DNA from: an uncultured Actinomycetota bacterium
GTDB taxonomy: Bacteria; Actinomycetota; Actinomycetes; Propionibacteriales; Nocardioidaceae
Assembly: GCA_963753705.1 (NCBI GenBank)
Contig: CAVWDJ010000002.1
Coordinates: 437,195-501,194, forward strand
DNA length: 64,000 bases
Direction: 5' to 3'
In this document: positions 1 through 64,000 of the stretch, in pieces
Layout of the letters: the number at the start of each line of letters is the position of its first letter
Position numbering within the stretch: position 1 is the first letter of the stretch
Translations under genes and position numbers: made by a program
Notes under the pieces: model-generated
Database searches by the model: none
Seen by the model: only the letters and a program-made list of their open reading frames with translations
Told to the model about the DNA's origin: nothing

Positions 1-1
1 C

Positions 2-1231
2 GCCCACAACCCGCTCTCGCTCAACCTCGACCCCGACTTCTACAAGCTCAACCCGGGCCTCGACCTCGGGCACTGGTCGGAGTCGGCGGCGACGCTGCTG
101 GTGAACTCGACGAGCTCCCAGGTCATGTACCAGCTGTCGTCCTACATCGCGGCCGACCCGAAGGCGATGGCGTTCATCAACGGGAAGCCCGAGCACGACG
201 GCCCCTACACGATGCGGGTGAACCCGGCGTACCAGCACCTGCAGCTGCCGGTCGACTCGTGGCCGCTGCTCGACACCTGGCAGTTCAAGACGGCGCCCAA
301 CTCCTGCCTCAAGGCGCAGGGCGACGCCATGCCGCCCTACATGCCCCTGATCGCCAACCCGGTCACGAGCCTGCAGCTCGTCGCCCAGGCGATGCTCTAC
401 AACTGGCCCAACGTCGAGACCGGGTGCACGGGGACCGGGACCCAGGACGACCCCTACCAGCTCGGGCGCGTGGCTCCCCAGGGGCTGGGCAACCGGTTCA
501 TGCTCGGTCTGGTGACCCTGGGCGACGCCCAGCGCTACGGGCTGACGACCGCGAGGCTGCAGGCATCACCCGGTCACTACGTGGCCGCGGACGACGCGGG
601 GATCAAGGCCGCGCTCTCGCTGGCGGGCAAGACCTCGAAGCTGCGCCCCTTCGACCTGACCCAGACCGAGATCCGACGCTCCTCGACGGCGTACCCGGGC
701 TCCATGCTCGTGTACACGGCGGCGAAGACCTACGGCCTGCCCGCGGCCACCGCACAGCACGTCGCCCAGTTCATCCGGGTGTCGTCGACCGAGGGGCAGA
801 AGCCCGGGCGTGGCAACGGGCAGCTCGCCGCCGGCTACGTGCCGCTGGCGAACTCCGGCGTGACCCGGGGCCTGTACCAGCAGGCCCAGGACGTCGCGGC
901 CGCCGTCGCCGCGCAGAAGGCGCCGCCGGCCCCACCTGCCGGACCTCCGTCGAAGCCGGCCGGTGGCCCGCCGGCCAACCCGTCGCACGGCGGTGCCCCG
1001 CCGGCCGGGCTTCCGGGTGACGCACCCCCGGGCACGACGCCGTCGACCGAGCCGGCGGCGGCGCCGCCCGACGACGGCACCACGACGGTCGCGGACGGGA
1101 CGCTCGTCAAGACCGCAGCGGTCTCGAACGGCGGTGCGGGACTCCTGGTCCTGCTGATCATCGGCTGCGTCGTGGCCGGGGTCGGGGCGATCGTCGGCCG
1201 CACCATCCTGACGAGCAGGGGACTGCGATGA
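2..1231 (+). CDS. 5'-truncated surface protein, probably PstS/PBP-like substrate-binding family, with Pro-rich linker and C-terminal TM anchor
   Basis: Frame is open from base 2 (AHNPLSLNLDPDFYKLNPGL...), so the gene starts left of the window. C-terminus is a Pro/Gly-rich linker, hydrophobic GGAGLLVLLIIGCVVAGVGAIVG and basic tail RTILTSRGLR. Stop overlaps the next ATG (ATGA). Family call is mostly from context. Confidence 0.55.
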   Translation, partial: AHNPLSLNLDPDFYKLNPGLDLGHWSESAATLLVNSTSSQVMYQLSSYIAADPKAMAFINGKPEHDGPYTMRVNPAYQHLQLPVDSWPLLDTWQFKTAPNSCLKAQGDAMPPYMPLIANPVTSLQLVAQAMLYNWPNVETGCTGTGTQDDPYQLGRVAPQGLGNRFMLGLVTLGDAQRYGLTTARLQASPGHYVAADDAGIKAALSLAGKTSKLRPFDLTQTEIRRSSTAYPGSMLVYTAAKTYGLPAATAQHVAQFIRVSSTEGQKPGRGNGQLAAGYVPLANSGVTRGLYQQAQDVAAAVAAQKAPPAPPAGPPSKPAGGPPANPSHGGAPPAGLPGDAPPGTTPSTEPAAAPPDDGTTTVADGTLVKTAAVSNGGAGLLVLLIIGCVVAGVGAIVGRTILTSRGLR

Positions 1232-2175
1232 GCGCGCCGACGCTGACCCCGCCACCAGCAGCGGTCCCGCCACCGGCGCGGCCCGCGGTCGCGTACGGCC
1301 GGCCGATCCGCCCCGGGGAGCCGGCCGAGGCGCTCTACGTGTTCTCCTCGGCCTGCACGATCGTGGCGCTGATCTGCCTGTGGATGCTGCTGCAGATGAT
1401 CGTCCTCGGCCGGTTCAGCGAGGCCAGGGCCCAGCACCTGCTCTACACCGAGTACCGCAGCCAGCTGGCGACCGAGACGGCTCCGACCGGGGCTCTGGAC
1501 TACGACGGCAGACCGGTCGTCGCCGGCAGCCCGGTGGCGCTGATGTCGATCCCGGCCCTCGGCCTCCACGACGTCGTCGTGGTCGACGGCACCGCGTCGG
1601 GGAACCTGCTCGACGGGCCCGGTCACCTGCGCACGACCCCCTTGCCGGGCAACGTCGGCACCTCGCTGGTCATGGGTCGCAGCACGACGTACGGGGCGCC
1701 GTTCGGCACGATCACCGCGCTGCGACCCGGCGACTCGATCCGCGTGGTCGGTGCCCAGGGCTCCGTCACCTACGTCGTCCGGGACCTCCGTCGAGCAGGT
1801 GACCCGATCCCGCCGTCGCCGACCGGGCCGAGGGCGGGCCGGCTCATCCTGGCCACCGCCGCCAGCACGGGGACCCTGTCCAGGCTGCACCCGACCGACG
1901 TGGTCTACGTCGACGCCGACACCACGAAGGCCTTCCCCTCGGGTCCGGTCTACCCGGCCGTCCCCGACGCCGAGCGGGCGATGCAGCACGACACCGGCGC
2001 GCTCCCGTTGCTGGTGCTCCTGCTGGCGTTCGTCGCCGGTCTGGTCCTCGCCGTGAGCGTGGCCCGCCGGCGGTTCCGAGACGCGCTGGTCTGGCTGGTG
2101 GCAGCACCGGTCGCGATCGCGCTCGCATGGGCGGTGACCGACCAGGTCATGCGCCTCCTCCCGAACTTGATGTAA
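1228..2175 (+). CDS. Sortase-fold membrane protein (class E-like), catalytic residues apparently absent
   Basis: GPGHLRTTPLPGNVGTSLVMGRSTTYGAPF...LRPGDSIRV...TYVV...RLILATA follows the class E sortase pattern GPGHxxxTxxPGxxGNxxxAGHRTTYGxPF...LTLTTC. One N-terminal TM and two C-terminal TMs. Confidence 0.8.
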   Translation: MSAPTLTPPPAAVPPPARPAVAYGRPIRPGEPAEALYVFSSACTIVALICLWMLLQMIVLGRFSEARAQHLLYTEYRSQLATETAPTGALDYDGRPVVAGSPVALMSIPALGLHDVVVVDGTASGNLLDGPGHLRTTPLPGNVGTSLVMGRSTTYGAPFGTITALRPGDSIRVVGAQGSVTYVVRDLRRAGDPIPPSPTGPRAGRLILATAASTGTLSRLHPTDVVYVDADTTKAFPSGPVYPAVPDAERAMQHDTGALPLLVLLLAFVAGLVLAVSVARRRFRDALVWLVAAPVAIALAWAVTDQVMRLLPNLM

Positions 2176-2223
2176 CCGCATCAAGGAATGACGAAGCAGA
2201 AACCGAGATCAGGAGAGCATCTG

Positions 2224-4131
2224 ATGTCTGTCCGTAAGATCAGCGCCAAGCTGGGACTCGCGGCCGTGGCCGTGTCCGGCCTGGCCCTCACCGCGCTGGC
2301 CCCGGCCAATGCGGACACCGTGCCGGGCCACGACAGCGTGCCCGGTACGTACACCCTCGGGACCACAGTCATCGGCGTAGGGTCCGACACCCTTCAGTGG
2401 GTGGACGACAAGCTCTCCGCCGACTACGACGCGACCACCCCGGCCGTGGCCTGGGCGAACTTCGACGCCTGCCTGGGCAACACCTCCGCCGGTGCCCCGG
2501 GTCTCGGCGACAACCCCGACGGCTCCGGCTTCCCCTGCGGTGCCGACCACACCGGCACCAAGGCCGGTGTGAAGCGTGACGAGGGCGTCGTGGACCCGGC
2601 TGCCGCCGGGGGCGCGCTCCCGAGCGGCTCGGGCGACGGTCGCACGCTCCTCCGTACGCCGACCGACAAGCTCTTCATGGACGTGGCCTACGGCCGTTCC
2701 TCGGGGCCGATCAACACCACCGACCTCGCGGCCGGTGAGATCGCCCTTCCCTTCGCGGTCGACAAGATCGTCGTGGCGACGCACCCCGGTGGTCCGGCTC
2801 CGGCGTCGCTGACCGGTCAGCAGATCCTCAAGATCTACAACGGCACCTACACCAACTGGAACCAGGTCGGCGGCAAGAACGCCACGATCCACCCCTACCT
2901 GCCGAAGGCGGGCTCCAGCACCCTGAACGCGTTCCAGTCCTTCCTGGCAGCGCTGGACGGCGTCAACGAGGCCCCGGGCACCGACAACGACCCGACCTCG
3001 CACTCGGCCGCGTCACAGATCTGGCAGGGTCAGCCCGGCGCTCCGGCGATCACGGACGGCAACTGGAACACCGGGTCTCCCACGGCCGTTCCGCCCACCG
3101 CGGCGAACGTCGAGGAGCACGACCCGTCGGTGATCATCAAGGACGCCAACGCGATCGAGCCCTTCTCCTACGGGCGGGCCCAGCTGGCCAACGGCGCCTC
3201 GCAGACCGTGCGGATCGAGGGCGGCTGGTCCGCGGACCGCGAGCTGTACCACGTCGTGCGCGGGCAGAACATCGCCGGCGCAGCGACGACGCCCTTCGTC
3301 TACGGCAGTGACGGCGGAGTGCTGGAGAACCTCTTCTCCAACACCGGCTGGGTGTGCACCAACGCCACCGCGAAGGCCGACATCGCCGGCGCCGGCTTCT
3401 GGCCGCTCCAGACCGGTACGACGACGGGCCGCTGCGGTGTGAAGAACGCCAACACCGAGGACACCATCAACCCGTTCGCGTCCAACGGCGTGGACGAGGG
3501 TGCCGCCACCTCCACCAGCGCCTTCTTCCACTCGGGCACGGTCCACGTCACGGTCACCGGTGGCGCGTCCACCCCGACCGGGTCGGTCCAGCTCGTCGTC
3601 GCGAACCCGTCGACGCCGACCGGGTCACCGGCCGCGTCGTACCACAAGACCGTCGCGCTGAACGCCGACGGTGAGGCTGCGATCACGCTGCCCGCGACGG
3701 TCTCCGGCATGAAGACGTTCGACGTCGCCTACCTGCCGACGTCCTTCGGTGCGAAGTCCTCGGCCGGTGGCCACACCGCCCTCGGCTCGTCCTACACCGA
3801 GTTCAGCGCCAAGGTCCCCGTGGCCAAGGTCGCGACCACGGTGAAGGCGAGCGCCAAGCCCACCACCCTGGCGAGCTCCAAGGCCAACACCAAGGTGACC
3901 GCGACCGTCAAGGCGGTCTCGGGCACGGCCAAGCCCACCGGCACGATCACCATCATGCTCGGGAGCAAGAAGGTCGGCACCGGGAAGCTCAAGAACGGCA
4001 CCGTGACCATCACGGTCAAGGGCACGTCGCTCAAGAAGGGCACCAACAAGCTCGTCGTCAGGTACGTCCCGACGACCGGCTTCAAGGCGCCGGCGAAGTC
4101 GCCGAGCGTCACGGTCCACCGCACCAAGTGA
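2224..4131 (+). CDS. Secreted PstS-like phosphate-binding-fold protein with C-terminal Ig-like (Big_3-type) domain(s)
   Basis: Start re-picked at ATG 2224 after AGGAG. Sec signal ends ALAPANA-D. PstS-like motifs: GVGSDT, GSGDG, YGRSS, FAVDKIVVA, LTGQQILKIYNGTYTNWNQVGG, GSST. Lys/Thr-rich beta-strand tail PTGTITIMLGSKKVGTGKLKNG. Confidence 0.75.
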   Translation: MSVRKISAKLGLAAVAVSGLALTALAPANADTVPGHDSVPGTYTLGTTVIGVGSDTLQWVDDKLSADYDATTPAVAWANFDACLGNTSAGAPGLGDNPDGSGFPCGADHTGTKAGVKRDEGVVDPAAAGGALPSGSGDGRTLLRTPTDKLFMDVAYGRSSGPINTTDLAAGEIALPFAVDKIVVATHPGGPAPASLTGQQILKIYNGTYTNWNQVGGKNATIHPYLPKAGSSTLNAFQSFLAALDGVNEAPGTDNDPTSHSAASQIWQGQPGAPAITDGNWNTGSPTAVPPTAANVEEHDPSVIIKDANAIEPFSYGRAQLANGASQTVRIEGGWSADRELYHVVRGQNIAGAATTPFVYGSDGGVLENLFSNTGWVCTNATAKADIAGAGFWPLQTGTTTGRCGVKNANTEDTINPFASNGVDEGAATSTSAFFHSGTVHVTVTGGASTPTGSVQLVVANPSTPTGSPAASYHKTVALNADGEAAITLPATVSGMKTFDVAYLPTSFGAKSSAGGHTALGSSYTEFSAKVPVAKVATTVKASAKPTTLASSKANTKVTATVKAVSGTAKPTGTITIMLGSKKVGTGKLKNGTVTITVKGTSLKKGTNKLVVRYVPTTGFKAPAKSPSVTVHRTK

Positions 4132-4136
4132 CACCC

Positions 4137-4170
4137 GGTGGTGGGCCGGGGTAGTTCCCGGCCCACCACC
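4137..4170 (+). terminator. Perfect 14-bp hairpin between pstS-like gene and pstB (terminator or mRNA stabiliser)
   Basis: GGTGGTGGGCCGGG-gtagtt-CCCGGCCCACCACC, starting 6 nt after the stop codon. Confidence 0.7.
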
Positions 4171-4198
4171 GTCCATCTAGCACAGCTGAGAGGGACTC

Positions 4199-5056
4199 AT
4201 GACCATGAGCACCATCGACCCGACGCAGGAGATTCCTGCGGTCGGGTCCCAGGCCCCGACGAAGGCGCACCCCGCGAAGACGCTCGCGACGCTGGAGGCG
4301 CGCGAGGTGAGCTGCTGGTTCGGCGACCACCTGGTGCTCGACCGCGTCTCGTTGACGATGCCGGCCGGGGGCATCACCGCCCTGATCGGGCCGTCGGGCT
4401 GCGGCAAGTCGACGTTCCTCCGCACCCTCAACCGGATGCACGAGCTGGTGCCGAGCGCGCAGCTGGCCGGTGAGGTGCTGCTCGACGGCACGGACGTGTA
4501 CGCGCCCGAGCGCAAGCTCACCGACGCCCGGCGCGAGATCGGCATGGTGTTCCAGAAGCCCAACCCCTTCCCGGCGATGTCGATCCGCGACAACGTGCTC
4601 GCCGGGCTCAGGCTCACCGGCACCAAGGCCGGCCGCGACGAGAAGGAGGAGCTCGTCGAGCACTGCCTCCGGCTCGGCGGCCTCTGGAACGAGGTGAAGG
4701 ACCGGCTCGACGCGCCGGGCGGTGGGCTGTCGGGTGGTCAGCAGCAGCGGCTGTGCATCGCCCGGTCGATGGCCATCAAGCCCCGCGTGCTGCTCATGGA
4801 CGAGCCCTGCTCGGCCCTCGACCCCACCTCCACCCGCGTGATCGAGGAGACGATGAAGTACCTCGCCCAGGAGGTCACGATCGTCATCGTCACCCACAAC
4901 ATGCAGCAGGCAGCCCGGGTGTCGGACCAGACCGCGTTCTTCCTGGCGTCGCACAACACTCCCGGCGTCATCGTCGAGCACGGCGAGACTGCTGCGATGT
5001 TCGAGCACCCCCAGGACCAGCGCACCCGCGACTACGTGCAGGGACGGTTCGGCTGA
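4199..5056 (+). CDS. pstB: Phosphate ABC transporter ATP-binding protein
   Basis: Walker A GPSGCGKST, FLRTLNRMHE, VFQKPNPFP, signature LSGGQQQRLCIAR, LMDEPCSALDP, VTHNMQQAARVSD, C-terminal TRDYVQGRFG. Confidence 0.95.
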   Translation: MTMSTIDPTQEIPAVGSQAPTKAHPAKTLATLEAREVSCWFGDHLVLDRVSLTMPAGGITALIGPSGCGKSTFLRTLNRMHELVPSAQLAGEVLLDGTDVYAPERKLTDARREIGMVFQKPNPFPAMSIRDNVLAGLRLTGTKAGRDEKEELVEHCLRLGGLWNEVKDRLDAPGGGLSGGQQQRLCIARSMAIKPRVLLMDEPCSALDPTSTRVIEETMKYLAQEVTIVIVTHNMQQAARVSDQTAFFLASHNTPGVIVEHGETAAMFEHPQDQRTRDYVQGRFG

Positions 5057-5781
5057 CCGGGCTGCGCCGCGCGGCCGGAGCAGCCGCGACGGTCGGGTTG
5101 CTCGCCGGGCTCGCCGGGCTCGTCGCGTCGGAGGGCCGTGGTGGCGCACAGGCGATGCCGAGTCCCGTCGTACCGCTCGCTCCGGACGTCAAGATCGCCC
5201 CGGCCGCCGCGCACCCTGCGACGGCCGGGCCGCGCACCGTCAGCGCGGCCTGGGTCAGTCACGTCGCAGCGGCCGCCGGGATCCCGGCACCCGCCGTCCG
5301 CGCGTACGGCGCCGCGACCCTGCGCGTGAACCGCATCGACCCCGGCTGTCACCTGGGCTGGACGACCCTGGCCGGGATCGGCTGGGTCGAGTCGCAGCAC
5401 GGCACGATCGGTGGCCGACTGCTCGGGGAGGACGGGAGGTCCGACCGGCCCGTGCTCGGACCGGTCCTCGACGGGCGGGGCGGCACGGCGGCGGTCCGAT
5501 CGGCGACGGGGACCTGGGAGCGCGCCGTGGGACCGCTGCAGTTCCTGCCGTCCACCTGGGACCGCTGGGCGGCCGACGGCGACGGCGACGGCCGCGCCGA
5601 CCCGCAGGACCTCGACGACGCCGCGCTCGCCGCGGGCCGCTACCTGTGTGGGGCAGGTGGCGACCTCGCGGTGGGGTCCGGCTGGGTGACGGCCGTGCGT
5701 GCCTACAACCACGCCGACGCCTACGTACGCGCGGTCTACGACGCCGCGTCGGCGTATGCGACGCGGGTGGGTTCCGACTGA
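5053..5781 (+). CDS. Lytic transglycosylase (SLT-like) protein
   Basis: WTTLAGIGWVESQHG (catalytic Glu), AVGPLQFLPSTW, DGDGDGRADPQDLDDAALAAGRYLC, AYNH. Start uncertain; the N-terminal hydrophobic stretch begins about 5053. Confidence 0.8.
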   Translation: MTGLRRAAGAAATVGLLAGLAGLVASEGRGGAQAMPSPVVPLAPDVKIAPAAAHPATAGPRTVSAAWVSHVAAAAGIPAPAVRAYGAATLRVNRIDPGCHLGWTTLAGIGWVESQHGTIGGRLLGEDGRSDRPVLGPVLDGRGGTAAVRSATGTWERAVGPLQFLPSTWDRWAADGDGDGRADPQDLDDAALAAGRYLCGAGGDLAVGSGWVTAVRAYNHADAYVRAVYDAASAYATRVGSD

Positions 5782-5798
5782 CCCGGCTGAGCCCGGGG

Positions 5799-6110
5799 TC
5801 AGGCGCTGACAGGCCCCGGCATCTCCCAGGCGTCCTCGCCGCTGACGGCCGCCACCGTCAGCTGGTGCTGCTCGTCGAACGTCTCGGCCACCGGCGCGTC
5901 CTGGACGTTCTCCGGGATGCGCACGGCCGTGATCGACTCGAGGCGCACCACGACGTGCTCGGAGTGCGTGCTGAGCACAAGGCCGTGGCCGTCGAGGCCG
6001 GCGACGTTGCCGCGCAGCCAATGGCTCTGCACCAGCACCTCGACCGGCAGGTGGTTGCTGTCGGCCCGGCGCAGGGCCGTACCGATGGTGAACAGCGTTG
6101 AATCGTGCAT
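5799..6110 (-). CDS. Small (103 aa) hypothetical protein with Sm/Hfq-like small beta-barrel pattern
   Basis: C-terminal part of track ORF 5799..6758; ATG at 6110 gives MHDSTLFTIGTALRRADSNHLPVEVLVQSHWLRGNVAGLDGHGLVLSTHSEHVVVRLESITAVRIP. Confidence 0.65.
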   Translation of the reverse strand: MHDSTLFTIGTALRRADSNHLPVEVLVQSHWLRGNVAGLDGHGLVLSTHSEHVVVRLESITAVRIPENVQDAPVAETFDEQHQLTVAAVSGEDAWEMPGPVSA

Positions 6111-6244
6111 GATGAAACCCCCCCAAAGCCCCCCCGGGCTCTGCACTTGTGCGTTCAGAGTAGGCCCCACATCGACGGTTCGGGGGGCAACTTGCCGTGA
6201 AATCTTCGCCAGACAGGTAAAGATCTGCGGAACCCTTCTCGTCG

Positions 6245-7087
6245 CTAGCCCACCACGACGGATCCCGCGGTGGCGGATCCACCGCTCGTCCAGCCGCCGT
6301 TGCTGCCCACGACCCAGTCGCGGCCGTCGAAGCCGACGTGGGTCAGCCCCAGCCGCGGGGCCCGGCCCACGATGTAGGAGGCGATCGACCAGCCCTGCGG
6401 ACCGGACACCGCCGCGATCTCGAGACGGGAGCCTGCCCCCACGCTCACCTGGACCGTCCCGAAGGCCGGGGCGAGGGTGCGACGCAGCGCAGCGGCTCGC
6501 CGGGCGGCGGGAGGCCGCGCACCGGGGGACGCCGTCAGGTGGCAGGCGAAGGCAGCGGGGGAGAAGCCGGTGAGGGCGGACGCCAGGGCGCGGGCGTCCG
6601 GCTCGTACACGGCGTAGGCCGAGGGGTAGCCCGAGCGCTGCACGCGCTGCGCGGCGACGGTGACCGGCATCGACTCGTAGCCGGGGACCCGGGCGAGCGC
6701 GTCGTAGAACGCGTTGGTGGCGTGGACCGGGTCGAGGATCTCGCGCGGGGTGCCCCATCCCTGTGACGGCCGCTGCTGGAAGAGGCCCAGCGAGTCTCGG
6801 TCACCGCCCCGCAGGTTGTAGAGCTTCGACTCCTGGAGCGCGGCGGCGAGCGCGATGGTGGCGGCGTGCGCCGGCATCCCCCGGTGGACCGCGATCGCCG
6901 AGATCAGGCTCGCGTTGCGCGCCTGGGTCGCGGTCAGGACGACGCTGAGCCCGTTGACCTTCGTCGTGCACAGCCCGGCACTCTCGTCCTTGGACGTCGA
7001 CGAGTGGCGGGCGATGCCGTACCAGACTCCGCCCACCACCAGGGCGAGCGGGACCACGACCGCGGCCGTCCGCCGCACGATGCTCAT
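6245..7087 (-). CDS. Membrane-anchored/secreted protein with lysozyme-like domain (conserved actinobacterial QESxLx[20 protein letters not shown] family)
   Basis: ATG 7087 overlaps the dapD stop (ATGA). N-terminal TM, then [31 protein letters not shown] and [11 protein letters not shown]. Confidence 0.75.
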
Positions 7088-8037
7088 CGGTTCTGGTGCA
7101 GCGCCTCGTTGAGAGCCACGCCACCGGCACGCCAGGGCACGACCTCGACGGTGCCGGTCACGGAGTTGCGGCGGAAGAGCAGGTTGCTGCCGCCGGACAG
7201 GTCGAGCGCCTTGACCACCCTGCCGTCGGGGAGCGTGACCTTGGTACCCGCGGTGATGTAGCAGCCCGCCTCGACGACGCAGTCGTCGCCGAGCGAGATG
7301 CCGATGCCGGCGTTCGCGCCGAGCAGACAGCGCTCGCCGATCGACACGACCTGCGTCCCGCCACCCGACAGCGTGCCCATGATCGAGGCCCCACCGCCCA
7401 CGTCGGAGCCGTCGCCCACGACGACACCGGCGGTGATCCGGCCCTCGACCATCGAGGAACCCACCGTGCCGGCGTTGTAGTTGACGAAGCCCTCGTGCAT
7501 GACGGTGGTGCCCTCGGCCAGGTGCGCTCCGAGGCGGACCCGGTCGGCGTCGGCGATCCGGACGCCGGACGGCACGACGTAGTCGGTCATCCGGGGGAAC
7601 TTGTCGACCCCGTGGACCTGGACCGGCCCCTGGCCGCGCAGCCGCAGCCTGGTGGCCTCGAAGTCGTCGACGGGGCAGGGTCCGGCGCTCGTCCACACCA
7701 CGTTGGTCAGGACGCCGAAGATGCCCTCGAGGTTGGCGCCGTGAGGGCGGACCAGCCGATGGGAGAGCAGGTGCAGGCGGAGGTAGGCGTCGGGCACGTC
7801 GCGCGGCGGATCGGCCAGGTCGACCGCGACGTGGACGACCTCGGTGCGGACCCGCCGGGCCGGGTGGTCGCCGGCCAGCGCGGCGAGGGCGCTGGGCGCC
7901 TCGGCCTCGTCGGTCGGCTCACCGAGCGCCGGGGTCGGGAACCACGCCTCCAGGACGCTGCCCTCGCTCGCCCCGCTGGTCACGACGCTGGCCAGACCCC
8001 AGCCGCTCGCCCGCCCGGGTGTGCTCCGCTCCGTCAC
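7084..8037 (-). CDS. dapD: Tetrahydrodipicolinate N-succinyltransferase
   Basis: [62 protein letters not shown] and hexapeptide repeats. GTG 8037 chosen as start. Confidence 0.93.
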
Positions 8038-8077
8038 GCCGAGGAGTCTACGGAGGGGGAGCACGTCGCCGAGCCCG

Positions 8078-8629
8078 TCACTGGCCCGTCCGTCCGTCGA
8101 TCCGCTCGCGCAGCAGGTCGGCGTGCCCGCAGTGTCGTGCGTACTCCTCGATCAGGTGGACGACGATCTCCCGCAGCTCGCTCTGGTCGCCGTCGGGGCC
8201 GACCAGCGTGCCGAGGTCGTCGTACTGCTCGTAGACCACGCGGGCGTGGTCGACCTCGGTCCGCCAGGCGGTCCAGGCCTCGGCGACGACCTCGGGGTCG
8301 TCCACGGCGCCGTTGAAGTCGAGGTCACGGTCGTCGGGCGACTTGAAGGGCCGCGGGAGCTCCATGTGGCCCTCGATGAAGCGGCGGAACCAGTGGAACT
8401 CGACCGACGCCAGGTGCCGGACCAGGCCCAGGAGCGACATCGAGCTCGGCGGGACGGACCGCTGCGCCAGCTGCTCGGCGTCCAGGCCCTCGCACTTCAT
8501 CTCGAACGTCATCCGGAAGTGCTCGAGGTACTCGGCCAGCACCGCTTTCTCCCCGCGGGGCGTGGCGCCGGTGTCGCGTGGGTCGTCCTCGGGGTCGACC
8601 CACAGGTCGGGGAACTGCCGCTCACTCAT
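8078..8629 (-). CDS. DinB/DUF664 family protein
   Basis: [18 protein letters not shown]...[28 protein letters not shown], the His pattern of the DinB fold. Confidence 0.9.
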
Positions 8630-8713
8630 GGGGCCGCACTCTTCCCGGTCCGGGCGGGTCGGCTCAAATCCGTTCCGGTGGCGCTCCGCGACCCTCGTCG
8701 ACCTCGTCGGCCC

Positions 8714-10264
8714 TCAGCGGCCCATCGCGGCGAGGTTCGCCTCGTGTGCGGCAGCCAGCCCGGCCGGACCGACGTCGAGGCTGACGTACCAGATCCACCC
8801 CACTCCGGCACCGATCCGCCGGTAGCCGTCGGCCAGGGTCGGGACCTGCCAGGTGGAGTGTGACAGGGCGTCCACGACCACGAACGTCGGGTGCTCCCGT
8901 GCGAGGAGCGCGGCCAGACCGGCGGTGCCCGCCGGCTGGGTGGCGTCGATGAAGTCGCGCATCCGCTGGTCGAACAGCTGGTAGGGCCACAGGGATGTCC
9001 GCTGGGAGACGGCGAGGACCTGGGGTGCGTCGATCGACACGATCTGTGCGTCGGCAGGCTGGGTCCCGAGCACCGCCAGAGCGTCGGCACGCTCCAGGCT
9101 GAGGGTGTCCTGGCGCGAGGTCACCGCCTCGAGGCTCGCCAGCCCGACGCACGCCGCGACGAGCAGGGCCACCGCGGGAAGCCTCCCGCGGAGCGGGAGT
9201 CTGGTCGCGAGCAGGACGAGGCCTCCGGCCGCACCGAGTGCAGCGAAGGGGAGCACCACGAAGAGGTCGGGGCCGCCGTTGACGACGCACATCGTCCAGA
9301 CGACCCCGGCCAGGCCGCCCGCGCCCACCGCGTTCAGCCGCCAGGCGACGGTCGAGGGGGCCTCGGCCGACAGCACGACGTACGGCACCGCTCTGCCCGC
9401 CAGCACCAGCAGCGTGACCAGGCCGACCACGACCACGGCCAGCGAGGCGTGGTAGTCGCGCCAGAACTGGCGCAGCACCAGGGTGTCGAAGATGTTCGGC
9501 TGCGTCGTGTAGCGCAGGTTCACCACGAAGAACCCGTCCACGGCCGCGCGCGCGGCCCCCGCCTGGAGGAAGTAGAGCGCCGCGAGCACGGTCGGGACCA
9601 GTCCACCGGTCACGAACCGGACCAGGGCGCGAGCCCGACCCGGACCGGCCGTCACCGCAGCCACGGCCACGGCCGCGACCGCGACCGCGATCGCCGGCTG
9701 CCAGGTGAGGGTGGCCAGCGCGGCGCAGACGCCGGCGCCGAACCAGCGACGTCGCCCGGTCAGGATCAGCGAGAGGAGGAGGAAGACCAGCATCGTGGTC
9801 TTCTCCCGGGGACCGCTCGAGGCGAGCTCGATGAAGCACTCGAAGGTCAGGAACACCGCCGGGGCCAGGAGCCCAGCGGGCCGCGAGCCGAAGGTGTCAC
9901 GGGCCAGCACGCTGACGAGCGCGCAGCACAGCGCGGAGAGCACCAGGAAGAAGAGACGAGCCGAGAGCACGGGGTCGAGGCCGACCAGGCCTCCCAGCCG
10001 GATCGCCAGGCCGGGCACCGCGTCGGCGAGCGGGCCGACCGTGTTGAACACCTCGACGTACGGCGGCACGCCTCGCGCGACCTGCTCACCGCCGTAGACG
10101 AAGAGCCCGAGGTCGTGGGTGAGCGGGCCGTCGAACCCGTGCAACGCGTAGACGACGAGCGAGACCAGGCCGACGAGGACGGGGTCGAGCACCGAGGCCG
10201 GAACGGTGAGGGCTCTCGGCCGCCGGGCAGGAGCATCCGGCAGGGGTGACTCGACCAGGGTCAT
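8714..10264 (-). CDS. Multi-TM GT-C-fold glycosyltransferase (PMT-like)
   Basis: Loop DLGLFVYGGEQVARGVPPYVEVFNTVGP after the first TM, about 11 TM segments, soluble C-terminal domain. Confidence 0.65.
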   Translation of the reverse strand: MTLVESPLPDAPARRPRALTVPASVLDPVLVGLVSLVVYALHGFDGPLTHDLGLFVYGGEQVARGVPPYVEVFNTVGPLADAVPGLAIRLGGLVGLDPVLSARLFFLVLSALCCALVSVLARDTFGSRPAGLLAPAVFLTFECFIELASSGPREKTTMLVFLLLSLILTGRRRWFGAGVCAALATLTWQPAIAVAVAAVAVAAVTAGPGRARALVRFVTGGLVPTVLAALYFLQAGAARAAVDGFFVVNLRYTTQPNIFDTLVLRQFWRDYHASLAVVVVGLVTLLVLAGRAVPYVVLSAEAPSTVAWRLNAVGAGGLAGVVWTMCVVNGGPDLFVVLPFAALGAAGGLVLLATRLPLRGRLPAVALLVAACVGLASLEAVTSRQDTLSLERADALAVLGTQPADAQIVSIDAPQVLAVSQRTSLWPYQLFDQRMRDFIDATQPAGTAGLAALLAREHPTFVVVDALSHSTWQVPTLADGYRRIGAGVGWIWYVSLDVGPAGLAAAHEANLAAMGR

Positions 10265-10448
10265 CGCGGACCGTCCGGCAGGTCATCTCGGGAGAGGGCG
10301 GACCTCACCAGCCCACGGTCCTGCAGCCAGGTGAGAAATGGATGTGGAACAGGTGAGGAGACGCTGATTCCGGAACGAGGATCCCTCAGCGGGTTACCGG
10401 GTGGCCGCCGTCGACTCGCGCGCCGTACCCTGGGAGGCACAGGCGTTC

Positions 10449-10665
10449 GAGCCGTCATCAGCGGCGAGCCTCCGGAAGAACGGCCACACCCCGGTGCGGC
10501 TCACTAGACCCGGACGGGTGGGCCCGTCACAGCCTGCAACGAGCGGTTGTCTCCGCTGGTCGAGCATCCCGACCCGCGGGCGCAGCAAGCGAGGTGGTAC
10601 CGCGGTCCCCGGGCATCCGGGGGTCGTCCTCGTGCAGGACGAGGACCGACGACCGCAGGAGAGCA
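10449..10665 (+). ncRNA. Translational ileS T-box riboswitch (actinobacterial ultrashort stem I type)
   Basis: Ile specifier ATC at 10457-10459 in GAGCCGTCATCAGCGGC. Conserved GAGCCTCCGGAAGAACGGCC...TAGA...CGGGT..GCCCGTCACAGCC. T-box AAGCGAGGTGGTACCGCG at 10587-10604. Downstream GGTCGTCCTCGT/ACGAGGACCGACGACC helix next to the AGGAG RBS. Confidence 0.92.
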
Positions 10666-10670
10666 CCCCG

Positions 10671-13600
10671 ATGACCTATCCGAAGGTCTCCACCGACCCC
10701 GCCGTCGACGCGAGCGCCGACGGCGTGCCGGCCACCCCGCGCTTCCCTCGCATCGAGGAGCGCGTGCTGGCCTACTGGGAGGCCGACGACACGTTCCGGG
10801 CCAGCGTCGAGCAGCGCGACGCGGGCGAGAACGGCGGCAACGAGTTCGTCTTCTACGACGGGCCGCCGTTCGCGAACGGGCTCCCGCACTACGGCCACCT
10901 GCTCACCGGCTACGTCAAGGACCTGATCCCGCGCTACCAGACGATGCGCGGACGCCGGGTCGAGCGCCGTTTCGGCTGGGACACGCACGGGCTGCCCGCC
11001 GAGCTCGAGGCGATGCGCCAGCTCGGCATCAAGACCACCGACGAGATCCTCGAGATGGGGATCGAGGCGTTCAACGCCGAGTGCCGCAAGTCGGTCTTCG
11101 AGTACACCGACGAGTGGCGCGAGTACGTGACCCGGCAGGCGCGCTGGGTGGACTTCGGCCACGACTACAAGACCCTCGACCTCGACTACATGGAGTCGGT
11201 GATGTGGGCCTTCCAGCAGCTGTGGGAGAAGGGCCTGGCCTACGAGGGCTTCCGCGTCCTTCCCTACTGCTGGAACGACGAGACCCCGCTGTCCAACCAC
11301 GAGCTCCGGATGGACGAGGACGTCTACCAGCTGCGACAGGATCCCGCCGTCACGGTGGGGTGCCGCCTCGAGACCGGCGAGATCGCGCTGGTCTGGACCA
11401 CGACTCCGTGGACCCTCCCGTCCAACCTGCTGATCATGGTCGGCCCCGACATCGACTACGTCGTGGTCGAGTCCGACGTCAGCGGCACCACCGAGCGCTA
11501 CGTCGTGGGGGCAGCCCGGCTGGCGGCGTACGCCCGCGAGCTGAAGAACGACGACAGCGACTCGGTCCTCGACCAGGTCGTCGAGCGGCTGAAGGGCCGC
11601 GACCTCCTCGGCCGCAGCTACACGCCGCCGTTCACCTACTTCGAGGGGCATCCCCACAGTCACCGCGTCGTCGAGGCCGACTTCGTCACCACCGAGGACG
11701 GCACCGGCCTGGTCCACAGCGCCGGTGCCTTCGGTGAGGAGGACAAGGCGATCACCGACCGCGAGGGCATCGAGCTCGTGGTGGCGGTGGCGAAGAACGG
11801 CACGTTCACCTATCCCATCACCGACTACGAGGGCCTGCACGTGTTCGACGCCAACCTGGCGATCATCGAGCACCTCAAGAACGCGACCCGGAACCTCCGT
11901 CCGTCGGTCGACCCGGTCGGGGACCTCGACACCGGGTCGGTCACGCCGGGCACGGTCCTGCTCAAGCGCGAGTCCTACGAGCACTCCTACCCCCACTGCT
12001 GGCGCTGCCGGGAGCCGCTGATCTACATGGCGGTCTCGTCGTGGTTCGTCAGCACCACCAAGATCCGCGACCGGATGCTCGACCTCAACCAGCAGATCCG
12101 GTGGGTGCCCGAGCACATCAAGGACGGCCAGTTCGGCAAGTGGCTGGAGAACACGCGCGACTGGTCGATCTCGCGCAACCGGTTCTGGGGGAGCCCGATC
12201 CCGGTCTGGAAGAGCGACGACCCGGCGTACCCCCGGATCGACGTGTACGGCTCGCTCGACGAGCTGCAGCGCGACTTCGGCGTGCGGCCCGACGACCTGC
12301 ACCGGCCCTTCATCGACGAGCTGACGCGCCCGAACCCGGACGACCCGACCGGGTCCTCCACCATGCGCCGGGTCACCGACGTCATGGACTGCTGGTTCGA
12401 GTCCGGCTCGATGAGCTTCGCCCAGGTGCACTACCCGTTCGACAACGCCGACTGGTTCGAGCACCACTTCCCGGGCGACTTCATCGTCGAGTACATCGGC
12501 CAGACCCGTGGCTGGTTCTACACGATGCACGTGCTCGCGTCGGCGATCTTCGAGCGGCCGGCGTTCGAGACCTGCCTGTCGCACGGCATCGTCCTGGGCA
12601 GCGACGGCCAGAAGATGTCGAAGTCGCTGCGCAACTACCCCGACGTGCGCGAGGTCTTCGACCGCGACGGCGCCGACGCCATGCGGTGGTTCCTCATGTC
12701 GTCGCCGATCCTGCGCGGAGGCAACCTGATCGTCACCGAGCAGTCGATCCGCGAGGGCGTCCGCCAGGTGCTGATCCCGCTCTGGAACTGCTGGTACTTC
12801 TTCGCGCTCTACGCCAACGCCGCCGGCTACGACGCGCGGCGCTCCACGACGTCCACCCACCCGATGGACCGCTACCTGCTGGCCAAGACCCGTCAGTACG
12901 TCGAGACCTCGACCCGTCAGATGGACGACTACGAGGTGGCCAATGCCTGCGACACCACGCGGGGCTTCCTCGACGTGCTCTCCAACTGGTACATCCGTCG
13001 GTCGCGCGAGCGCTTCTGGGCCGCCGACGGCGTCGCCGACTCCGATGCCTTCGACACCCTCTTCACCGTCCTCGAGACCGTCTGCCGGGTGGCCGCGCCG
13101 CTGCTCCCGCTCACGACCGAGGAGGTCTGGCGCGGACTCACCGGGGAGCGGTCGGTGCACCTGACCGACTGGCCGTCCGTCGACGACCTGCCGGCCGACG
13201 GTGAGCTCGTCGGTGCGATGGACCAGGTCCGCGACGTCTGCTCCGCGGGCTCGGCCCTGCGCAAGGGCGCGTCTCTGCGCAACCGCCTGCCGCTGTCGAC
13301 GATGACGGTGGTCGTGGCCGGCGCCGACCGGCTCGCGGGCTTCGAGGACATCGTCGCCGACGAGCTCAACGTGAAGTCGGTCCGGCTGCTCGACGCCGAC
13401 CACCCCGACGCCGCGTCGTACGGCGTCTCGCAGCGGCTCACGGTCAACGCCCGCGCCGCCGGTCCCCGGCTGGGCAAGGACGTGCAGACCGCGATCAAGG
13501 GGTCCAAGTCGGGCGACTGGTCGGTCTCCGACACCGGCACGGTCACGGCCGGGGGACTGGTCCTCGAGGAGGGCGAGTTCACCCTCGAGACGGTCGCCTC

Positions 13601-13907
13601 GGGCGGCGACGGCTCCGCGACCGGGATGCTCCCCGGTGGCGGGTTCGTGGTCCTCGACACCGCGGTCACGCCGGAGCTCGAGGCCGAGGGAGTGGCGCGC
13701 GACCTGGTCCGGGCCGTCCAGCAGGCCCGACGCGACGCCGGGCTCGACGTGTCCGACCGGATCGCCGTGAGCCTGGTCGCCAGCGCCGAGGTGGCCGACG
13801 CAGCCCGTACGCACGCCGAGCTGATCGCCCGCGAGACCCTCGCGACGTCGTTCGACGTCAGCGAGGGCGACGTGGACTCGCCGGTGATCGAGCTCGAGCG
13901 GGCCTGA
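10671..13907 (+). CDS. ileS: Isoleucyl-tRNA synthetase (type 2)
   Basis: [54 protein letters not shown]. True start ATG 10671; the track ORF from 10401 runs through the T-box. Confidence 0.97.
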
Positions 13908-13946
13908 CCGGGACCCTGAGGCGCCCTGTGGAGCGCTGGTCACTGC

Positions 13947-14030
13947 TTCATCATGTGATGCAGGCGAACCGTCACTTCTCATGGCGAACTCACCGTGTGA
14001 AGCCATGCTCCACCTGCATCACATGATGAA
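13947..14030. repeat. 84-bp palindromic intergenic element, copy 1 (REP/MITE-like)
   Basis: Perfect 18-bp terminal inverted repeat TTCATCATGTGATGCAGG (13947-13964) / CCTGCATCACATGATGAA (14013-14030). First 24 nt are identical to 43327-43350. Confidence 0.85.
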
Positions 14031-14077
14031 ACTGAGGTCAGCCCGGTGTTCGCGACCGCCGATGACAGGATGGGCAC

Positions 14078-15148
14078 ATGCCGATCGACCTGGACCTGAG
14101 TGCCGACGTCGTCGCGCTCACCGAGCAGCTGGTGGACATCGAGTCGGTGAGCCGTCACGAGCAGCAGATCGCCGACGCCGTCGAGGGGGCGCTGGCGAGT
14201 CTGCCCCACCTGACCGTCACCCGGCGCGGCCACACGGTCGTCGCGCGTACCGAGCTCGGCCGGGGCGAGCGGGTCGTCCTGGCCGGCCACCTCGACACGG
14301 TGCCGCTCAACGACAACCTGCCCAGCCGCAACGACGGGACCGCCCTCCACGGCCTCGGCAGCTGTGACATGAAGGGCGGGGACGCGGTCATCCTGAAGCT
14401 GGCCGCCGCGGTGAAGGAGCCGGTCCGCGACGTGACGTTCATCCTCTACGAGGCGGAGGAGATCGAGAGCGAGTTCAACGGCCTCGGCAGGCTCGGTGCG
14501 AGCGACCCCGAGCTGATGCGGGCCGACTTCGCGATCCTCATGGAGCCCTCCGACGGAGTCGTCGAGGCCGGCTGCCAGGGCACCATGCGCGTCGAGGTCG
14601 CCGCTCATGGCGAGCGCGCCCACAGCGCCCGGTCGTGGAAGGGCGTCAACGCGATCCACCGGGCGACGCCGATCCTCGAGCGGCTCTCGGCGTACGACGC
14701 GCGGATGCCGGTCATCGACGGCCTGACCTACCACGAGGGGCTCAACGCCGTCGGCATCAGCGGCGGCGTCGCCGGCAACGTGCTGCCCGACCTGTGCACG
14801 GTGTCGGTCAACTACCGCTTCGCTCCCGACCGCAGCGAGGCCGAGGCGGAGGCGTTCCTCCGCGACTTCTTCTCCGGGTACGACGTGCTGGTGGCCGACA
14901 GTGCACCCGGCGCCCTGCCCGGCCTCGACCGCCCGGCGGCCAAGGCGTTCGTCGAGGCGGTCGGTGGGACGGTCAACCCGAAGTTCGGCTGGACCGACGT
15001 CTCCCGGTTCGCCGCGCTCGACGTGCCGGCGGTCAACTTCGGTCCCGGCGACCCGATGCTGGCCCACAAGCAGGAGGAGTTCGTGCCCCTGGAGCAGATC
15101 CGCCACTGCGAACGCGTGCTCACCGACTGGCTCCGAGGGGACCGATGA
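14078..15148 (+). CDS. dapE: Succinyl-diaminopimelate desuccinylase
   Basis: M20 motifs AGHLDTVP, GLGSCDMKGG, YEAEE, HSARSW, FGWTDV, PGDPMLAHKQEE. Confidence 0.95.
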   Translation: MPIDLDLSADVVALTEQLVDIESVSRHEQQIADAVEGALASLPHLTVTRRGHTVVARTELGRGERVVLAGHLDTVPLNDNLPSRNDGTALHGLGSCDMKGGDAVILKLAAAVKEPVRDVTFILYEAEEIESEFNGLGRLGASDPELMRADFAILMEPSDGVVEAGCQGTMRVEVAAHGERAHSARSWKGVNAIHRATPILERLSAYDARMPVIDGLTYHEGLNAVGISGGVAGNVLPDLCTVSVNYRFAPDRSEAEAEAFLRDFFSGYDVLVADSAPGALPGLDRPAAKAFVEAVGGTVNPKFGWTDVSRFAALDVPAVNFGPGDPMLAHKQEEFVPLEQIRHCERVLTDWLRGDR

Positions 15149-15888
15149 CCGACAAGCACGAGAAGTTCAAGGGCCCGGTGGTGATGCGCCGGAGCCAGGT
15201 CGACGGCACCACCACCGACCAGCGCCTCCTCGACTCCCGGGGGGCCACCGACTGGGTGCACACCGACCCCTGGCGCGTGCTCCGCATCCAGGCCGAGTTC
15301 GTCGAGGGCTTCGGCGCGCTGGCCGAGCTCGGCCCGGCCATCGCGTGCTTCGGCTCCGCCCGCACCCGACCCGACAACCCGATGTATGCCAAGGGTGAGC
15401 AGGTAGGCCGCGCGTTGACGGCCGCCGGCTTCGCAGTGATCACCGGTGGCGGGCCGGGCGCGATGGAGGCCGTCAACAAGGGTGCCAGCGAGGCCGGCGG
15501 CACGAGCGTCGGTCTCGGCATCGAGCTGCCCTTCGAGTCCGGCCTCAACCAGTGGGTCGACATCGGGATCAACTTCCGCTACTTCTTCGCGCGCAAGACG
15601 ATGTTCGTCAAGTACGCCCAGGGCTTCATCGTGCTGCCGGGCGGACTCGGCACCCTCGACGAGCTGTTCGAGGCCCTGACCCTGGTCCAGACCCAGAAGG
15701 TCACCCGGTTTCCACTGGTGCTGCTCGGCAGCGACTACTGGCGCGGCCTGCTCGACTGGCTCGGCGACACGGCGCTCACGCACGGCACGATCAACCAGTC
15801 CGACATCGACATGCTCCACGTGACCGACGACGTCGACGAGGCCGTGGGGTTGATGGTGGAGGCGCGCTCCAAGGACCCACAGCGATGA
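15145..15888 (+). CDS. LOG-family (TIGR00730-type) nucleotide phosphoribohydrolase
   Basis: FGSAR, ITGGGPGAMEA, YFFARKTMFVKY, PGGLGTLDELFE. ATG overlaps the dapE stop. Confidence 0.92.
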   Translation: MTDKHEKFKGPVVMRRSQVDGTTTDQRLLDSRGATDWVHTDPWRVLRIQAEFVEGFGALAELGPAIACFGSARTRPDNPMYAKGEQVGRALTAAGFAVITGGGPGAMEAVNKGASEAGGTSVGLGIELPFESGLNQWVDIGINFRYFFARKTMFVKYAQGFIVLPGGLGTLDELFEALTLVQTQKVTRFPLVLLGSDYWRGLLDWLGDTALTHGTINQSDIDMLHVTDDVDEAVGLMVEARSKDPQR

Positions 15889-16199
15889 TGTGGTTCTTCG
15901 CGATCCTGATCGTGCTGGCCCTCGGCGCGGTCGCCGTGGTGGCCTCGGGGCGCGGCCAGCCGATGGGCCCGTCGTACGACGACGCTCCCGACTCGCTCGT
16001 CCCGTCCGACGGCCCGGTGACTGCCGAGGACCTGCGCCGGATCCGGTTCCCGCTGGCCTTCCGCGGCTACCGGATGGCCGAGGTCGACGCCCTGCTCGAG
16101 CGGCTCGCGGAGGAGCGCGAGGCGGCCGACCGCGACAGCGCGTCACCTTCCGGCCAGGGGCCCGAAGGTGACACCGACCCGCCCGCGTCGGCACACTGA
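15885..16199 (+). CDS. DivIVA-domain membrane protein
   Basis: N-terminal TM then TAEDLRRIRFPLAFRGYRMAEVDALLERLA. ATGA overlap with the upstream stop. Confidence 0.85.
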   Translation: MMWFFAILIVLALGAVAVVASGRGQPMGPSYDDAPDSLVPSDGPVTAEDLRRIRFPLAFRGYRMAEVDALLERLAEEREAADRDSASPSGQGPEGDTDPPASAH

Positions 16200-16205
16200 T
16201 CGTCC

Positions 16206-16613
16206 GTGAAGCCCGAGTACATCGTCTACGTCCTCACCTTCTTGTCCGCGGTGGTGGTCGTGCTGACGCGGGTCCGGCTCTCCCAGGCCCGGGCCGCTGG
16301 TCATCACCAGGTCGGCATGGGGACGGTCAACGCCCACACGGCCTGCGGTGTGCTCGGGATCGCGCTGTGGGTGTTCTTCCTGGTCACCGGGCACGACAAC
16401 TCGTGGGTCGGCGTCGTCGCCCTCTTCTTCTACTGGCTCACCGCCCTGATCGGCCTGTTGATCCTGATGCGGTGGGTGCCGAGCCGCGGGAAGCACGCGT
16501 CGGGCACCGCTGACGACCGGTGGTCGGAGGGGCCGGGGTTGTCGGTCCTCGCGCATGTGGGGATGCTGGTGGGCGTGCTCGTGTTCACCTGGTACTTCGC
16601 CACCCACAGCTGA
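16206..16613 (+). CDS. Hypothetical 4-TM membrane protein
   Basis: 135 aa, four hydrophobic segments, co-oriented in the operon. Confidence 0.7.
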   Translation: MKPEYIVYVLTFLSAVVVVLTRVRLSQARAAGHHQVGMGTVNAHTACGVLGIALWVFFLVTGHDNSWVGVVALFFYWLTALIGLLILMRWVPSRGKHASGTADDRWSEGPGLSVLAHVGMLVGVLVFTWYFATHS

Positions 16614-16622
16614 GGTCTGCCG

Positions 16623-17405
16623 ATGACACGCCTGTCTCGGGACCCGCGACGACGCCAGGGGCTCGTCGCGGCCGTGCTGTCGCTCGCGCTCCTGCCGGCC
16701 CTGCTGGTCCTCCCCGCCCGTGCCGCGACCGAGTCCCGCCCCGCCGTGATCGGGCGTCGCGTGATCGGGCACTCGGTCCAGGGGCGCCCGATCGTGGCCT
16801 GGCACCTCGGTGAGCCCGGCAAGCGGAAGGTCGTGCTGATCTCGCTCATGCACGGCAACGAGCCCGCGCCGCGCAGGATCCTCGACGACCTGCTCGACGG
16901 GCAGCCCGTGCACGACGTGAACCTGTGGGTCGTCCCGGTCTACAACCCCGACGGACTCGCTCACCACACGCGCAAGAACGCCCACGGCGTCGACCCGAAC
17001 CGCAACTACCCCTACAAGTGGGCGCGGCTCACGGGCAGCTACTACTCCGGGCCCAAGCCCGCCTCCGAGCCCGAGACGCGGGCGATGATGGCGTTCCTGT
17101 CCAAGGTGAAGCCGGCGTACGTGCTGTCCTTCCACCAGCCCCTCCACGGTGTCGACATCACCGCGCGCCCGGCGTTCTCCCGGCGGGTCGCCCAGGCGCT
17201 CGGCCTGCCGATGACGCACCTGAACTGCGGCAGCAGCTGCCACGGCACGATGACCATGTGGTTCAACCACGCGTTCCCGGGCTTCGCGCTCACCGTCGAG
17301 TACGGGCCGTCCCCGTCGGCCGCCAAGCTCCGGGCCGCGCCCGACCGGATCCTGCGGCTCTTCGGCGCCTGGCGCGGCGGCGTGCGAGGAGTAGCCCGCA
17401 CCTGA
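16623..17405 (+). CDS. Secreted M14 zinc carboxypeptidase (MpaA-like)
   Basis: Signal peptide; HGNE, NPDG, RKNAHGVDPNRNY, SEPET, LSFHQ, TVEY. Confidence 0.85.
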   Translation: MTRLSRDPRRRQGLVAAVLSLALLPALLVLPARAATESRPAVIGRRVIGHSVQGRPIVAWHLGEPGKRKVVLISLMHGNEPAPRRILDDLLDGQPVHDVNLWVVPVYNPDGLAHHTRKNAHGVDPNRNYPYKWARLTGSYYSGPKPASEPETRAMMAFLSKVKPAYVLSFHQPLHGVDITARPAFSRRVAQALGLPMTHLNCGSSCHGTMTMWFNHAFPGFALTVEYGPSPSAAKLRAAPDRILRLFGAWRGGVRGVART

Positions 17406-17457
17406 CACCCCGGGCCCGGCTGGGAGCACCCCGCTCCGGACGATCGCAGCGGCAGGG

Positions 17458-18258
17458 TCACCGACCCTCGAAGACCGGCTTCTCCTTCGCGATGAACGCC
17501 GCGACCGCGGCCGCGTGGTCGGCCGTGGCGCCGGTGAGGGTCATCCGGGTCGACTCGAAGGCGGCGGCTTCCTCGAAGGAGTGCCCGGCGGCGTACTCCA
17601 CGGACTGCCGCATCGCGCCGAGGGCCACGGTGGGTCCGGCGGCCAGGCGGGCGGCCAGGTCGCCGACTGCCTCGGCGAGCTCAGCGGCCGGTACGACGCG
17701 CGTCGCGAGGCCGAGCGTCAGCGCCTCCTCGGCGGCGATCGTGCGGGGGAAGTAGAGGAGCTCGATCGCCTTGGCCTTCCCGACCAGCCGTTGGAGGGTG
17801 AAGCTCGAGCCGGTGTCGCACGACAGCGCGACGTTGGCGAACGCGAGGTTGAAGCCGGCCGTGTCGGCCACGATCCGCAGGTCGCAGGCGAAGGCCAGGC
17901 TCGCTCCCGCGCCGGCGGCGACACCGTTGACGGCGGCGATGACGGGCTTGGCCATCCCGACCAGGGTGGTCACGATCGGGTTGTAGTGCTCGTCGACGGT
18001 GCGGAACAGGGCGTCGCTCGAGGCGCTGTGGAGGATCTCGATGTGCTCCTTGAGGTCCTGCCCCACGCAGAAGGCGCGGCCGGTCCCGGTCAGCACCACG
18101 CAGCGCACCGCGGGGTCGTCGGCCACCTGGCGCACGACGCCGAGCAGGGCCTCCTTCGTCGCGACGTCGAGGCTGTTCATGGCGTCGGGACGGTTGAGCG
18201 TGATGGTCGCGATGCCGTCGGCGACCTCCAGCAGGACGGGTGAGACGTCAGCGGTCAT
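17458..18258 (-). CDS. Enoyl-CoA hydratase/isomerase (PaaG-like)
   Basis: TLNRPDAMN, RAFCVGQDL, AVNGVAAGAGASLAFACDLRI, LSCDTG (Asp as in PaaG-type enzymes). Confidence 0.9.
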   Translation of the reverse strand: MTADVSPVLLEVADGIATITLNRPDAMNSLDVATKEALLGVVRQVADDPAVRCVVLTGTGRAFCVGQDLKEHIEILHSASSDALFRTVDEHYNPIVTTLVGMAKPVIAAVNGVAAGAGASLAFACDLRIVADTAGFNLAFANVALSCDTGSSFTLQRLVGKAKAIELLYFPRTIAAEEALTLGLATRVVPAAELAEAVGDLAARLAAGPTVALGAMRQSVEYAAGHSFEEAAAFESTRMTLTGATADHAAAVAAFIAKEKPVFEGR

Positions 18259-18291
18259 GCCCGCAGGCTATGCGGACCGCCGCGTGTGATG

Positions 18292-19068
18292 TCAGACGCC
18301 CAGGCAGCGGGCCACGAAACGGTCGGACGCGGGCTTGAGCCTGGCCGCCTCGCTGGTGAACAGGTCGGCCGCCGCCTGCCCCGGCCAGTCGCGGGGGAGC
18401 AGGTCTGCGGGGAGACCCGGGTCGTCGAAGAGGAACTTGCGCCACTCGTGCACGAGCCGGAACCGGGCGGCGAACGCCGACTCGTCGTCGTCGCTGGGGT
18501 CGTCGGGCTCGTGGCGGACCAGGGAGTCGGCCAGGTCGGGCCAGGCGGCGTACGACGTGGCGAGCCGGCGCAGGTCCCACGCGCCCACCGGGTCGGGAGA
18601 GAGCTCGACCGCGAGCGCGTGGCGGGCGGTGCCGCCGGCCCGGGTGACGACCTCGTCGACCTCGGTCCGCTCGTAGGGACACAGCCACACGGCGGGAGCG
18701 TGCTCGGCGTACCCGAGGTAGTGCAGCTCCTCACGCAGCCGGGCCCGCGCGCCGCGCTCGCGCGGCAGGTCGACGAACACCAGCCGCCAGCGGCCGTCCC
18801 AGGGCTCCGGGACACTGCGGTAGATCCGGGAGGCGGCCTCGGAGAGCCGCTCGATGGCCCGTCGGGTCGCGCGATAGCCGGGGGCGGCGTCCACCCGGGT
18901 CGGCTCCAGCCAGCCCTGGGCGGACATCCGCGAGATCGCGGTCCGTACCGCGGGAGCCGCGATGCCGACCGGCTCCAGCAGCCGGATCAGTGCCGAGACG
19001 GGGGCCTGGTCGCCGCGCGAACGGAGGTGATCGCCGTACACGTCGAACAGGGCCGAGCGTGCACGCAT
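18292..19068 (-). CDS. PaaX-family transcriptional regulator
   Basis: RSALFDVYGD...AVRTAISRM...WDGRW...LVHEWRKFLFDDPGLPADLLPRDWPG. Confidence 0.9.
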   Translation of the reverse strand: MRARSALFDVYGDHLRSRGDQAPVSALIRLLEPVGIAAPAVRTAISRMSAQGWLEPTRVDAAPGYRATRRAIERLSEAASRIYRSVPEPWDGRWRLVFVDLPRERGARARLREELHYLGYAEHAPAVWLCPYERTEVDEVVTRAGGTARHALAVELSPDPVGAWDLRRLATSYAAWPDLADSLVRHEPDDPSDDDESAFAARFRLVHEWRKFLFDDPGLPADLLPRDWPGQAAADLFTSEAARLKPASDRFVARCLGV

Positions 19069-19205
19069 GCGGTCACTGTGCCAGGTCGCGTGTGGGGTTG
19101 GACCGCGTCACCCGCCGCCATAGGGGATAATGATCCACGCATCGGCGTGAGGGGGCTCGTTCTCCCGCGCGTCCTGGGTCCGAACAAGAAGAATGAGGTG
19201 CGCGG

Positions 19206-19373
19206 ATGGCGGCAATGAAGCCGCGGACGGGCGACGGTCCGCTCGAGGTCACCAAGGAAGGCCGCGGCATCGTGATGCGCGTCCCTCTCGAGGGCGGTGG
19301 CCGGCTCGTCGTCGAGCTCAACGCCGAGGAGGCGGGCGCACTGGGAGACGCCCTCAAGGACGTCGTGGGCTGA
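19206..19373 (+). CDS. DUF3117 small conserved actinobacterial protein (55 aa, below track cutoff)
   Basis: Hand translation: MAAMKPRTGDGPLEVTKEGRGIVMRVPLEGGGRLVVELNAEEAGALGDALKDVVG*. Confidence 0.93.
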   Translation: MAAMKPRTGDGPLEVTKEGRGIVMRVPLEGGGRLVVELNAEEAGALGDALKDVVG

Positions 19374-19374
19374 G

Positions 19375-20913
19375 GTGCCTGCGACCACCACGACTCTTCC
19401 ACCCCAGGTCTCGCCCCCGGCGTTCGCGCTGAGCGGGTTGCTTCCGCATGAGCTCTCGGGGGTGGAGGTCGTCGCCTACCCGTTCACGTCCGACGACGGC
19501 ACCGCGGTGCTCGGACCCGGCGCGGACGCCGCCGGCGCCGCGCTCGGGCTCGACCTCCTGGCGGTGCTCGAGTCGCGCCGAGCGCGCGGCACGGGCGGCG
19601 AGGTCGTGTCCGTCCCCGTGGGTGGACTCTCCGGCAACCCGTCGCTTCGCCTGGTGGTGCTCGTCGGGCTCGGTGACGAGACGCCGGGTGACTTCCGCCG
19701 CGCTGGTGCGGCACTCGCCCGCGAGACGGTCGACCACGACACCGTGGCGACCACGGTCGCGGCAGCAGGCGGCGCCGAGGCGCTGACCGCGTTCGTCGTC
19801 GGCGCGATGCTGGGCTCCTTCGGCTTCCACTGGCGCTCCGAGGGGCCCGAGCACCACCCTCCGCGCCGCTTCGTGCTCGCCTCGGTCGACGACGACGTCT
19901 CCGCCGACCTCGAGCGGGGCCTCGAGCTCGGCGGTGCCGGCTGGCGGGCGCGGATGCTGGCCACGGTCCCGTCCAACCTCAAGTCGCCCCAGTGGCTCGC
20001 CGAGCAGGCCGAGGCGCTGGCCGCCGAGAACGGCCTGACCTGCGAGATCTGGGACGAGAAGAAGCTGGCCGACCGGGGCTTCGGCGGGGTGCTGGCCGTC
20101 GGCCAGGCGTCCGCGACGCCACCGCGGCTGATCCGCCTCGACTACACCCCCGCGCGCGGCCGTCGCAAGGCGCCCCGGGTGGTGCTGGTGGGCAAGGGCA
20201 TCACGTTCGACACCGGCGGCCTGTCCATCAAGCCCGGCGAGGGCATGTCCACGATGAAGCGCGACATGACCGGCGGCGCCGTCGTGATGGCCGTGATGGC
20301 CGCACTGGGCCGGATGGGCTGCCCCTTCCGGGTGACCGGGCTCGTACCCGCCGCGGAGAACGCGATCGGCGGCAACGCCCTCCGCCCGGGAGACGTGCTC
20401 ACCCAGTACGGCGGCCGGACGACCGAGGTGCTCAACACCGACGCCGAGGGTCGACTCGTGCTCGCCGACGCGATGGCGTACGCCGTCGACACCCTCGACC
20501 CGACGGTCCTGGTCGACGTCGCCACGCTCACCGGTGCGATCAAGGTCGCGCTCGGCCAGCGGGTCGGCGCCTTCTTCGCCAACCACGAGACGCTCGCCGC
20601 CCGGCTCTACGACGCCGGCGAGGCGTCCGGTGAGCCGCTGTGGCGGATGCCGCTGGAGAGCGACTACGAGGACACCCTGTCCTCGACGATCGCCGACGCG
20701 AAGAACAACCCCGGCGGCCCCGGCGCCATCACGGCTGCGCTGTTCCTCCAGCACTTCGCCGGTGACGTGCCGTGGGCCCACCTCGACCTCGCGTCGGTCG
20801 GTGACTCACCGTCGGAGTCCTACGAGTGGACGACCGGCCCCTCGGGGTTCGGGGCGCGCGCGCTGCTCACCTGGCTCACCGCTCCCGACGCGCTGGCCGG
20901 CGTCGTCCGGTGA
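19375..20913 (+). CDS. M17 leucyl aminopeptidase
   Basis: LVGKGITFDTGG, MKRDMTGG, NTDAEGRLVLADA, DVATLTG, WAHLD. GTG 19375 chosen as start. Confidence 0.93.
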   Translation: MPATTTTLPPQVSPPAFALSGLLPHELSGVEVVAYPFTSDDGTAVLGPGADAAGAALGLDLLAVLESRRARGTGGEVVSVPVGGLSGNPSLRLVVLVGLGDETPGDFRRAGAALARETVDHDTVATTVAAAGGAEALTAFVVGAMLGSFGFHWRSEGPEHHPPRRFVLASVDDDVSADLERGLELGGAGWRARMLATVPSNLKSPQWLAEQAEALAAENGLTCEIWDEKKLADRGFGGVLAVGQASATPPRLIRLDYTPARGRRKAPRVVLVGKGITFDTGGLSIKPGEGMSTMKRDMTGGAVVMAVMAALGRMGCPFRVTGLVPAAENAIGGNALRPGDVLTQYGGRTTEVLNTDAEGRLVLADAMAYAVDTLDPTVLVDVATLTGAIKVALGQRVGAFFANHETLAARLYDAGEASGEPLWRMPLESDYEDTLSSTIADAKNNPGGPGAITAALFLQHFAGDVPWAHLDLASVGDSPSESYEWTTGPSGFGARALLTWLTAPDALAGVVR

Positions 20914-21257
20914 CCGGGCTGCGCGGCCTCACCGTGCGCTGGTCGCTCGCGGACGCGCCCGCCGGCGTCGACCAGGCACTCGCCGACTACGTCGCGGAGA
21001 CGTCGTACGACCGGTTCAGCGCCATGCCCGACCTGGCCTTCAAGACCTGGCGGACGGTGCCGGGCGAGTGGTTCGAGGGCTGTTACGTGTTCGCCGACGA
21101 GGCGGCGCGGGCGTCGTTCCAGGAGACCTTCACGGCCGGAGCGGCGGACGCTCCCGGGTCGCGGATCATCGGCAGCCCGCCGGTCCTGATCGAGGCCTGT
21201 GCCGTGGTCGCGATCGCCGAGGGCGGCGCGGGGTTCCGGCCGGCCCGTCGCGGCTGA
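20910..21257 (+). CDS. Small dimeric alpha/beta-barrel (YdhR-like) protein
   Basis: GTGA overlap with the aminopeptidase stop; PDLAFKTW...EWFEGCYVFADEAARASF pattern. Confidence 0.55.
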   Translation: MTGLRGLTVRWSLADAPAGVDQALADYVAETSYDRFSAMPDLAFKTWRTVPGEWFEGCYVFADEAARASFQETFTAGAADAPGSRIIGSPPVLIEACAVVAIAEGGAGFRPARRG

Positions 21258-21265
21258 GGGGCCTT

Positions 21266-21296
21266 GGCCTTGCGAGCAAGCTCGCTGCGGCCTCGC
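21266..21296. repeat. ~30-bp REP-like palindrome, copy A
   Basis: GGCCTTGCGAGCAAGCTCGCTGCGGCCTCGC; a near-identical inverted copy lies at 33866-33895. Both sit between convergent stops. Confidence 0.7.
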
Positions 21297-21345
21297 GGCG
21301 GTGTCCCGACCCTCCTCCGTCGGGTCGGGACGTCCTCGCTCGCAC

Positions 21346-22002
21346 TCAGGCCTCGTCGCCGGCCCACTCCTTCTTCGCCACGAGCAGGCCGTCGCCCACC
21401 GGGAGCAGCATCGGCACCAGGGACTCGTGCGCGGCGATCTCCTTGCCGAGGTCGCGGATGACCACGGTCTCCTCGTCGCGCTGCGCGGGATCAGCCACCC
21501 GGTCGTGCCAGAGCGCGTTGTCGAAGGCGACCACGCCACCGGGGCGCAGCAGGCGGAGGGCCTCCTTGAGATAGGCGGCGTACTCCGTCTTGTCGCCGTC
21601 GCAGAACACCAGGTCGTAGTGACCGTCGGTGAGGCGGGGCAGGACGTCGAGCGCCGCCCCGGCGATGGTCCGGGCGCGCTGGGGGGCGACCCCGCCCTCG
21701 GTGAAGGTCTCGCGGGCCAGTCGCTGGTGCTCGGCCTCGATGTCGACGGTGGTCAGGATCCCGTCGGGCCGCATGCCTCGCAGCAGCCACAGGCCGGAGA
21801 CGCCGGTGCCGGTGCCGACCTCCACGACCGCTCGGGCCTCGATCACGGACGCGAGGAACCGGAGCGCGGCGCCACCACCCGGGCCGATCGCCACCACGCC
21901 GACCTCGTCGGCACGGGCGCGGGCCGCCGCGAGCACGTCGTCCTCGGCCACGAAACCCTCGGCATAGGACCAGCTGGCGGACTTGGGTGGAGCAACGGAC
22001 AT
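21346..22002 (-). CDS. SAM-dependent O-methyltransferase (Rv1220c-like)
   Basis: [46 protein letters not shown]. Divergent from sigE as in mycobacteria. Confidence 0.92.
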
Positions 22003-22131
22003 GGCGGTCGCGGCCTTCCGGGTCGGCGGGCGGCGTGGGGTGCGCCGCGGACACGGCGACCCTATCGCGCAGCGAGCCCCCCGGACCGCGTCGCGCGGCC
22101 GCCGTCGCCCCGCCAGGTCGGCGTTGCCGGC

Positions 22132-22159
22132 GGGAACATCGGGCACCCTCCCGTTCGTT
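22132..22159 (+). promoter_or_regulatory. Possible SigE/SigH-type promoter upstream of sigE
   Basis: GGGAAC-N18-CGTT. The spacer is about 1 nt longer than the usual GGAAC/T-N18-GTT, so the match is weak. Confidence 0.4.
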
Positions 22160-22300
22160 GGAGCCGGTGACGCCGTGGGGACGATCACACGGTGCCGAGG
22201 GCGTTCTATCAGGTTCCTCTCAGCCGTTCGGACGAGAGTTCGCAGCAAGGAGACAGCACTGTTCGGGTCACCGGCGCGCAGGCGCCAGCAGGAGGAGCTC

Positions 22301-22912
22301 GTGGACACCGGTTCGCAGCACCCGTACGACGACGCTCGTACGGACGACGCCGGCGTGCCCACCTGGGAGGAGATCGTCGACCGGCACTCCGACCGTGTCT
22401 ACCGCCTCGCCCTGCGCCTGACCGGCAACCGGCACGATGCCGAGGACCTCACCCAGGAGGTCTTCGTCCGCGTCTTCCGCAGCCTCTCGACCTACACGCC
22501 CGGCACGTTCGAGGGGTGGATCCACCGGATCACCACCAACCTCTTCCTCGACCAGGCGCGGCGCAAGCAGCGGATCCGCTTCGACGCGCTCTCCGACGAG
22601 CGCGCCGACCGGCTCCACAGCGCCCTGCCGACGCCCGACACGGCGTACGCCGACACGACCTTCGACGACGACATCGAGCGGGCCCTCTCGACCCTGCCCC
22701 CAGAGTTCCGTGCCGCCGTGGTGCTCTGCGACGTCGAGGGGCTGTCCTACGAGGAGATCGCCCAGATCCTCGACGCGAAGCTCGGTACCGTCCGCTCGCG
22801 CATCCACCGGGGTCGGGCGATGCTCCGCTCGGCCCTCGCACACCGCGCGCCCGTCGACGGCCGTACCCGCTTCGGTGGGCCTGCGCCCCTGCCTCAGGGG
22901 TCGACGTCGTGA
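22301..22912 (+). CDS. sigE: ECF sigma factor SigE
   Basis: [43 protein letters not shown]...GTFEGW...[14 protein letters not shown] after GGAGGAG; methyltransferase-sigE-rseA-htrA synteny. Confidence 0.92.
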
Positions 22913-23472
22913 TCGGCCCGGTGATCGGACACCTCGGTCCGCGGGTCAGTGCGCTCCTGGACGGCCAGCTCTCGCCGGCCGACGAGGAGCGGGCCTGGGA
23001 CCACGTGCACTCCTGCCACCAGTGCCGCGACGCGGTCGAGCGTGAGGGCTGGGTCAAGACCCGGCTGGCCACGATGCAGTACGCCGGCTCTGCCGCCCCC
23101 TCCCACCTCAAGGGCTCGCTGCTCTTCCAGGGCCTGACCATCGGCTGGGCCGATCCGCACGAGGACTCCTTGGTCGGTGCGGGAGCCGCTGCGGCAGTCG
23201 GGCGGTCCCGGCGCCACCTCGGCCTGACCGGCATCGGCGGAGGCGCGGTCGGCGCTGCCGTGATGGGTGTCCTGGCCCTCGGCGCCTCCCCGGCCAACGC
23301 CCCGGGCGCCATCGTCCGCCCGTCCAGCGAGCCGTTCGGCACCTCCCTGACCAACGCGATCACCTCGATCGTCGACCGCGACCAGACCCCGACGGCCCGC
23401 CGGGGGCCCACCGCCGAGCGCGACGAGGCCCCGCCTCTGGTGCGTGCCCTGCGTCGTACACTCGCGCCGTAG
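22909..23472 (+). CDS. rseA: Zinc anti-sigma factor (RseA-like)
   Basis: [14 protein letters not shown]...HVHSCHQC (HxxxCxxC) and one TM. GTGA overlap with sigE. Confidence 0.85.
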
Positions 23473-23514
23473 GGCCGCGACGGCATTCGGCGCCGTCGGA
23501 TCCGGCCATCCCCC

Positions 23515-24864
23515 GTGGAGAGTCAGGACCGCGTGAGCGACGATCATCCGAGCCGCAGCGACGACACCGCGCCGCTGAGCGACTCCGATGGCGCGAGCTG
23601 GCTCCCTCCGCGTGAGCAGCAGCCGCCGCACCACTGGACACCCCCCGGCCCGGCCCCGTTCGGCGAAAGCCTCGACACGGTGTCGACCGGCCGGCCCTAC
23701 CAGCCGCCCGTCCCCACCCAGCCGTACGGCGTGGCGCCCGTGCCCGCGTCGAGCGGGCGCAGCGGCGTGCCGGGCTGGATGTGGCCGGTGGTGTCGGTCC
23801 TCGCCCTGCTCGTCGGGGTGGTCGGCGGCATCGTGGGCGGCGCGGCGTACGAGAACTGGCACAGCAGCTCGCGGGAGGGGCAGCTCGGCGGCGGTCTCGC
23901 CGATGCCGGGACCGTCTCGCAGGCGCCCCTGCCGGTCGGCAACCACTCGGTCGCCTCGGTGGCCCAACGACTGCTGCCGAGCACGATCCAGGTGCTCGCC
24001 CAGTACCAGGGCAAGAAGGACGGTGCGACCGGCTCCGGCTTCGTCCTCGACCGCTCGGGCCACTACATCACCAACAACCACGTGGTCGCCGACGCCGTCA
24101 GCCACCACGGACCGATCGAGATCGTCGACCAGAACGGCGACACGTTCCCGGCCATCGTCGTGGGCCGGAGCCCGACCTACGACCTCGCGGTGCTCTACGT
24201 GAAGAACGGACCGAGGCTGCCGCCGGCGAGCCTCGGCACCGCGGGCGTGCTCCGGGTCGGCGACCAGGTCGTCGCCTTCGGCTCCCCTCTCGGGCTCAGC
24301 TCGACCGTGACCTCCGGCATCGTCAGCGCCCTGAACCGCCCGGTCACCACGAGCGACACCGGGTCGACGTCGTCCTACATCAACGCGGTGCAGACCGACG
24401 CGGCGATCAACCCCGGGAACTCCGGTGGACCGTTGGTCGACCTCTCCGGGCGCGTGGTCGGGGTCAACTCCGCGATCGCGACGACCGGCAGCAGCGCGAC
24501 CGGCCAGTCCGGCAGCATCGGCGTCGGCTTCGCGATCCCGATCGACCAGGTCAAGATCACCGCCGACCAGATCCTGAGGACGGGCCGGGCGCACTACCCC
24601 GTCATCGGCGCCAGCGTCGACACACGTGCGGGCACCGAGAGCGGCGCGACGATCCTCGGCGTGACCTCCGGCAGCCCTGCGGCCTCGGCCGGGCTGAGGA
24701 AGGGCGATGTGGTCACCGAGGTCGAGAGCGAGAAGGTGGCCGACGGGATCGCCCTGATCGTGGCGATCCGGGCCCATCAGCCGGGCGAGACCGTCCGCTT
24801 CACGGTGCAGCGTGGCAGCGACGTGCTGCAGCTGCGGATCACCCTCGGCTCGCAGGTCGGCTGA
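23515..24864 (+). CDS. htrA: HtrA-family serine protease with PDZ domain
   Basis: TM anchor, TNNHV, DLAV, QTDAAINPGNSGGPL, C-terminal PDZ. Start uncertain. Confidence 0.92.
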   Translation: MESQDRVSDDHPSRSDDTAPLSDSDGASWLPPREQQPPHHWTPPGPAPFGESLDTVSTGRPYQPPVPTQPYGVAPVPASSGRSGVPGWMWPVVSVLALLVGVVGGIVGGAAYENWHSSSREGQLGGGLADAGTVSQAPLPVGNHSVASVAQRLLPSTIQVLAQYQGKKDGATGSGFVLDRSGHYITNNHVVADAVSHHGPIEIVDQNGDTFPAIVVGRSPTYDLAVLYVKNGPRLPPASLGTAGVLRVGDQVVAFGSPLGLSSTVTSGIVSALNRPVTTSDTGSTSSYINAVQTDAAINPGNSGGPLVDLSGRVVGVNSAIATTGSSATGQSGSIGVGFAIPIDQVKITADQILRTGRAHYPVIGASVDTRAGTESGATILGVTSGSPAASAGLRKGDVVTEVESEKVADGIALIVAIRAHQPGETVRFTVQRGSDVLQLRITLGSQVG

Positions 24865-24903
24865 ACCGCCGGACGCAGTTGAACGCCCTTCTACAGTGGC
24901 GAG

Positions 24904-25752
24904 ATGGCGAGGAGCAGGACCTCACGTCGTGAGGCGGAGTCCGCACGACGTCAACGAGCGGCGGAGATCCAGAGGGCCCACCAGCGTCGCGAGCGTCGGC
25001 GCCTGGTGGCCGGTGCGGTGGCGGTGGCCCTCGTCGTCGTCGGCATCGGCGTCGGGGTGTTCTCCAACCTCCACCACGCGGCCGCGTCGACGACCACGCA
25101 CCAGATCGCCCCGGCGGCCGTGTCGGGGAGCACCACGGTGCAGCAGACACCGCAGCGGGTGAAGAACCCGACGAGCATCACGGGTGTGCTGGCCTGGAAC
25201 ACCGCCGGCTACCCCGGTCCGGGTACTCCGGGCCCCGGCACCCTGTCGCACGACCACGTCGCCGGCCCCGTGACCTATGCCGTGACCCCACCGGTGGGCG
25301 GTCCCCACAACGCGACCTGGATGAACGCCGGGGTCTACACCACGCCGATCCCCAGCGAGCGTGCCGTGCACAACCTCGAGCACGGGGCCGTGTGGATCAC
25401 CTATCGGCCCGACCTGCCCGCCTCACAGGTGGCGCAGCTCGTCTCGTTCTTCCGCCACCAGTCGATGATCCCCGAGCCGTCGGACGGCGGGCGCTCCAAC
25501 CGCTTCGTCGACCTGTCGCCGTGGGCGAGCAACGACCTGCCGAGCCCGATCGTGATCAGCTCATGGGGCTACCAGCTGCGCGTGACGAGCCCGACCGACC
25601 CGCGGCTGCAGCAGTTCGTCGACACCTTCCGCCACAGCCGGACCTACAGCCCGGAGTACGGGTCGCCCGCGGACGGCATCCCCGTGCAGACGGGTGGACA
25701 GCCGGCCGTCAACGGATCGTCGGAGGCGAACCCCGCGGGGTCGGTGGGCTGA
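24904..25752 (+). CDS. DUF3105-domain membrane-anchored protein
   Basis: Basic N-terminus plus TM; PPVGGPHNATW, VHNLEHGAVWITY, ISSWGYQL. Confidence 0.85.
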   Translation: MARSRTSRREAESARRQRAAEIQRAHQRRERRRLVAGAVAVALVVVGIGVGVFSNLHHAAASTTTHQIAPAAVSGSTTVQQTPQRVKNPTSITGVLAWNTAGYPGPGTPGPGTLSHDHVAGPVTYAVTPPVGGPHNATWMNAGVYTTPIPSERAVHNLEHGAVWITYRPDLPASQVAQLVSFFRHQSMIPEPSDGGRSNRFVDLSPWASNDLPSPIVISSWGYQLRVTSPTDPRLQQFVDTFRHSRTYSPEYGSPADGIPVQTGGQPAVNGSSEANPAGSVG

Positions 25753-25760
25753 CCGGGCCG

Positions 25761-25806
25761 CCCGGCTCGCGCGCCCGGCTCGCGCGCCCGGCTCGCGCGC
25801 CCGCTC
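25761..25806. repeat. Tandem 13-mer (CCCGGCTCGCGCG) x3.5
   Basis: Exact units at 25761, 25774 and 25787, partial unit at 25800; between convergent stops. Confidence 0.9.
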
Positions 25807-26047
25807 AGTCGTCGTGCCGGGCCTCGGCCTCGTTGAACGGGTGGGTGTCGACGTAGGCCTTGGTGTCGTCGTACATCCGGGCGATGTAGGCCTCGAGCTC
25901 GGTCGCCTCGACCCGCCACTGGCCGCGGCCGCCGATCCGGATGGCCGGGAGGTCGCCACGACGGACCAGTGCGTAGACCTGCGCGCTGGAGGTGCTGAGC
26001 ACCTCGGCGACGTCGGCCAGCGTGAGGAAGCGCGGCGTGGGAGCCAT
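25805..26047 (-). CDS. Small HTH_17 (MerR/excisionase-like) DNA-binding protein
   Basis: RFLTLADVAEVLSTSSAQVYALVRRGDLPAIRIGGRGQWRV; ATG at 26047. Confidence 0.9.
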   Translation of the reverse strand: MAPTPRFLTLADVAEVLSTSSAQVYALVRRGDLPAIRIGGRGQWRVEATELEAYIARMYDDTKAYVDTHPFNEAEARHDD

Positions 26048-26165
26048 GGGGCCATCGTTGCACGTGTGATCCGCTGCTCGGCCGGGAGCCGGTCGGGGCT
26101 GTGGAGGAGCCTGCCGCGCGGGCCGGTTGTGGGGTGATGATGGGCCGGTGAGCAGGAATCTCGGG

Positions 26166-26816
26166 ATGACTGACACGCCCACGGCACGGCGCGCCACGGC
26201 GCCGGGGTGGCGCGACCCACGGCTCTGGTTCGGCACCGCGCTGGTCGCGGCGTCGGTCGTGGTCGGCGCGCTCGTCCTCGGCACGTCCGACGACACCGTC
26301 GCCGTCTGGGCCGCCACCGACACCATGGGGCCCGGCCACACGCTGACTGCCGACGACCTCACCGTGCGCCGCGTGGGCTTCGCCGACGCGGCCGACGCCG
26401 AGCTCTACGTCGGGGCCGACGAGCAGCTGCCGCCCGGTCTCCACCTGCTGCACGGCGTGGCCGCGGGAGAGCTGCTGCCACGCGCCGCGGTCGGCGCCGA
26501 CGACACGAGCGCCCTGCGACAGGTCCCGGTCTCCGTGGCCTCCGACCAGGTGCCCGGGTCCGTCGGCGAGGGCGACGTCGTCGACGTCTACCTCCGGCCG
26601 GCGACCCGCAGCGGCTGCAGCGGTACGCCGGTCTGCAGCGGGCGCCCGGTCCTGGCCGGCGTGACCGTGCTCGACGCGCCGCCGCCCGACCAGGCATTCG
26701 GTGCCGAGGGCGGCCGGATGCTCGTGCTGGGGGTGCGCGACCCCGACGTCCACCGGTTCTTCCGGCTGCTCGCCACGACCGACGACCCGTCGCTGACCGT
26801 GGTCGGTCGGGGCTGA
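26166..26816 (+). CDS. SAF-domain protein (CpaB/RcpC/FlgA-like)
   Basis: GWRDPRLWFG plus TM; VWAA...GHTLTADDL...AAGELLP; VGEGDVVDVY. Confidence 0.8.
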   Translation: MTDTPTARRATAPGWRDPRLWFGTALVAASVVVGALVLGTSDDTVAVWAATDTMGPGHTLTADDLTVRRVGFADAADAELYVGADEQLPPGLHLLHGVAAGELLPRAAVGADDTSALRQVPVSVASDQVPGSVGEGDVVDVYLRPATRSGCSGTPVCSGRPVLAGVTVLDAPPPDQAFGAEGGRMLVLGVRDPDVHRFFRLLATTDDPSLTVVGRG

Positions 26817-26819
26817 CCC

Positions 26820-28043
26820 GTGGTCGTCGTCCTGGTCGTCGCGGCCGGTGCCGGCTGGGAGTCGCCCGTGCTGGAGCTGGTCGCCGGCCGCCCGGGGCTC
26901 GTGGTCCTCAAGCGCTGCGTCGACGTCGACGACCTGCTCGCCGCCGGGAGCTCCGGTCAGGCCGACGCCGCGTTGGTGGCGCTCGACGCACCCGGCCTCG
27001 ACCAGAGCGCCGTCGACCTGCTCCACCGTCACCAGGTGCGTGTCGTCGCCGTCGCCGGCGGCGGTAGCCCCGACGCCACCCGTGCCCGGGCTGCCCGGGT
27101 GGGTGTCGACGCCCTCGGTGACGTCCACGACCTGCCGGGTCTGCTCGACCTGCTCGAGTCCGACGCCGATCCCGTCGTCCCGGGTGACGAACCGCCCGAC
27201 GACGAGCTGCCGCCCTCGGCGACGTCCGGCCGCGTGGTCGTCGTCTGGGGCCCGGCCGGAGCTCCGGGGCGGACCCTGCTCGCCACCGGGATCGCCGCCG
27301 CCCTGGCGGGCCGGGGGTTGCGCACCACGCTGGTCGACGCCGATCCCCACGCCGCGTCGGTCGCCCAGCAGCTCGGCGTGCTCGACGAGGTCTCGGGCCT
27401 GCTCAGTGCGGCGCGGCTGACCGGTGAGGGCCTCCTGGAGGCGCGCTTCGACGCTGTGCAACGAGCGCTGGGTGACCGCCTCACCGTCGTCACCGGACTG
27501 CCCCGGCCCGACCGGTGGGTCGAGGTGCGCGCGGGCGTCGTGGAGCACCTCCTCGAGGTCGCCCGGACCCGCGGTCAGGTCGTGGTCGACACCGGGTTCA
27601 GCCTGGAGGACGACCCCACCGGAGACCTGGTCACCAGGCCGGGCCGCAACCAGCTGACCCTCGGCGCACTGGCGGTCGCCGACGAGATCGTCGTGGTGGG
27701 GTCCGCGGACCCGGTCGGGCTGACCCGCCTCGCCCGGGGTCTGGTCGACCTCCGCGAGCGCCGCGACGGGGCGCCGGTCCGGGTGGTGGTGAACCGGATG
27801 CGGCCGTCGCTCGGCTGGTCCGAGCGCGACATCGCCGGCATGGTCGAGGGCTTCGCCCGCCTGGTGGGCGTCCACTTCCTGCCCGACGACCGGGCGGCCG
27901 CCGACCGCGCGCTGGTGGGCGGCACGGCGGTCACGGAGTCCGGAGACTCCGACCTCGGGCGAGCCGTCGCCGCGGTGGCCGACGCGCTGGTGCCCTCGCC
28001 GTCACCCCACCGCGAGCAGCGATCCAGACTCTTCCGCCGTTGA
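26820..28043 (+). CDS. CpaE/Ssd-like protein: degenerate receiver domain plus ParA/MinD-type ATPase
   Basis: VVVVWGPAGAPGRT (deviant Walker A), LVDADP, VVVDTG, VVVNR. Confidence 0.8.
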   Translation: MVVVLVVAAGAGWESPVLELVAGRPGLVVLKRCVDVDDLLAAGSSGQADAALVALDAPGLDQSAVDLLHRHQVRVVAVAGGGSPDATRARAARVGVDALGDVHDLPGLLDLLESDADPVVPGDEPPDDELPPSATSGRVVVVWGPAGAPGRTLLATGIAAALAGRGLRTTLVDADPHAASVAQQLGVLDEVSGLLSAARLTGEGLLEARFDAVQRALGDRLTVVTGLPRPDRWVEVRAGVVEHLLEVARTRGQVVVDTGFSLEDDPTGDLVTRPGRNQLTLGALAVADEIVVVGSADPVGLTRLARGLVDLRERRDGAPVRVVVNRMRPSLGWSERDIAGMVEGFARLVGVHFLPDDRAAADRALVGGTAVTESGDSDLGRAVAAVADALVPSPSPHREQRSRLFRR

Positions 28044-28093
28044 CCATCGCCGGACGACGGGAACCCGCAGGCCGGTGCGGACGTCGTACGCGC

Positions 28094-28573
28094 ATGGTTC
28101 TTGCTGGTCGGCGGGTGCAAGCGGTGCTGGCCGGTGTCGCGTGCCTGGCCGTCGCCGGGTGCGGGAGCGGCGCGACCTCCGCGTCACCGCATCCGTCGGC
28201 GACGAGCCGGTTCCAACGGATGGCCGTCGCGGTCGACCGGCTGGGGTCGTCGTACACCTACGACCTGACCTCGACCTGCGGCGAGCGCAGCCTCTTCGGA
28301 CGCTTCCGGGTCACGGTGGCAGACCATCGGGTCGTGGCGGCGACGCCGCTGGGAGCGACCAGGCAACCCGGTCTGCCGCCCAGGGCCTTCCCCACGCTCG
28401 CCGATCTCGTCGAGAAGGTGCGCCACGCCCGACCCGGCGGGCTGGTCCTGACGACCGGTCCCACCGGGCTGCCGGTGGTCGTCAGCCTCGACCCGATCGC
28501 GCGGGCGATCGATGACGAGGAATGCTACGGGGTCGCCCGGGTACGCACCGATCAGGACGAGAACAGCAGGTAG
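28094..28573 (+). CDS. Putative lipoprotein (DUF6174-like)
   Basis: Lipobox-like VAGC; YTYDLTSTC...TLADL...GLPVVVSLDP...DDEECY. 3' end overlaps the convergent gene by 22 nt. Confidence 0.6.
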   Translation: MVLAGRRVQAVLAGVACLAVAGCGSGATSASPHPSATSRFQRMAVAVDRLGSSYTYDLTSTCGERSLFGRFRVTVADHRVVAATPLGATRQPGLPPRAFPTLADLVEKVRHARPGGLVLTTGPTGLPVVVSLDPIARAIDDEECYGVARVRTDQDENSR

Positions 28574-29877
28574 AGACCGCCCACGGTGAAGGCGATCATC
28601 GCCGCCAGCAGCGGGAGCTGGCCGGTCAGCTGGTGCTTCTTCGGCAGGATCTTGATCGCACGCTCGTGGGCCGCGATGACCCCGACCACGTGGCCCGCCA
28701 CGACCGCGACGACCTTGCTGTCGGCCAGGAAGGTCGGGTGGTAGGAGAGCCAGTAGGGGACCGCCCACGCACCGGTCCCGAGGAGGTTGCTGCCGTTGCT
28801 CAGCGGGTCGCTGGCCTGGATCAGGGTCTGGGTACCGATCTCGACGAAGTAGCTCAGGTAGTGGGCCACGATGTAGCCGGCGATGATCGGGATCACGGAG
28901 AAGGCGAACTGGGCCGGCAGGTCGCGACGCCGGAGGTCGGAGCCCACGCCCGTGGCCATGGATCCCACCGCCAGCACGAGGCCGACACCCACGCAGAAGC
29001 CCAGCAGGCCCAAGTTGTTCTGGAGGTACGTCGAGTAGCCGTTGTCCTGGATGAACGTCAGCCATCGCGTCGACTCGCGGAAGGCGTCGAAGGCGGTGCT
29101 GCCGAACAGCACGGAGACGACTGCGACCAGACCCGGGGTCGGTGCGGTGGTGTCGAGGTTGGCCAGAGGGCTACGGATCACGAGCAGGTCGTCGCGACGG
29201 CCCCAGATCGAGAGCTGGGCGATCAGCGTGGAGTACACCTCGAACGGGTCGGCGCGCTCGTAGAACCGGTTCCCGAACAGCGCGCCGCCGAGGATCATCA
29301 GGGCGAGGTAGATCGCCATCCACAACCGGACCGGGCCGAGGTCGACGTTGTGGGTGTAGACCAGCTCCATCCAGACGAAGGCGTAGAGACCGACCGCGGC
29401 CGGCCACATGCCGAGCTTCTCGGGGTAGGTGAGGACGCCGACGTCCGGGTCGCCCCGCGAGAGCCGCGCGAGCCCGCCGTTGATCAGGCGGAAGGGGCTG
29501 ATCGCCTTCCACACGCGACCGAACAGCAGCGAGGCGACGACCATGCCGACCCAGATCCAGACGTAGAAGATGCCGAAGATCGGGTTGATCAGCAGGTCCT
29601 TGCCACGCACGGCGACGAGCACGAGGTAGATCAGGCCGAGCAGTCCCACCAGGCGGAGCAGGCCGCGGTAGAGCGTGGAGTCGATGATCCGGGCCAGCCA
29701 GGCAGGTGCGGGCCGGCCGCTGGTCGCGGCGTCGTAGCGCGGCGTGCGCCACGCGAGCACGAGCACGACGAACGAGACGGCGACGGCCGCCGCGGCGCCG
29801 AGGATGGCGAGCTCGCGGGAGATCGGCAGGTCCTGCGCGCCGCCCAGACCGTGGGCGGGCAGGAGGAGGACGGTCAC
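28552..29877 (-). CDS. Conserved multi-TM membrane protein of unknown function
   Basis: 441 aa, about 10 TM; AHGLGGAQDLP at the N-terminus, GYIVAHY and GHVVGVIAAHE near the C-terminus. Confidence 0.8.
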   Translation of the reverse strand: MTVLLLPAHGLGGAQDLPISRELAILGAAAAVAVSFVVLVLAWRTPRYDAATSGRPAPAWLARIIDSTLYRGLLRLVGLLGLIYLVLVAVRGKDLLINPIFGIFYVWIWVGMVVASLLFGRVWKAISPFRLINGGLARLSRGDPDVGVLTYPEKLGMWPAAVGLYAFVWMELVYTHNVDLGPVRLWMAIYLALMILGGALFGNRFYERADPFEVYSTLIAQLSIWGRRDDLLVIRSPLANLDTTAPTPGLVAVVSVLFGSTAFDAFRESTRWLTFIQDNGYSTYLQNNLGLLGFCVGVGLVLAVGSMATGVGSDLRRRDLPAQFAFSVIPIIAGYIVAHYLSYFVEIGTQTLIQASDPLSNGSNLLGTGAWAVPYWLSYHPTFLADSKVVAVVAGHVVGVIAAHERAIKILPKKHQLTGQLPLLAAMIAFTVGGLYLLFSS

Positions 29878-30248
29878 TGGGCCTGGAGGACGAAGAGCGT
29901 CTTGTTGAGGTCGTGCGACTCGACGGTGATCCGCCCCGGGGCCGTGATCGGCGCGACCGTGATGGTGCTGGAGCCCTTGTCGTACTCGAGCTCCTGCTCC
30001 GGCGTCGAGTGCACGTGGATCTCGCCGGGCGCGTCAGCCGTGACGTCGAGCTCGATCGGCTGACCGACGTCGACCTTGATCAGCTCGCCGTTCGGGGTCA
30101 CCGAGTCTCCGCTGAAGGTCACGTCGATGACCTTGGTGGGCGGTGGCCCCGAGCCCTGGCTCGCGGAGCTGCCGGTGCTGCTGCCGCATCCGGCGAGAAC
30201 GACGGCGGCGAGCAGCGCAGAGACGAGCGCGGCGACCAGTCGGCGCAT
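29874..30248 (-). CDS. Lipoprotein with cupredoxin-like beta-sandwich
   Basis: Lipobox LAGC, S/G/P linker, VGQPIELDVTADAPGEIHVH...PGRITVESH. Stop overlaps the next start. Confidence 0.7.
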   Translation of the reverse strand: MRRLVAALVSALLAAVVLAGCGSSTGSSASQGSGPPPTKVIDVTFSGDSVTPNGELIKVDVGQPIELDVTADAPGEIHVHSTPEQELEYDKGSSTITVAPITAPGRITVESHDLNKTLFVLQAQ

Positions 30249-30345
30249 GTGGTGTGGCCTTTCTCGCAGGCGGACCTGGATGGTCCGTCACGGACGCTCT
30301 GCCAGAATCCCATGCGGGACAAGACTCGAGGCATGGGGGTGGCGG

Positions 30346-31803
30346 ATGAGTGAGCGGCTACGGGCGCGCGACCTGGCGTTCCTGACGGCCGAGACCCCGA
30401 CGACGCCGATGCACAACGCGACGGTGGAGATCTTCGACCCCGGCACGTCCGGGTTCGACCACGACACCCTCGTCCAGCTGATCGCCGACCGGATCGCGTT
30501 CGTGCCGCGCTACCGCCAGCGCGTGCGCTGGGTGCCCGCCCACCTCGCCAACCCGGTCTGGGACGACGACCCCCACTTCGAGCTCGGCTACCACGTACGT
30601 CGCTCGGCCCTGCCGCGTCCGGGGAGCATGGACCAGCTGCGTGAGCTGGTCGCGCGCATCGTCTCCCGGCCCCTGGACCGCAACCGGCCGCTGTGGGAGG
30701 TGTACTTCGTCGAGGGGCTCGAGGGCGGCCGCGTCGCCGTGCTGTCCAAGGCACACCAGGCCCTGGTGGACGGCGCTCAGATCGTCGACCTCGCCCAGGT
30801 GCTGCTCGACCGCACCCCGCAGCTACGCGAGCTCGGGGCGGACGAGTGGCGGCCCGGTCGCCCCGTCTCGTCGACCGGTCTGGCGCTGGAGGCGGTCCGC
30901 GACACCCTCGCGTCCCCGTCCATCGCGATCGAGACCGTGCGTGGCTCGACTGACGCGTGGTGGCGGGGAGCCGACGCGGCCGCGCGCCGCGTCGGGACCG
31001 TCGTCAACGCGCTCACCAACCGCCGCTCCGAGCAGGACACCCCGATCACCGGGACGCTGTCGCAGCAGCGCCTCTTCGTGACCGTACGACGCCCGCTCGC
31101 CGAGCACCGGCGGGTGCGCGACGCACACGGCGGCACCGTCAACGACGTGATCCTGGCGACCGTGACCGGAGGACTGAGGGCCTGGCTGATGACGCGGGCC
31201 GAGTCGCTCGGCGGGCTCCGCCAGGTCCGCGCCGTGGTGCCGGTCTCGGTGCACGACGCCGAGCTCGAGGCCACCTCGCTCGGGACCCAGATCGCCCCGC
31301 ACTTCGTCGACCTCCCCGTGGGGGAGCCGAGCCCGGTCGTCCGGCTGCACCAGGTGTCCTACTCCTTCAAGGCCCACGAGGACACCGGGCGTGCGGTCGC
31401 GGCCAACCGGATCGCCGGGATCTCCGGGTTCGCGCCGTCGACGTTCCATGCGATCGGGTCGCGAGTCGCCGCCGCCGAGGTGCGGCGCGGCTTCCAGCTC
31501 TCGGTGACCAACGTGCCCGGTCCACAGTCGCCGCTCTACGCCGCGGGAGCCGAGATGGAGCAGACCTACCCGGTGCCGCCGCTGCTGCCCGGGCATGCCC
31601 TCGCGATCGGCGTCACGTCGTACGACGGCTCGGTCTTCTACGGCGTCACCGCCGACCGCGACCTCGTGCCCGACGCCGACACGTTCGCCGTCTGCCTCGG
31701 CGAGGCCCTCGACGAGCTGCTCGACACCGTCGGCGACGCACGGCCGACGGTGCGGCGCGGCCGCACCCGCAAGCCGGCGCGCAAGCCGAGCGGCAGGCCA
31801 TGA
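30346..31803 (+). CDS. WS/DGAT-family acyltransferase-like protein
   Basis: DLAFLTAETPTTPMH, RPLDRNRPLWEVY, KAHQALVDG, GTVNDVILA, TNVPGP, IGVTSYDG. Confidence 0.9.
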   Translation: MSERLRARDLAFLTAETPTTPMHNATVEIFDPGTSGFDHDTLVQLIADRIAFVPRYRQRVRWVPAHLANPVWDDDPHFELGYHVRRSALPRPGSMDQLRELVARIVSRPLDRNRPLWEVYFVEGLEGGRVAVLSKAHQALVDGAQIVDLAQVLLDRTPQLRELGADEWRPGRPVSSTGLALEAVRDTLASPSIAIETVRGSTDAWWRGADAAARRVGTVVNALTNRRSEQDTPITGTLSQQRLFVTVRRPLAEHRRVRDAHGGTVNDVILATVTGGLRAWLMTRAESLGGLRQVRAVVPVSVHDAELEATSLGTQIAPHFVDLPVGEPSPVVRLHQVSYSFKAHEDTGRAVAANRIAGISGFAPSTFHAIGSRVAAAEVRRGFQLSVTNVPGPQSPLYAAGAEMEQTYPVPPLLPGHALAIGVTSYDGSVFYGVTADRDLVPDADTFAVCLGEALDELLDTVGDARPTVRRGRTRKPARKPSGRP

Positions 31804-32159
31804 GGCTCTACCTCCCGGCGACCCTCGAGACCCTCGCGGAGCTGGACACCGACGGGGTGATCGGCGTCGGTGACGACGTGGTGGTCGCAGAGGGCGACTC
31901 CGAGGACCTGGAGTACGACGCGCTGATGACGGCCGCGGAGTCGGCGGCAGCCCTGGCGGCCGAGCTCGAGCCGGGGGAGCGCCGCCGCGTGGTGGTGGTG
32001 GCCGAGGTGCCCGGCGGCCGGCTCCCGGCGCGGATCTCCTTCACGGACGTGGTCGCCGTCCATGCCGATCCCGACGACGTACCCGAGGAGGGAGCCGAGC
32101 CCGACGACGACCTCGGCTGGTACGCCACCCAGGAGATCGCCACCCTGCTGCGTGGGTGA
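31800..32159 (+). CDS. Conserved actinobacterial protein (DUF6912-like)
   Basis: MRLYLPATL...EDLEYDAL...RRVVVVAEV...AVHAD...LGWYATQEI; ATGA overlap. Confidence 0.8.
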   Translation: MRLYLPATLETLAELDTDGVIGVGDDVVVAEGDSEDLEYDALMTAAESAAALAAELEPGERRRVVVVAEVPGGRLPARISFTDVVAVHADPDDVPEEGAEPDDDLGWYATQEIATLLRG

Positions 32160-32227
32160 GAGGCGCCGGACCGTGCGTCGCGACGCGAGAATTGAGCCCG
32201 CTCGGCTTGTCTGACAACATCGCGGGC

Positions 32228-33856
32228 ATGGACGCCGTCACCCACCCGCCGCACCCCGTCAACGAGCCCAACCTGACGTACGCACCGGGCAGCGCCGAGC
32301 GTGAGGCGCTGCTGCTGGAGCTCGAGCGGCAGGAGCGTCGTCAGGTCACGCTGCGCGCACACATCGGCGGCCGGCGGCGCAACGGCGGCGGGGCCGAGAT
32401 CCAGGTCGTCCAGCCTCACGACCACCAGCACGTCCTCGGCACCCTGAAGGCCGCGACGCAGCGCGACACCGAGGCTGCGATCAAGGCCGCGAAGGATGCC
32501 GCGCCGGGCTGGCAGGCGCTGTCGTTCGACGACCGGGCCGCGATCATCCTCAAGGCCGCCGACCTGCTCGCGGGCCCCTGGCGTCAGCGGCTCAACGCCG
32601 CCACGATGCTCGGCCAGTCCAAGACGGCGTTCCAGGCCGAGATCGACGCCGCGTGCGAGCTGATCGACTTCTGGCGCTTCAACGTCCACTTCGCCCGCCA
32701 GATCCTCGCCGAGCAGCCGATCGCCAACAGCCCGGGCATCTGGAACCGCACCGACTACCGCCCGCTCGAGGGCTTCGTCTACGCGATCACGCCCTTCAAC
32801 TTCTCCGCGATCGCGGGCAACCTGCCGACAGCACCCGCCCTGATGGGCAACACCGTCATCTGGAAGCCGGCCGTCACGCAGCAGCTCGCGGCCAACCTCA
32901 CCATGGAGCTGCTCGAGGAGGCCGGGCTACCGCCGGGCGTCATCAACATGCTCCCCGGCCACGGCCACGACGTCTCTGACGTCGCGCTCGCGCACCCCGA
33001 CCTGGCCGGCATCCACTTCACCGGCTCGACCGGCGTCTTCCACCACCTGTGGCAGACCGTCGGAGCCAACATCGCGTCCTACCGCTCCTACCCGCGGATC
33101 GTCGGTGAGACCGGCGGCAAGGACTTCGTGGTCGCCCACCCCAGCGCCGACCCCGACGTGCTGCGCACCGCGCTGATCCGTGGGGCCTTCGAGTACCAGG
33201 GCCAGAAGTGCAGCGCCGCCTCGCGCGCCTACGTCGCGAAGTCGGTGTGGGCGAAGATGCGTGACCAGTTCGTGGCCGAGGTCGAGGGCCTCACCATGGG
33301 CGACGTCACCGACCTGTCCCACTTCATGGGTGCCGTGATCGACGACCGTGCGTTCGCCAAGCACAAGAGCGCCATCACGCGGGCCAAGCGCAACAGCCAC
33401 CTGTCGATCCTCGCCGGCGGGCAGGTGGACGACTCGGTGGGCTACTTCGTCCGGCCCACGGTCGTGCAGTCGACGGACCCCAAGGACCAGATGTTCTCCA
33501 CGGAGTACTTCGGGCCGATCCTCGCCGTCCACGTCTACGACGACAGCCGCTACGACCGGGTCCTCCAGCAGATGGAGTCGTTCGCGCCGTACGCCCTCAC
33601 CGGCTCGATCATCGCCCAGGACCGGCGTGCGATCGCCGAGGCGCAGGACCTCCTCCGCTTCGCGGCGGGCAACTTCTACGTCAACGACAAGCCGACCGGT
33701 GCGGTCGTGGGCCAGCAGCCCTTCGGCGGCGCCCGGGCCTCGGGCACCAACGACAAGGCCGGGTCGGCCGCGAACCTGATGCGCTGGACCAGCCCGCGCT
33801 CCATCAAGGAGACGTTCGTCCCGCCGAAGGACTACCGCTACCCCCACATGGGCTGA
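32228..33856 (+). CDS. pruA: L-glutamate gamma-semialdehyde (P5C) dehydrogenase
   Basis: NEP, DAACELIDFWRFN, FNFSAI, FTGST, GETGGKD, FEYQGQKCSA, EYFGP, GNFYVNDKPTGAVVGQQPFGG. Confidence 0.95.
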   Translation: MDAVTHPPHPVNEPNLTYAPGSAEREALLLELERQERRQVTLRAHIGGRRRNGGGAEIQVVQPHDHQHVLGTLKAATQRDTEAAIKAAKDAAPGWQALSFDDRAAIILKAADLLAGPWRQRLNAATMLGQSKTAFQAEIDAACELIDFWRFNVHFARQILAEQPIANSPGIWNRTDYRPLEGFVYAITPFNFSAIAGNLPTAPALMGNTVIWKPAVTQQLAANLTMELLEEAGLPPGVINMLPGHGHDVSDVALAHPDLAGIHFTGSTGVFHHLWQTVGANIASYRSYPRIVGETGGKDFVVAHPSADPDVLRTALIRGAFEYQGQKCSAASRAYVAKSVWAKMRDQFVAEVEGLTMGDVTDLSHFMGAVIDDRAFAKHKSAITRAKRNSHLSILAGGQVDDSVGYFVRPTVVQSTDPKDQMFSTEYFGPILAVHVYDDSRYDRVLQQMESFAPYALTGSIIAQDRRAIAEAQDLLRFAAGNFYVNDKPTGAVVGQQPFGGARASGTNDKAGSAANLMRWTSPRSIKETFVPPKDYRYPHMG

Positions 33857-33865
33857 GCGGTCGGA

Positions 33866-33895
33866 GCGATCCGCGGCGAGCCTGCTCGCAAGGCC
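33866..33895. repeat. ~30-bp REP-like palindrome, copy B
   Basis: Reverse complement GGCCTTGCGAGCAGGCTCGCCGCGGATCGC matches 21266-21296. Confidence 0.7.
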
Positions 33896-33933
33896 GTCTG
33901 ACACCGGCCACGCGGGTGACGCTGCCGGCAGCC

Positions 33934-34428
33934 TCAGACCCGCCACTCGCCGGCGAGCCACTTCACGCCCACCGTGTTCTCGGCCTCGAAGACGCGGCCC
34001 ACGAAGCCCGCGATCAGGTCCTCGACCTTGCCGCCGACGAACGGCATCGACACGGTGACCGCGATGTCGATGCGCTGGACCACGTCGTCTCCGGACTGCT
34101 CGAGCGTCTCGGTGCCCACGATCTCGCCGGGCTTGCCGGGGATGGTGACGTGGAGGTCGGCGCCGGCCGGCGACTGCCACGTCTCCTCCTGGACGAACCG
34201 GATCTCGCTGCCGACCAGCTTCTGGGCGAAGCCGGGGATCCGGTCGGTCCCATGCGCCTGCTCGATCCGGACGTCCATCCCGTCGCCCTCGGCCGAGATC
34301 TGGCAGTCGAAGTCGACGACCTGCTGATAGTCCGCGACGGCCTTCCGGTAGGCCGGGTCAGCGAACATCGCGAACACGTCGTCCACGGTGGTGCCGGGGT
34401 AGGTCAGGGCATGGTTCACGCGCTTCAT
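33934..34428 (-). CDS. DUF2505 (START-like) protein
   Basis: TVDDVFAMFADPAY...IPGFAQKLVG...QEETW...IPGKPGEIVG...VSMPFVGGKVE. Confidence 0.85.
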   Translation of the reverse strand: MKRVNHALTYPGTTVDDVFAMFADPAYRKAVADYQQVVDFDCQISAEGDGMDVRIEQAHGTDRIPGFAQKLVGSEIRFVQEETWQSPAGADLHVTIPGKPGEIVGTETLEQSGDDVVQRIDIAVTVSMPFVGGKVEDLIAGFVGRVFEAENTVGVKWLAGEWRV

Positions 34429-34580
34429 GCGGACATCATGCCGGGTTCCGGCAGGCACGCGGAGACCGCCCACGAGGCTTTCGGAGAACGCCTCCGCTGA
34501 GCGGGATTCTCGACGTACGGCGACGCTCCGAGCCGCAGTTTGTCCGCGGGTGCCGGGAGTCCTAACCTCGGGTTGTGTCA

Positions 34581-37500
34581 ATGACGACCGGCCTGTCGAC
34601 CAACCCCGAGAAGACCCACCTGCTCACCCAGGCGATCGCTCTCGCGGAACGCAGCTCCGGTACCGGCGGACCGCCCCACGACGAGGTCGCTCCTCTCCTC
34701 CGCGCCTACTACCGCCACGTGTCGACCGACGACATCGGCGACCGCTCCGCGGAGGAGCTGTACGGCGCGCTGGTCTCCCACTACCGCACGGCCGACGTCC
34801 GCCCCCAGGGCACGGCCAGCGTCCACGTGTTCACGCCGACCCTCGCCGAGCACGGCTGGTCGGCCGGCGGCCACTCCGTCGTCGAGGTGGTCACCGACGA
34901 CATGCCGTTCCTGGTCGACTCGGTCGCGATGGAGCTGACCCGGCAGCAGCGCGACGTACACCTGGTCATCCACCCCCAGTTCGACGTCACCCGCGACGTC
35001 ACGGGCCGGCTCGAGCAGATCGACTGCCCCGACAACGAGTCCGCCGAGCCGCCCGAGGGCGCCGAGCGGGAGTCGTGGATGCACGTCGAGATCAGCCGGA
35101 TCGGGCACGACGAGGACGTCGACGCGATCGCCCAGGACGTGCAGCGGGTGCTCCGCGACGTCCGCGAGTCCGTCGAGGACTGGGACCGGATGCGCCAGCA
35201 GGCCGGGCTGATCGTCGACGAGCTGCGGGCCGACCCGCCGGCCTCGATCGCGACCGACGAGCTCGAGCAGGGTGTCGCCTTCCTCGAGTGGCTGTGCGCC
35301 GACCACTTCACGTTCCTCGGCTACCGGGAGTACCACCTCGAGCACGACGACGGCGACCACCTGCGGGGTGTGCCCGGGTCGGGCTACGGCATCCTGCGCA
35401 ACGACCCCGACATGTCGTCGGCGTCGGGCAAGCTGCCGCCCAAGGTCGCAGAGATGGCGCGTGAGCACACCCTGCTGGTGCTGGCGAAGGCCAACTCCCG
35501 CTCCACCGTGCACCGCCCCGCCTACCTCGACTACGTCGGCGTGAAGATGTTCGACGACCAGGGCGAGGTCGTCGGCGAGCGCCGCTTCCTCGGCCTGTTC
35601 TCCAGCGCCGCCTACACCCAGTCCGTGTGGCAGGTGCCGCTGCTGCGCGAGAAGGCCAAGGCGGTGCTCGAGATCGTCGGCCTCGACCCCCACAGCCACG
35701 CCGGCAAGGCCCTCATCGACACCCTCGAGACCTACCCGCGCGACGAGCTGTTCCACACCCCGGTCGACGAGCTCGCCGCCATGGCCACGCGTGTCATGGA
35801 GACCCGCGGGCGCCGACAGCTCCGGATCTTCGTCCGCCGCGACACCTACGGCCGCTACGTCAGCGTGCTGGTCTTCCTGCCCCGCGACCGCTACAACACC
35901 GCCGTCCGCGAGCGCTTCTCCGAGATCCTCAAGGAGAGCTTCGGCGGCGAGTCCGTCGAGTTCACGGTCCGGATGAGCGAGTCGACCACCGCACGCGTCC
36001 ACTTCGTGGTCCATCCGCCGCGCGGGATGGCCATCCCCGACGTCGACGTCACCGACCTCGAGCGTCAGCTGACCGACGCGTCGCGCTCGTGGCGCGACGA
36101 CTTCACCGCCGCCACCATCACCGAGTTCGGCGAGGACGTCGGGTCGCGGCTCGCCCGCACCTTCGAGGCGTCGTTCCCCGAGGCCTACAAGGAGGACTTC
36201 TCCGCGGCCACCGGAGCGCTCGACCTCGGCCGGCTCGAGCGGCTGGGTGAGGCCGGGACCGACCTGTCGCTGTTCTCCCCGCTCGACGCCGCCCGGGGCG
36301 AGGCCCGGCTCAAGGTGTTCCGGCGGGGCCGCCCGATCTCGCTCTCGCAGGTGCTGCCCGCCTTGTCGTCGATGGGGGTGGAGGTCGTCGACGAGCGGCC
36401 CTACCAGCTCGACCACGTCGACCACCCGTCCTACATCTACGAGTTCGGGCTGCGCTACGCGCCCGGCATGCCCGACCACACGCGCGAGGCGTTCCAGGAC
36501 ACCATCCGCGCGGTGTGGGACGGCTACAACGAGATCGACGGCTTCAACGCCCTGGTCCTCGGAGCCGGCCTGACCTGGCGGCAGGCCACCGTGCTGCGGG
36601 CCTACGCCAAGTACATGAAGCAGGGCAACAGCCCGTTCGCCGTCGACTACATCGAGGAGGCGCTGCGCGGCAACACCGACATCACGCGCCTGCTCGTGCA
36701 GCTCTTCGAGGCCCGCTTCGACCCCGGCCGCAACGGTCTCGGGTGCCGACGCCGAGGCCCGTACGGCGCGGCTCGACGAGATCGTCACCCGGATCCAGCG
36801 GGCGCTCGACGACGTCGCGAGCCTCGACCACGACCGGATCCTGCGGTCCTACCTCACCCACATCCGGGCGACCCTGCGCACCAACTACTTCCAGCTCGGC
36901 GACGACGACAAGCCCCATGCCTACATGTCCTTCAAGCTCGAGCCGTCGGAGATCCCCGACCTGCCCCAGCCGCGACCGCGCTTCGAGATCTTCGTCTACT
37001 CGCCCCGCGTCGAGGGCGTCCACCTGCGCTTCGGCGCGGTCGCACGCGGCGGGCTGCGCTGGTCCGACCGGCGCGACGACTTCCGGACCGAGGTGCTCGG
37101 CCTGGTCAAGGCGCAGATGGTCAAGAACACCGTGATCGTGCCCGTCGGCGCGAAGGGCGGCTTCTTCTGCAAGCAGCTGCCCGACCCGTCCGACCGCGAC
37201 GCCTGGCTGGCCGAGGGGATCGCCTGCTACAAGACCTTCATCTGCGGGCTGCTCGACATCACCGACAACCTCGTCGACGGGCAGAACGTGCCGCCCGAGG
37301 GCGTCGTACGTCACGACTCCGACGACTCCTACCTCGTCGTCGCCGCCGACAAGGGCACCGCGACGTTCTCCGACATCGCCAACGGCGTCGCCCAGGACTA
37401 CGGCTTCTGGCTCGGCGACGCGTTCGCGTCCGGTGGCTCGGTGGGCTACGACCACAAGGCGATGGGCATCACCGCCCGCGGCGCCTGGGTGTCGGTGCAG

Positions 37501-39462
37501 CGCCACTTCCGCGAGCGCGGTGTCGACTGCCAGACCGAGGACTTCACCTGCGTCGGGATCGGTGACATGTCGGGCGACGTGTTCGGCAACGGGCTGCTCT
37601 GCTCCGAGCACACCCTGCTGGTCGCCGCCTTCGACCACCGCGACATCTTCCTCGACCCGACCCCCGACCCCGCTGCGTCGTTCGCCGAGCGCAAGCGGAT
37701 GTTCGGGCTGCCGCGCTCGAGCTGGCAGGACTACGACGCCTCGCTGATCTCGGAGGGCGGCGGGGTCTACCCGCGCTCGCTCAAGTCGATCGCGATCACC
37801 CCGCAGGTCCGCAAGGCGCTCGACCTCGGGGCCGACGTGGCCGCGATGACGCCCGCCGAGCTGATGAAGGCGATCCTGCAGGCCCCGGTCGACCTGCTCT
37901 GGAACGGCGGCATCGGCACCTACGTGAAGGCGAGCGACGAGACGCACGCCGACGCCGGTGACAAGGCCAATGACGCGATCCGCATCGACGGCCGCGACCT
38001 GCGCGCGCGGTGCGTGGGGGAGGGCGGCAACCTCGGGCTGACCCAGCTCGGCCGGATCGAGTACGCCCAGGACGGCGCCGACCGCCACGGCGGCGCGATC
38101 AACACCGACTTCATCGACAACTCGGCCGGTGTCGACACCTCCGACCACGAGGTGAACATCAAGATCCTGCTCGACCGGGTCGTCCGCGACGGCGACCTCA
38201 CCGAGAAGCAGCGCAACCTCCTCCTCGCCGACATGACCGACGAGGTCGCGGCCCTGGTGCTGCGCGACAACTACGAGCAGAACCTCGCCCTGGCCAACGC
38301 CGACGCCAACGCCACCTCGCTGCTCCACGTCCACGAGGACTGGATGAAGAGCCTCGAGCGCTCCGGGGTGCTCAACCGTGAGCTCGAGGGCCTGCCGACC
38401 TCCCGCGCCGTACGACGGCGGGCCGAGCGCGGCGAGGGGCTCACCACCCCCGAGCTGTCGGTGCTGCTCGCCTGGACCAAGATCGTCCTGGCCGAGAAGC
38501 TGATCGGCTCCGACCTCCCCGACGACCCCTACTGCCACGTCGACCTGATGGCCTACTTCCCGACCCAGCTGCGCGAGGGGTTCGAGGCCGCGATCGCCCG
38601 CCACCCGCTGCGCCGCGAGATCATCGTGACCCAGGTCGTCAACGACCTGGTGAACGGCGCCGGCATGACCTACTGGCCGCGGCTGACGGGGGAGACGGGC
38701 GCGACGCCGGAGGAGCTGACCCGGGCCAACTTCGTGGCCCGGGAGATCTACGGATCGCTGCCGCTGCGCGACGAGATCAGGACCTTCGACAACGTCCTCG
38801 ACGCCAGCACCCAGACGCTGATGCGGATCGAGATGCGCACCCTCGTCGAGCGCGCGTCCCGCTGGCTGGTCAACAACCGGCGCCCTCCGCTCGACAGCCA
38901 GGGCACGGTCGACTACTTCCGGGGTCCGGTGGCCACGCTCGTGGGCGAGCTTCCGTCGTTGCTCACGGGTCGCGAGCTGCGGGCCTACGAGGGCCGCCTC
39001 AAGACGCTGGTCGACCTGCGGGTGCCCGAGGAGCTGGCCAGCCGCGTCGCCGTCCTCCACCCGGCGTACATGCTGCTCGGCGTGATCGAGATCGCCGACC
39101 GGTTGTCGCTCGACCCCGTCCAGGTCGCGCGCCTGCACTTCGCGCTCGGCGAGCGGCTCGGGCTGCCCGACCTGGTGACCCGGATTCTGGAGCTGCCCCG
39201 TGACGATCGGTGGCAGACGATGGCCAGGGCGGCGCTGCGCGACGACGTGTACGCCGTGCACGCGCAGCTGACCGCGCAGGTGCTCCGCGACACCTCCGCC
39301 GACGACTCGGTGCCCACCCGGATCGCGGAGTGGGAAGAGGGCGACAGCGTGGTGGTCCAGCGGGCGGCGTCGGTCCTGCAGGAGATCTGCCAGGACGACA
39401 ACGCCGACCTCGCCCGGATGTCGGTAGGTCTCCGGGTCGTCCGCGGGCTGCTCGCCAACTGA
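34581..39462 (+). pseudogene. Large NAD-specific glutamate dehydrogenase, split by a +1 frameshift at about 36741-36744 (pseudogene or sequencing error)
   Basis: Frame 1 is GDH-like (DDMPFLVDS, FTFLGYREY, ETYPRDELF, LRAYAKY) up to FDPGRNGL. After one extra G the +1 frame resumes ADAEARTARLDEIV...SLDHDRILR and continues through ARGGLRWSDRRDDFRTE, VPVGAKGG, VAADKGTATFSD, GYDHK, GEGGNLG, NTDFIDNSAGVDTSDHEVNIKI. Confidence 0.9.
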
Positions 39463-39568
39463 GCAGGGGACCTCGGGAAGGTCTCGCCGTGTAAGACCCA
39501 GTCGCGGGATGCGCGTCGTACAAATGGATTCGTGGTCTGTCGGTGCCCAGGGTTACAGTCGACCAACG

Positions 39569-41347
39569 ATGCCTCCTGACCCCCACAGCCACCCGCCGGC
39601 CAGCGTCCACTCGCTCTGGCGCCTACGGGGCTACCTGAGGACGCACATCCCGGCCCTCGTCATCATGCTGGTGACCTCGATGTCGGGCATCGCGGTCGCC
39701 ATCTCGATCCCTCTGGTGATCAAGGCGCTCATCGACGGCCCGATCGAGGACCACGACGCGAGCGGCATCCTCCCGCTGGGTCTGCTGGTGCTGGGGCTGG
39801 GCGTGCTCGAGGCGTTCTTGATCTGGTGGCGCCGCTGGGTGCAGAACAAGGCGGTCCTCGAGGTCGAGACCGAGATGCGCCACGACCTCTACGAGCGGCT
39901 GCAGGAGCTCCCGATGAGCTTCCACAGCCAGTGGCAGTCGGGTCAGCTGCTCTCCCGGGCGACCACCGACCTGTCCGCCATCCGGCGGTTCTTCGGCTTC
40001 GGGATGCTGTTCCTGGTCGTCAACATCACCCAGGTGGTGGTCACCACCCTGGTGCTGCTCCACCTCTACTGGCCGCTCGGCCTGGTCGTCGCCGCGACGT
40101 CGGCACCGATCGTGTGGCTCTCGATGCGCTTCGAGAAGGGCTACGTCGTCGTCTCGCGCGACGTGCAGGACCAGCAGGGCGACCTCGCCACGCTGGCCGA
40201 GGAGGGCGCCGTCGGCATCCGGGTGATCAAGTCCTTCGGTCGCTCGCCCCACGTCTCCGAGCAGTACGACGTCTCCGCGCGGCGCCTGCTCGACACCAGC
40301 GTGGCCAAGGTGCGCCTCTCCGCCCGGTTCTGGACCTTCCTCGAGATGATCCCCAACCTCGCCGTGGTGATCGTGCTGCTGCTCGGTGCGATCGGCGTCG
40401 GCCGCGGTGCGCTGACGCCCGGAGAGCTGGTCGCCTTCATCACCCTGATGCTGTCGCTGGTGTGGCCGGTGGCCTCGCTGGGCGTGATCCTGGCGATGGC
40501 CCAGGAGGCTATGACGGCCGCTGCGCGGGTGCTCGAGATCTACGACACCCTGCCCGACATCGTGTCCGGCACGGCCACGGCTCCGCCCGCCCGCGGCCAC
40601 CTCCGGTTCGAGCACGTCGACTTCACCTACCCGGGGTCCGACACGCCCGTCCTCCGCGACGTCAACCTCGACCTGGCCCCGGGCGAGACGCTGGCCCTCG
40701 TGGGCTCCACCGGCTCGGGGAAGACGTCGCTGACGGCCCTCGTCCCGCGCCTCTACGACGTCAGCGGCGGCCGGGTCACCATCGACGGGGTCGACGTCCG
40801 CGACTACTCCCTGCTCGACCTGCGCTCGATCGTCGCGACCGCGTTCGAGGAGCCGACGCTGTTCTCGATGAGCGCCCGCGAGAACCTCACGCTCGGCCGC
40901 TCCGACGCCACCGAGGACGAGATCGCCGAGGCCATCGAGATCGCGCAGGCCGGCTTCGTCCACGACCTCCCGTGGGGTCTCGACACCCGCATCGGCGAGC
41001 AGGGCATGTCGCTGTCGGGGGGCCAGCGGCAGCGCCTCGCGCTGGCCCGCGCCGTGCTCGCCCAGCCCCAGGTGCTCGTGCTCGACGACACGCTCTCGGC
41101 GCTCGACATCCACACCGAGAAGCTGGTCGAGGACGCCCTCCGGCGCGTCCTCGCGGCCACCACCGGTCTCGTCGTCGCCCACCGGGCCTCGACGGTGCTG
41201 CTCGCCGACAAGGTCGCGCTGCTCCAGGACGGCACGATCACCCACGTCGGCGACCACCGGCACCTGCTGGCGACCGTCCCGGCCTACCGCGAGCTGCTCG
41301 CGGCCGACGCCGACGACCTCGACGACCTCGAGGACGTGTCCGCATGA
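39569..41347 (+). CDS. ABC exporter half (TMD+NBD), degenerate ATPase site
   Basis: Six TMs, GSTGSGKT, LSGGQRQR, Walker B LVLDD (Asp at the catalytic Glu position). Start ATG 39569. Confidence 0.92.
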   Translation: MPPDPHSHPPASVHSLWRLRGYLRTHIPALVIMLVTSMSGIAVAISIPLVIKALIDGPIEDHDASGILPLGLLVLGLGVLEAFLIWWRRWVQNKAVLEVETEMRHDLYERLQELPMSFHSQWQSGQLLSRATTDLSAIRRFFGFGMLFLVVNITQVVVTTLVLLHLYWPLGLVVAATSAPIVWLSMRFEKGYVVVSRDVQDQQGDLATLAEEGAVGIRVIKSFGRSPHVSEQYDVSARRLLDTSVAKVRLSARFWTFLEMIPNLAVVIVLLLGAIGVGRGALTPGELVAFITLMLSLVWPVASLGVILAMAQEAMTAAARVLEIYDTLPDIVSGTATAPPARGHLRFEHVDFTYPGSDTPVLRDVNLDLAPGETLALVGSTGSGKTSLTALVPRLYDVSGGRVTIDGVDVRDYSLLDLRSIVATAFEEPTLFSMSARENLTLGRSDATEDEIAEAIEIAQAGFVHDLPWGLDTRIGEQGMSLSGGQRQRLALARAVLAQPQVLVLDDTLSALDIHTEKLVEDALRRVLAATTGLVVAHRASTVLLADKVALLQDGTITHVGDHRHLLATVPAYRELLAADADDLDDLEDVSA

Positions 41348-43200
41348 CGACGACCCAGACACCTCCGGCCGAGCAGGTCCCCGAGGGGCAGGAGTGGCGC
41401 GGCGTCGCCGCCGACGGCCGTGACGACCTCACCGCCGAGACCACCGCCCGGCTCGCCGGACGGTCCCGTCGCCTGCTGAAGGACCTCCTGACCCCCTACC
41501 GCAGCGAGGTCAAGCTCCTCGGGGTGGCGGTGCTCGTCGAGAACGCCGCACGCCTGTCGATCCCCCTGCTCGTGGCCCTGGGCATCGACCGGGGCATCCC
41601 GCCGATCCAGAAGGACGACGACCTGGGGCCGCTGCTGGTCATCGTCGGGATCGTCCTGGCGGCGACGCTCATCCAGGCGGTCGCGCGCAACATCTTCCTG
41701 GTCCGCTCCGGACAGATCGGTCAGGACATCCTGTTCGAGATCCGGCAGCGCGTCTTCCGCCAGTTCCAGCGACTCAGCCCGGCATTCCACGACTCCTACA
41801 CCTCGGGGCGGGTGATCTCCCGCCAGACCTCCGACGTCGACGCGATCTACGAGATGCTCGAGACCGGCTTCGACGGGCTGATCACCGCCGCGCTCACGCT
41901 GTTCGGCACCGCCGTCCTCCTGCTCTTCCTCGACGTGAAGCTGGGCCTGGTCGCCCTGCTCTGCGGTCCCTTCCTCGCCTGGGCGACCAACTGGTTCCGC
42001 AAGGAGTCGGCGAAGAGCTACCGGGTGACCCGCGAGAAGGTCGCGCTGGTGATCGTCCACTTCGTGGAGTCGATGAACGGCATCCGCGCCGTCCAGGCCT
42101 TCCGCCGCGAGCCCCGCAACCAGGAGATCTTCGACGACGTCAACGACCAGTACCGCGCGGCCAACCTGGTCGCGTTCCGGCTGGTCGCCTGGTTCATGCC
42201 CGAGATCCGGCTGATCGGCAACGTCACCATCGCCGTCGTGCTGATCTACGGCAGCTACCTCGCCTTCGACGGCCAGGTCACCGTCGGCGTACTGGCCGCG
42301 TTCCTGCTCTACCTGCGGCAGTTCTTCGAGCCGATGATGGACATCTCGCAGTTCTACAACACCTTCCAGTCCGCCAACGCGGCGCTGGAGAAGATCTCGG
42401 GCGTGCTCGAGGAGGAGCCCGGCGTCCCCGAGCCGACCGCCCCGGTCGCCCTGGCCGACGCGCGTGGCGACCTCCGCTTCGATGGCGTCCGGTTCTCCTA
42501 CGTCGACGGCGTCCCCGTGCTGCCTGGCCTCGACCTCACCGTCCCGTCCGGTCAGACCGTGGCCCTGGTCGGCACCACCGGCGCCGGCAAGACCACGATC
42601 GCCAAGCTGGCCACTCGGTTCTACGACCCGATCGACGGCGCGGTCACCCTCGACGGCGTCGACCTGCGCTCGCTCACCTCGGCCGACCTCCACCGGGCGG
42701 CGGTGATGGTGACCCAGGAGAACTACCTCTTCTCCGGCACCATCTCCGACAACATCCGCTTCGGTCGCCCCGATGCCACCCAGGACGACGTCGAGGCGGC
42801 GACGCGCGCGCTCGGCGCCCACGGCTTCATCGCCGCGCTGCCCGAGGGCTACGACACCGACGTCTCCAACCGCGGTGGCCTCCTGAGCGCCGGTCAGCGC
42901 CAGCTGATCGCCTTCTCCCGCGCCTTCCTGGCCGACCCCGCGGTGCTCATCCTCGACGAGGCGACCTCGTCGCTCGACATCCCGTCGGAGCGGCTGGTCC
43001 AGCGCGCACTGCGCACCATCCTGGCGAACCGTACGGCCGTGATCATCGCCCACCGCCTGTCCACCGTGGAGATCGCCGACCGGGTGCTCGTCCTCGAGCA
43101 CGGCCGGATCGTCGAGGACGGCACCCCGGCCGACCTGATCGAGGGCGGCGACGGCCGGTTCTCCGACCTCCACGAGGCCTGGCTCCAGTCCCTCGCCTGA
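41344..43200 (+). CDS. ABC exporter half (TMD+NBD), consensus ATPase site
   Basis: GTTGAGKT, LSAGQRQL, ILDEATS, AHRLST. ATGA overlap; a heterodimeric exporter pair is likely. Confidence 0.92.
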   Translation: MTTTQTPPAEQVPEGQEWRGVAADGRDDLTAETTARLAGRSRRLLKDLLTPYRSEVKLLGVAVLVENAARLSIPLLVALGIDRGIPPIQKDDDLGPLLVIVGIVLAATLIQAVARNIFLVRSGQIGQDILFEIRQRVFRQFQRLSPAFHDSYTSGRVISRQTSDVDAIYEMLETGFDGLITAALTLFGTAVLLLFLDVKLGLVALLCGPFLAWATNWFRKESAKSYRVTREKVALVIVHFVESMNGIRAVQAFRREPRNQEIFDDVNDQYRAANLVAFRLVAWFMPEIRLIGNVTIAVVLIYGSYLAFDGQVTVGVLAAFLLYLRQFFEPMMDISQFYNTFQSANAALEKISGVLEEEPGVPEPTAPVALADARGDLRFDGVRFSYVDGVPVLPGLDLTVPSGQTVALVGTTGAGKTTIAKLATRFYDPIDGAVTLDGVDLRSLTSADLHRAAVMVTQENYLFSGTISDNIRFGRPDATQDDVEAATRALGAHGFIAALPEGYDTDVSNRGGLLSAGQRQLIAFSRAFLADPAVLILDEATSSLDIPSERLVQRALRTILANRTAVIIAHRLSTVEIADRVLVLEHGRIVEDGTPADLIEGGDGRFSDLHEAWLQSLA

Positions 43201-43203
43201 GCG

Positions 43204-43285
43204 GGGCCGGGGGCGAGGCACGTCTCGACCGTCGCCCACGACGTGGGCCGGGGGCGAGGCACGTCTCGACCGTCGCCCACGACGT
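43204..43285. repeat. Exact 41-bp tandem duplication
   Basis: GGGCCGGGGGCGAGGCACGTCTCGACCGTCGCCCACGACGT at 43204 and 43245. Confidence 0.92.
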
Positions 43286-43326
43286 ACCCCGCTGGTGACC
43301 GCCGCTGGGTGTTCGTTCGCCTCGGT

Positions 43327-43410
43327 TTCATCATGTGATGCAGGCGAACCTCGGCTTCACACGGTGAGCTCGCCATGTGAAGCCGAGGTTCGACACCTTC
43401 ACATGGTGAA
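43327..43410. repeat. 84-bp palindromic intergenic element, copy 2
   Basis: Perfect 17-bp inner inverted repeat CGAACCTCGGCTTCACA (43345-43361) / TGTGAAGCCGAGGTTCG (43376-43392). Same length as 13947-14030, with related ends and core. Confidence 0.85.
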
Positions 43411-43433
43411 ACTGCTCACCCGAGCCGCACGAC

Positions 43434-43461
43434 CGAACCGAATCACCGGTTCTGTCGTATA
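43434..43461 (+). promoter_or_regulatory. SigL-type ECF promoter (autoregulatory candidate)
   Basis: CGAACC-N16-CGTATA, ending 18 nt before the sigma ATG. Confidence 0.7.
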
Positions 43462-43479
43462 CCTGGTGTGGGAGGTGTG

Positions 43480-43992
43480 ATGGCCGAGAGCCCCGACGTC
43501 GTGATGCAGCGTCTGCACGACGAGCATGCCGGCGCGCTCTGGGGCCATTGCCTGCGCCTGACCAACTACGACCGTGCCCGTGCCGAGGACGTCTGCCAGG
43601 AGACGCTGCTGCGCGCCTGGCGGAACGCGTCGCTGCTCGACGAGGGTCAGGGGTCGGTCCGGGCCTGGCTGTTCACGGTCGCCCGCAACATCGTGATCGA
43701 CGAGTCGCGCACCCGGCGCGCCCGCTCGGAGTTCCCCGTCGACGAGGTGCCCGAGCCGGGGACCGCCGACGACGGGAGCGACGAGCTGCTGATGACCTGG
43801 GTGGTCGCGGACGCGGTGACCCACCTGTCCGCGGAGCACCGTGCGGTGCTCCAGGAGTGCTACTTCAACGGCCGCTCGGTGGCCGAGGCCGCTCGCCGGC
43901 TCGGGATCCCCGAGGGGACCGTCAAGTCGCGGACCCACTACGCACTGCGCGCCCTCCGGCTGGCCCTCGAAGAGATGGGAGTGGTCTCATGA
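43480..43992 (+). CDS. ECF sigma factor, SigL-like
   Basis: LHDEHAGALW...AEDVCQETLLRAW...RAWLFTVARNIVIDE...GTVKSRTHYALRALRLAL resembles mycobacterial SigL. RBS GGAGGT. Confidence 0.85.
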   Translation: MAESPDVVMQRLHDEHAGALWGHCLRLTNYDRARAEDVCQETLLRAWRNASLLDEGQGSVRAWLFTVARNIVIDESRTRRARSEFPVDEVPEPGTADDGSDELLMTWVVADAVTHLSAEHRAVLQECYFNGRSVAEAARRLGIPEGTVKSRTHYALRALRLALEEMGVVS

Positions 43993-44672
43993 GCTGCTCC
44001 TACACGACCTGGGACGGCGCCTACGTCCTCGGCTCCCTCTCGTCGGCCGACCGTCGCGAGTTCGAGAGCCACCTGGCCGGCTGCCCCGAGTGCTCGCGCG
44101 CCGTGCGCGACCTGGCCGGCCTCCCGGGCCTGCTCGGCCGGCTCGACCCCGAGGTGTTCGAGGAGGGTGAGCCCGAGCCGGTCCCCGACACGCTGCTGCC
44201 GCGGCTCGTGGCTGCGATGCACCGCGGTCAGCGTCGTCGTACGTGGATGACCGCCGGGCTCGCCGCCGCGGCCGCCGTCGTGGTGACGGTGGGCGGAGTC
44301 GCCGTGCTCGACCGGAGCACGGGCGGCACCCCGACCGCCAGCCCGCCCAGCATCATCACCTCGAGCGCCCAGCCGATGACCCCGGTCGGCAACGACCCGA
44401 TGACGGCCAGCGTGTCGCTCACGTCGGTCGCATGGGGCACGCGGGTGGACATGACCTGCAGCTACCCGCAGTTCCACGGCGACTACGAGGGCGGGTCCTA
44501 CGCGCTGGTCGTGCACACCCTCCACGGTGGCACCGAGCGGATCGCGACCTGGAACGGTCTGCCGGGCAAGACCATGCACCTCACCGGCGCCACCGCCTCG
44601 CAGAAGGCACAGATCACGTCGGTCGACGTCACCCGCATCGACGGTGCGCCGGTGCTGCACCTCTCGCTCTGA
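43989..44672 (+). CDS. Zinc anti-sigma factor, RslA-like (ZAS, TM, extracytoplasmic domain)
   Basis: WDGAYVLGSLSSADRREFESHLAGCPEC (HxxxCxxC), TM, WGTRVDMTCSY. Confidence 0.88.
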   Translation: MSCSYTTWDGAYVLGSLSSADRREFESHLAGCPECSRAVRDLAGLPGLLGRLDPEVFEEGEPEPVPDTLLPRLVAAMHRGQRRRTWMTAGLAAAAAVVVTVGGVAVLDRSTGGTPTASPPSIITSSAQPMTPVGNDPMTASVSLTSVAWGTRVDMTCSYPQFHGDYEGGSYALVVHTLHGGTERIATWNGLPGKTMHLTGATASQKAQITSVDVTRIDGAPVLHLSL

Positions 44673-44713
44673 CTCACTGAGGCGCCGGGTGCGCCCATCC
44701 GTGGCCCCGTGGG

Positions 44714-44864
44714 CTGTCGAACCGGCGCAATTGCGCGGTTGTGACAGGTGGTGGGTCCCGCGGACTGTCGAAGCGGCGCGATTGCGCCACTTCGGCAGGA
44801 CCGGGCAGGACCGGGCAGGACAGGACCGGGCAGGGCAGGACCGGGCAGGGCAGGACCGGGCAGG
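44714..44864. repeat. Two 23-bp near-identical palindromic units followed by ~70 bp of GGCAG/GACCG pentamer tandem
   Basis: CTGTCGAACCGGCGCAATTGCGC (44714) and CTGTCGAAGCGGCGCGATTGCGC (44765); GGCAGGACCG-based array at 44794-44864. Confidence 0.85.
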
Positions 44865-44884
44865 GGGACGGCGGACGCCGAGGC

Positions 44885-45271
44885 TCAGGAGGCCACGGCG
44901 GCGTGCTCACGCGCGGGGGCCGTACGACGCTCGTGGACGAGCAGGTACAGGCCACCGATGATCGCGACGGCCTCGGAGACCGCGGCGGTCCAGACGTAGG
45001 GGCCCTGCCACTTCTCGTGGTCGCCGAACAGCCCCCAGGTCGCGGCGATGACGAAGCCGCCCAGGGTCGAGGCACCGAAGCCGAACGCGAGGAACGGCGG
45101 CACCCAGTGCTGCCAGGTGACCAGCAGGATCGCGATCACGATGCCGGCCACCCCGTTGACGATGAAGAGCGGCCCGATCACGTGGACGTGACGGAAGCCG
45201 TCGAACCACTCCTTGAGGTGCACGTACGCCGAGACGAGGACGGCAGCAGCGGTGATCCAACGGACGGTCAT
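44885..45271 (-). CDS. Small 4-TM His-containing membrane protein, paralog A
   Basis: MTVRWITAAAVLVSAYVHLKEWFDGFRHVHVIGPLF...GDHEKWQGPYVW; RBS GGAGAG. Confidence 0.85.
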   Translation of the reverse strand: MTVRWITAAAVLVSAYVHLKEWFDGFRHVHVIGPLFIVNGVAGIVIAILLVTWQHWVPPFLAFGFGASTLGGFVIAATWGLFGDHEKWQGPYVWTAAVSEAVAIIGGLYLLVHERRTAPAREHAAVAS

Positions 45272-45313
45272 GGTGCTCTCTCCGATCCGGGCCCGGTGCG
45301 GGCCCTCAGTGGA

Positions 45314-45341
45314 GACACGAGGAAGCGGCCGGATCGGTTCG
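45314..45341 (-). promoter_or_regulatory. SigL-type promoter for paralog A
   Basis: Minus strand CGAACC-N16-CGTGTC. Confidence 0.75.
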
Positions 45342-45342
45342 G

Positions 45343-47676
45343 TCAGGGGGCCGTGGAGCGCGAGCCGAACGCGGCGAGGAACCGGTCGCGGAACTCGTTC
45401 ATGGGCACCGTCGGCGTCGTGGTCGCCGGCTGCAGGCCGGGGGTCCAGCCCCACGACGAGATGTGGCGCAGGACGGCCGGGTCGTGGGCGATGAGCGAGA
45501 CGGGAACGTCGTGGGAGGCGCCGTAGCCGCTGACCGCGGCGTTGGGCTGGTGGTCGCCGAGGACGACCATGACGAGGTTCTTGTCGTGGGCGTGGTGGAC
45601 GAACGACACCAGCGACTGCAACGAGTAGCGGATGGACCGTGCGTACCGGGTCTGTTGGGCCCGGGGGTGGGCGAGCGTGGAGAGCAACGACGTGTCGTAG
45701 GGCACGCCGGCGCCGCGCACGCTGGTGTAGATCGTGCCGTCGCCGACGGCGTCCCACGGCACCAGCCGGGGCAGCGAGGTCCAGGGGGTGTGGCTCGAGT
45801 CGAGGTCGATCTCGGCCATCACCGGCCGGTGGTGCGGGCCCAGCTCGAGGTCGTCGAAGGCGTGCAGCGTGTACTGGTCGGGGACCCGGGCGTAGCCCAG
45901 GCGGGGGCCGGCGTACCCCACGTCGTACGAGCCGTACATCCGGTCGTAGTGGTAGAACCGCTGTCCCTCGGGCCAGGCGTGCCAGTTCGACGGGACGTCG
46001 TCGACCGTGCGCCAACCCGCCTTGCGGAAGGCCCAGGCGAGGGTGAGCCGGTCGGTGCCCAGCACCTGGTCGTAGCGCTGCTGGGAGTCGATCCACAGCC
46101 CGGACTGGAGCGTGGAGTGGGCGAGCCAGCTGATGCCGCCGAAGGTGGGCGAGCCCAGCCAGCCGCTGCGCGCCTGGAAGCCGAGACGTCCGAGGTGCGC
46201 GGTCGCCCCGGTCAGCGTGCGGTCGACCTGGGGCGCGAACCAGGAGTCCTCCACGGCGACGCGGCCGTAGCTCTCGACGAAGACCAGGAGGACGTCCTTG
46301 CCCCGGAGTCGGGTCAGCAGGTCGCGCCCGGGGGTGAGGGCATACGCGTCGTGGGTCACCGCCTGCTCGAAGACCGCTCGGTCGTGGAGCTCGGCGCGGA
46401 CCTGGTCGACCTGGCCGGCGACCAGGGACGCGGTGGGCGCGCCGGCGATCTGGACGCCGCTGACCTGGGCACCACCGACCCCGGCCACCAGCCAGACGAC
46501 GGCGAGCCCGGCGAGCACCCTGCTCCAGACCCGCGGTGCGCTCGTGACGGTACGACGGGTGCGCACGGCCGACCACACGCAGAGGGCCGCGCCCCCGAGC
46601 AGCAGCAGCACGATCGCGACGAGGACCACGACCTCGCCTGCGCGCCCCACCGAGGCGTGCAGCAGGTCGAGCCCGGAGCCGAGGTAGGACGGGTCGGTCA
46701 ACGGGTTGAACGGGCGGTCGAACGCCTCGTAGAAGCCGAGGTCGAGCACGGTCACGACCACGGCGACGGCCAGCAGGATCCCTCCGACGACCGCCACCGC
46801 GCGCCCCCAGGCGGGCGGCAGCACGAGCACGAGGAGCAGGAAGACCAGCAGCTCGACCGGGATCGCGAGCAGAGCGGCGGCCGTCAGCTGCTCCGGACGC
46901 TGCGGCACGACCAGGGCGAGCCAGACCAGCGCGAGGGCGGCGGCGTCGAGCGCCGGACGGACCAGCGGTGACTGGGGAACCTCGTGCTCGTGCCGGTGTC
47001 GCCGCAGGGTGGCCACCTGGCGTCCGAACGACTCCAGGAGCAGGAGCAGCGCCGCGGCCAGCAGAGCCTGGGCCCACACCGTCGGAAGGACCTCGGCCGC
47101 GGCGACGACGAGGACGATCCCCTGGACCGCTGCCACGACCTTGGCCCACGGACGCGGTCGCGCCGGCCCCCCGAGCCAGGGCCAGACGGCGGTCGCCAGG
47201 AGCAGGAGGTAACGGGCCAGGCCGATCAGCAGCACCCAGGCGCCGGCGACCGGCACGACGTAGAGGCTCAGGACGAGGATCAAGAAGGCGTCCGTCTCCA
47301 TGTCGAAGGCCGCACCCAGCTCGGTGACCGTGCCGCGGGCCCGGGCGAGGCGGCCGTCGACGAAGTCCAGGGCCAGGGCGACCGTGCTCAGGGCCACGAC
47401 CAGGGAGCGGGGCACCTCGCTGCTCCACGACTGCACGACGAGCACCGTGACCGCCACGACCAGGCCGGCACGGACCAGGGTCACGGCGTTGGCCGCCCCC
47501 AGGCGTGCCAGGCCCTCGCGGCGCAGGCCGCGTTCGAGGAACAGCCAGAGCGCGACCGTCAGGACCGCGCCGGTGACCAGCGCGGGCACGCCGAGTCCGA
47601 CCGTGACGTCGAGCACGACGAGCAGACCCGCGACGCTCGGCAGTACGGTCAGTGGACCGGCGTGAACCGTGCGCAC
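45343..47676 (-). CDS. CDP-alcohol phosphotransferase fused to a TM region and a sulfatase/alkaline-phosphatase-like domain
   Basis: DFVDGRLARARGTVTELGAAFDMETD (DGxxARxxxxxxxxGxxxDxxxD); then VLLVFVESYG, SPTFGGISWLAHST, SSHTPW, LGDHQP. GTG 47676 follows GGAGG. Confidence 0.85.
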   Translation of the reverse strand: MRTVHAGPLTVLPSVAGLLVVLDVTVGLGVPALVTGAVLTVALWLFLERGLRREGLARLGAANAVTLVRAGLVVAVTVLVVQSWSSEVPRSLVVALSTVALALDFVDGRLARARGTVTELGAAFDMETDAFLILVLSLYVVPVAGAWVLLIGLARYLLLLATAVWPWLGGPARPRPWAKVVAAVQGIVLVVAAAEVLPTVWAQALLAAALLLLLESFGRQVATLRRHRHEHEVPQSPLVRPALDAAALALVWLALVVPQRPEQLTAAALLAIPVELLVFLLLVLVLPPAWGRAVAVVGGILLAVAVVVTVLDLGFYEAFDRPFNPLTDPSYLGSGLDLLHASVGRAGEVVVLVAIVLLLLGGAALCVWSAVRTRRTVTSAPRVWSRVLAGLAVVWLVAGVGGAQVSGVQIAGAPTASLVAGQVDQVRAELHDRAVFEQAVTHDAYALTPGRDLLTRLRGKDVLLVFVESYGRVAVEDSWFAPQVDRTLTGATAHLGRLGFQARSGWLGSPTFGGISWLAHSTLQSGLWIDSQQRYDQVLGTDRLTLAWAFRKAGWRTVDDVPSNWHAWPEGQRFYHYDRMYGSYDVGYAGPRLGYARVPDQYTLHAFDDLELGPHHRPVMAEIDLDSSHTPWTSLPRLVPWDAVGDGTIYTSVRGAGVPYDTSLLSTLAHPRAQQTRYARSIRYSLQSLVSFVHHAHDKNLVMVVLGDHQPNAAVSGYGASHDVPVSLIAHDPAVLRHISSWGWTPGLQPATTTPTVPMNEFRDRFLAAFGSRSTAP

Positions 47677-47731
47677 CCTGCCTCCGTATGTCTGGATACC
47701 AGTCATACGACGACGGGCCGGCGTCGGTTCA
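47663..47731. promoter_or_regulatory. Two face-to-face (divergently transcribing) SigL-type promoters
   Basis: Plus strand TGAACC(47663)-N16-CGTATG(47685-47690). Minus strand TGAACC(47731-47726)-N16-CGTATG(47709-47704). Confidence 0.8.
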
Positions 47732-47759
47732 GGACCAGCCGGACGTGGAGGGAGCCGAC

Positions 47760-48755
47760 GTGTCACCAACGGCCCGCGCCTACTGGCTGTGCGCGCCCGG
47801 GTCCGGCGAGATCCGCACCGTGGACCTCCCGGACCCGGGACCGGGGGAGGTGCTCGTGCGCACGCTGGTCTCGGGGGTGAGCCGTGGCACAGAGGCACTG
47901 GTCTTCCGCGGCGGGGTCCCCGAGAGCCAGTACGCCGTGATGCGGGCGCCCTTCCAGGAGGGCGAGCTCCCCGGCCCGGTCAAGTACGGCTACCTCAACG
48001 TCGGTGTGGTCGAGGAGGGCCCCGTCGGGCTCCGTGGGCGCACCGTCTTCTGCCTCCACCCCCACCAGACGGCGTACGTCGTGCCGGCCGACGCGGTCGC
48101 CGTCGTCCCCGACGGCGTCCCGCCCCGACGCGCTGTGCTGGCCGGCACCGTCGAGACCGCGGTGAACGCGCTGTGGGACGCCGCGCCGCTGGTCGGTGAC
48201 CGCGTCGCCGTCGTCGGCGCCGGCATGGTCGGCTGCTGCGTGGCCCGGCTGCTCTCCGGCTTCCCCGGCGTCGACGTGACGTTGGTCGACACCGACGCCG
48301 GTCGCGAGCCGGTCGCGGCCGCGCTCGGCGTCGCCTTCGCCCTGCCGGGAGACGCCCCTGCCGACTGCGACCTGGTGGTCCACACGAGCGGCACCGCCGC
48401 CGGGCTGCAGCTCTCGCTCGACCTGCTCGGCGCCGACAGCACCGTCACCGACCTCAGCTGGTACGGCGACGCCCCGGTCGCCCTGTCGCTCGGCGGACGC
48501 TTCCACTCCGCGCGCCTGGGCATCCGTGCCAGCCAGGTGGGCGAGGTCGCGGCGGCGCGTCGCGGGCGACGCACGCGGGCCGACCGGCTGCGCCTCGCGC
48601 TGTCGCTGCTCGCCGACCCGGCGTACGACGCGCTGCTGACGGGGGAGTCGCCCTTCGCCGAGCTGCCCGGGCTGATGGCAGAGCTCGCCTCCGGCGCGGT
48701 TCCGGCGCTGTGCCACACGATCACCTACGACAGTGACGACGAGAGGGAGGCCTGA
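47760..48755 (+). CDS. MDR-family (alcohol-dehydrogenase-like) oxidoreductase
   Basis: [25 protein letters not shown] Rossmann motif. GTG 47760 after GGAGGG. Confidence 0.85.
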
Positions 48756-49153
48756 TGTTCGAGGTGACCGTACGCGACCACATGATGGTCGCGCACTCCC
48801 TGCGCGGCGAGGTCTTCGGCCCGGCCCGGGCGCTCCACGGCGCGACGTTCGTCGTCGACGCGGCGTTCGCCCGGGACGACGTCGACGCCGACGGCATCGT
48901 CCTCGACATCGGTCGCGCCACCGAGGCGCTGCACGCGATCCTCGCCGAGCTCACCTACCGCAACCTCGACGAGGTCGAGTCGCTCGCCGGGCTCAACACC
49001 ACCACCGAGGTGCTCGCGCGCGAGATCGCCGACCGGCTCGCTGCCCGTGTGCACGACGGCGCTCTCGGCGTCGCCGCCGGCGACCTGGCCCGGATCCGGG
49101 TCACCCTCCACGAGTCGCCCGTCGCCTGGGCGAGCTATGAGCGTGCCCCATGA
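48755..49153 (+). CDS. 6-pyruvoyl-tetrahydropterin synthase/QueD-fold protein (PTPS-IV-like)
   Basis: [27 protein letters not shown]...YRNLDE...NTTTEVLA...[13 protein letters not shown]. No CxxxHGH motif. Confidence 0.85.
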
Positions 49154-50241
49154 CCGTCCCCGCCCGCACGCTGCACGCCGTCCTGCCTGCCGGGATCGAC
49201 GATCCGGCCAGGCCCAGCGGCGGCAACGTCTACGACCGCCGGAGCCTCGACGGCCTGCGCACCCTCGGCTGGTCGGTCGTCGAGCACGAGGTCGGCGGCG
49301 ACTGGCCGCGCCCCGACCTGGCCGACCTGGCCCGCCTGTCGCTGCTGCTCGACGAGCTGCCCGACGGCGCCCTGCTGCTCGTCGACGGCCTCGTCGCCTC
49401 GGCGGCGGCCTCGGTCCTGCCGGCGGCGTCGACGCGGCTCCGGGTCGTGGTCCTGCTCCACCTGCCGCTCGGGCCGGGCGCGGCCGAGGAGACGGTGCTG
49501 GCCTCGGCGGCTGCGGTCGTCACGACGAGCGAGTGGGCCCGCACCCAGGTGCGCTCGTGGTACGGCCTCCGCCACGTGTACGCCGTGCGGCCCGGCACCG
49601 ACGCGGCGCCTCTCGCGTCGGGCACCGGGACCGGGGAGGCGCTCCTGTGCGTCGCGACCGTGCATCCCGGCAAGGGCCACGACCTCCTCCTGGAGGCCCT
49701 GGACCGACTGGGCGACCGCCCGTGGACGCTGGTCTGCGCCGGCTCGCTCGATGTCGACCCCGACCACGCCGCCGCCGTCCAGGCGCAGGTGTACGCCCGC
49801 CGATGGGAGCGCAGGGTGACCTTCACGGGCCCGCTGGTCGGCTCAGCACTCGAGGCGGCGTACGACCTGGCCGACGTGGTGGTGCTGCCGTCACGCGGCG
49901 AGAGCTTCGGGATGGTCGTGACCGAGGCGTTGGCCCACGGACTCCCGGTCGTCGCGACGCGGACGGGTGGTGTGCCCGAGGCCCTCGGACGTGCTCCGGG
50001 TGGCGCGCTTCCCGGGTTGCTCGTGGCTCCCGACGACCCCACAGCCCTGGCCGACGGTCTGGCGCGATGGCTCGACGAGCGGCACCTGCGCGACCGGCTC
50101 CGTCGCGCGGCCGCGCTGCGTCGACCGACCCTCTCGGGCTGGGACCACACGGCCGCAGACCTCGCCGACGTCCTGGCCGGCGTCGGCGGCAGGGTCGCCG
50201 CCGGTGGCCCTGCCCGGGCCGACGTCGGGAGCCGACGATGA
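49150..50241 (+). CDS. GT4 (GT-B) glycosyltransferase
   Basis: [45 protein letters not shown]. Confidence 0.9.
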
Positions 50242-51200
50242 GCCTGCCGACCGTGCCGCCGAGGGTCCGCTCGGCCTGGCCGTGGCTCCGCGTCGTCGGC
50301 GGGGTCGCCGTCCTGGCCGCACTGCTGTGGCAGTTCGGGACCGGCCCCTTCGCGGAGGCGTGGCACGTCACCACCTGGCCTGCGGTGCTCGGCGCGCTGG
50401 TCCTGACCGCCGCGTCCACCCTGACCTCGGCCTGGCGCTGGCGCACCGTCGCCCGGGCGTACGGCGTACCACTGACGCCTCGCGAGTCCCTCACCGCCTA
50501 CTACCGTTCGCAGTTCCTCAACGCCACCCTGCCCGGCGGCATCCTGGGCGACGCCCACCGCGCCGTGCGGCACGGTCGCGAGGTCGGCGACGTGACCTCA
50601 GGGGTCCGGGCGACGGTGTGGGAGCGCGTGTCCGGCCAGGTCGTCCAGCTCGCGCTGCTGCTCGTCGTCCTGACCACCCTCGCCTCCCCGATGCGACCCC
50701 TGGCGCCGCTCGCCGCGGGCGGCCTGCTCGTGGTGGCCGTCGCGGGCTGGCTGGTGCTCAGGCGGGGCGGGCGGACGGCAGGTGACCTCCGCGCCCTGGG
50801 CGCCCCGGGCACCCTGGTCCGCATCGCGGGCGCCTCGTGCGGCTCGTCCCTGGGTCATCTCGCCGTGTTCCTGCTGGCGGTGCGTGCCGTCGGCGTCGAC
50901 GCGCCGTGGACCGTGCTGGTCGCGACCGGGCTCGTGGTGATGGTCGGCTCGTCGATCCCGGTCAACGTCGCCGGATGGGGGCCGCGCGAGGGCCTCACCG
51001 CCTGGGCGTTCGGCCTGGCCGGCCTCGGGTCGGCCGCGGGCCTGACCGTCTCCGTGGTGTACGGCGTGCTGGCGGCCGTCGCGACCCTGCCCGGGGCCCT
51101 GGTGCTGGTCGCCGACGCCACGGCCCGACGAGGTCGTGCGACAGTGGAGGTCCCAGAACCCGTACCGGCCGGACAGCTGGAGGGAGTGCGCCGTGGCTGA
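50238..51200 (+). CDS. Lysylphosphatidylglycerol-synthase-TM / UPF0104 flippase-like membrane protein
   Basis: AWRWR, YYRSQFLNATLPGGILGDAHRA, ERVSG, PVNVAGWGPREG. Confidence 0.88.
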   Translation: MSLPTVPPRVRSAWPWLRVVGGVAVLAALLWQFGTGPFAEAWHVTTWPAVLGALVLTAASTLTSAWRWRTVARAYGVPLTPRESLTAYYRSQFLNATLPGGILGDAHRAVRHGREVGDVTSGVRATVWERVSGQVVQLALLLVVLTTLASPMRPLAPLAAGGLLVVAVAGWLVLRRGGRTAGDLRALGAPGTLVRIAGASCGSSLGHLAVFLLAVRAVGVDAPWTVLVATGLVVMVGSSIPVNVAGWGPREGLTAWAFGLAGLGSAAGLTVSVVYGVLAAVATLPGALVLVADATARRGRATVEVPEPVPAGQLEGVRRG

Positions 51201-51909
51201 GCGCCCCTACACCCTGCTGAGCTGCAGCATGTCGATCGACGGCTACATCGACGGCGCGTCCGAGAGCCGCCTGATGCTGTCCAACGAGCTCGACTTCGAG
51301 CGCGTCGACCGGGTCCGCGCCGGCGTCGACGCGATCCTGGTCGGGGCGACGACGGTGCGCAACGACAACCCGAGGCTGCTGGTGCGTGACCCCGCACGAC
51401 GCAGGCACCGCGTCCGGCGGGGCCTGCCGGAGAGCCCGACCAAGGTCACGGTCACCGAGCGTGGCCGCCTCGACCCGTCGTCACGCTTCTTCGCCGACGA
51501 CGGCGCCGACAAGCTGGTGTACGGCAGCAGCTGCGTGGTCGACCTGCTCGAGCGGCGGGTAGGCCACCTCACGGAGGTCGTCGACGGCGGCGAGCCGGTG
51601 CGGATGCGCGAGCTGGCCGAGGACCTGCACGGACGCGGCGTACGCCGGCTCATGGTCGAGGGCGGAGGCGCCGTCCACACGCAGTTCCTCGCCGACGACC
51701 TGGTCGACGAGCTCCAGCTCGTGGTGGCACCGTTCTTCGTCGGTGAGCCCGGGGCCCGTCGCTTCGTGGGCGAAGGGCACTTCCCCTGGCATCCCGGACG
51801 CCGGGCCCGACTGGCCGCGACCGAGCAGATCGGTGACGTGGTCCTGCTGCGCTACGCGCTCTCCGAGCGTTACGACGAGACGCCCGACTTGGCCCGCCCG
51901 GTCCGCTGA
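51193..51909 (+). CDS. RibD C-terminal-like pyrimidine reductase
   Basis: SCSMSIDGYID, DAILVGATTVRNDNPRL, RLMVEGGG, DLVDELQLVVAPFFVG. Confidence 0.88.
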   Translation: MAERPYTLLSCSMSIDGYIDGASESRLMLSNELDFERVDRVRAGVDAILVGATTVRNDNPRLLVRDPARRRHRVRRGLPESPTKVTVTERGRLDPSSRFFADDGADKLVYGSSCVVDLLERRVGHLTEVVDGGEPVRMRELAEDLHGRGVRRLMVEGGGAVHTQFLADDLVDELQLVVAPFFVGEPGARRFVGEGHFPWHPGRRARLAATEQIGDVVLLRYALSERYDETPDLARPVR

Positions 51910-52304
51910 GGGGTCTCGGCCCGACGACGGCCACCGCGCGGGCGGGGCGCAGCGGGCACCGGGTCCTCGAGCAGGATCGCCAGGGCGCCGGCGATCGCGA
52001 CGAGCTCGGCGATCGCGGCCGCCCAGACGTAGAAGCCCTCCCAGTGCTCGTGGGTGCCGTAGAGGCCGACCGTGGCGGCGAGCGTGAACGCGCCCAGCGT
52101 GCACACCCCGAAGCAGGCCGCGAGCACGGCGGGTGCCCAGTGCCGCCACCGGACGAGCAGGGCAGCGATGGCCAGCCCGCCCACGACGTTGACCAGGAAC
52201 GCGGGTCCGATCACGTGGACGTCCCGCATGCCCTGGAACCACAAGGTGAGGTGGATGGCCATCGAGGCGAGCACGGCTGCGGCCGTGATGTAGCGCAAGG
52301 TCAT
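51870..52304 (-). CDS. Small 4-TM His-containing membrane protein, paralog B
   Basis: 67/111 identical to paralog A in an ungapped hand alignment; ATG 52304. Confidence 0.85.
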   Translation of the reverse strand: MTLRYITAAAVLASMAIHLTLWFQGMRDVHVIGPAFLVNVVGGLAIAALLVRWRHWAPAVLAACFGVCTLGAFTLAATVGLYGTHEHWEGFYVWAAAIAELVAIAGALAILLEDPVPAAPRPRGGRRRAETPQRTGRAKSGVSS

Positions 52305-52347
52305 GACAGGGGCCCTCTCTTCGCTGCGCGAGGCGTCAGCTGACGAC

Positions 52348-52375
52348 GACACGTTCGGGGGCCGTGTCCGGTGTG
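52348..52375 (-). promoter_or_regulatory. Degenerate SigL-type promoter for paralog B
   Basis: CACACC-N16-CGTGTC; same -10 element and spacer as the paralog A promoter. Confidence 0.45.
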
Positions 52376-52675
52376 CGGTGTGCTCGCCAGATCATCCCCT
52401 GCCGAGGGGTGTCCGCGCTGGAGAATCGGAGACTCTCCCGCACGGGGCTGCGTCCATGGACGACACCCCGCTCAGCGCGGCCGAGCTCGCGCAACGCGTG
52501 GCTGTCGGGGACACGTCGCCTGCGGAGCGTCCTTGACGGGCGTCGACCGCGGGTTCTCCACGCGTTCCCCCGTCCATCTCCTCGTCCTCTCCATGGAAGC
52601 CCGAGAGGTCTCGGCGAGCCTGTGAGCGCTATCCAGGCCACGGGGGTCTGGTGTCAACCACACCAGGGAGTACAG

Positions 52676-53302
52676 ATGAGGATCAACCGACGAACGCTGG
52701 CCGCCACGGGCGCGGCGGCACTGGCGACCGGCGCGGCGGTCGTGGGGGCGACCCACGCCGACGCCGCGGCCCAGAAGAACGTCTTCGCCATGCACCGCTC
52801 GCCCGGCATCGTCGCGGCAGGCTGCCTGCCCCACGCCAAGGCGAGGGTGGTCGTGCAGAACCAGGGGCCCGTGGAGGTGATGAAGATCCACGCGTCGGGT
52901 CTGCCCAAGCACACCGACTTCGACCTGTTCGTCATCCAGGTGCCCAACGCTCCGTTCGGCATCGGTTGGTACCAGGGTGACCTGGAGACCAACAAGAAGG
53001 GGGAGGCCGACGGCACCTTCGTCGGTCGGTTCAGCCAGGAGACCTTCGCGGTCGCCCCGGGCACGGCCCCGGCGCCCTCGGTGCACGACGGACCCTTCCC
53101 CGACGCCACGACGAACCCGGCCTTCGGCCCGATCCACACGTTCCACCTCGGACTGTGGTTCAACTCGCCGCGGGCTGCGGGCAAGGCGGGCTGCCCGACG
53201 GCCGTGACGCCGTTCAACGGCGAGCACAATGCCGGAGTCCAGGCGCTCAACACCGCCGCGTTCCCCGACGCGAAGGGCCCGCTCGGTCGGCTGAAGCCCT
53301 GA
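52676..53302 (+). CDS. Secreted 208-aa hypothetical protein (possible Tat signal)
   Basis: MRINRRTLAA...ATHADA; aromatic beta-rich body with two Cys. RBS GGGAG; strong high-GC codon pattern. Confidence 0.8.
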   Translation: MRINRRTLAATGAAALATGAAVVGATHADAAAQKNVFAMHRSPGIVAAGCLPHAKARVVVQNQGPVEVMKIHASGLPKHTDFDLFVIQVPNAPFGIGWYQGDLETNKKGEADGTFVGRFSQETFAVAPGTAPAPSVHDGPFPDATTNPAFGPIHTFHLGLWFNSPRAAGKAGCPTAVTPFNGEHNAGVQALNTAAFPDAKGPLGRLKP

Positions 53303-53324
53303 GCCTCCGGTCCGCCGTAGCGGT

Positions 53325-53366
53325 CGTCCGCCCCACGTCGTGCTCCGGTACGGCGTGGGGCGGACG
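53325..53366. terminator. 13-bp hairpin between convergent genes
   Basis: CGTCCGCCCCACG (53325-53337) / CGTGGGGCGGACG (53354-53366). Confidence 0.7.
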
Positions 53367-53378
53367 TGTGCGACGGGC

Positions 53379-54137
53379 TCAGCCGGCCTCGAGATCGGGT
53401 CCCATGACGCGGAACGCGACGCCAGCCGGGTCACGCAGCTCCGCGATCCGGCCGTACGGCGTGTCCTCGGCTGCCAGCGCGACCTCCGCGCCGGATGCCA
53501 CGGCCCGTGCCACGGTCTCGTCGGTGTCCTCCACCTGGAGGTAGACGTTCCACCGCGAGCGCTCGCCGCCGAGGAAGGCCGAGCCGTCCATGATCCCGGC
53601 CCGCGCGTCCTGGTCGACCCCCAGCGTCGTGTAACGGAACTCGGGGGAGTCGCTGACCACGTGCGTGTCCCAGCCGAACGCGTCCTGGTAGAAGGCCACC
53701 GCGTCGTCGTAGCCGGTGCTGAGCGTCTCGAACCAACCGGGTGCGCCGACCGCCGCCCGCGTCTGGAAGCCGGGGAAGCCGTCGGGCTGCCAGGCGCCGA
53801 CGAGTGCACCGGCCGGGTCCACCAGGCTGGTCATCGAGCCCAGGTCGGCGACCTGCATGACGTCGGTCGCGATCACGGCCCCCCGGGCGCGGGCCCTGTC
53901 GACGGTCGCCGCGATGTCGGGAGTCTGGAGGAACACCTCCCACACGTCGGGCTCCGAGGTGTCGTTGGGCATCAGCCCGGCGATCGGCTCGTCGCCCCGC
54001 AGGAACATCCGGTAGCCGCCGTACTCCTCGCTCGGCTCGCCGACCGACCACCCGAACAGCCCGCCGTAGAACGACACCGCGGTGTCGACGTCGGCGGTGA
54101 AGAGGTGGATCCAGCAGGGCTCCCCGGTGGTGGTCAT
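53379..54137 (-). CDS. Two-domain VOC/glyoxalase family protein
   Basis: GEPCWIHL...FYGGLFGW...DLGSMTSLVDPAGA; second repeat APGWFE...PYGRIAELRDPAG. Confidence 0.9.
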   Translation of the reverse strand: MTTTGEPCWIHLFTADVDTAVSFYGGLFGWSVGEPSEEYGGYRMFLRGDEPIAGLMPNDTSEPDVWEVFLQTPDIAATVDRARARGAVIATDVMQVADLGSMTSLVDPAGALVGAWQPDGFPGFQTRAAVGAPGWFETLSTGYDDAVAFYQDAFGWDTHVVSDSPEFRYTTLGVDQDARAGIMDGSAFLGGERSRWNVYLQVEDTDETVARAVASGAEVALAAEDTPYGRIAELRDPAGVAFRVMGPDLEAG

Positions 54138-54148
54138 GGCGCTTCTCC

Positions 54149-54994
54149 TCAGAGGGTGGGGTTCGCGAGCAGGTGCGACGCGACGACGGGGGCGGTGACC
54201 TTCGCCTTGATCATGTGGGTCTGGCGCGGGAGCGTCTCGAGGTGGCCGTCGGGGAGGGCTCCCGCCAGCGCAGCCTGGGCGTTCTGCAGGTAGGCCGGGC
54301 TCTTGCCGCCGGCGATGACCAGGGTCGGCTGGGGGACCGCGTCGTACAGGCCCTCCGGCAGGGGTCGTCCCTGCTCGTGGGCGATGACCAGCGACAGGTC
54401 GTAGGGCAAGGTGTGGGCGACGGCGGTCAGCTTCTTCCAGACCGGCAGGACGCGCATGACCGCCACCATCGGCGCGGGCGCACCGACCGTGCGCAGGAAC
54501 AGCGTCACCGCACCGCCGCGGTCACCGGCGTCGACGAGCGCCCGCAGCCGGGCGGGCAGCTCCGGGTCGTTGGGCGCACGCGTGTCGTCGACGATGAACG
54601 GCGCCTCGTAGGCGACGATCCGGTCGATCGGCACGCCTCGGGCTGCTGCTGCGAGGGTGAGCGCGACACCCGACGAGGCCGCGAACACGTGGGCGTGGCC
54701 TCCTGCCACCGCGATCACCGCGGCCAGGTCCTCGACCTCGCGCTCGGCGTCGTACGACGTCTCGCCCTGGCCACTCTCGCCACGACCTCGACGGTCGTAG
54801 GCGTGGACGGTGAACGAGGGGGAGAGCCGTGCGGCCAGCGGACGGGCGGGGCCCATGCTGCGCTGGCAGAGCGCGCCGTCGACGAGCACCAGGGCGGGGC
54901 CTGAGCCGGTCACCTCGTAGGCGATCCGGGTGCCGTCGGCGGACGTGGCGAAGCGGGTGGTGCTGGGCTCCGTGGATGGGGCGGTGGTGGTCAT
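54149..54994 (-). CDS. Alpha/beta hydrolase-fold protein
   Basis: SADGTRIAYEVTGSGPALVLVDGA, YDRRGRGES, nucleophile elbow AASSG, QTH. ATG 54994 after AGGAG. Confidence 0.88.
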   Translation of the reverse strand: MTTTAPSTEPSTTRFATSADGTRIAYEVTGSGPALVLVDGALCQRSMGPARPLAARLSPSFTVHAYDRRGRGESGQGETSYDAEREVEDLAAVIAVAGGHAHVFAASSGVALTLAAAARGVPIDRIVAYEAPFIVDDTRAPNDPELPARLRALVDAGDRGGAVTLFLRTVGAPAPMVAVMRVLPVWKKLTAVAHTLPYDLSLVIAHEQGRPLPEGLYDAVPQPTLVIAGGKSPAYLQNAQAALAGALPDGHLETLPRQTHMIKAKVTAPVVASHLLANPTL

Positions 54995-55027
54995 CTCTGC
55001 TCCTGGGTGAGATCGAGTCACCCCTTC

Positions 55028-55054
55028 GTCGAACGACGGTGGCAGTTTTCGACG
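55028..55054 (-). promoter_or_regulatory. ECF42-type promoter for the hydrolase-VOC operon
   Basis: Minus strand CGTCGA-N17-CGAC. Confidence 0.6.
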
Positions 55055-55090
55055 CGGAGGGGAAGGGATTCGGAGGGGCGCAGCCGCCAG

Positions 55091-56371
55091 TCAGCCGTGC
55101 GACCGCGCCTGTTCGGCCCGCCCGAGCAGGAGGGTCCGCTCGCCGCCGTTCGACGTCAGCCCGGCGGCCTCGATGAAGGCAGCCGCTGCCTCCTCGGACC
55201 GGCCCAGGCGCTCGAGCAGGTCTCCGCGGACGCTGGGCACCAGGTGGGAGCCGGCCAGTGCCGGGTCCGAGGCGACGGCGTCGAGGACGGCCAGGCCGGC
55301 CTCGGGCCCGGCGGCGCGGCCGTGGGCCACGGCACGATTGACCTCCACGACGGGGTTGTCGCCGACCTGGGCCAGCACGTCGTACCACCCGGCGATCGCG
55401 GCCCAGTCGGTCTCGCCGGCCGTCTGGGCCCGGGCATGGCAGGCGGCGATCTGCGCCTGGATCACGTAGGACCCGATGGGTCGGCCGGCCGCGCTCGCGG
55501 CCATGGCCCGGTCGAGGCTCGCGAGCCCGCGGCGGATCAGCAGGGCGTCCCACGTCGCGCGGTCCTGGTCGTCGAGCAGGACCGGCCGGCCCTCGTGGTC
55601 CGTACGGGCGTGCAGCCGCGAGGCGTGCAGCTCCATCAGGGCCAGGAGCCCGTGCACGTCGGGCTCGAGCGGGGCCAGGCCGGCCAGCATGCGAGCCAGC
55701 CGGATCGCCTCGACGCAGAGGTCGGGGCGCATCCAGTCGTCGCCGGACGTAGCGGCGTACCCCTCGTTGAAGATCAGGTAGAGCACGCCCATCACGTCGT
55801 CGAGCCGCTCCTCGCGCTCGCGGCCGACGGGCAGCTCGAAGGACTCACCGGCGAGCGCCTTCTTCGCGCGAGAGATGCGCTGGCCGACGGTGGCGTCCTT
55901 GGTCAGGAAGGCCCGCGCGATCTCGGGCACCGTGAGGCCGCCGACGAGGCGCAGAGTGAGCGCCGCGCGGCTCTCGGGGGACAGGGCGGGATGGCAGGTC
56001 AGGAAGATCAGGCGCAGCACGTCGTCGTCGATGTGGTCGACGAACGCATCGAGGTCGGGCATGTGCACCTCCTCCCGCTCCTGCAGGGCATGGCCGAGCT
56101 CCGCCGTACGGCGACGCAGGGTGTCGGCGCGCCGGAAGTGGTCGATGGCGCGCCGCTTCGCGGTCTGCATGAGCCAGGCCGCGGGGTTGTCGGGGACTCC
56201 CTCGCGGGGCCACTGCTGGAGGGCGGCGACGAGAGCGTCCTGGGCGAGGTCCTCGGCCAGGCCGAGGTCGCGAGTCATCCGGGTGAGGGCACCGACGAGC
56301 CGTGCGGACTCGTCGCGCCACACTCGCTGGATCGTGTCCTCGGTGGACTGGGTGGTCCCCGCCTCTCTCAC
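55091..56371 (-). CDS. ECF42-type sigma factor with C-terminal TPR-like extension
   Basis: AEDLAQDAL...WPREGVPDNPAAWL, DDVLRLIFLTCHPAL, LRLVGGL, LYLIFNEGY, YVIQAQIAACH, PVVEVNRAVA. Confidence 0.9.
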   Translation of the reverse strand: MREAGTTQSTEDTIQRVWRDESARLVGALTRMTRDLGLAEDLAQDALVAALQQWPREGVPDNPAAWLMQTAKRRAIDHFRRADTLRRRTAELGHALQEREEVHMPDLDAFVDHIDDDVLRLIFLTCHPALSPESRAALTLRLVGGLTVPEIARAFLTKDATVGQRISRAKKALAGESFELPVGREREERLDDVMGVLYLIFNEGYAATSGDDWMRPDLCVEAIRLARMLAGLAPLEPDVHGLLALMELHASRLHARTDHEGRPVLLDDQDRATWDALLIRRGLASLDRAMAASAAGRPIGSYVIQAQIAACHARAQTAGETDWAAIAGWYDVLAQVGDNPVVEVNRAVAHGRAAGPEAGLAVLDAVASDPALAGSHLVPSVRGDLLERLGRSEEAAAAFIEAAGLTSNGGERTLLLGRAEQARSHG

Positions 56372-56399
56372 ACGGTGAGACTAGGACCACCCGACGACG

Positions 56400-56774
56400 T
56401 CACGCTCCAGCCGGTCCCTCGTCGGGTTCGGAGATCCGGCGCATCTCGATGGCGCCCTCCCAGCCCGGCCAGTGCTGCAGGTGGAGATCGGCCATCGTCT
56501 GACCCTCGGCCCGGGCCTCCTCCTCGGTGTCGAAGGTGACGATGGCCCAGCCGCCGATGACCTCCTTGGCCTCGGCGTAGGGACCGTCGGTGACGGTCAC
56601 GGTGCCGCCGCGCACGCGCCACTCGACGGCCTCCTTCGCGCCGTACAGACCGCCGCCGTCGACGAACGAGCCGTTGGCGATGGCCTCGCCGACGTGCTCG
56701 CCCATGGCGTCCATGATCGCCTGGGGTGGGTCCGCCAGGGACTCGTTCATCTTGACGAAGCACAGGTAACGCAT
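56400..56774 (-). CDS. YciI/DGPF-family protein
   Basis: VTVTDGPYAEAKEVIGGW...IEMRRI, directly upstream of the ECF42 gene. Confidence 0.9.
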   Translation of the reverse strand: MRYLCFVKMNESLADPPQAIMDAMGEHVGEAIANGSFVDGGGLYGAKEAVEWRVRGGTVTVTDGPYAEAKEVIGGWAIVTFDTEEEARAEGQTMADLHLQHWPGWEGAIEMRRISEPDEGPAGA

Positions 56775-56813
56775 CGCGATGTCCTCTCGTGGTGCCGGTG
56801 GGTCTGCCCCTAC

Positions 56814-56840
56814 GTCGAACGGCGCTCGCCGCTTTCGACA
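56814..56840 (-). promoter_or_regulatory. ECF42-type promoter for DGPF-sigma operon
   Basis: Minus strand TGTCGA-N17-CGAC. Confidence 0.7.
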
Positions 56841-56898
56841 CGGCTCCACGTCTTTCTCCCACACACCTGCGTCCAGCGCCACGGCGTGCGCCTGACGC

Positions 56899-57162
56899 TC
56901 AGAACCAGAGAGCCGTCTCGGTGTCGCCGTTGCCGTACGTGCACCGGAACCCGAGCGGCTGCCAGCTCCATCCGTAGGACACCGACGTGCGTACGCTGTC
57001 CGGACCGTCGGCCCCACACGCCGACTCCATCCGCCACCACCCGACGCGGATGTAGAGAGCCGTCGCGACGAGCAGCACGACGAACGCAGCGGAGGCCGCG
57101 AGGAGCCGGACGAGAGCCGACGACCCTGCCCGGCCGGCGTACGGAACACCGACGTCAGCCAT
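56899..57162 (-). CDS. Small hypothetical membrane protein (87 aa)
   Basis: One TM, then a Cys pair (AC...FRC) and a Trp-rich segment. Confidence 0.55.
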   Translation of the reverse strand: MADVGVPYAGRAGSSALVRLLAASAAFVVLLVATALYIRVGWWRMESACGADGPDSVRTSVSYGWSWQPLGFRCTYGNGDTETALWF

Positions 57163-57279
57163 GAGGCGATCCTGTCAGTGGTGCGCGCACGACGTGCCAC
57201 CACTCGCCACCTCCCTCGTGCCGCCGCCCGGTTCTCCGGCATCCCGATCCGCGGAGGCGCCCTCTGGCACCATGTCCGC

Positions 57280-57561
57280 ATGACGCTGGAAGACTTCACC
57301 AGACGCCTGGGGACGGTCTTGGCAGCGAGCAGCCTGGGGGTGCTCGTCGTCGCTCTGCTGGTCGCGGCCGCCGGGGCGAATGCGACTCCGGAGGTGGCGA
57401 CTCTGCACCACTTGTTCGGCATCGCCTTGACCGTGCTGGGTCTCGTGATGTTGGTCGTCGGCCTGGCGCTGGCGTCGATGGTCTCTGCCCCGCGGAGGCC
57501 CTCCCACCGGGGCGGAAGCCATCAGCGCGCCGGGGTGGACGAGACCCACAGGGCCGACTGA
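57280..57561 (+). CDS. Small 2-TM hypothetical protein
   Basis: MTLEDFTRRLGTVLAASSLGVLVVALL...LFGIALTVLGLVMLVVGL. Confidence 0.5.
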   Translation: MTLEDFTRRLGTVLAASSLGVLVVALLVAAAGANATPEVATLHHLFGIALTVLGLVMLVVGLALASMVSAPRRPSHRGGSHQRAGVDETHRAD

Positions 57562-57578
57562 GCGCAGCTGCGCCTGAG

Positions 57579-58385
57579 TCAGACGAGCAGCGGGTCCGTG
57601 AGGGTGTCCAGGTCCAGCAGTCGAACGCTGGCTGGGTCCCGGTTCGCAGCCAGGGACCAGATCGTCGTCCGGTGCGTGGAGCCGGGGATCCGAACGGTGG
57701 TCTCACCGCCGACGTGGAAGTGCCCGTGGGCGAGCAGCTGTGGCTTGACGCCCACCACCGCTCGAGTGAGCTTCTCGAGCCCGTCGCCGGCGTAGGCCAG
57801 GATCGAGTCGGGCCACCCCCACGGGTTGTTCGCGATGGTGTGCGCGACGGGAGCGGTGCAGTACGGCGGGCCGGGGCTGTCGTGGGTGAGCATGACCTCG
57901 GCATGGCCACCGGCGATGGTTGCCTCGACGTGCTCGTCCTCGATGACCTCCGACGGCCACCAGTCGACCCCCTCGGTCAGGAGGAGCCGGTTGACGGATG
58001 GAGCGCCGCCGAGCGCGACGAAGGAGCGTCCACCCATGGTCCAGCGGTGAGCCCGCGGCAGCAGGGTGACGTGGTCGGACACGTCGATCGGCAGGTCTCT
58101 GCCGTCCTCGCTCTGCCAGCGCGGGTCGGCCCACAGCTCGTCGAGGCGCGCCCAGTTCTCGTGGTTCCCGTTGACGCCGAGGAGTCGGAGGTCGAACTCG
58201 GCGCATACCGACTCGATGGCTGCGAGGTACCCCTCGGGGTCGGCACCCATCCCGAACCGGAGGTCGCCCAGCTGGCAGGCCACCTCCACGTCACCTCGCT
58301 CCCCGAGCATCCGGAGACTGCGGACAGCCCAGTCGCGGTCGCCCTCGAGGTCGCCGATCAGGCCCACGATCATGGAGCGGAGCAT
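57579..58385 (-). CDS. Calcineurin-like metallophosphoesterase
   Basis: GDLEG, QLGDL, NGNHEN, THDSP, HGHFH. Start uncertain. Confidence 0.85.
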   Translation of the reverse strand: MLRSMIVGLIGDLEGDRDWAVRSLRMLGERGDVEVACQLGDLRFGMGADPEGYLAAIESVCAEFDLRLLGVNGNHENWARLDELWADPRWQSEDGRDLPIDVSDHVTLLPRAHRWTMGGRSFVALGGAPSVNRLLLTEGVDWWPSEVIEDEHVEATIAGGHAEVMLTHDSPGPPYCTAPVAHTIANNPWGWPDSILAYAGDGLEKLTRAVVGVKPQLLAHGHFHVGGETTVRIPGSTHRTTIWSLAANRDPASVRLLDLDTLTDPLLV

Positions 58386-58439
58386 GACAGACACGCCTCC
58401 GCGCGCCGCCGTCATCACCTGCCGGCGAGCAGGTCGCGC

Positions 58440-58970
58440 TCAGAGGCGTCTCGTGGTCACCAGGTTGGTCCCCTGCATGCCTGGCTCGCGGGCGGCTTCG
58501 GTGAACCCGAGCTTCTCCAGGACGTGGCGAGAGGCCGTGTTCCAGTCCCAGACGGCGGCCCAGAGCCGCTCGTAGCCGGACCCCCGTGCCCAGTCGAGCA
58601 CCGCCCAGGAGGCCTCGGTCGCATACCCGTGTCCCCAGTGACGACGCAGGAGCTCGAACGCCAGCTCCGGCTCGCGGGGCGCTCGTCCGCTCTCGATCAA
58701 CCCGCAGTACCCGATGGCGTCCCCGTGTGCGTCCTTCCGCTCGATCGCCAGCAACCCGAGCGACGACGGCCGGGTGGCGCGGAGCGCCTCCTCGAAGTCG
58801 GCAACGGTGGGGCGTCCGTCCGCGTCGATACGGCGGTGTGCCGGCACGCGCGGATCGCGCTCGAGCCACATCCCGCGCTGGACCGCGGCCTCGCTCACCC
58901 GCCACGGCCGCAACACCAGGCGATCGGTGACGAGCTCCACCTCACGGCCCCGAGCCACTCCCTCTGCCAT
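58440..58970 (-). CDS. GNAT acetyltransferase (RimJ/RimL-like)
   Basis: TDRLVLRPW, ELAFELLRRHWGHGYATEA, NTASRHVLEKLGF. Confidence 0.88.
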   Translation of the reverse strand: MAEGVARGREVELVTDRLVLRPWRVSEAAVQRGMWLERDPRVPAHRRIDADGRPTVADFEEALRATRPSSLGLLAIERKDAHGDAIGYCGLIESGRAPREPELAFELLRRHWGHGYATEASWAVLDWARGSGYERLWAAVWDWNTASRHVLEKLGFTEAAREPGMQGTNLVTTRRL

Positions 58971-59025
58971 GACACGCACCCTCTCACCGCGATCCGCACC
59001 GTCGGGTCGCCCGTATGCTCGCCGC

Positions 59026-59397
59026 ATGCGACGCCTCGTCTGCCTCGCCCTCGCCTGTGGCGTGGTCGCGGCTGTCGGTTGGCAGCTCCTCCCTCGGCAC
59101 GACGAGGCTCTGTACAAGGCCTGTGACCACCTGGCGTACGACGCGCCGGACTACTCGAGGGTGAAGGCGTGGGACGCGTACGCCCACACCATCGACGGCT
59201 GGCCGAGGCCGGCCGACCCCGGTGCCCGGGCGATCCTGGAGACGTTGCGGACGGATGCAACCCGCTACGGCGCCTTCCCGGCGGCGATCCACTCACCGCG
59301 CGCGCTGAAGCGCCAAGCGGTCAAGAACGCCCTGGGCCGGGACGAGGGTCATCTCTACGACGCCTGTCGGAGCGACGGCTGGCGGATGCACGTCTAG
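59026..59397 (+). CDS. Small secreted/anchored hypothetical protein
   Basis: MRRLVCLALACGVVAAVGWQLL, then a Cys pair (KAC...DAC). Confidence 0.5.
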   Translation: MRRLVCLALACGVVAAVGWQLLPRHDEALYKACDHLAYDAPDYSRVKAWDAYAHTIDGWPRPADPGARAILETLRTDATRYGAFPAAIHSPRALKRQAVKNALGRDEGHLYDACRSDGWRMHV

Positions 59398-59459
59398 GCG
59401 TCCTGACCTGCTGGGTCCGGCTCGGCCACCTGCCGACGAGCGTGCGGCACGATGGCCTC

Positions 59460-60026
59460 ATGCCACGCGAGCCCAAGGTCGTGCTCATGACTTACCTGCA
59501 GGGCGCTCGGGACGCACTGATCTGGAAGCTGGAGGGCGTCTCGGAGCGCGACCAGCGGCTACCGCGGACGCCGACCGGGATGAACCTTCTCGGCATCGTG
59601 AAGCACGCACTCAACGGCGAAGCGCTCTACTTCGGTCCCACCTTCGGACGCGAGTGGCCCACGCCCGGAGAGCTCGTCCCGGTGGGCGGGGCCGACCCGC
59701 AGGCCGACTGGTACGCCACCGAGCAGGAGTCGGCGGCCGGGCTCGTCGATCTCTACCGCCGCGTCCAGGCATTCGCCGATGCGACCATCGACGCGTTGCC
59801 GCTCGACGCGGTCGGCCACGTCGCGCACTGGGGAGGGGCCGAGGTCAGCCTCCACGAGATCATCGTCCACATGATCGCCGACCTGCAGCGGCACGCGGGG
59901 CACGCCGACATCGTGCGGGAGCAGATCGACGGGTCAGCAGGGCTGCTGCCCCAGGCCCTCAACCTGCCGGACGTGAGCTGGCCGGAGTACGTCGCGAAGC
60001 TGGCCACCCTCGCCGAGGGATGGTGA
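59460..60026 (+). CDS. DinB/DUF664 family protein
   Basis: TPTGMNLLGIVKH...IIVHMIADLQRHAGHADIVREQIDGSAG. Confidence 0.88.
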   Translation: MPREPKVVLMTYLQGARDALIWKLEGVSERDQRLPRTPTGMNLLGIVKHALNGEALYFGPTFGREWPTPGELVPVGGADPQADWYATEQESAAGLVDLYRRVQAFADATIDALPLDAVGHVAHWGGAEVSLHEIIVHMIADLQRHAGHADIVREQIDGSAGLLPQALNLPDVSWPEYVAKLATLAEGW

Positions 60027-60102
60027 ACGCTCGAGGGGGCCATGCCCGACCACGGTGAGACTCCGAGCCGCCACGGGGTGACGCTCCCGGCGGGGGCGGA
60101 CC

Positions 60103-60591
60103 TCACGCGTCGAGAACCAGCCGGATGCGTTCGAGGGTCTGCGTCATCCCGTCGCGCAGCTGCTCGCGTCGCAGCGCGATGAGCGCTGCGGGGTCCTCGA
60201 CCTGCTCGGCCTCGAGACGAAGGCCACTCAGCCCGTCCGCCAGGTGTTCGAACCGTTGCTCCACCAGGCACCCGGTGTCGGTCGGGCTGATCCGAAAGGT
60301 CCAGCGCGTCGCCGGCGTGCCGTCGAAGCGGTCTCCGACGGTGTAGGCGAACAGGCGAGGCGGGTCGTAGGCCACCACGTCGCAGGGGCGCGTCCACTCG
60401 AAGGTGTCCCCGTTCCCCTCGACCCGGTTGCGACCCTCGAACCGCCCACCCACCGCACGCGCCGGATACCCCTCGACCCACCACGCCTCGGCGCACTCGG
60501 GGCTGAGCTCGCCGATGCGCTCGATGCTCGTGATGAGCTCCCAACTCGCGTCGGGTGCACATGACAGGGGCATCCGGACCGTGACACCCAT
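60103..60591 (-). CDS. SRPBCC/START-family protein
   Basis: WELITSIERIGELSPEC...VGGRFEGRN...VVAYDPPRLFAY...TRWTFRI. Start uncertain. Confidence 0.85.
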   Translation of the reverse strand: MGVTVRMPLSCAPDASWELITSIERIGELSPECAEAWWVEGYPARAVGGRFEGRNRVEGNGDTFEWTRPCDVVAYDPPRLFAYTVGDRFDGTPATRWTFRISPTDTGCLVEQRFEHLADGLSGLRLEAEQVEDPAALIALRREQLRDGMTQTLERIRLVLDA

Positions 60592-60915
60592 CGCCGGGAC
60601 GAGGGCGCTGACGGTGGGGTCGGGTGTCGGTCGGGGTCCGTTCTCGGACTCGCCCCAGCCGCTCGCGTGCAGGGCCACGCCGCCCTCCTGACCACGTTCC
60701 CGGGGATCAACGACCGACCAGGTGGCTCCAGCCTGGCACACCGCACGCTCTCGCGAGAGACGACGACATCCGCCTCCACCGTCGAGGGAGGGCCGCCCGT
60801 CTCGACTGGAGATGGCGGACGGCCCCAGACCTGCGAGACATGGCGTGATCGCTGGCCCAGCGCCGAGGTGGGGGCCCCGGCGCCCGTTCTCGACGTTAGG
60901 CCTTGAGCCCGTGAA

Positions 60916-61164
60916 CCCACGTCACCGAAATCGGCTAGCCGGCCTCGGAGGCCGGACCGCACGCGAGTGCGCCCCGCCTGGCACGGGGGAACCGGACGGG
61001 GCACACATCACGCTGGGCACTCCGCGCCACGCCCTGCCGCCTCCCCCCGGGGGCGGCAGGGCGGGTCAGCCCAGAGGCGACGCCGAGCCGCAAGAACGTC
61101 GGGGGCGCCCACTACGGGCCCGACGCTAGACCTCGACCGGACTTCCCACGTCACCGAAATCGGC
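60916..61164. repeat. Exact 20-bp direct repeat pair flanking a 12-bp hairpin
   Basis: CCCACGTCACCGAAATCGGC at 60916-60935 and 61145-61164; hairpin CGCCCTGCCGCC/GGCGGCAGGGCG at 61030-61063. Confidence 0.75.
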
Positions 61165-61170
61165 GAGACA

Positions 61171-62184
61171 TCACGCCGACTCCGGAGCGCCGACGGGCGG
61201 CAGGGTGACGACCTGCGAGGCGTAGCTCAAACCGGCTCCGAAGGCGATCAGGAGGGCCGTGTCGCCTGCGTTCGCCTCGCCGTTGCGCAGCATCGCCTCG
61301 ATGGCCAACGGCACTGATGCGGCGGAGGTGTTGCCCGAGTCCCTGACGTCGCGTGCAATCGCGAGGCTGTCGGGCAGCTTCAGGTTGCGCGCCAGGGTCT
61401 CGGTGATCCGGAGGTTGGCCTGGTGGGGGATGAAGGCGTCGAGGTCGGACATCGTGAGCCCGGCACCGTCGACGGCCTCACGGGCCACGTCAGCCATCGC
61501 GAACGGCGCCCAGCGGAAGACCGCGGTGCCCTCCATCCGGACGACCATCGGATGGTCGGACTCCCGGTCCTGGCACCCGGGCTCCTGCGTGATCACGTGC
61601 GACTGCGAGCCGTCGGAGCCCCAGGCCACCGGACCGATGCCCGCCTCGTCGGCCGGCCCCACGACGACGGCTCCGGCCCCGTCGGCGAAGATGAAGGCGG
61701 TCGATCGGTCGGTGGGGTCCAGGAAGAGGCTGAGCTTCTCGACCCCGATCACGAGCACGAAGCGCGCGCTGCCGCCGCGGACCAGGTCGGAGGCCACCGA
61801 CAGCGCATGGCAGAAGCCGGCGCACCCCGCCGACACGTCGAACGACGCCGCCCGCGACCCGAGCCGGTCGGCCACCAGCGGCGCGGCCGCCGGGGTGTGC
61901 TGGGCGTGCGTCGAGGTCGCCACGATCACCGCACCCAGCTCGTCGGCCGTGACCTGCGCGACGTCGAGAGCCGCCCGCGCCGCGTGGGTCGCCATGTCCA
62001 CCAAGGTCTCGTCCTCGGCGGCGTAGCGACGGGTCCGGATGCCCGAGCGGGTCTGGATCCATTCGTCGCTCGAGTCGAGCACCTCGCAGATCTCGTCGTT
62101 GGTCACCACCCGCGCGGGTCGGTAGACCCCGAGTCCGAGCATCGCGGTTGCCGCTGCGCCCGACCGCTGACCGATCTTCGCCAT
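61171..62184 (-). CDS. fabH: Beta-ketoacyl-ACP synthase III (stand-alone)
   Basis: Cys-His-Asn triad motifs AGCAGF, FIPHQAN, GNTSAASVP; EWIQTRSGI; FADGAGA. Confidence 0.9.
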   Translation of the reverse strand: MAKIGQRSGAAATAMLGLGVYRPARVVTNDEICEVLDSSDEWIQTRSGIRTRRYAAEDETLVDMATHAARAALDVAQVTADELGAVIVATSTHAQHTPAAAPLVADRLGSRAASFDVSAGCAGFCHALSVASDLVRGGSARFVLVIGVEKLSLFLDPTDRSTAFIFADGAGAVVVGPADEAGIGPVAWGSDGSQSHVITQEPGCQDRESDHPMVVRMEGTAVFRWAPFAMADVAREAVDGAGLTMSDLDAFIPHQANLRITETLARNLKLPDSLAIARDVRDSGNTSAASVPLAIEAMLRNGEANAGDTALLIAFGAGLSYASQVVTLPPVGAPESA

Positions 62185-62324
62185 CGTCGTTCCCTGCCTT
62201 CTCTCCGGGTGGTCAGACGAAGGCTACGACCAGGGCCGTGTCCGAGCGTGCACGAGCGCATGCGTGCGGCCATGATGTCCGCATGCTGGGGGAACCGCAT
62301 CGGGTCGGAGCGCGTCCATCGAGC

Positions 62325-62771
62325 ATGCGGGACTTTCCACGTAGCGCGAGACTCCTCGGTGCTGCCTGCCTGCTGCTCGCGTGTGCGGCCTGTGGTGGGG
62401 CACAGGGTGGCGACGTCACCAGCGCGGGGTCGTGCGTCGCGCCCTATCTCGACACCGTGCCGCCGGACGCTCCGTCGGTCGCGGCGGAGGCACCCGTCGC
62501 GCCGGGCGACAGCCTGACCGTCTACGGGCACTGGTACACGGAGACCTGCAACGACACCGGGGGTCACGATCCCGAGGTGCCGATGCCTCCGGTGCACCTG
62601 ACCGTCACCTGGCCGGGCGGGGCGGTCGACGACCTGGGTGAGGCCGGTCCCGGGGGCGGCGACATGGGCTTCTCGGTGGTGGTCCAGGTCCCCGTCGGCA
62701 CGCCGACGGGAGTGGCGAAGATCCGCGACGACCAGGAGTACCCGTCGACGTACCGGTTCCGCGTCGGCTGA
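62325..62771 (+). CDS. Putative lipoprotein
   Basis: LLLACAAC lipobox-like segment; beta-rich C-terminus. Start uncertain. Confidence 0.55.
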   Translation: MRDFPRSARLLGAACLLLACAACGGAQGGDVTSAGSCVAPYLDTVPPDAPSVAAEAPVAPGDSLTVYGHWYTETCNDTGGHDPEVPMPPVHLTVTWPGGAVDDLGEAGPGGGDMGFSVVVQVPVGTPTGVAKIRDDQEYPSTYRFRVG

Positions 62772-62798
62772 CGACACCAGGTCTGGCATCCTCGCGCC

Positions 62799-63290
62799 GT
62801 GGATGTGGACGACGTCGTCGATCTGCTCGCGGCCCTCGACGACCCGGGCGTCGGCTACTGGCTGGACGGTGGCTGGGGAGTCGACTGTCTCCTGGGCGAG
62901 CAGACCAGACCCCACAGCGACCTCGACCTGGTGCTGCCTCGCGCGGACCTCGCTCGGGTGACGACGCTGTTGCTGTCCCGTGGCTACGTCGTCATCCGCG
63001 ACTGGCTGCCCACCAGCGTGGCCCTCCGAGACGGCTCCGGACGCGAGGTCGACCTGCACCCGGTCGACCCCACACCGGACGGTGGCGGCCACCAGGTGCT
63101 GCAGGACGGGACGACCTGGCACTACGCGGCGCCCGTCCACGGGACGATCGACGGCAGGAGCGTCCGATGCGCCTCGGCGCACGACCAGGTGCTCATGCAC
63201 CAGGGGTACGAGCCTCGCCCACAGGACCTCGCAGACGTACGGCGTCTCTGCGACGCGTTCGGTCTCGACTGGCCGTGGATGCAACAGTGA
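62799..63290 (+). CDS. Nucleotidyltransferase, ANT(2'')/Lnu(A)-like superfamily
   Basis: WLDGGWGVDCLLGEQTRPHSDLDL...EVDLHP...CASAHDQVLMHQGYEPRPQDLADV. Confidence 0.85.
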   Translation: MDVDDVVDLLAALDDPGVGYWLDGGWGVDCLLGEQTRPHSDLDLVLPRADLARVTTLLLSRGYVVIRDWLPTSVALRDGSGREVDLHPVDPTPDGGGHQVLQDGTTWHYAAPVHGTIDGRSVRCASAHDQVLMHQGYEPRPQDLADVRRLCDAFGLDWPWMQQ

Positions 63291-63294
63291 GCCG

Positions 63295-63657
63295 GTGACG
63301 AACAGGTGGTACGGCGTGACGGTCGACTGCACGGATCCCGAGCGCCTGGCGGCCTTCTGGGGGACGCTCCTCGGTCGGGCGCCCAGCGACGAGATGGACG
63401 GCCCGGGCTGGGCGACGGTCGGCTCTCGTGACGACCCGCAACCCCGTCTCACCTTCCAGCGGGTGCCGGAGCCGAGGGCCGGCAAGGTGCGGCTCCACCT
63501 CGACGTGGAGGTCGACGACCTCCGCGCGGGCATCGCCGAGGTCGAGGCCCTCGGCGGTGCGACGACCGGCGAGCGTCACGACTACGACGAGGGCGTGGTC
63601 GCTGTGATGACCGACCCGGAGGGACACGAGTTCTGTCTCGTGCAGCTCTACGACTGA
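63295..63657 (+). CDS. VOC/glyoxalase-like protein
   Basis: VTVDCTDPERLAAFW, FQRVPEPRAGKVRLHLD, VMTDPEGHEFC. Confidence 0.9.
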   Translation: MTNRWYGVTVDCTDPERLAAFWGTLLGRAPSDEMDGPGWATVGSRDDPQPRLTFQRVPEPRAGKVRLHLDVEVDDLRAGIAEVEALGGATTGERHDYDEGVVAVMTDPEGHEFCLVQLYD

Positions 63658-64000
63658 TGGGCGAGATCCGGATAGCGCTTCTCGCCGACCGACACGAGCT
63701 GATCGAGGAGGTCGGCCTGCTGCGCTGGCGGGAGTGGGGCGCGGAGGACAGCGTGGACTCCTGGATCGAGACGACCGCCCGAGAGGCGGGTCGTACCCGG
63801 CTACCGATCACCCTGGTCGCGGTCGGCGACGACGGCGCTGCGCTGGGCGCGGTCGCACTCGGCGATCGCGACGACGCGCTGGAGGAGGCCGAGCGCCGGG
63901 GGCGCACGCCCTGGCTGCTCGGGCTCGTCGTACGCCCAGCGCAGCGGGGGAGCGGTGTCGGACGCCGGCTGGTCTCCGCGATCGAGGACCTCGCCCGCGA
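63657..64000 (+). CDS. GNAT acetyltransferase, 3'-truncated (not in track)
   Basis: Hand translation MGEIRIALLADRHELIEEVGLLRWREWG...TPWLLGLVVRPAQRGSGVGRRLV; TGATG overlap; runs off the window. Confidence 0.85.
   Translation, partial: MGEIRIALLADRHELIEEVGLLRWREWGAEDSVDSWIETTAREAGRTRLPITLVAVGDDGAALGAVALGDRDDALEEAERRGRTPWLLGLVVRPAQRGSGVGRRLVSAIEDLAR

Follow-up and report, generated by a model that had tools for sequence, protein, structure and literature searches.

A conserved sortase-fold protein lacking the catalytic triad is encoded in a Pst-like ABC importer operon of an uncultured Nocardioidaceae bacterium

Main finding

A 64,000-nucleotide stretch of genomic DNA from an uncultured member of the Nocardioidaceae (the window) carries a gene for a sortase-fold protein in which, as read from alignments, the whole His-Cys-Arg triad is replaced (R151, A211 and V225). 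Sortases are textbook cysteine transpeptidases (MEROPS C60) that need this triad. The protein, here termed pseudo-sortase, is best explained as a component dedicated to a Pst-like ABC importer module of the Pho type, with phosphate as the ligand indicated by a promoter motif only. Since the triad has been lost and the family is strictly conserved in an operon of a phosphate-starvation-type transporter, the probable role of the pseudo-sortase is to hold surface proteins, not to cut them. Our preferred reading, to which we assign a probability of roughly 55%, is that it acts within the module as a non-catalytic receptor or scaffold that would bind the C-terminal anchors of surface proteins without cleaving them. 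The features discussed are listed in Table 1.

Table 1 Features of the pseudo-sortase locus, in positions of the window
Feature	Position	Strand	Description or basis
Gene X, 3' part	1..1231	+	Full gene 873 aa, start at G000:C2:435804 (1390 bases before the window)
Sorting-signal-like tail of X	1103..1228	+	LVKTAAVS, then a transmembrane helix, then a basic ...RGLR C-terminus
Pseudo-sortase gene	1228-2175	+	Intact ORF, 315 aa
N-terminal transmembrane helix	1336..1410	+	About residues 37-61; holds the only two Cys, C43 and C50
Extracytoplasmic sortase-fold beta-barrel	1525..1923	+	Residues 100-232
Arg151 codon, catalytic His position	1678..1680	+	HMM alignments to 5go5, 5go6 and 5uus (opposite His of GHR)
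Ala211 codon, catalytic Cys position	1858..1860	+	HMM alignments to class E structures (opposite Cys of TLVTC, 5go6)
Val225 codon, catalytic Arg position	1900..1902	+	Alignment to the class E sortase of this genome and to the srt2 paralogue
C-terminal transmembrane hairpin	2002..2169	+	Helices 259-282 and 285-314 (AlphaFold2), basic RRRFRD loop between
LLPNLM tail at the extreme C-terminus	2155..2172	+	Predicted at the outer face of the membrane
Secreted PstS-like protein (PBP-Ig)	2188..4131	+	PBP_like_2, Big_3_5; Lys-rich Ig-like C-terminus, without membrane anchor
PstB-type ABC ATPase	4199..5056	+	TIGR00972, 336.8 bits, just below the cut-off of 343.2
SLT_2 lytic-transglycosylase-like gene after pstB	5089..5781	+	PF13406, E 6.6e-10

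The pseudo-sortase has a sortase fold and additional membrane helices

The pseudo-sortase is a member of the sortase superfamily by profile and by structure. The Pfam Sortase profile (PF04203) scored 44.1 bits against a cut-off of 26.6, covering profile positions 1-83 of 125 only, and the NCBIfam model class_E_sortase (NF033747) matched over model positions 10-155 of 211 with 64.8 bits, below its cut-off of 160. In the AlphaFold2 model the barrel had pLDDT values of mostly 86-94, with dips in the blocks 121-130 and 151-160, and when this model was searched against the PDB with Foldseek, the top 50 matches were all sortases with a probability of 1.0. The sortase fold that the original prediction had recognised from class E sequence motifs was therefore supported by Pfam, by PDB profile alignment and by AlphaFold/Foldseek in agreement. 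As modelled, the protein has three membrane helices and a class-E-like extracytoplasmic sortase barrel.

The best sequence and fold matches were class E sortases, the LAxTG-specific housekeeping enzymes of actinobacteria, such as S. avermitilis SrtE (5go5/5go6), S. coelicolor SrtE1 (5cuw), C. diphtheriae SrtF (5uus) and T. fusca SrtE (9m2g). Shared with these are the N-terminal membrane anchor, the extracytoplasmic eight-stranded barrel and the motifs G-GH, LPG, G(H/R)..YG.PF, L..GD.I, TY.V and L.L.T. The pseudo-sortase differs from class E sortases in the replacement of His by Arg/Lys, of Cys by Ala/Ser/Gly and of Arg by Val/Ala, in an additional C-terminal two-helix hairpin ending in a conserved LLPNL, and in its genomic position within a Pst-like ABC operon instead of beside LAxTG substrates. 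Within the barrel, conservation across 130 representatives at 50% identity was highest in GPGH-R, LPG, GR, G-PF, VRR-GDP-P, RL-L-T and VDA; by analogy with solved sortases, these elements may line the groove that accepts the sorting signal.

The start codon of the gene shares an ATGA sequence with the stop codon of the upstream gene X, which indicates translational coupling. The N-terminal helix spanned residues 32-82 in the AlphaFold2 model, and a SSAC..W..Q pattern is kept in this region of the homologue alignment, in which the C-terminal hairpin is also highly conserved. A full-length reading frame, coupling to the upstream gene, two cysteines confined to the N-terminal transmembrane segment and two extra C-terminal transmembrane helices had all been proposed for this gene, and each was recovered here. 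The tail that closes the hairpin, which had not been mentioned before, is conserved at L310 (89%), L311 (91%), P312 (98%) and N313 (94%) in the 130 representatives.

Loss of the triad is fixed across the family

The original prediction had read MGRS at the AGHR position and ILATA at the TLxTC position, and had seen no RLIV-type Arg. Alignment with class E structures indeed placed Arg151 opposite the catalytic His, which ends beta4, and Ala211 opposite the Cys of TLVTC, and the position of the catalytic Arg, in beta8, is occupied by Val225. Position 151 was R in 116/117 close homologues, and position 211 was A in 102, S in 11 and G in 4 of the same set. Across the 130 representatives the His position held R (121) or K (9), the Cys position A, S, G, T or V and in no case Cys, and the catalytic Arg position V, A, T, P, L or I. 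H together with C at the triad positions was found in none of the 117 close homologues or 130 representatives, so that the R/A-type replacement, whose alignment across homologues had been proposed as a check, is fixed. The only conserved His of the pseudo-sortase is H133 of GPGH; this His is also present in canonical class E sortases and is non-catalytic there. Neither of the two findings named beforehand as contradicting the original prediction was made.

For a pair of loci with 88% identity, the dN/dS of the pseudo-sortase, also proposed earlier as a check, was 0.19, near the 0.12-0.17 of the neighbouring genes, indicating purifying selection. Comparison with the distant orthologues at loci L008 and L010 gave values of 0.41-0.55 (0.47-0.55 in the two pairs that include the pseudo-sortase) with dS of 0.6-0.8; these were set aside in favour of the 88%-identical pair because dS is saturated in a genome of 72% GC. 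As the substitutions are fixed family-wide and the gene is under purifying selection, it is read as encoding a conserved, non-catalytic protein. The absence of the triad would also be expected if the gene were a sortase pseudogene in decay or had arisen by faulty assembly, but the ORF is intact in hundreds of sequences and the family has newly conserved elements of its own, namely the C-terminal hairpin, LLPNL and R188/D229. Fixation in homologues and the dN/dS of 0.19 refute this explanation, the probability of which we consider negligible; together with the confident barrel and the strict operon linkage described below, they uphold the original view that the protein is a non-catalytic sortase-fold protein and not the product of a decayed gene.

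The family comprises 206 clusters at 50% identity with matches at E below 1e-30 and is distributed patchily across many actinobacterial families. Public records label its genes "class E sortase" or "sortase A", an annotation that is functionally misleading. In the searchable full-text literature, no account was found of a conserved sortase family that naturally lacks the triad, of Cys-less sortases or of sortases in pst operons.

The gene belongs to a Pst-like operon with a PHO-box-like promoter repeat

The pseudo-sortase gene is part of a conserved seven-gene module encoding two permeases, a tail-anchored PstS-like protein (PBP1, anchored at its C-terminus), X, the pseudo-sortase, PBP-Ig and PstB. 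Profile searches of the module identified two BPD_transp_1 permeases and a PBP_like_2 protein (E 3e-38). The two permease genes lie just upstream of the window and were absent from the original prediction. With PstB, two permeases and a PstS-fold binding protein, the operon has the gene content of a Pst system, and it shares permeases, a PstB-like ATPase and PstS-fold proteins with PstSCAB of E. coli and with the M. tuberculosis loci that have several PstS paralogues. Unlike PstSCAB, it encodes three PstS-fold proteins, and in two of these a C-terminal transmembrane anchor takes the place of a lipobox; X has a large Cys-rich N-terminal domain, and the operon also includes genes for the pseudo-sortase and a wall hydrolase.

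A Mycobacteriales MAG and Nocardioides sp. CER19 have the same gene set, as does a second cassette of the genome studied here. In a sample of 401 Actinomycetota genomes, all of the other X-bearing genomes (9/9) also had a gene for a full-length pseudo-sortase, co-oriented with X on one contig and 0.1-5 kb away from it. A further copy of the module on the co-binned contig C24, from which the SLT_2 gene is missing, was considered as a paralogue and rejected: it is syntenic, with 88% nucleotide identity over >14 kb including unrelated flanks, and because synteny extends into these flanks at that identity, C24 was assigned to a co-binned related strain.

A PHO-box-like repeat, GTTC-N7-GTTCAC, is located at G000:C2:431457-431473, 22 nt before the first permease ORF. 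The pattern had 10 matches in the genome and 0 for a reversed control, and its other copies precede phoU, a lipoprotein pstS, a PHP phosphoesterase and a type I phosphodiesterase, so that the module has this repeat in common with phoU and the canonical pstS of its own genome. From the promoter motif only, the operon is likely to be under Pho regulation, a point absent from the original prediction. Repeats of the GTTCACC type were also present in the intergenic region before the first permease at locus L010, where the number of PHO-box matches over the whole locus did not exceed chance at 3 mismatches. For the paralogous cassette on C19, the search gave no promoter-proximal match, and total counts were at chance level.

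The same operon bears on the possibility that the pseudo-sortase serves the ABC permease complex as a structural transmembrane subunit, with a barrel that binds lipid II, peptidoglycan or a phosphate-containing polymer and not a protein tail. Conservation in the protein is among the highest in the transmembrane helices and the LLPNL tail, an anion-binding site could be formed by R135, R151, R188 and R189, which are cationic and conserved, and cell-wall hydrolase genes follow the module (SLT_2 here, NlpC/P60 in L008). We nevertheless regard such a subunit as improbable, since the tight coupling and a fusion are specifically with X and not with the permeases.

Protein X carries a sorting-signal-like tail

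In X, a signal peptide is followed by a Cys-rich beta domain and a PstS-fold domain, and a disordered Pro-rich linker then leads to a C-terminal transmembrane anchor. A Pfam search of X gave no match. Its AlphaFold2 model had a pLDDT of 85 and a pTM of 0.80, and the best Foldseek matches were PstS-1, PstS-3 and E. coli PBP, with target-normalised TM-scores of 0.70-0.77. The tail of 99 X homologues follows the pattern [VLMI][VAP][RKT]-T-A-A-V-[ST]-S..GG.LLP..TM..R..[RK]G[LV][RK], with the Thr present in 99/99 and the Arg after the helix in 92/99. The tripartite layout of a sorting signal is thus conserved, with the motif being [VL][VA]xTA and not LAxTG (Val, Ala or Pro at position 2 and Ala after Thr), and a search of the tail against NCBIfam at E up to 0.1 matched no LPXTG-anchor or C-terminal sorting-domain model. 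This LAxTG-like signal had also gone unmentioned in the original prediction. The C-terminal anchors of PBP1 and X look like uncleaved sortase sorting signals. X and the pseudo-sortase are joined in one natural fusion (P0241, 1211 aa), in which both transmembrane helices are kept and the topology is consistent; this is a single case, and a frameshift artefact in the 4-base overlap of the two genes could have produced it.

In the proposed mechanism, the retained barrel and the conserved transmembrane helices of the pseudo-sortase would bind the LAxTG-like tail of co-translated X (a [VL][VA]xTAAVSS segment, a helix and a basic end), perhaps also the PBP1 tail, and would thereby keep or organise the receptors at the membrane beside the permeases instead of their transfer to the cell wall. 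Physical binding, and the choice of tail, are inferred. Tail binding is favoured because of the ATGA coupling, the fusion and linkage with X, the conserved LAxTG-like tail and the tail anchor of PBP1. Counting against it, the motif of X is only LAxTG-like, and X2, the X-like protein of the C19 cassette, is without the TAAVSS Thr motif. A bolder version, which we put forward tentatively and hold to be less probable, is that pseudo-sortases form a new class of ABC-importer accessory subunit. In it, the sortase barrel would have become a non-cleaving receptor for sorting-signal-like C-terminal anchors and would tether several PstS-type receptors to a phosphate-starvation transporter, and its own invariant LLPN(T/L)x tail may serve in cis as a pseudo-substrate occupying or gating the groove. 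A non-cleaving receptor for sorting signals would represent a clear transition from enzyme to receptor, would account for multi-receptor phosphate-scavenging complexes in Gram-positive soil bacteria and would provide a natural LAxTG-like peptide-binding module.

Binding could also serve another purpose, in a special case of the same model: the pseudo-sortase might be a protector or decoy that shields X and PBP1, with their LAxTG-like signals, from the housekeeping class E sortase and so retains both proteins at the membrane. The genome does encode a canonical class E sortase (AGHR / TLTTC) as well as a class F-like sortase, the tail of X resembles an LAxTG signal, and T-A replaces T-G in motifs accepted by some true sortases, as in LPETA, which is recognised by S. 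pyogenes SrtA (PMC7586933). This purpose is nonetheless rather unlikely, as cutting of the X and PBP1 tails by the housekeeping sortase is an assumption.

A paralogous TLVTS subfamily and the question of altered chemistry

The genome also encodes a member of a paralogous 'TLVTS' sortase-like subfamily, srt2, at G000:C19:220419-221678. Like the pseudo-sortase, this subfamily has the three-helix architecture, a Pst-like cassette and an X-like tail-anchored protein, and its C-terminus is an invariant LLPNTL. Unlike the pseudo-sortase, srt2 matches the full Pfam sortase profile, and in its subfamily 94% of sequences have Ser at the Cys position and 99% retain the catalytic Arg. The culturable Nocardioides species N. 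cynanchi (proteins P0049, P0285 and P0415) has both kinds of cassette.

Ser at the old Cys position with a retained Arg would suit an enzyme with altered chemistry, and in the pseudo-sortase itself the conserved Thr/Ser just before the old Cys (position 210, T 98 / S 31 in the 130 representatives) and the cationic R/K at the old His position leave room for unusual chemistry. Thr/Ser210 might, for example, act as a nucleophile with Arg/Lys151 in cleavage or transpeptidation of X, which has an invariant Thr at the LAxTG-like position. Conservation of Thr210 is, however, not new evidence, because the Thr before Cys is inherited from canonical sortases, where it is also conserved. The old Cys position itself is mostly Ala or Gly in the pseudo-sortase subfamily, V, A or T takes the place of the oxyanion/transition-state Arg, Arg works poorly as a general base, and the srt2 subfamily switches freely between His and Arg at the His position (R 61 / H 39). 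We therefore give little weight to a catalytic role for the pseudo-sortase and retain tail binding without cleavage as the preferred reading. The reading of srt2 as an active His/Ser/Arg sortase was likewise weakened by the greater frequency of R than of H at this position in its subfamily.

Conservation of a sortase fold lacking the catalytic triad

The pseudo-sortase ORF is intact and encodes 315 aa within actinobacterial sequence of 72-74% GC, and its start codon overlaps the stop codon of the preceding gene (ATGA), in agreement with the original prediction of a full-length, translationally coupled gene. The Pfam sortase domain was matched at 44.1 bits (cut-off 26.6) over profile positions 1-83 of 125 only, so that the match ends before the Cys region. 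The best NCBIfam model was class_E_sortase, at 64.8 bits below its cut-off of 160. An AlphaFold2 model built on 74 homologues (mean pLDDT 76) comprised a long N-terminal helix, a barrel (residues 100-232) with pLDDT mostly 86-94 and lower values in the 121-130 and 151-160 blocks, and C-terminal helices at 259-282 and 285-314. The top Foldseek matches in the PDB were all sortases (probability 1.0). The class E scaffold and the two extra C-terminal transmembrane segments first read from the DNA were thereby recovered. Public records name the homologues "class E sortase" or "sortase A", and no description of such a triad-less sortase family was found in the literature searched.

Sequence and profile alignments with the class E sortases 5go5, 5go6 and 5uus placed Arg151 at the catalytic His of "GHR" and Ala211 at the Cys of "TLVTC"; Val225 aligned with the catalytic Arg of the canonical class E sortase of the same genome (contig C12; AGHR, TLTTC, NRLV). 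The only cysteines, C43 and C50, lie in the first transmembrane helix. The proposed loss of the catalytic His and Cys, with no evident catalytic Arg and with cysteine confined to the N-terminal transmembrane segment, was thus upheld, and the loss extends to the third triad residue.

Position 151 was Arg in 116 of 117 homologues (identity down to 56%), and position 211 was Ala in 102, Ser in 11 and Gly in 4. When 1.84 billion representatives were searched exhaustively with phmmer, 3589 matches were obtained, 206 of them with E below 1e-30. At the His position, 130 full-length representatives (34-58% identity) had R (121) or K (9); at the Cys position they had A (86), S (26), G (7), T (4), V (4) or L (2). 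His and Cys never occurred together. The dN/dS against the 88%-identical orthologue on contig C24 was 0.19, with 0.17 for PBP-Ig (the secreted PBP_like_2 and Big_3_5 protein), 0.12 for pstB and 0.17 for X. Both checks suggested with the original prediction, fixation of the GR/TA replacement and dN/dS, therefore indicate a conserved protein and not a decayed gene, and a pseudogene can be discounted almost entirely. What is conserved is a membrane protein with a sortase fold and no catalytic triad. An altered chemistry acting through T/S210 and R/K151 is improbable.

Several conserved elements are non-canonical: R188 (94%) and D229 (95%) are without a counterpart in canonical sortases, as is the hairpin proline P294, and the extreme C-terminus, LLPNL(L/M), stands out among them. 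No other short element of the family is as well conserved as LLPNLM, which always lies two residues from the end and has a counterpart, LLPNTL, in the paralogous TLVTS subfamily. Because the invariant LLPN(T/L)x tail is predicted to reach the outer side of the membrane and is similar to the LPxTx sorting motif, it may act as an in-cis pseudo-substrate.

Features of the operon, the paralogous cassette and the candidate Pho sites (G000, this Nocardioidaceae genome; C1 to C24, its contigs; L006, locus upstream of the window; L011, G000:C19:210000-229999)
Feature	Position	Strand	Remarks
Direct repeat GTTCtcgtctcGTTCAC	G000:C2:431457-431473		22 nt before first permease ORF; 5.7 kb upstream of window
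Two permeases	upstream of window	same	BPD_transp_1
PBP1	L006 8913-10613, upstream of window	same	PstS family
X	directly before pseudo-sortase	same	873 aa
X N-terminal beta-rich part	residues ~45-330, G000:C2:435936-436793, upstream of window		confidently modelled; no Pfam match
Pseudo-sortase	window 1228-2175	+	
LLPNLM tail	window 2155-2172	+	extreme C-terminus; P312 98%, N313 94%
Secreted protein (PBP-Ig)	after pseudo-sortase	same	PBP_like_2 + Big_3_5
PstB	after PBP_like_2/Big_3_5 gene	same	
SLT_2 gene	window 5089-5781	same	lytic-transglycosylase-like; directly 3' of pstB
C19 cassette	L011 5816-16641	minus	
GTTC-N7-GTTCAC	C1:70536		just upstream of phoU
GTTC-N7-GTTCAC	C7:26264		just upstream of canonical lipoprotein pstS
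GTTC-N7-GTTCAC	C12:50181		just upstream of PHP phosphoesterase
GTTC-N7-GTTCAC	C12:311481		just upstream of type I phosphodiesterase
GTTC-N7-GTTCAC	C17:366737		just upstream of M4 protease

A Pst-like operon and its distribution

The window corresponds to G000:C2:437195-501194, and the operon was read from it together with 12 kb upstream; its genes are all co-oriented and mostly overlap, and the pseudo-sortase is a component of this Pst-like module. Besides a signal peptide, PBP1 has a linker rich in Thr and Gly, and in place of a lipobox it carries a transmembrane anchor at the C-terminus. It is the main PstS-family protein of the operon, its anchor helix AIVLLPG.YVAW.RR is conserved, and the canonical pstS on C7, unlike PBP1, has a lipobox (LTACG). 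The pseudo-sortase might instead be a subunit associated with the permeases and bind an envelope ligand through its barrel, which we consider doubtful.

Nocardioides sp. CER19 and a Mycobacteriales MAG carry the same gene set. Of 401 sampled Actinomycetota genomes, about 20, from many families, gave full-length pseudo-sortase matches. Wherever an X homologue was detectable in another of these genomes, the pseudo-sortase shared its contig and strand and lay 0.1-5 kb from it (9/9 genomes). The pseudo-sortase is genetically locked to X. The Mycobacteriales locus has its ABC ATPase gene at the front and, in place of SLT_2, an NlpC/P60 gene two genes after the pseudo-sortase; some wall-cutting enzyme seems to accompany the module.

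The C24 copy (G000:C24:33000-50000) was considered as a paralogue and rejected. It is 88% identical and fully syntenic over >14 kb that take in the operon and unrelated flanks, indicating a co-binned related strain (bin contamination 4.85%). It is without the ~720-bp SLT_2 gene.

Partner protein X

No Pfam domain was found in X, which was modelled confidently by AlphaFold2 (pLDDT 85, pTM 0.80). Its C-terminal half has a PstS fold, with M. tuberculosis PstS-1 and PstS-3 and E. coli PBP as top matches (target-normalised TM-score 0.70-0.77, over alignments spanning only ~440 columns). Most of the 12 invariant cysteines of X fall in its Cys-rich N-terminal part, for which a PDB fold search gave no match. 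A disordered Pro-rich linker precedes a tail conserved in 99 homologues as [VLMI][VAP][RKT]-T-A-A-V-[ST]-S, with the Thr invariant, followed by a GG.LLP helix and a basic [RK]G[LV][RK] end. The three-part arrangement is that of a sortase sorting signal, and the pentapeptide (here LVKTA) is LAxTG-like. In one representative protein, P0241 (1211 aa), an X homologue (37% identity over 800 aa, E 3e-117) is naturally fused to the pseudo-sortase; the fusion retains the X helix, a ~30-residue linker and the first pseudo-sortase helix, an arrangement that is topologically consistent.

The barrel and helices of the pseudo-sortase would bind the sorting-signal-like anchor of X, and perhaps that of PBP1, without cleavage, and this binding would organise PstS-type receptors at the transporter. 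We give this mechanism a probability of roughly 0.55. That the tails are instead being protected from the housekeeping sortase is unlikely, if slightly less so than the chemical and permease-subunit readings.

Candidate Pho regulation

Actinobacterial PhoP PHO boxes are 11-nt direct repeats. The direct repeat before the operon, also carried by the C24 copy, matches them, which suggests that the operon may be induced by phosphate limitation. The genome has 10 matches to GTTC-N7-GTTCAC, the one before the operon among them, whereas the reversed control pattern gave 0; the sites outline a readable candidate Pho regulon.

A paralogous cassette and the TLVTS subfamily

A second, paralogous cassette on C19, with a gene order unlike that of the C2 operon, encodes a Big_7 protein, a weak PBP-like protein, the tail-anchored X-like protein X2 (747 aa), the sortase-like paralogue srt2, an ABC ATPase, two permeases and a PBP_like_2 protein. 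A search of the DNA ahead of it gave no PHO-box-like repeat. Srt2 matches the full Pfam profile, and its triad positions are occupied by His, Ser and Arg. Among 100 members of its TLVTS subfamily, the His position is R in 61 and H in 39, the Cys position S in 94 and the Arg position R in 99. The free His/Arg interchange argues that the His position provides a positive charge or a hydrogen-bond donor and is not a proton shuttle. Srt2 ends in LLLPNTL, and the C-terminal LLPNTL is invariant in all 100 members.

Follow-up and report, generated by a model that had tools for sequence, protein, structure and literature searches.

ECF sigma factor regulons are familiar systems, and previous work has examined SigL in Mycobacterium tuberculosis. 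The consensus of its SigL promoters, derived from five promoters, comprises a −35 element TGAACC and a −10 element CGTGTC (PMC2703886), the latter extended to C-G-T-G-N-C/A-A-G by Lin et al. in 2019 (PMC6372665). The partner protein, RslA, is described as a membrane-associated, redox-sensitive zinc anti-sigma factor whose oxidation causes zinc release or disulphide formation and frees the sigma factor (PMC2877774); it is also a substrate of Rip1 (PMC10449499). A preliminary description of the DNA analysed here had given TGAACC/CGTgtc as the SigL consensus and RslA as a redox-sensitive membrane ZAS anti-sigma factor, in agreement with PMC2703886 and PMC2877774, respectively.

Here, in a window of 64,000 nucleotides (the whole stretch of DNA that was analysed) from an uncultured member of the Nocardioidaceae, a soil bacterium of Nocardioides type, we describe a block that is very likely a self-contained SigL regulon, in which free SigL would drive five promoters and a facing pair of these would share initiations. 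The spacer of M. tuberculosis SigL promoters is 16 nt, and ECF sigma factors commonly autoregulate; redox sensitivity is not common to every ZAS protein. Our literature search, which was incomplete in coverage, found no paper describing a link between SigL and the biosynthetic cluster of the block, nor an ECF group number for SigL.

SigL and RslA orthologues

The sigma factor of the block (Table 1) has an ECF architecture with regions 2 and 4 only (Sigma70_r2, residues 13-80; Sigma70_r4, residues 115-160). It scores 228.2 bits against the SigL subfamily model NCBIfam NF007227/PRK09645 (M. tuberculosis Rv0735; cut-off, 202), with the next family at 91 bits, and its best PDB match is M. tuberculosis SigL (6DV9, chain 6DV9_F; E = 3.9e-46, compared with 4.5e-14 for SigK). 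It is the only SigL-like sigma factor in the genome, which also holds at least ten other ECF-like sigma factors of 29-39% identity. The anti-sigma factor contains a zf-HC2 domain and matches RslA best in the PDB (3HUG_B, E = 2.2e-20). Its zinc ligands C3, H28, C32 and C35, arranged as C3...H28-LAG-C32-PE-C35 (H-x3-C-x2-C plus an upstream Cys), are invariant in 22 orthologues, and a hydrophobic, transmembrane-like segment lies near residues 86-105. Judging from these matches, the pair are true SigL/RslA relatives. Modelling suggests a ZAS domain, one transmembrane segment and an extracytoplasmic Ig-like β-sandwich; a fold search with this model returned a generic Ig-like sandwich for the extracytoplasmic domain (best E = 0.012, antibody domains) and no clue to a ligand.

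The residues that determine −10 specificity in M. tuberculosis SigL, His54 (−12) and Asp60 (−11), are Asn and Glu in the local sigma factor in an ungapped alignment, and Nocardioides SigL orthologues mostly carry Asn (few carry His) and Glu at these positions. This is consistent with the alternation of A and G at '−11' of the local promoters. Given these replacements and the presence of A at three of five sites where M. tuberculosis SigL most strongly prefers G, −10 recognition by the local sigma factor is not identical to that of its M. tuberculosis counterpart.

Table 1 Predicted promoters and genes of the block (positions in the window)
Feature	Position	Strand	Predicted start	Description
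P_sigL	43434..43461	+	~43467-43468	CGAACC 43434-43439, N16, CGTATA 43456-43461; putative autoregulatory promoter; 18 nt gap to ATG 43480; SD GGGAGG 43470-43475
sigL orthologue	43480..43992	+		ECF sigma, 170 aa
rslA orthologue	43989..44672	+		Anti-sigma, 227 aa; start overlaps sigL stop by 4 nt
Paralog A (parA)	44885..45271	-		Membrane protein, 128 aa; orphan family
P_parA	45314..45341	-	~45307-45308	CGAACC 45341-45336, N16, CGTGTC 45319-45314; starts 1 nt beyond the fusion-gene TGA stop
Fusion gene	45343..47676	-		777 aa; CDP-alcohol phosphatidyltransferase, TM region, sulfatase/LtaS-like domain (Pfam)
Fusion gene start	GTG 47676	-		SD GGAGG 47685-47681; position fixed by conservation
P_fusion	47704..47731	-	~47697-47698	TGAACC 47731-47726, N16, CGTATG 47709-47704
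P_ADH	47663..47690	+	~47696-47697	TGAACC 47663-47668, N16, CGTATG 47685-47690
ADH operon	47760..51909	+		Five translationally coupled genes
MDR/ADH-like gene	47760-48755	+		ADH operon gene 1
PTPS gene	48755-49153	+		ADH operon gene 2; FGPAR motif
GT4 gene	49150-50241	+		ADH operon gene 3
LPG_synthase_TM flippase-like gene	50238-51200	+		ADH operon gene 4
RibD_C reductase gene	51193-51909	+		ADH operon gene 5
Paralog B (parB)	51870..52304	-		Membrane protein, 144 aa; 59% identical to paralog A
P_parB remnant	52348..52375	-		CACACC 52375-52370, N16, CGTGTC 52353-52348

Gene content of the block

The genes of the ADH operon overlap by 1-8 nt, which supports the operon structure. Its PTPS reads FGPAR, four of the five residues of the FGPAQ signature that replaces the catalytic Cys motif in the COG0720 subfamily PTPS-IV (PMC5445326). 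We found no published link of PTPS-IV neighbourhoods to an ECF sigma factor and no literature on PTPS together with a CDP-alcohol transferase. The cluster may make an envelope lipid-linked glycoconjugate. A search with paralog A retrieved 519 proteins without any Pfam domain, an orphan family found mostly in Nocardioides; the named sources among the best matches were all Nocardioides or Nocardioidaceae. In the 5′ untranslated region of paralog A a GGGCC-loop-GGCCC hairpin is conserved, with GGAUCGGAG after it; that of paralog B has a GC hairpin ahead of the Shine–Dalgarno sequence.

Promoter motifs are concentrated in the block

All five motif matches reported previously are present at the stated coordinates and on the strands given in Table 1, each with a 16-nt spacer, and every transcription unit of the cluster beside sigL is preceded by one. 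In the window, GAACC-N16-CGT occurs 8 times compared with 2.6 ± 1.6 times in shuffled sequences, none of which (0/100) reached 8. A search of the complete 4.38-Mb assembly in both orientations gave just 16 matches to the strict pattern [CT]GAACC-N16-CGT[AG]TN, 5 of which fall within the 9.7 kb between 43.4 and 53.2 kb; the background outside the block predicts around 0.02 matches per 9 kb (both strands), compared with the four strict sites claimed. A chance cluster is excluded.

A further strict match, the sixth, was overlooked in the five-site list. This match, 53135-53162 (-), is antisense to a secreted-protein gene and encodes H-T-F-H-L-G-L-W-F on the opposite strand; in L020, the closest relative, the CGT is lost through a synonymous replacement of ACG by ACC. 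The motif is not conserved, and we regard it as a coding coincidence. A reverse-strand match at 43429-43452 is a by-product of the GAACCG/CGGTTC palindrome in the P_sigL spacer and is conserved in the closest relatives only. Elsewhere in the assembly, one strict match (contig C24) is a co-assembled orthologue of P_sigL, and chance was judged to account for two in rRNA spacers adjoining 5S, one antisense to coding DNA (C13:1837) and one overlapping an ABC permease start (C3:1395). The sole remaining candidate for a target outside the block is C12:199449-199476 (-), which lies 8 nt ahead of the start codon (ATG) of a gene for a DUF2231 membrane protein. Between 42.5 and 54 kb, an Rfam scan gave sub-threshold miRNA noise only; a scan for E. 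coli-type sigma-70 promoters returned 0 sites, weak evidence in an actinobacterium.

Conservation across related loci

Among 29 orthologous Nocardioidaceae loci, the motif stands upstream of sigL in 21/21, paralog A in 27/27, the CDP-alcohol-transferase/sulfatase fusion in 24/24, the ADH-PTPS-GT4-flippase-RibD_C operon in 25/25 and paralog B in 14/18 loci. It was found in 0/196 regions upstream of 11 other genes and in 0/95 upstream regions internal to the ADH operon. The search upstream of orthologous clusters that the preliminary description proposed was therefore positive. At the purely intergenic promoters the hexamers are fixed and the spacers vary across loci, and the motif is missing where the target gene is missing (L001, which has no parA, and the loci that have no parB). 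Two cultured organisms, N. antri and Nocardioides sp. WL0053, have a layout identical to the local block; both carry the P_sigL site, as does N. luti, in which the cluster is not adjacent to sigL. Nearly every locus has an ECF42-type sigma factor in synteny with the block. Copies of the biosynthetic cluster that lack SigL are found in Nocardiopsis, Myxococcota, Acidobacteriota and others, and in the three named groups the motif is absent as well.

The paralog B match is present with the 16-nt spacer, as first noted, and its −35 element is poor (4/6 compared with CGAACC). The site is homologous to CGAACC-N15/16-CGTG in 14/18 other loci; it has decayed in this lineage and is probably weakened in this genome.

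By sequence matching, the target motif TGAACC-N16-CGTgtc is present and conserved before the targets and sigL itself, pointing to a real, conserved local SigL regulon in which transcription starts and sigma dependence are predictions. The motif agrees with the −35 TGAACC and −10 CGTGTC published for M. tuberculosis SigL and with the C-G-T-G-N-C/A core. As the layout recurs in around 30 related genomes, one signal very probably switches on the neighbouring membrane-lipid/sugar pathway. The original idea of a single signal acting on the whole cluster, which would be extracytoplasmic or redox in nature, is supported.

We propose that SigL is kept inactive at rest by the membrane zinc anti-sigma factor RslA. 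If the M. tuberculosis system is a guide, RslA would be inactivated either when the thiols of its H-x3-C-x2-C zinc site are oxidized or by regulated proteolysis begun at the extracytoplasmic β-sandwich. Freed SigL with core RNA polymerase would then initiate around 6-7 nt past each [T/C]GAACC-N16-CGT[A/G]T box, yielding the sigL-rslA operon (positive feedback), the small membrane protein paralog A, the CDP-alcohol-phosphatidyltransferase/LtaS-like fusion, the coupled ADH-PTPS(IV-like)-GT4-flippase-like-RibD_C operon and paralog B, this last output presumably strong in the ancestor and weak, if it occurs at all, in this genome.

A face-to-face promoter pair

P_fusion and P_ADH have 13 bp between their −10 hexamers and form a symmetric element of 68 bp, TGAACC...CGTATG-N13-CATACG...GGTTCA. 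Their predicted starts coincide within 1-3 bp, and by these starts each promoter lies in the first 35 transcribed bases of the other. The P_ADH −35 element falls within the third to fifth codons of the fusion gene. The CCTCCGT of P_ADH and the Shine–Dalgarno sequence of the fusion gene are reverse complements; the sequence that flanks the −10 element in one arm also acts in the other as ribosome-binding site. Coding and Shine–Dalgarno constraints partly explain the conserved spacers of the facing pair, so its footprint carries less weight than those of parA or sigL. An alternative fusion-gene start, ATG 47706 within the −10 element CGTATG, was rejected: it is out of frame with the conserved V-R-T-V-H start in L011 and L021, and GGAGG-N4-GTG lies downstream in all loci.

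Because their predicted starts all but coincide, P_fusion and P_ADH are expected to exclude each other; one polymerase would occupy the pair at a time, dividing initiations between the two arms. We tentatively raise a further reading, which we consider possible but doubtful: that the pair is a hard-wired partition device, setting a fixed ratio of the membrane transferase to the cytoplasmic biosynthetic enzymes independently of signal strength. On this reading every bound SigL-polymerase would have to choose one arm, as the predicted starts share about one base pair, with the promoter of each arm situated in the initially transcribed region of the other.

Alternative explanations

The boxes might be real ECF promoters that a different ECF sigma factor reads in full or in part, with SigL one of several inputs. 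The many further ECF-like sigma factors of the genome (29-39% identity), the syntenic ECF42-type factor and the altered −10 specificity residues all lend this some weight, and many ECF sigma factors read GGAAC/CGT-like boxes, making cross-recognition possible. We nevertheless consider it improbable, as the motif precedes sigL in every locus in which that region was compared (21/21), and also in N. luti despite its non-adjacent cluster, and its sequence agrees with the SigL consensus and not with boxes of the GGAAC type.

Less probable still is that the 68-bp element serves a dimeric DNA-binding regulator as its operator and is not a pair of promoters. Although its central 25 bp form a highly conserved imperfect palindrome, CGTATGaCtGGTaACCgGaCATACG, the half-sites have the same sequence and 16-nt spacing as the non-palindromic sigL, parA and parB sites; the half-to-half distance shifts from 68 to 78 in N. 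antri and 72 in WL0053 while N16 is kept in each half; and, apart from sigL-rslA, no conserved regulator gene adjoins the element. The symmetry itself follows from head-to-head promoters, because a C-Y-G-G-T run after the hexamer is common to several of the other promoter classes. Conservation of the matches through coding or other constraints alone, without promoter function, seems the most remote of the three. The sixth match is exactly such a case and the facing pair partly overlaps the fusion-gene start and Shine–Dalgarno sequence, but the parA, parB and sigL sites are non-coding with freely varying spacers and flanks, the presence of the motif tracks the downstream gene, and the control regions contain none (0/196).

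Significance and comparison with known systems

The SigL regulon that we favour couples a biosynthetic cluster that is itself uncharacterised to a defined sigma/anti-sigma switch, and activating SigL in cultured Nocardioides would be a direct route to inducing the cluster and identifying its product. The conserved head-to-head pair, with near-coincident predicted starts, would offer a clean example from nature of competition between promoters that use one sigma factor; if the partition reading holds, the regulon would also be a genetic switch, thrown by rslA deletion or sigL overexpression, toward the product of a widespread orphan PTPS-IV/CDP-alcohol cluster. Around 130 naturally varied predicted SigL promoters, with natural changes at two specificity residues, allow ECF −10 recognition to be studied by comparison.

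The convergent pR/pL promoters of coliphage 186 are a pair with transcriptional interference. The local pair would share with such pairs overlapping polymerase footprints, in which occupancy of one promoter excludes the other. It differs in the predicted use of one alternative sigma factor by both promoters, in predicted starts so close that the transcripts diverge and barely overlap, in a −10 flank that serves as the Shine–Dalgarno sequence of the opposite arm and in being kept in around 30 genomes. With PTPS-IV neighbourhoods the block has in common a glycosyltransferase and a pyrimidine-reductase-type gene near the PTPS, whose FGPAR stretch resembles the FGPAQ signature; unlike them, it has no GTP cyclohydrolase gene.

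The SigL-RslA regulon of M. tuberculosis comprises sigL-rslA, mpt53-Rv2877c, pks10-pks7 and Rv1139c-Rv1138c. Both systems have an orthologous sigma factor and membrane ZAS anti-sigma factor, a −35 TGAACC, a 16-nt spacer (given for M. tuberculosis in the preliminary description) and a CGT-initiated −10 element, and both are small regulons of membrane and lipid-related operons with autoregulation, predicted in the local case. The local targets, by contrast, are unrelated (PTPS-IV-like, GT4, flippase-like, RibD_C and CDP-alcohol-transferase genes and two orphan 4-TM proteins) and all contiguous with sigL; three sites read CGTAT(A/G) where G is preferred at '−11' in M. tuberculosis, Asn and Glu take the places of His54 and Asp60, and two of the promoters stand face to face.

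Identity of the sigma and anti-sigma factors

The sigma factor of the block scores 228 bits on NF007227 (PRK09645; cut-off 202), and its closest solved relative is Mycobacterium tuberculosis SigL (6DV9, E = 3.9e-46), with SigK, SigE and SigH trailing far behind; a genome search found no second SigL-like sigma factor in the organism. The rslA product has RslA (3HUG_B, E = 2.2e-20) as its best and only solved relative. Its ZAS zinc-ligand set (C3, H28, C32 and C35) is invariant in 22 orthologues, and beyond the ZAS motif lie a hydrophobic, transmembrane-like segment and an Ig-like β-sandwich (model pLDDT about 90); a fold search with this model gave no informative match. RslA is redox-sensitive (PMC2877774) and also serves the Rip1 site-2 protease as a substrate (PMC10449499). 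In the orthologue, the ZAS ligands would allow redox sensing, and the conserved extracytoplasmic domain, taken with the M. tuberculosis precedent, would allow regulated proteolysis.

The promoter elements of M. tuberculosis SigL, derived from five promoters, are TGAACC (−35) and CGTGTC (−10) (PMC2703886). The preliminary description had given both this consensus and the redox sensitivity of RslA, and the literature agrees with it on each. Lin et al. refined the −10 element to C-G-T-G-N-C/A-A-G, showed specificity at ‘−12’ and ‘−11’ to be set by His54 and Asp60, and found that initiation works best when the spacer to duplex DNA is 6 nt long (PMC6372665); their scaffold places the start about 7 nt (range 5–8) after the hexamer. 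The residues corresponding to His54 and Asp60 are Asn and Glu in the local sigma factor, and the −10 element is CGTAT(A/G/C) at sigL and both facing promoters but CGTGTC at the paralogs, a division that recurs from species to species; together these differences suggest a relaxed or shifted ‘−11’ preference.

Promoter motifs across the block

Five motif instances, each with a 16-nt spacer, lie exactly where the preliminary description had located them. Gene calls were based on open reading frames, GC3 and conservation, with domains assigned separately.

Features of the block in window coordinates, with the number of orthologous loci carrying [CT]GAACC-N15–17-CGT within 130 nt upstream of the gene
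Feature	Position	Strand	Remark	Motif upstream
ABC1	39509-41347	+	ABC exporter gene 1	
ABC2	41344-43200	+	ABC exporter gene 2	
Tandem duplication	43204-43285		exact, 41 bp, directly after ABC2 stop	
Inverted repeat	43329-43408		long, GAACCTCGGCTTCACA...TGTGAAGCCGAGGTTC, after the duplication, immediately upstream of P_sigL	
sigL	43480-43992	+		21/21
rslA	43989-44672	+		
Repeat	44803-44865		15-bp unit GGGCAGGACCGGGCA x 4.2, between convergent rslA and parA	
parA	44885-45271	-	paralog A	27/27
parA 5' UTR	45272-45313	-	GC hairpin GGGCC-loop(3-6)-GGCCC, then GGAUCGGAG, right before SD	
fusion	45343-47676	-	777 aa, CDP-alcohol phosphatidyltransferase with sulfatase/LtaS-like domain	24/24
P_ADH	47663-47690	+	TGAACC-N16-CGTATG	
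P_fusion	47704-47731	-	TGAACC-N16-CGTATG	
MDR/ADH-like	47760-48755	+	first of five overlapping genes (ADH operon)	25/25
PTPS	48755-49153	+		
GT4	49150-50241	+		
LPGtm	50238-51200	+	LPG_synthase_TM/flippase-like	
RibD_C	51193-51909	+	last of five overlapping genes	
parB	51870-52304	-	paralog B	14/18
parB 5' UTR	52305-52347	-	GC hairpin GCCGCC-loop-GGCGGC, then GAAGGGGGA, right before SD	
Sixth match	53135-53162	-	antisense within secreted-protein gene	
ECF42-type sigma	55091-56371	-	long C-terminal extension, beside YCII/DGPF-like gene	

The window contains 8 matches to GAACC-N16-CGT, where shuffled sequence gives 2.6 ± 1.6. Genome-wide, when spacers of 13–20 nt are compared, GAACC-N16-CGT[AG]T is over-represented at 16 (22 matches, versus 0–14). 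The strict form [CT]GAACC-N16-CGT[AG]TN has 16 matches when both strands of the entire assembly are counted, five of them within 43.4–53.2 kb, one the orthologue of P_sigL on contig C24 and two in rRNA spacers. This clustering and over-representation argue that the motif is not equally common in random intergenic DNA. The sixth match is set aside as coincidence, because a synonymous change breaks it in the closest relative. The only credible target candidate outside the block is C12:199449-199476 (−), a CGAACC-N16-CGTATA sequence; the gene it precedes encodes a 157-aa DUF2231 membrane protein, and its ATG follows 8 nt later, a distance that would imply a leaderless or near-leaderless mRNA.

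The repeats between the ABC operon and sigL may serve as a terminator or insulator.

Conservation in orthologous loci

A search with the fusion protein returned 41 loci, of which 29 are full orthologous blocks with 53–92% protein identity and retained synteny; the related loci all belong to Nocardioides or Nocardioidaceae, mostly soil MAGs. The search for the motif in orthologous clusters, a check that the preliminary description had proposed, found it before all five gene classes and in 0 of 196 cases upstream of 11 other genes (ABC1, ABC2, rslA, PTPS, GT4, LPGtm, RibD_C, secreted protein, glyoxalase, hydrolase and ECF42). Its presence follows that of its gene: locus L001 lacks both paralogs and both their sites, and loci without parB lack the parB site too. 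At the non-coding promoters (sigL, parA and parB) the hexamers are fixed while spacers and flanks drift, and in rare variant sites the boxes persist with a spacer of N15 or N17.

The paralog B site was found at its place with an N16 spacer, but its −35 box, CACACC, is a decayed form that aligns with CGAACC in other species. The window/L020, L015, L004 and L016 each show an independent decay of the −35 or −10 box. On these alignments P_parB reads as a SigL promoter that was present in the ancestor and whose strength today is doubtful; that it is active in the present-day genome seems possible, if somewhat doubtful.

The paralog 5′ UTR hairpins are kept in loci L002–L030, with a nearly invariant stem and a variable loop, and have no Rfam match. 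Nearly all orthologous loci carry the ECF42-type sigma gene in synteny with the SigL block, and the two ECF systems therefore travel together.

The assembly (4.38 Mb, 72% G+C) is mixed: C24 and C3 carry 87–93% identical syntenic copies of 394–481 kb of C2, the contig of the window, including a second, orthologous ABC–sigL–rslA stretch on C24. C24 (whole, 82 kb) and C3 together provide a second and, for part of it, a third copy of this >80-kb stretch in full synteny, a picture that fits a mixed bin of related species better than a duplication. The alignment of the C24 sigL falls into two pieces that overlap, suggesting a frameshift or assembly error.

The facing promoter pair

The −10 hexamers of P_ADH and P_fusion are separated by 13 bp, and one motif is offset from the other by 68 nt in 27 loci and by 69 nt in 2. 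Starts predicted 6–7 nt past each hexamer fall at 47696–47698 for both promoters, so that the transcripts would diverge from essentially one base pair, with each promoter occupying +8 to +35 of the other. Given standard polymerase footprints, we infer that open complexes at the two cannot coexist. For P_sigL and P_parA the predicted starts lie near 43467–43468 (+) and 45307–45308 (−). The CCTCCGT of P_ADH is the reverse complement of the fusion Shine–Dalgarno sequence, and the −35 box of P_ADH lies in fusion codons 3–5, which accounts at least in part for the conservation of its spacer. The central palindrome could be read as a separate operator; the sigL, fusion and ADH sites share a C-Y-G-G-T run 2–6 nt past the hexamer, and parA has a looser form of it, which argues that the palindrome is simply two promoters.

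An ATG within the −10 element was ruled out as the fusion start; the true start is the GTG at 47676, preceded by GGAGG. In N. antri (L043) the public calls for the fusion and ADH-like genes (11225–13717 and 13596–14582) overlap by about 120 nt, since each has its start placed too far upstream, across the facing pair.

A probable SigL regulon in Nocardioidaceae

In N. antri and Nocardioides sp. WL0053 (sigma 74–78% and fusion protein about 49% identical to the window's) sigL adjoins the cluster, the motif precedes sigL and a facing pair lies between the two arms; WL0053 has an additional site before its parA homologue. The offsets of 78 nt (N. antri) and 72 nt (WL0053) indicate that the facing arrangement is kept and the exact start coincidence is not. 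In N. luti (L042) sigL lies away from the cluster, and SigL-type boxes at 9432 and 11224 (+) precede a CHRD–sigL–rslA unit (CHRD gene co-oriented) and a Rieske gene; local SigL regulon content thus varies among Nocardioides species. Nocardiopsis, Vicinamibacterales, Polyangiaceae, Nannocystales and proteobacterial MAGs carry the same biosynthetic genes with no SigL and no motif at the cluster, so that the linkage is restricted to Nocardioidaceae among the genomes retrieved, and the cluster is much more widespread than its SigL linkage.

Collectively, the sequence comparisons argue for the block being a real, conserved and locally organized SigL regulon, and SigL–RslA very probably governs the four strong promoters. 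The CDP-alcohol transferase, GT4, flippase-like protein, LtaS-like ectodomain, PTPS-IV-like protein and RibD_C-type reductase tentatively suggest an exported lipid-linked glycoconjugate with a GTP-derived head group. A literature search, with most subscription journals outside its coverage, found no paper describing the SigL–cluster linkage. The regulon offers a practical handle for switching on an orphan biosynthetic cluster, and its head-to-head promoter pair for the same sigma factor is a notable feature; in M. tuberculosis, SigL is autoregulated (PMC10449499) and its regulon comprises four small operons (PMC4105308).

Follow-up and report, generated by a model that had tools for sequence, protein, structure and literature searches.

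What the six genes between positions 45343 and 51909 of the stretch of DNA analyzed here (64,000 nucleotides, referred to as the window) might jointly produce was the question raised by a sequence-only reading, which had assigned them to a reduced PTPS-IV-type cluster for a pterin- or purine-derived glycoconjugate, probably lipid-linked and exported. With gene bounds refined by the GC3 profile and ribosome-binding sites, all six genes were confirmed at the coordinates given below, and every family call held. Five of them form an operon on the plus strand, encoding an MDR NAD-dependent dehydrogenase with a GAGMVG Rossmann motif but without the catalytic zinc Cys (BchC-like/polyol-dehydrogenase branch; 47760-48755), a PTPS-IV T-fold protein orthologous to SCO6650 (48755-49153), a retaining GT4 glycosyltransferase (49150-50241), a stand-alone MprF-type flippase domain (UPF0104/LPG_synthase_TM; 50238-51200), and a RibD_C reductase of the DARP-reducing Rib7 type found in archaea and fungi (51193-51909). 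Consecutive genes overlap, in gene order, by TGATG, ATGA, ATGA, and GTGGCTGA; thus, the operon is translationally coupled. Divergent from it, on the minus strand, lies a gene (45343-47676) for a three-part fusion protein, in which a CDP-alcohol phosphotransferase (∼residues 1-230) is joined through a membrane anchor of five helices to an extracytoplasmic LtaS-like domain of the alkaline-phosphatase superfamily (∼residues 460-777). The locus proved genuine: it is a pared-down version of an orphan cluster that is widespread among actinobacteria and probably turns an early GTP-derived intermediate of the riboflavin pathway into a sugar-bearing membrane-lipid head group. For the more complete proposal, that an orphan PTPS-IV pathway leading to a lipid head group is present here as its minimal core, under the control of a dedicated SigL-type ECF sigma/anti-sigma pair, belief and doubt are about evenly balanced.

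Related loci were taken as the 80 most similar to the PTPS, and gene co-occurrence was counted in the 67 well-flanked ones from other species; two genera dominate this set, and the counts are not independent. MDR, PTPS, GT4, and UPF0104 were found together in 67/67 loci and RibD_C in 62/67. Despite rearrangements, the CDP-OH gene was present in 58/67 and the LtaS-like one in 51/67; a methyltransferase occurred in 52/67, GTP cyclohydrolase II (GCH II) in 42/67, and a creatininase in 7/67. Among 11 regions retrieved from relatives, 10 showed the same gene set in the same order, which, together with the 67/67 co-occurrence, means that the arrangement is far from chance. Because MDR, PTPS, GT4, and flippase are universal, the window shows the core of the cluster, with methyltransferase, GCH II, and creatininase as accessories. 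Comparison with related loci thus bore out the notion that the cluster is a shortened form of a larger, conserved one, but the expected partners of PTPS-IV had to be revised: the creatininase, supposed to be regular, is a rare accessory, the regular partners being MDR, GT4, UPF0104, and RibD_C. In Streptomyces coelicolor, SCO6650 belongs to the PTPS-IV subfamily of COG0720 and SCO6655 is a GCH II variant. The PTPS of the window is closely homologous to SCO6650 along its whole length, and the MDR-PTPS-GT4-flippase core is also present in Streptomyces-type loci (L079 and L110). In contrast to SCO6650-SCO6655, the locus lacks methyltransferase, GCH II, and creatininase, has the CDP-alcohol and LtaS-like enzymes combined in one protein, and adjoins an ECF sigma/anti-sigma pair.

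The sequence-only reading had not linked this pair to the cluster. The SigL-type sigma factor (43480-43992, plus strand; Sigma70_r2/r4 domains) scored 228 bits against NCBIfam NF007227/PRK09645 (cut-off 202), and its stop codon is overlapped by the start of the gene for a membrane-spanning zinc (ZAS) anti-sigma factor (43989-44672, plus strand; zf-HC2) with an HxxxCxxC motif (HLAGCPEC) and one TM segment. Within the genus, sigma orthologues of at least 64% identity were present in 10 of 13 genomes with the cluster and in 0 of 11 without it. ECF-type promoter-like motifs were found before the sigma gene (GAACC-N16-CGTAT, 43435-43460, plus strand, 20 nt before the start codon), where they suggest putative autoregulation, before a small membrane protein gene (GAACC-N16-CGTGT, 45315-45340, minus strand), before the MDR operon (47664-47689, plus strand) and, face to face with the latter, before the fusion gene (47705-47730, minus strand). 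The strict motif, a pattern defined after the sites had been seen, has 5 matches in the window versus 0.14 expected, four of which lie directly before gene starts at the locus. The motif at 47664-47689, the spacer of which holds the reverse complement of the divergent gene's ribosome-binding site and GTG start, was conserved in ∼45/75 loci across genera, including loci without a divergent gene there. Conservation of the face-to-face pair in Nocardioides, Micromonospora, Marmoricola, and others partly reflects that ribosome-binding site and start codon.

The pair resembles SigL-RslA of Mycobacterium tuberculosis in that the sigma factor belongs to the same NCBIfam subfamily, above its cut-off, and the anti-sigma factor is membrane-bound with HxxxCxxC; GAACC presumably corresponds to the mycobacterial SigL −35 element, and the −10 region of the cluster motifs begins with CGT. 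A preference for C-G followed by a −10 element T-G-N-C/A-A-G has been reported (PMC6372665). The −10 region here, however, is CGTAT versus CGTG. The regulated genes differ as well: the mycobacterial SigL regulon includes pks genes and genes for membrane proteins but is not known to include a PTPS-IV cluster. The adjacent stress-responsive sigma factor is a possible switch for turning the cluster on; the ZAS anti-sigma factor would act as the sensor of the inducing signal, envelope or thiol-oxidative stress.

That the product is lipid-linked and exported gained support from the membrane proteins. UPF0104 (LPG_synthase_TM at 107 bits) gave an AF2 model (pLDDT 90, pTM 0.85) whose only significant PDB fold matches were four MprF structures (TM 0.62-0.67). 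MprF, an aminoacyl-phosphatidylglycerol synthase/flippase, flips a phospholipid bearing a modified head group. UPF0104 resembles its membrane (flippase) domain in fold and Pfam family but lacks the aminoacyl-PG synthase domain, and the head group would have to come from unrelated enzymes. In the fusion protein (minus-strand ORF ending at 45343; Pfam CDP-OH_P_transf and Sulfatase; AF2 model with pLDDT 85), the DxxDGxxAR...GxxxDxxxD motif is intact and aligns to choline/serine phosphotransferases. Foldseek placed LtaP/LtaS at the top for the LtaS-like domain, followed by MCR-1 and PbgA, with moderate scores (TM ∼0.5 on target). Proteins of the LtaS/LtaP and EptA/MCR-1 type take a phospho-head group off a phospholipid and pass it to an external acceptor, and the fusion protein shares their multi-helix anchor, their extracytoplasmic alkaline-phosphatase-fold domain, and acidic/His residues at the expected metal site: E468, S516, H629, D708, and H709, candidate metal and nucleophile residues, were invariant in 29 homologues. 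It differs from them in its fusion to a CDP-alcohol phosphotransferase, in its marginal sequence similarity (E 0.014), and in its likely nucleophile, Ser, where LtaS has Thr. In Micromonospora, the two halves are separate adjacent genes.

Alternatively, the product of the soluble enzymes might be a free, sugar-bearing molecule of pterin or pyrimidine type (cofactor, pigment, or protectant) that is exported by UPF0104, with the CDP-alcohol/LtaS-like gene merely co-regulated and serving a separate envelope change (a new phospholipid or LTA-like polymer). In cyanobacteria and Chlorobium, GT-B glycosyltransferases are known to produce pterin glycosides. The closest solved relatives of the GT4 (Glycos_transf_1 at 105 bits), namely, MshA, sucrose-phosphate synthase, and BshA, use soluble acceptors, but the match covers the donor domain only, so that the likeness to MshA does not indicate the acceptor. 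Within 10 kb, moreover, the CDP-OH gene is missing in 9/67 and the LtaS-like gene in 16/67 loci. Nevertheless, UPF0104 has no fold relatives other than MprF lipid flippases, the membrane genes accompany the cluster in varied positions and orientations across classes, and they have the same promoter-like motif as the cluster, which renders a free product improbable.

The entry metabolite of the favored lipid head-group route is suggested by the reductase (RibD_C at 135 bits). Its best PDB and NCBIfam matches were archaeal/fungal Rib7 enzymes, DARP reductases that catalyze a step in riboflavin and F420 precursor synthesis; E values were 1e-27 to 1e-24 against the DARP reductases 5XV5 and 6P8C, and 1e-7 against RibD (2B3Z). 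The substrate-specificity position of RibD-type reductases (Lys151/152), Lys in bacterial RibD, has been defined by experiment. The genome's own RibD has Lys there, and Ser was found in 54/54 cluster copies. As in Rib7, a small residue thus replaces the bacterial Lys while catalytic Asp and Glu remain in place, and because Ser takes the place of the substrate-selecting Lys, non-deaminated DARP is the predicted substrate. Unlike Rib7, the reductase scored 131 bits, below the TIGR01508 equivalog cut-off of 186, and the genome has it as an additional paralogue alongside a normal bacterial RibD, with no deaminase after it in the cluster. Where GCH II is part of the cluster, it usually adjoins the reductase. 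Its catalytic Tyr was kept in 38/39 loci without an observed creatininase (the remaining one lies on a truncated contig) and replaced by Met, His, Gln, or Leu in 6/6 loci with both genes; the creatininase was found together only with variants lacking the catalytic Tyr. Such a pairing fits a deformylase rescuing an FAPy-forming variant.

GCH II, creatininase, and methyltransferase had been noted as absent from the window, which holds for the whole genome (96.4% complete), with one exception: neither a creatininase nor a homologue of the cluster-type methyltransferase was found in either, and no GCH II was found in the window, the sole GCH II of the genome being the housekeeping RibBA of the riboflavin operon. 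Of the two options in the sequence-only reading, supply in trans or a shortened route, the first thus holds: precursors must be supplied in trans. The heterocycle might derive from GTP cyclohydrolase I (GCH I) rather than from DARP, with PTPS-IV binding dihydroneopterin triphosphate, the normal substrate of PTPS-family proteins, and RibD_C acting as a DHFR-like pterin reductase; the DHFR-like Rv2671 (4XRB) is indeed among the relatives of the reductase, and in addition to the copy in the folate operon, further GCH I matches occur in the genome. This origin is more doubtful still than a free product: the cluster partner is GCH II (42/67 loci), not GCH I, the second GCH I gene does not lie near the cluster, the Rib7-type pattern of Asp, Glu, and Ser is kept, and the pairing of creatininase with non-Tyr GCH II makes sense only for an FAPy/DARP route.

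The PTPS (PF01242 at 84 bits) matched the SCO6650 structure 3D7J over its full length (E 9.6e-51), contains the 12-residue motif quoted in the sequence-only reading, and shares the SCO6650-type signature FGPAx...HGA (PMC5445326); its assignment to PTPS-IV was thus upheld. Other residues stand in place of the catalytic Cys of PTPS/QueD, the Asp-His pair, and the third zinc His, and a Glu near the C-terminus is retained. For the MDR, Pfam gave Rossmann-type matches only; its profile matched the polyol/threonine-dehydrogenase branch in the PDB, and the position of the catalytic zinc Cys is Ser-Arg (alignment to RspB). Because PTPS-IV lacks the known PTPS/QueD catalytic residues and the MDR its zinc Cys, the chemistry of both is a guess. 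That the genes belong to separate known pathways, the outcome named beforehand as refuting a joint product, with the PTPS (6-carboxytetrahydropterin synthase in NCBI-style annotation) replacing QueD or FolB and the reductase acting as RibD, or with a role in F420 synthesis, in which PTPS-IV takes part according to a review citing unpublished work (PMC5041015), is highly improbable, since no QueC was found in the genome, FolB and a full RibD with the specificity Lys (riboflavin operon) are present, the QueD/PTPS catalytic residues are missing, and F420 ligase occurs in 24/24 genomes of the genus, including 11 without the cluster.

For the favored route to a lipid head group, we infer the identity of the substrate, the order of steps, pterin ring closure, the lipid link, and the final acceptor as follows. 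Housekeeping RibBA would convert GTP to DARP, which the Rib7-type reductase would divert before deamination to 2,5-diamino-6-ribitylamino-pyrimidinone 5′-phosphate, retaining the pterin-like 2-amino-4-oxo face. The zinc-less, polyol-dehydrogenase-like MDR and the triad-less T-fold PTPS-IV may then remodel this polyol-phosphate heterocycle; one chemically simple option is oxidation beside the ribitylamine and subsequent closure of the ring, giving a dihydroneopterin-phosphate-like pterin. GT4 would add the sugar, and the CDP-alcohol phosphotransferase, if it acts on the heterocycle, would link the compound to a lipid via a phosphodiester, as PGP/PIP synthases do with polyol phosphates. The new lipid would reach the outer leaflet via the MprF-like flippase, and the fused LtaS-like domain might hand the phospho-head group on to an acceptor in the envelope or process it in another way. 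A CDP-alcohol phosphotransferase possibly taking a polyol phosphate, combined with a GT4, recalls PIP/PGP synthase and PimA of phosphatidylinositol mannoside synthesis, a logic that would yield a glycosylated phospholipid head group. Here, a ribityl-aminopyrimidine or pterin side chain would serve as the polyol in place of inositol, and membership in that pathway is not claimed.

The cluster is flanked by two paralogous genes for small membrane proteins, both on the minus strand. One (44885-45271) encodes a multi-pass protein of 128 amino acids without a family; the 3′ end of the other (51870-52304) overlaps that of the RibD_C gene. The former is also present beside the cluster in 8 Nocardioides-type loci.

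The six genes of the orphan PTPS-IV cluster form two divergent arms; their bounds come from a profile of GC by codon position, from lists of ORFs, and from putative RBSs (GC content is ∼70–77% across 40–56 kb of the window, the part profiled). The minus strand carries a gene for a fusion of a CDP-alcohol phosphotransferase with an LtaS-like domain (45343-47676), and the plus strand carries, in a run, genes for an MDR dehydrogenase (47760-48755), the PTPS protein (48755-49153), a GT4 protein (49150-50241), a UPF0104 protein (50238-51200), and a RibD_C reductase (51193-51909), which overlap at their stop and start codons (in order, TGATG, ATGA, ATGA, and GTGGCTGA). These genes and families had been named in a sequence-only reading of the stretch, and Pfam and NCBIfam backed every family call, gene by gene; therefore, that observation stands at these coordinates. 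The same reading had listed GTP cyclohydrolase II (GCH II), a creatininase, and a methyltransferase as partners of PTPS-IV, had noted that all three are missing from the window, and had called the cluster a reduced form. The absence holds: when the source genome (4.38 Mb; completeness 96.4%, contamination 4.85%) was searched for further copies, it contained a RibBA fusion adjoining RibD on contig 17 as its single GCH II, no creatininase, and no homologue of the cluster methyltransferase. Those close homologues that bear names point towards Nocardioides as its kin.

To place this gene set, one genome per species was scanned, which yielded at least 594 relatives; the best 80 of these at least 594 loci were analyzed, and genes were counted in the 67 loci with enough flank. 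The MDR, PTPS, and GT4 genes were present in every one of them (67/67 each), and the RibD_C gene in 62. Two of the partners listed in that reading were frequent, namely the SAM methyltransferase (52/67) and GCH II (42/67), but the third was not: a creatininase-family protein was encoded in only 7/67 loci and is accessory. A second methyltransferase occurred in 15/67 loci and Acyltransferase_3 in 6/67; in two loci, GT4 and methyltransferase were covered by one ORF. The form seen in the window, lacking methyltransferase, GCH II, and creatininase, was shared by 11/67 loci, mostly from Nocardioides kin, and the “reduced form” is therefore the conserved core, to which those three genes are accessories. 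Within the genus, PTPS was found in 13 of 24 sampled genomes, and 10 of 11 fetched regions of relatives had all six genes with their order unchanged. The cluster as such is present in about 600 species-level genomes or more, and the copy described here defines its minimal gene set; as it can do without methyltransferase, GCH II, and creatininase, reconstitution needs fewer enzymes. In four loci (L020, L024, L025, and L030, from genomes G010, G031, G019, and G012, respectively), the cluster genes aligned in pieces in different frames, which suggests either that misassembly introduced frameshifts or that these copies are in decay. The source genome also encodes, ∼167 kb from the window (contig C2, 269813-270895), an Acyltransferase_3 that is 53% identical to the copy inside Solirubrobacterales-type PTPS-IV clusters and could be a partner in trans.

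The fusion protein matched PF01066 with 47.7 bits, and its CDP-alcohol motif (D-x2-D-G-x2-A-R...G-x3-D-x3-D) is intact and aligned to choline and serine phosphotransferase structures. In the AF2 model (pLDDT 85), the CDP-alcohol part is a helical membrane domain, followed by a helical anchor and an extracytoplasmic C-terminal domain with the fold of the alkaline phosphatase superfamily, for which the best Foldseek matches were LtaP/LtaS (E 6e-8 to 8e-6) and then MCR-1 and PbgA. Residues E468, S516, H629, D708, and H709, none of which varies among 29 homologues, are the putative nucleophile and Glu/Asp/His metal ligands, lying about where such residues would be expected; the nucleophile candidate is a serine, compared with threonine in LtaS/EptA-type transferases. 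The Pfam Sulfatase score was at the threshold (25.2 versus 25), and the formylglycine motif C/S-x-P-x-R was not among the conserved residues, so the fusion protein is not a sulfatase. The two enzymes that are fused here are encoded by adjacent separate genes in Micromonospora. The UPF0104 protein matched PF03706 with 107 bits (cut-off 33.4), and the only PDB fold relatives of its AF2 model (pLDDT 90) were four MprF structures (TM 0.62–0.67), the next match having a TM of 0.2 or less. Direct PDB sequence searches with both proteins returned nothing useful, and profile and fold searches were needed. The fold matches of the models thus point to a flippase role for the UPF0104 protein and an LtaS-like role for the C-terminal domain. 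In the loci counted, UPF0104 was encoded in 67/67, the CDP-OH transferase in 58/67, and the LtaS-like protein in 51/67. A further reading, that the cluster makes a soluble product to which the membrane gene is unrelated, is unlikely.

As to the substrate entering the pathway, the cluster reductase (135 bits with Pfam RibD_C) has its nearer kin among the DARP reductases of archaea and fungi, and bacterial RibD is more distant. Its score with the model of Rib7-type DARP reductases (TIGR01508) was 130.9 bits, below the equivalog cut-off of 186.45, and it is Rib7-like as judged by its residues, not classed as a TIGR01508 equivalog. In yeast ScRIB7, the preference for the non-deaminated substrate is governed by Thr35, according to a T35K experiment (PMC3631187); bacterial RibD/RibG have Lys at this position, which selects AROPP. 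The equivalent position was Ser in 54/54 aligned cluster reductases, in which the catalytic Asp and Glu were also invariant, and Lys in the RibD of the source genome. The GCH II encoded within related clusters was compared at its catalytic Tyr, read in the K-L-x-A-Y-x-L-Q-D segment: Tyr was kept in 38/39 loci in which no creatininase was seen, the exception being a truncated contig, and the position was Met, His, Gln, or Leu in 6/6 loci having both creatininase and GCH II. This correlation is new. In archaea, FAPy is deformylated by ArfB, which belongs to the creatininase family, and the NCBIfam ArfB model matched the cluster creatininase weakly. A Tyr-to-Met exchange reportedly makes the GCH II SCO6655 halt at this formylated intermediate (Spoonamore et al, 2006). 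Whether a cluster has a Tyr-type GCH II alone, a non-Tyr GCH II together with a deformylase, or no GCH II of its own, every variant thus converges on DARP. Together, the Ser that replaces Lys in the cluster reductases and the joint occurrence of creatininase with non-Tyr GCH II would narrow the entry substrate to DARP; that GCH I supplies the substrate instead is a reading to which we give little credence.

The PTPS protein (84 bits with PF01242) matched SCO6650 (PDB 3D7J) over its whole length (residues 1-131; 174 bits, E 9.6e-51). A profile built from this protein plus eight relatives was compared by alignment with rat PTPS (1B66) and other PTPS/QueD structures. Compared with 1B66, the catalytic Cys is exchanged for Pro/Ala, HGH for HGA, and DH for S/T-Y; the protein thus has neither the catalytic Cys nor the Asp-His pair, and the second His of HGH, the third zinc His, is lost as well, whereas an invariant Glu in the C-terminal region is retained. 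Its motif reads FGPAR...LHGAT (FGPAQ in relatives), the QueD, PTPS-II, and PTPS-III motifs (CxxxHGH, CxxxxxHGH, and ExxHGH) are absent from it, and its TIGR03367 score of 37.6 bits lies below the 89-bit cut-off. By its residues, this pattern is the published PTPS-IV signature, in which FGPAQ replaces CxxxHGH (PMC5445326). GCH II (PF00925) was not found as a neighbor of PTPS in the window or the cluster; because it is present in 42/67 related loci, it is a trait of the context and not a property of the PTPS protein.

That the genes act in separate known pathways, which the sequence-only reading had named as its own refutation, is highly improbable: the source genome has no QueC, so no QueD is required; it has FolB, so no FolB substitute is required; and it has its own RibD with the specificity Lys where the cluster copies have Ser. 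Roles as QueD, FolB, or RibD were rejected for the cluster proteins. A link of PTPS-IV to F420 synthesis has been mentioned as unpublished (PMC5041015). F420 ligase is present in 24/24 genomes of the genus, even in the 11 from which the cluster is missing, which argues against such a link and led to its rejection for this genus.

The dehydrogenase falls within the MDR branch of polyol and threonine dehydrogenases and has the Rossmann GxGxxG, but not the catalytic zinc Cys, the position of which is Ser-Arg in the alignment with RspB; by eye, GHE is replaced by GYL. The catalytic Cys, His, and Glu ligands of zinc-dependent MDR enzymes are thus not present as a set, and the BchC and TDH models matched weakly only. 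GT4 resembles MshA, BshA, and sucrose-phosphate synthase in the donor-binding half only. PADLOC gave zero defence-system matches, so the GT4-conflict cross-hit in Pfam reflects GT4 similarity alone.

From these parts, a pathway can be outlined for which we see about an even chance in its general form, that is, a DARP-derived, glycosylated, and lipid-linked head group that is flipped outward and processed. DARP would be supplied by the housekeeping RibBA and turned by the Rib7-type reductase into a ribitylamino compound retaining the 2-amino group, so that the compound would be pterin-like and not flavin-like. The MDR and PTPS-IV proteins would then remodel it, GT4 would glycosylate it, the CDP-alcohol enzyme would couple it to a lipid via a phosphodiester, the MprF-like protein would flip the lipid, and the LtaS-like domain would transfer or process the head group outside the membrane. 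For the remodelling, the hydroxyl beside the ribitylamine might be oxidized in the manner of a threonine/polyol dehydrogenase, and the resulting aminoketone might close on the 5-amino group to give a dihydroneopterin-phosphate-like pterin, a type of ligand that T-fold proteins bind. The fuller proposal is more tentative, and we would lean somewhat against it as a whole: that the product is a bacterial membrane lipid of a class not yet described, namely a phospholipid with a glycosylated, GTP-derived 2-amino-4-oxo heterocycle (ribityl-diaminopyrimidine or pterin) as head group, MprF-like flipping, LtaS-like hand-on, and redox- or envelope-sensing control of the SigL type. If this is true, the chemistry of PTPS-IV would be new for a T-fold enzyme; a pterin-like glycophospholipid, if that is the product, would add a novel type of component to the envelope and a new branch point off riboflavin biosynthesis. 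To our knowledge, PTPS-IV/SCO6650 has had a crystal structure but no function for more than 15 years. A literature search found no paper naming a product of the PTPS-IV/SCO6648-6655-type cluster, which the literature knows solely as an orphan, through the SCO6650 structure, SCO6655 enzymology, and the PTPS-IV label; SCO6655 and SCO6650 are the subjects of papers by Spoonamore et al from 2006 and 2008. To this, the present copy adds the minimal core, the membrane-enzyme fusion, the residue that sets reductase specificity, the correlation between the GCH II Tyr and creatininase, fold matches in favor of flippase and LtaS-like roles, and putative SigL-type control.

The genes for an ECF sigma factor and its anti-sigma factor adjoin the cluster (43480-44672). 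The sigma factor scored 228 bits (cut-off 202) with NF007227/PRK09645, which we take to be the SigL model, and the anti-sigma factor has HxxxCxxC as HLAGCPEC and one TM segment (ZAS type). For the promoter-like motif GAACC-N16-CGT(A/G)T, a pattern chosen after seeing the sites, the window has five matches versus 0.14 expected, and the whole genome has 22, including those five. Four copies lie directly 5′ of genes, namely those for the sigma factor, a small membrane protein (45271), the MDR operon, and the fusion protein; the last two motifs are face to face, with predicted start sites that almost coincide. Across several genera, this pair is kept in ∼45 of the 75 loci compared, related genomes not being independent. 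Conservation of the plus-strand motif is partly that of the divergent gene's RBS and GTG, but this motif is also kept in Micromonospora loci lacking the divergent gene there. The fifth copy (53136-53161), antisense within a secreted-protein gene, is probably due to chance, and the looser pattern GAAC[CGT]-N15-17-CGT was discarded as noisy (26 matches versus ∼15 expected). No Rfam riboswitch or RNA family was found in 42.5–53.5 kb, and no sigma-70-type promoter in the cluster region. The −10 consensus of mycobacterial SigL (PMC6372665) is similar, but not identical, to the motif. Orthologues of the sigma factor (at least 64% identity) were present in 10/13 cluster-positive and 0/11 cluster-negative genomes of the genus, again with related genomes not independent. 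The sigma/anti-sigma pair is a candidate switch, and its putative SigL-type control offers a practical handle for inducing the pathway: removal of the anti-sigma factor or overexpression of the sigma factor should activate both arms and make lipidomics of induced versus deleted strains feasible. The strict motif (GAACC-N16-CGTRT) also lies right before the apparent starts of two membrane-protein genes at C12:199475 (−) and C3:1421 (−) of the source genome, possibly further regulon members. On contig C24 (80238-81291), a second sigma promoter motif and sigma N-terminus are 98–99% identical before diverging, and the anti-sigma factor there has 71% identity; the second copy may be a duplicate due to assembly or strain mixture (contamination being 4.85%), or else a recent paralogue.

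Upstream, a perfect 41-nt tandem duplication (43204-43285) lies just past an ABC-transporter stop codon, and a loopless palindrome (43325-43412; 44-nt arms, 84% complementary) follows it and stops 23 nt short of the promoter-like motif of the sigma gene; this could be a terminator or operator. Two paralogous small multi-pass membrane proteins in which His residues are conserved, and for which no family matched, flank the cluster (44885-45271 and 51870-52304, both minus strand) and recur in Nocardioides-type loci, one with its own ECF-type motif. A plus-strand gene at 52676-53302 encodes a secreted protein of ∼208 aa (signal peptide MRINRRTLAATGAAALATGAAVVG...) without a family match; the ORF antisense to it (52654-53253) is a high-GC artefact according to codon-position GC. 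Elsewhere in the source genome, GTP cyclohydrolase I matched not only in the folate operon (C13) but also at C4:249996-250649 (−) and C5:10120-10311. The gene after the C4 match encodes 392 aa, and an N-terminal GGGxxG spotted by eye gives its product the look of an FAD-dependent reductase. A second ECF sigma factor with a DUF6596 C-terminal extension (55091-56774, minus strand), beside a YCII-domain gene, appears unrelated to the cluster.
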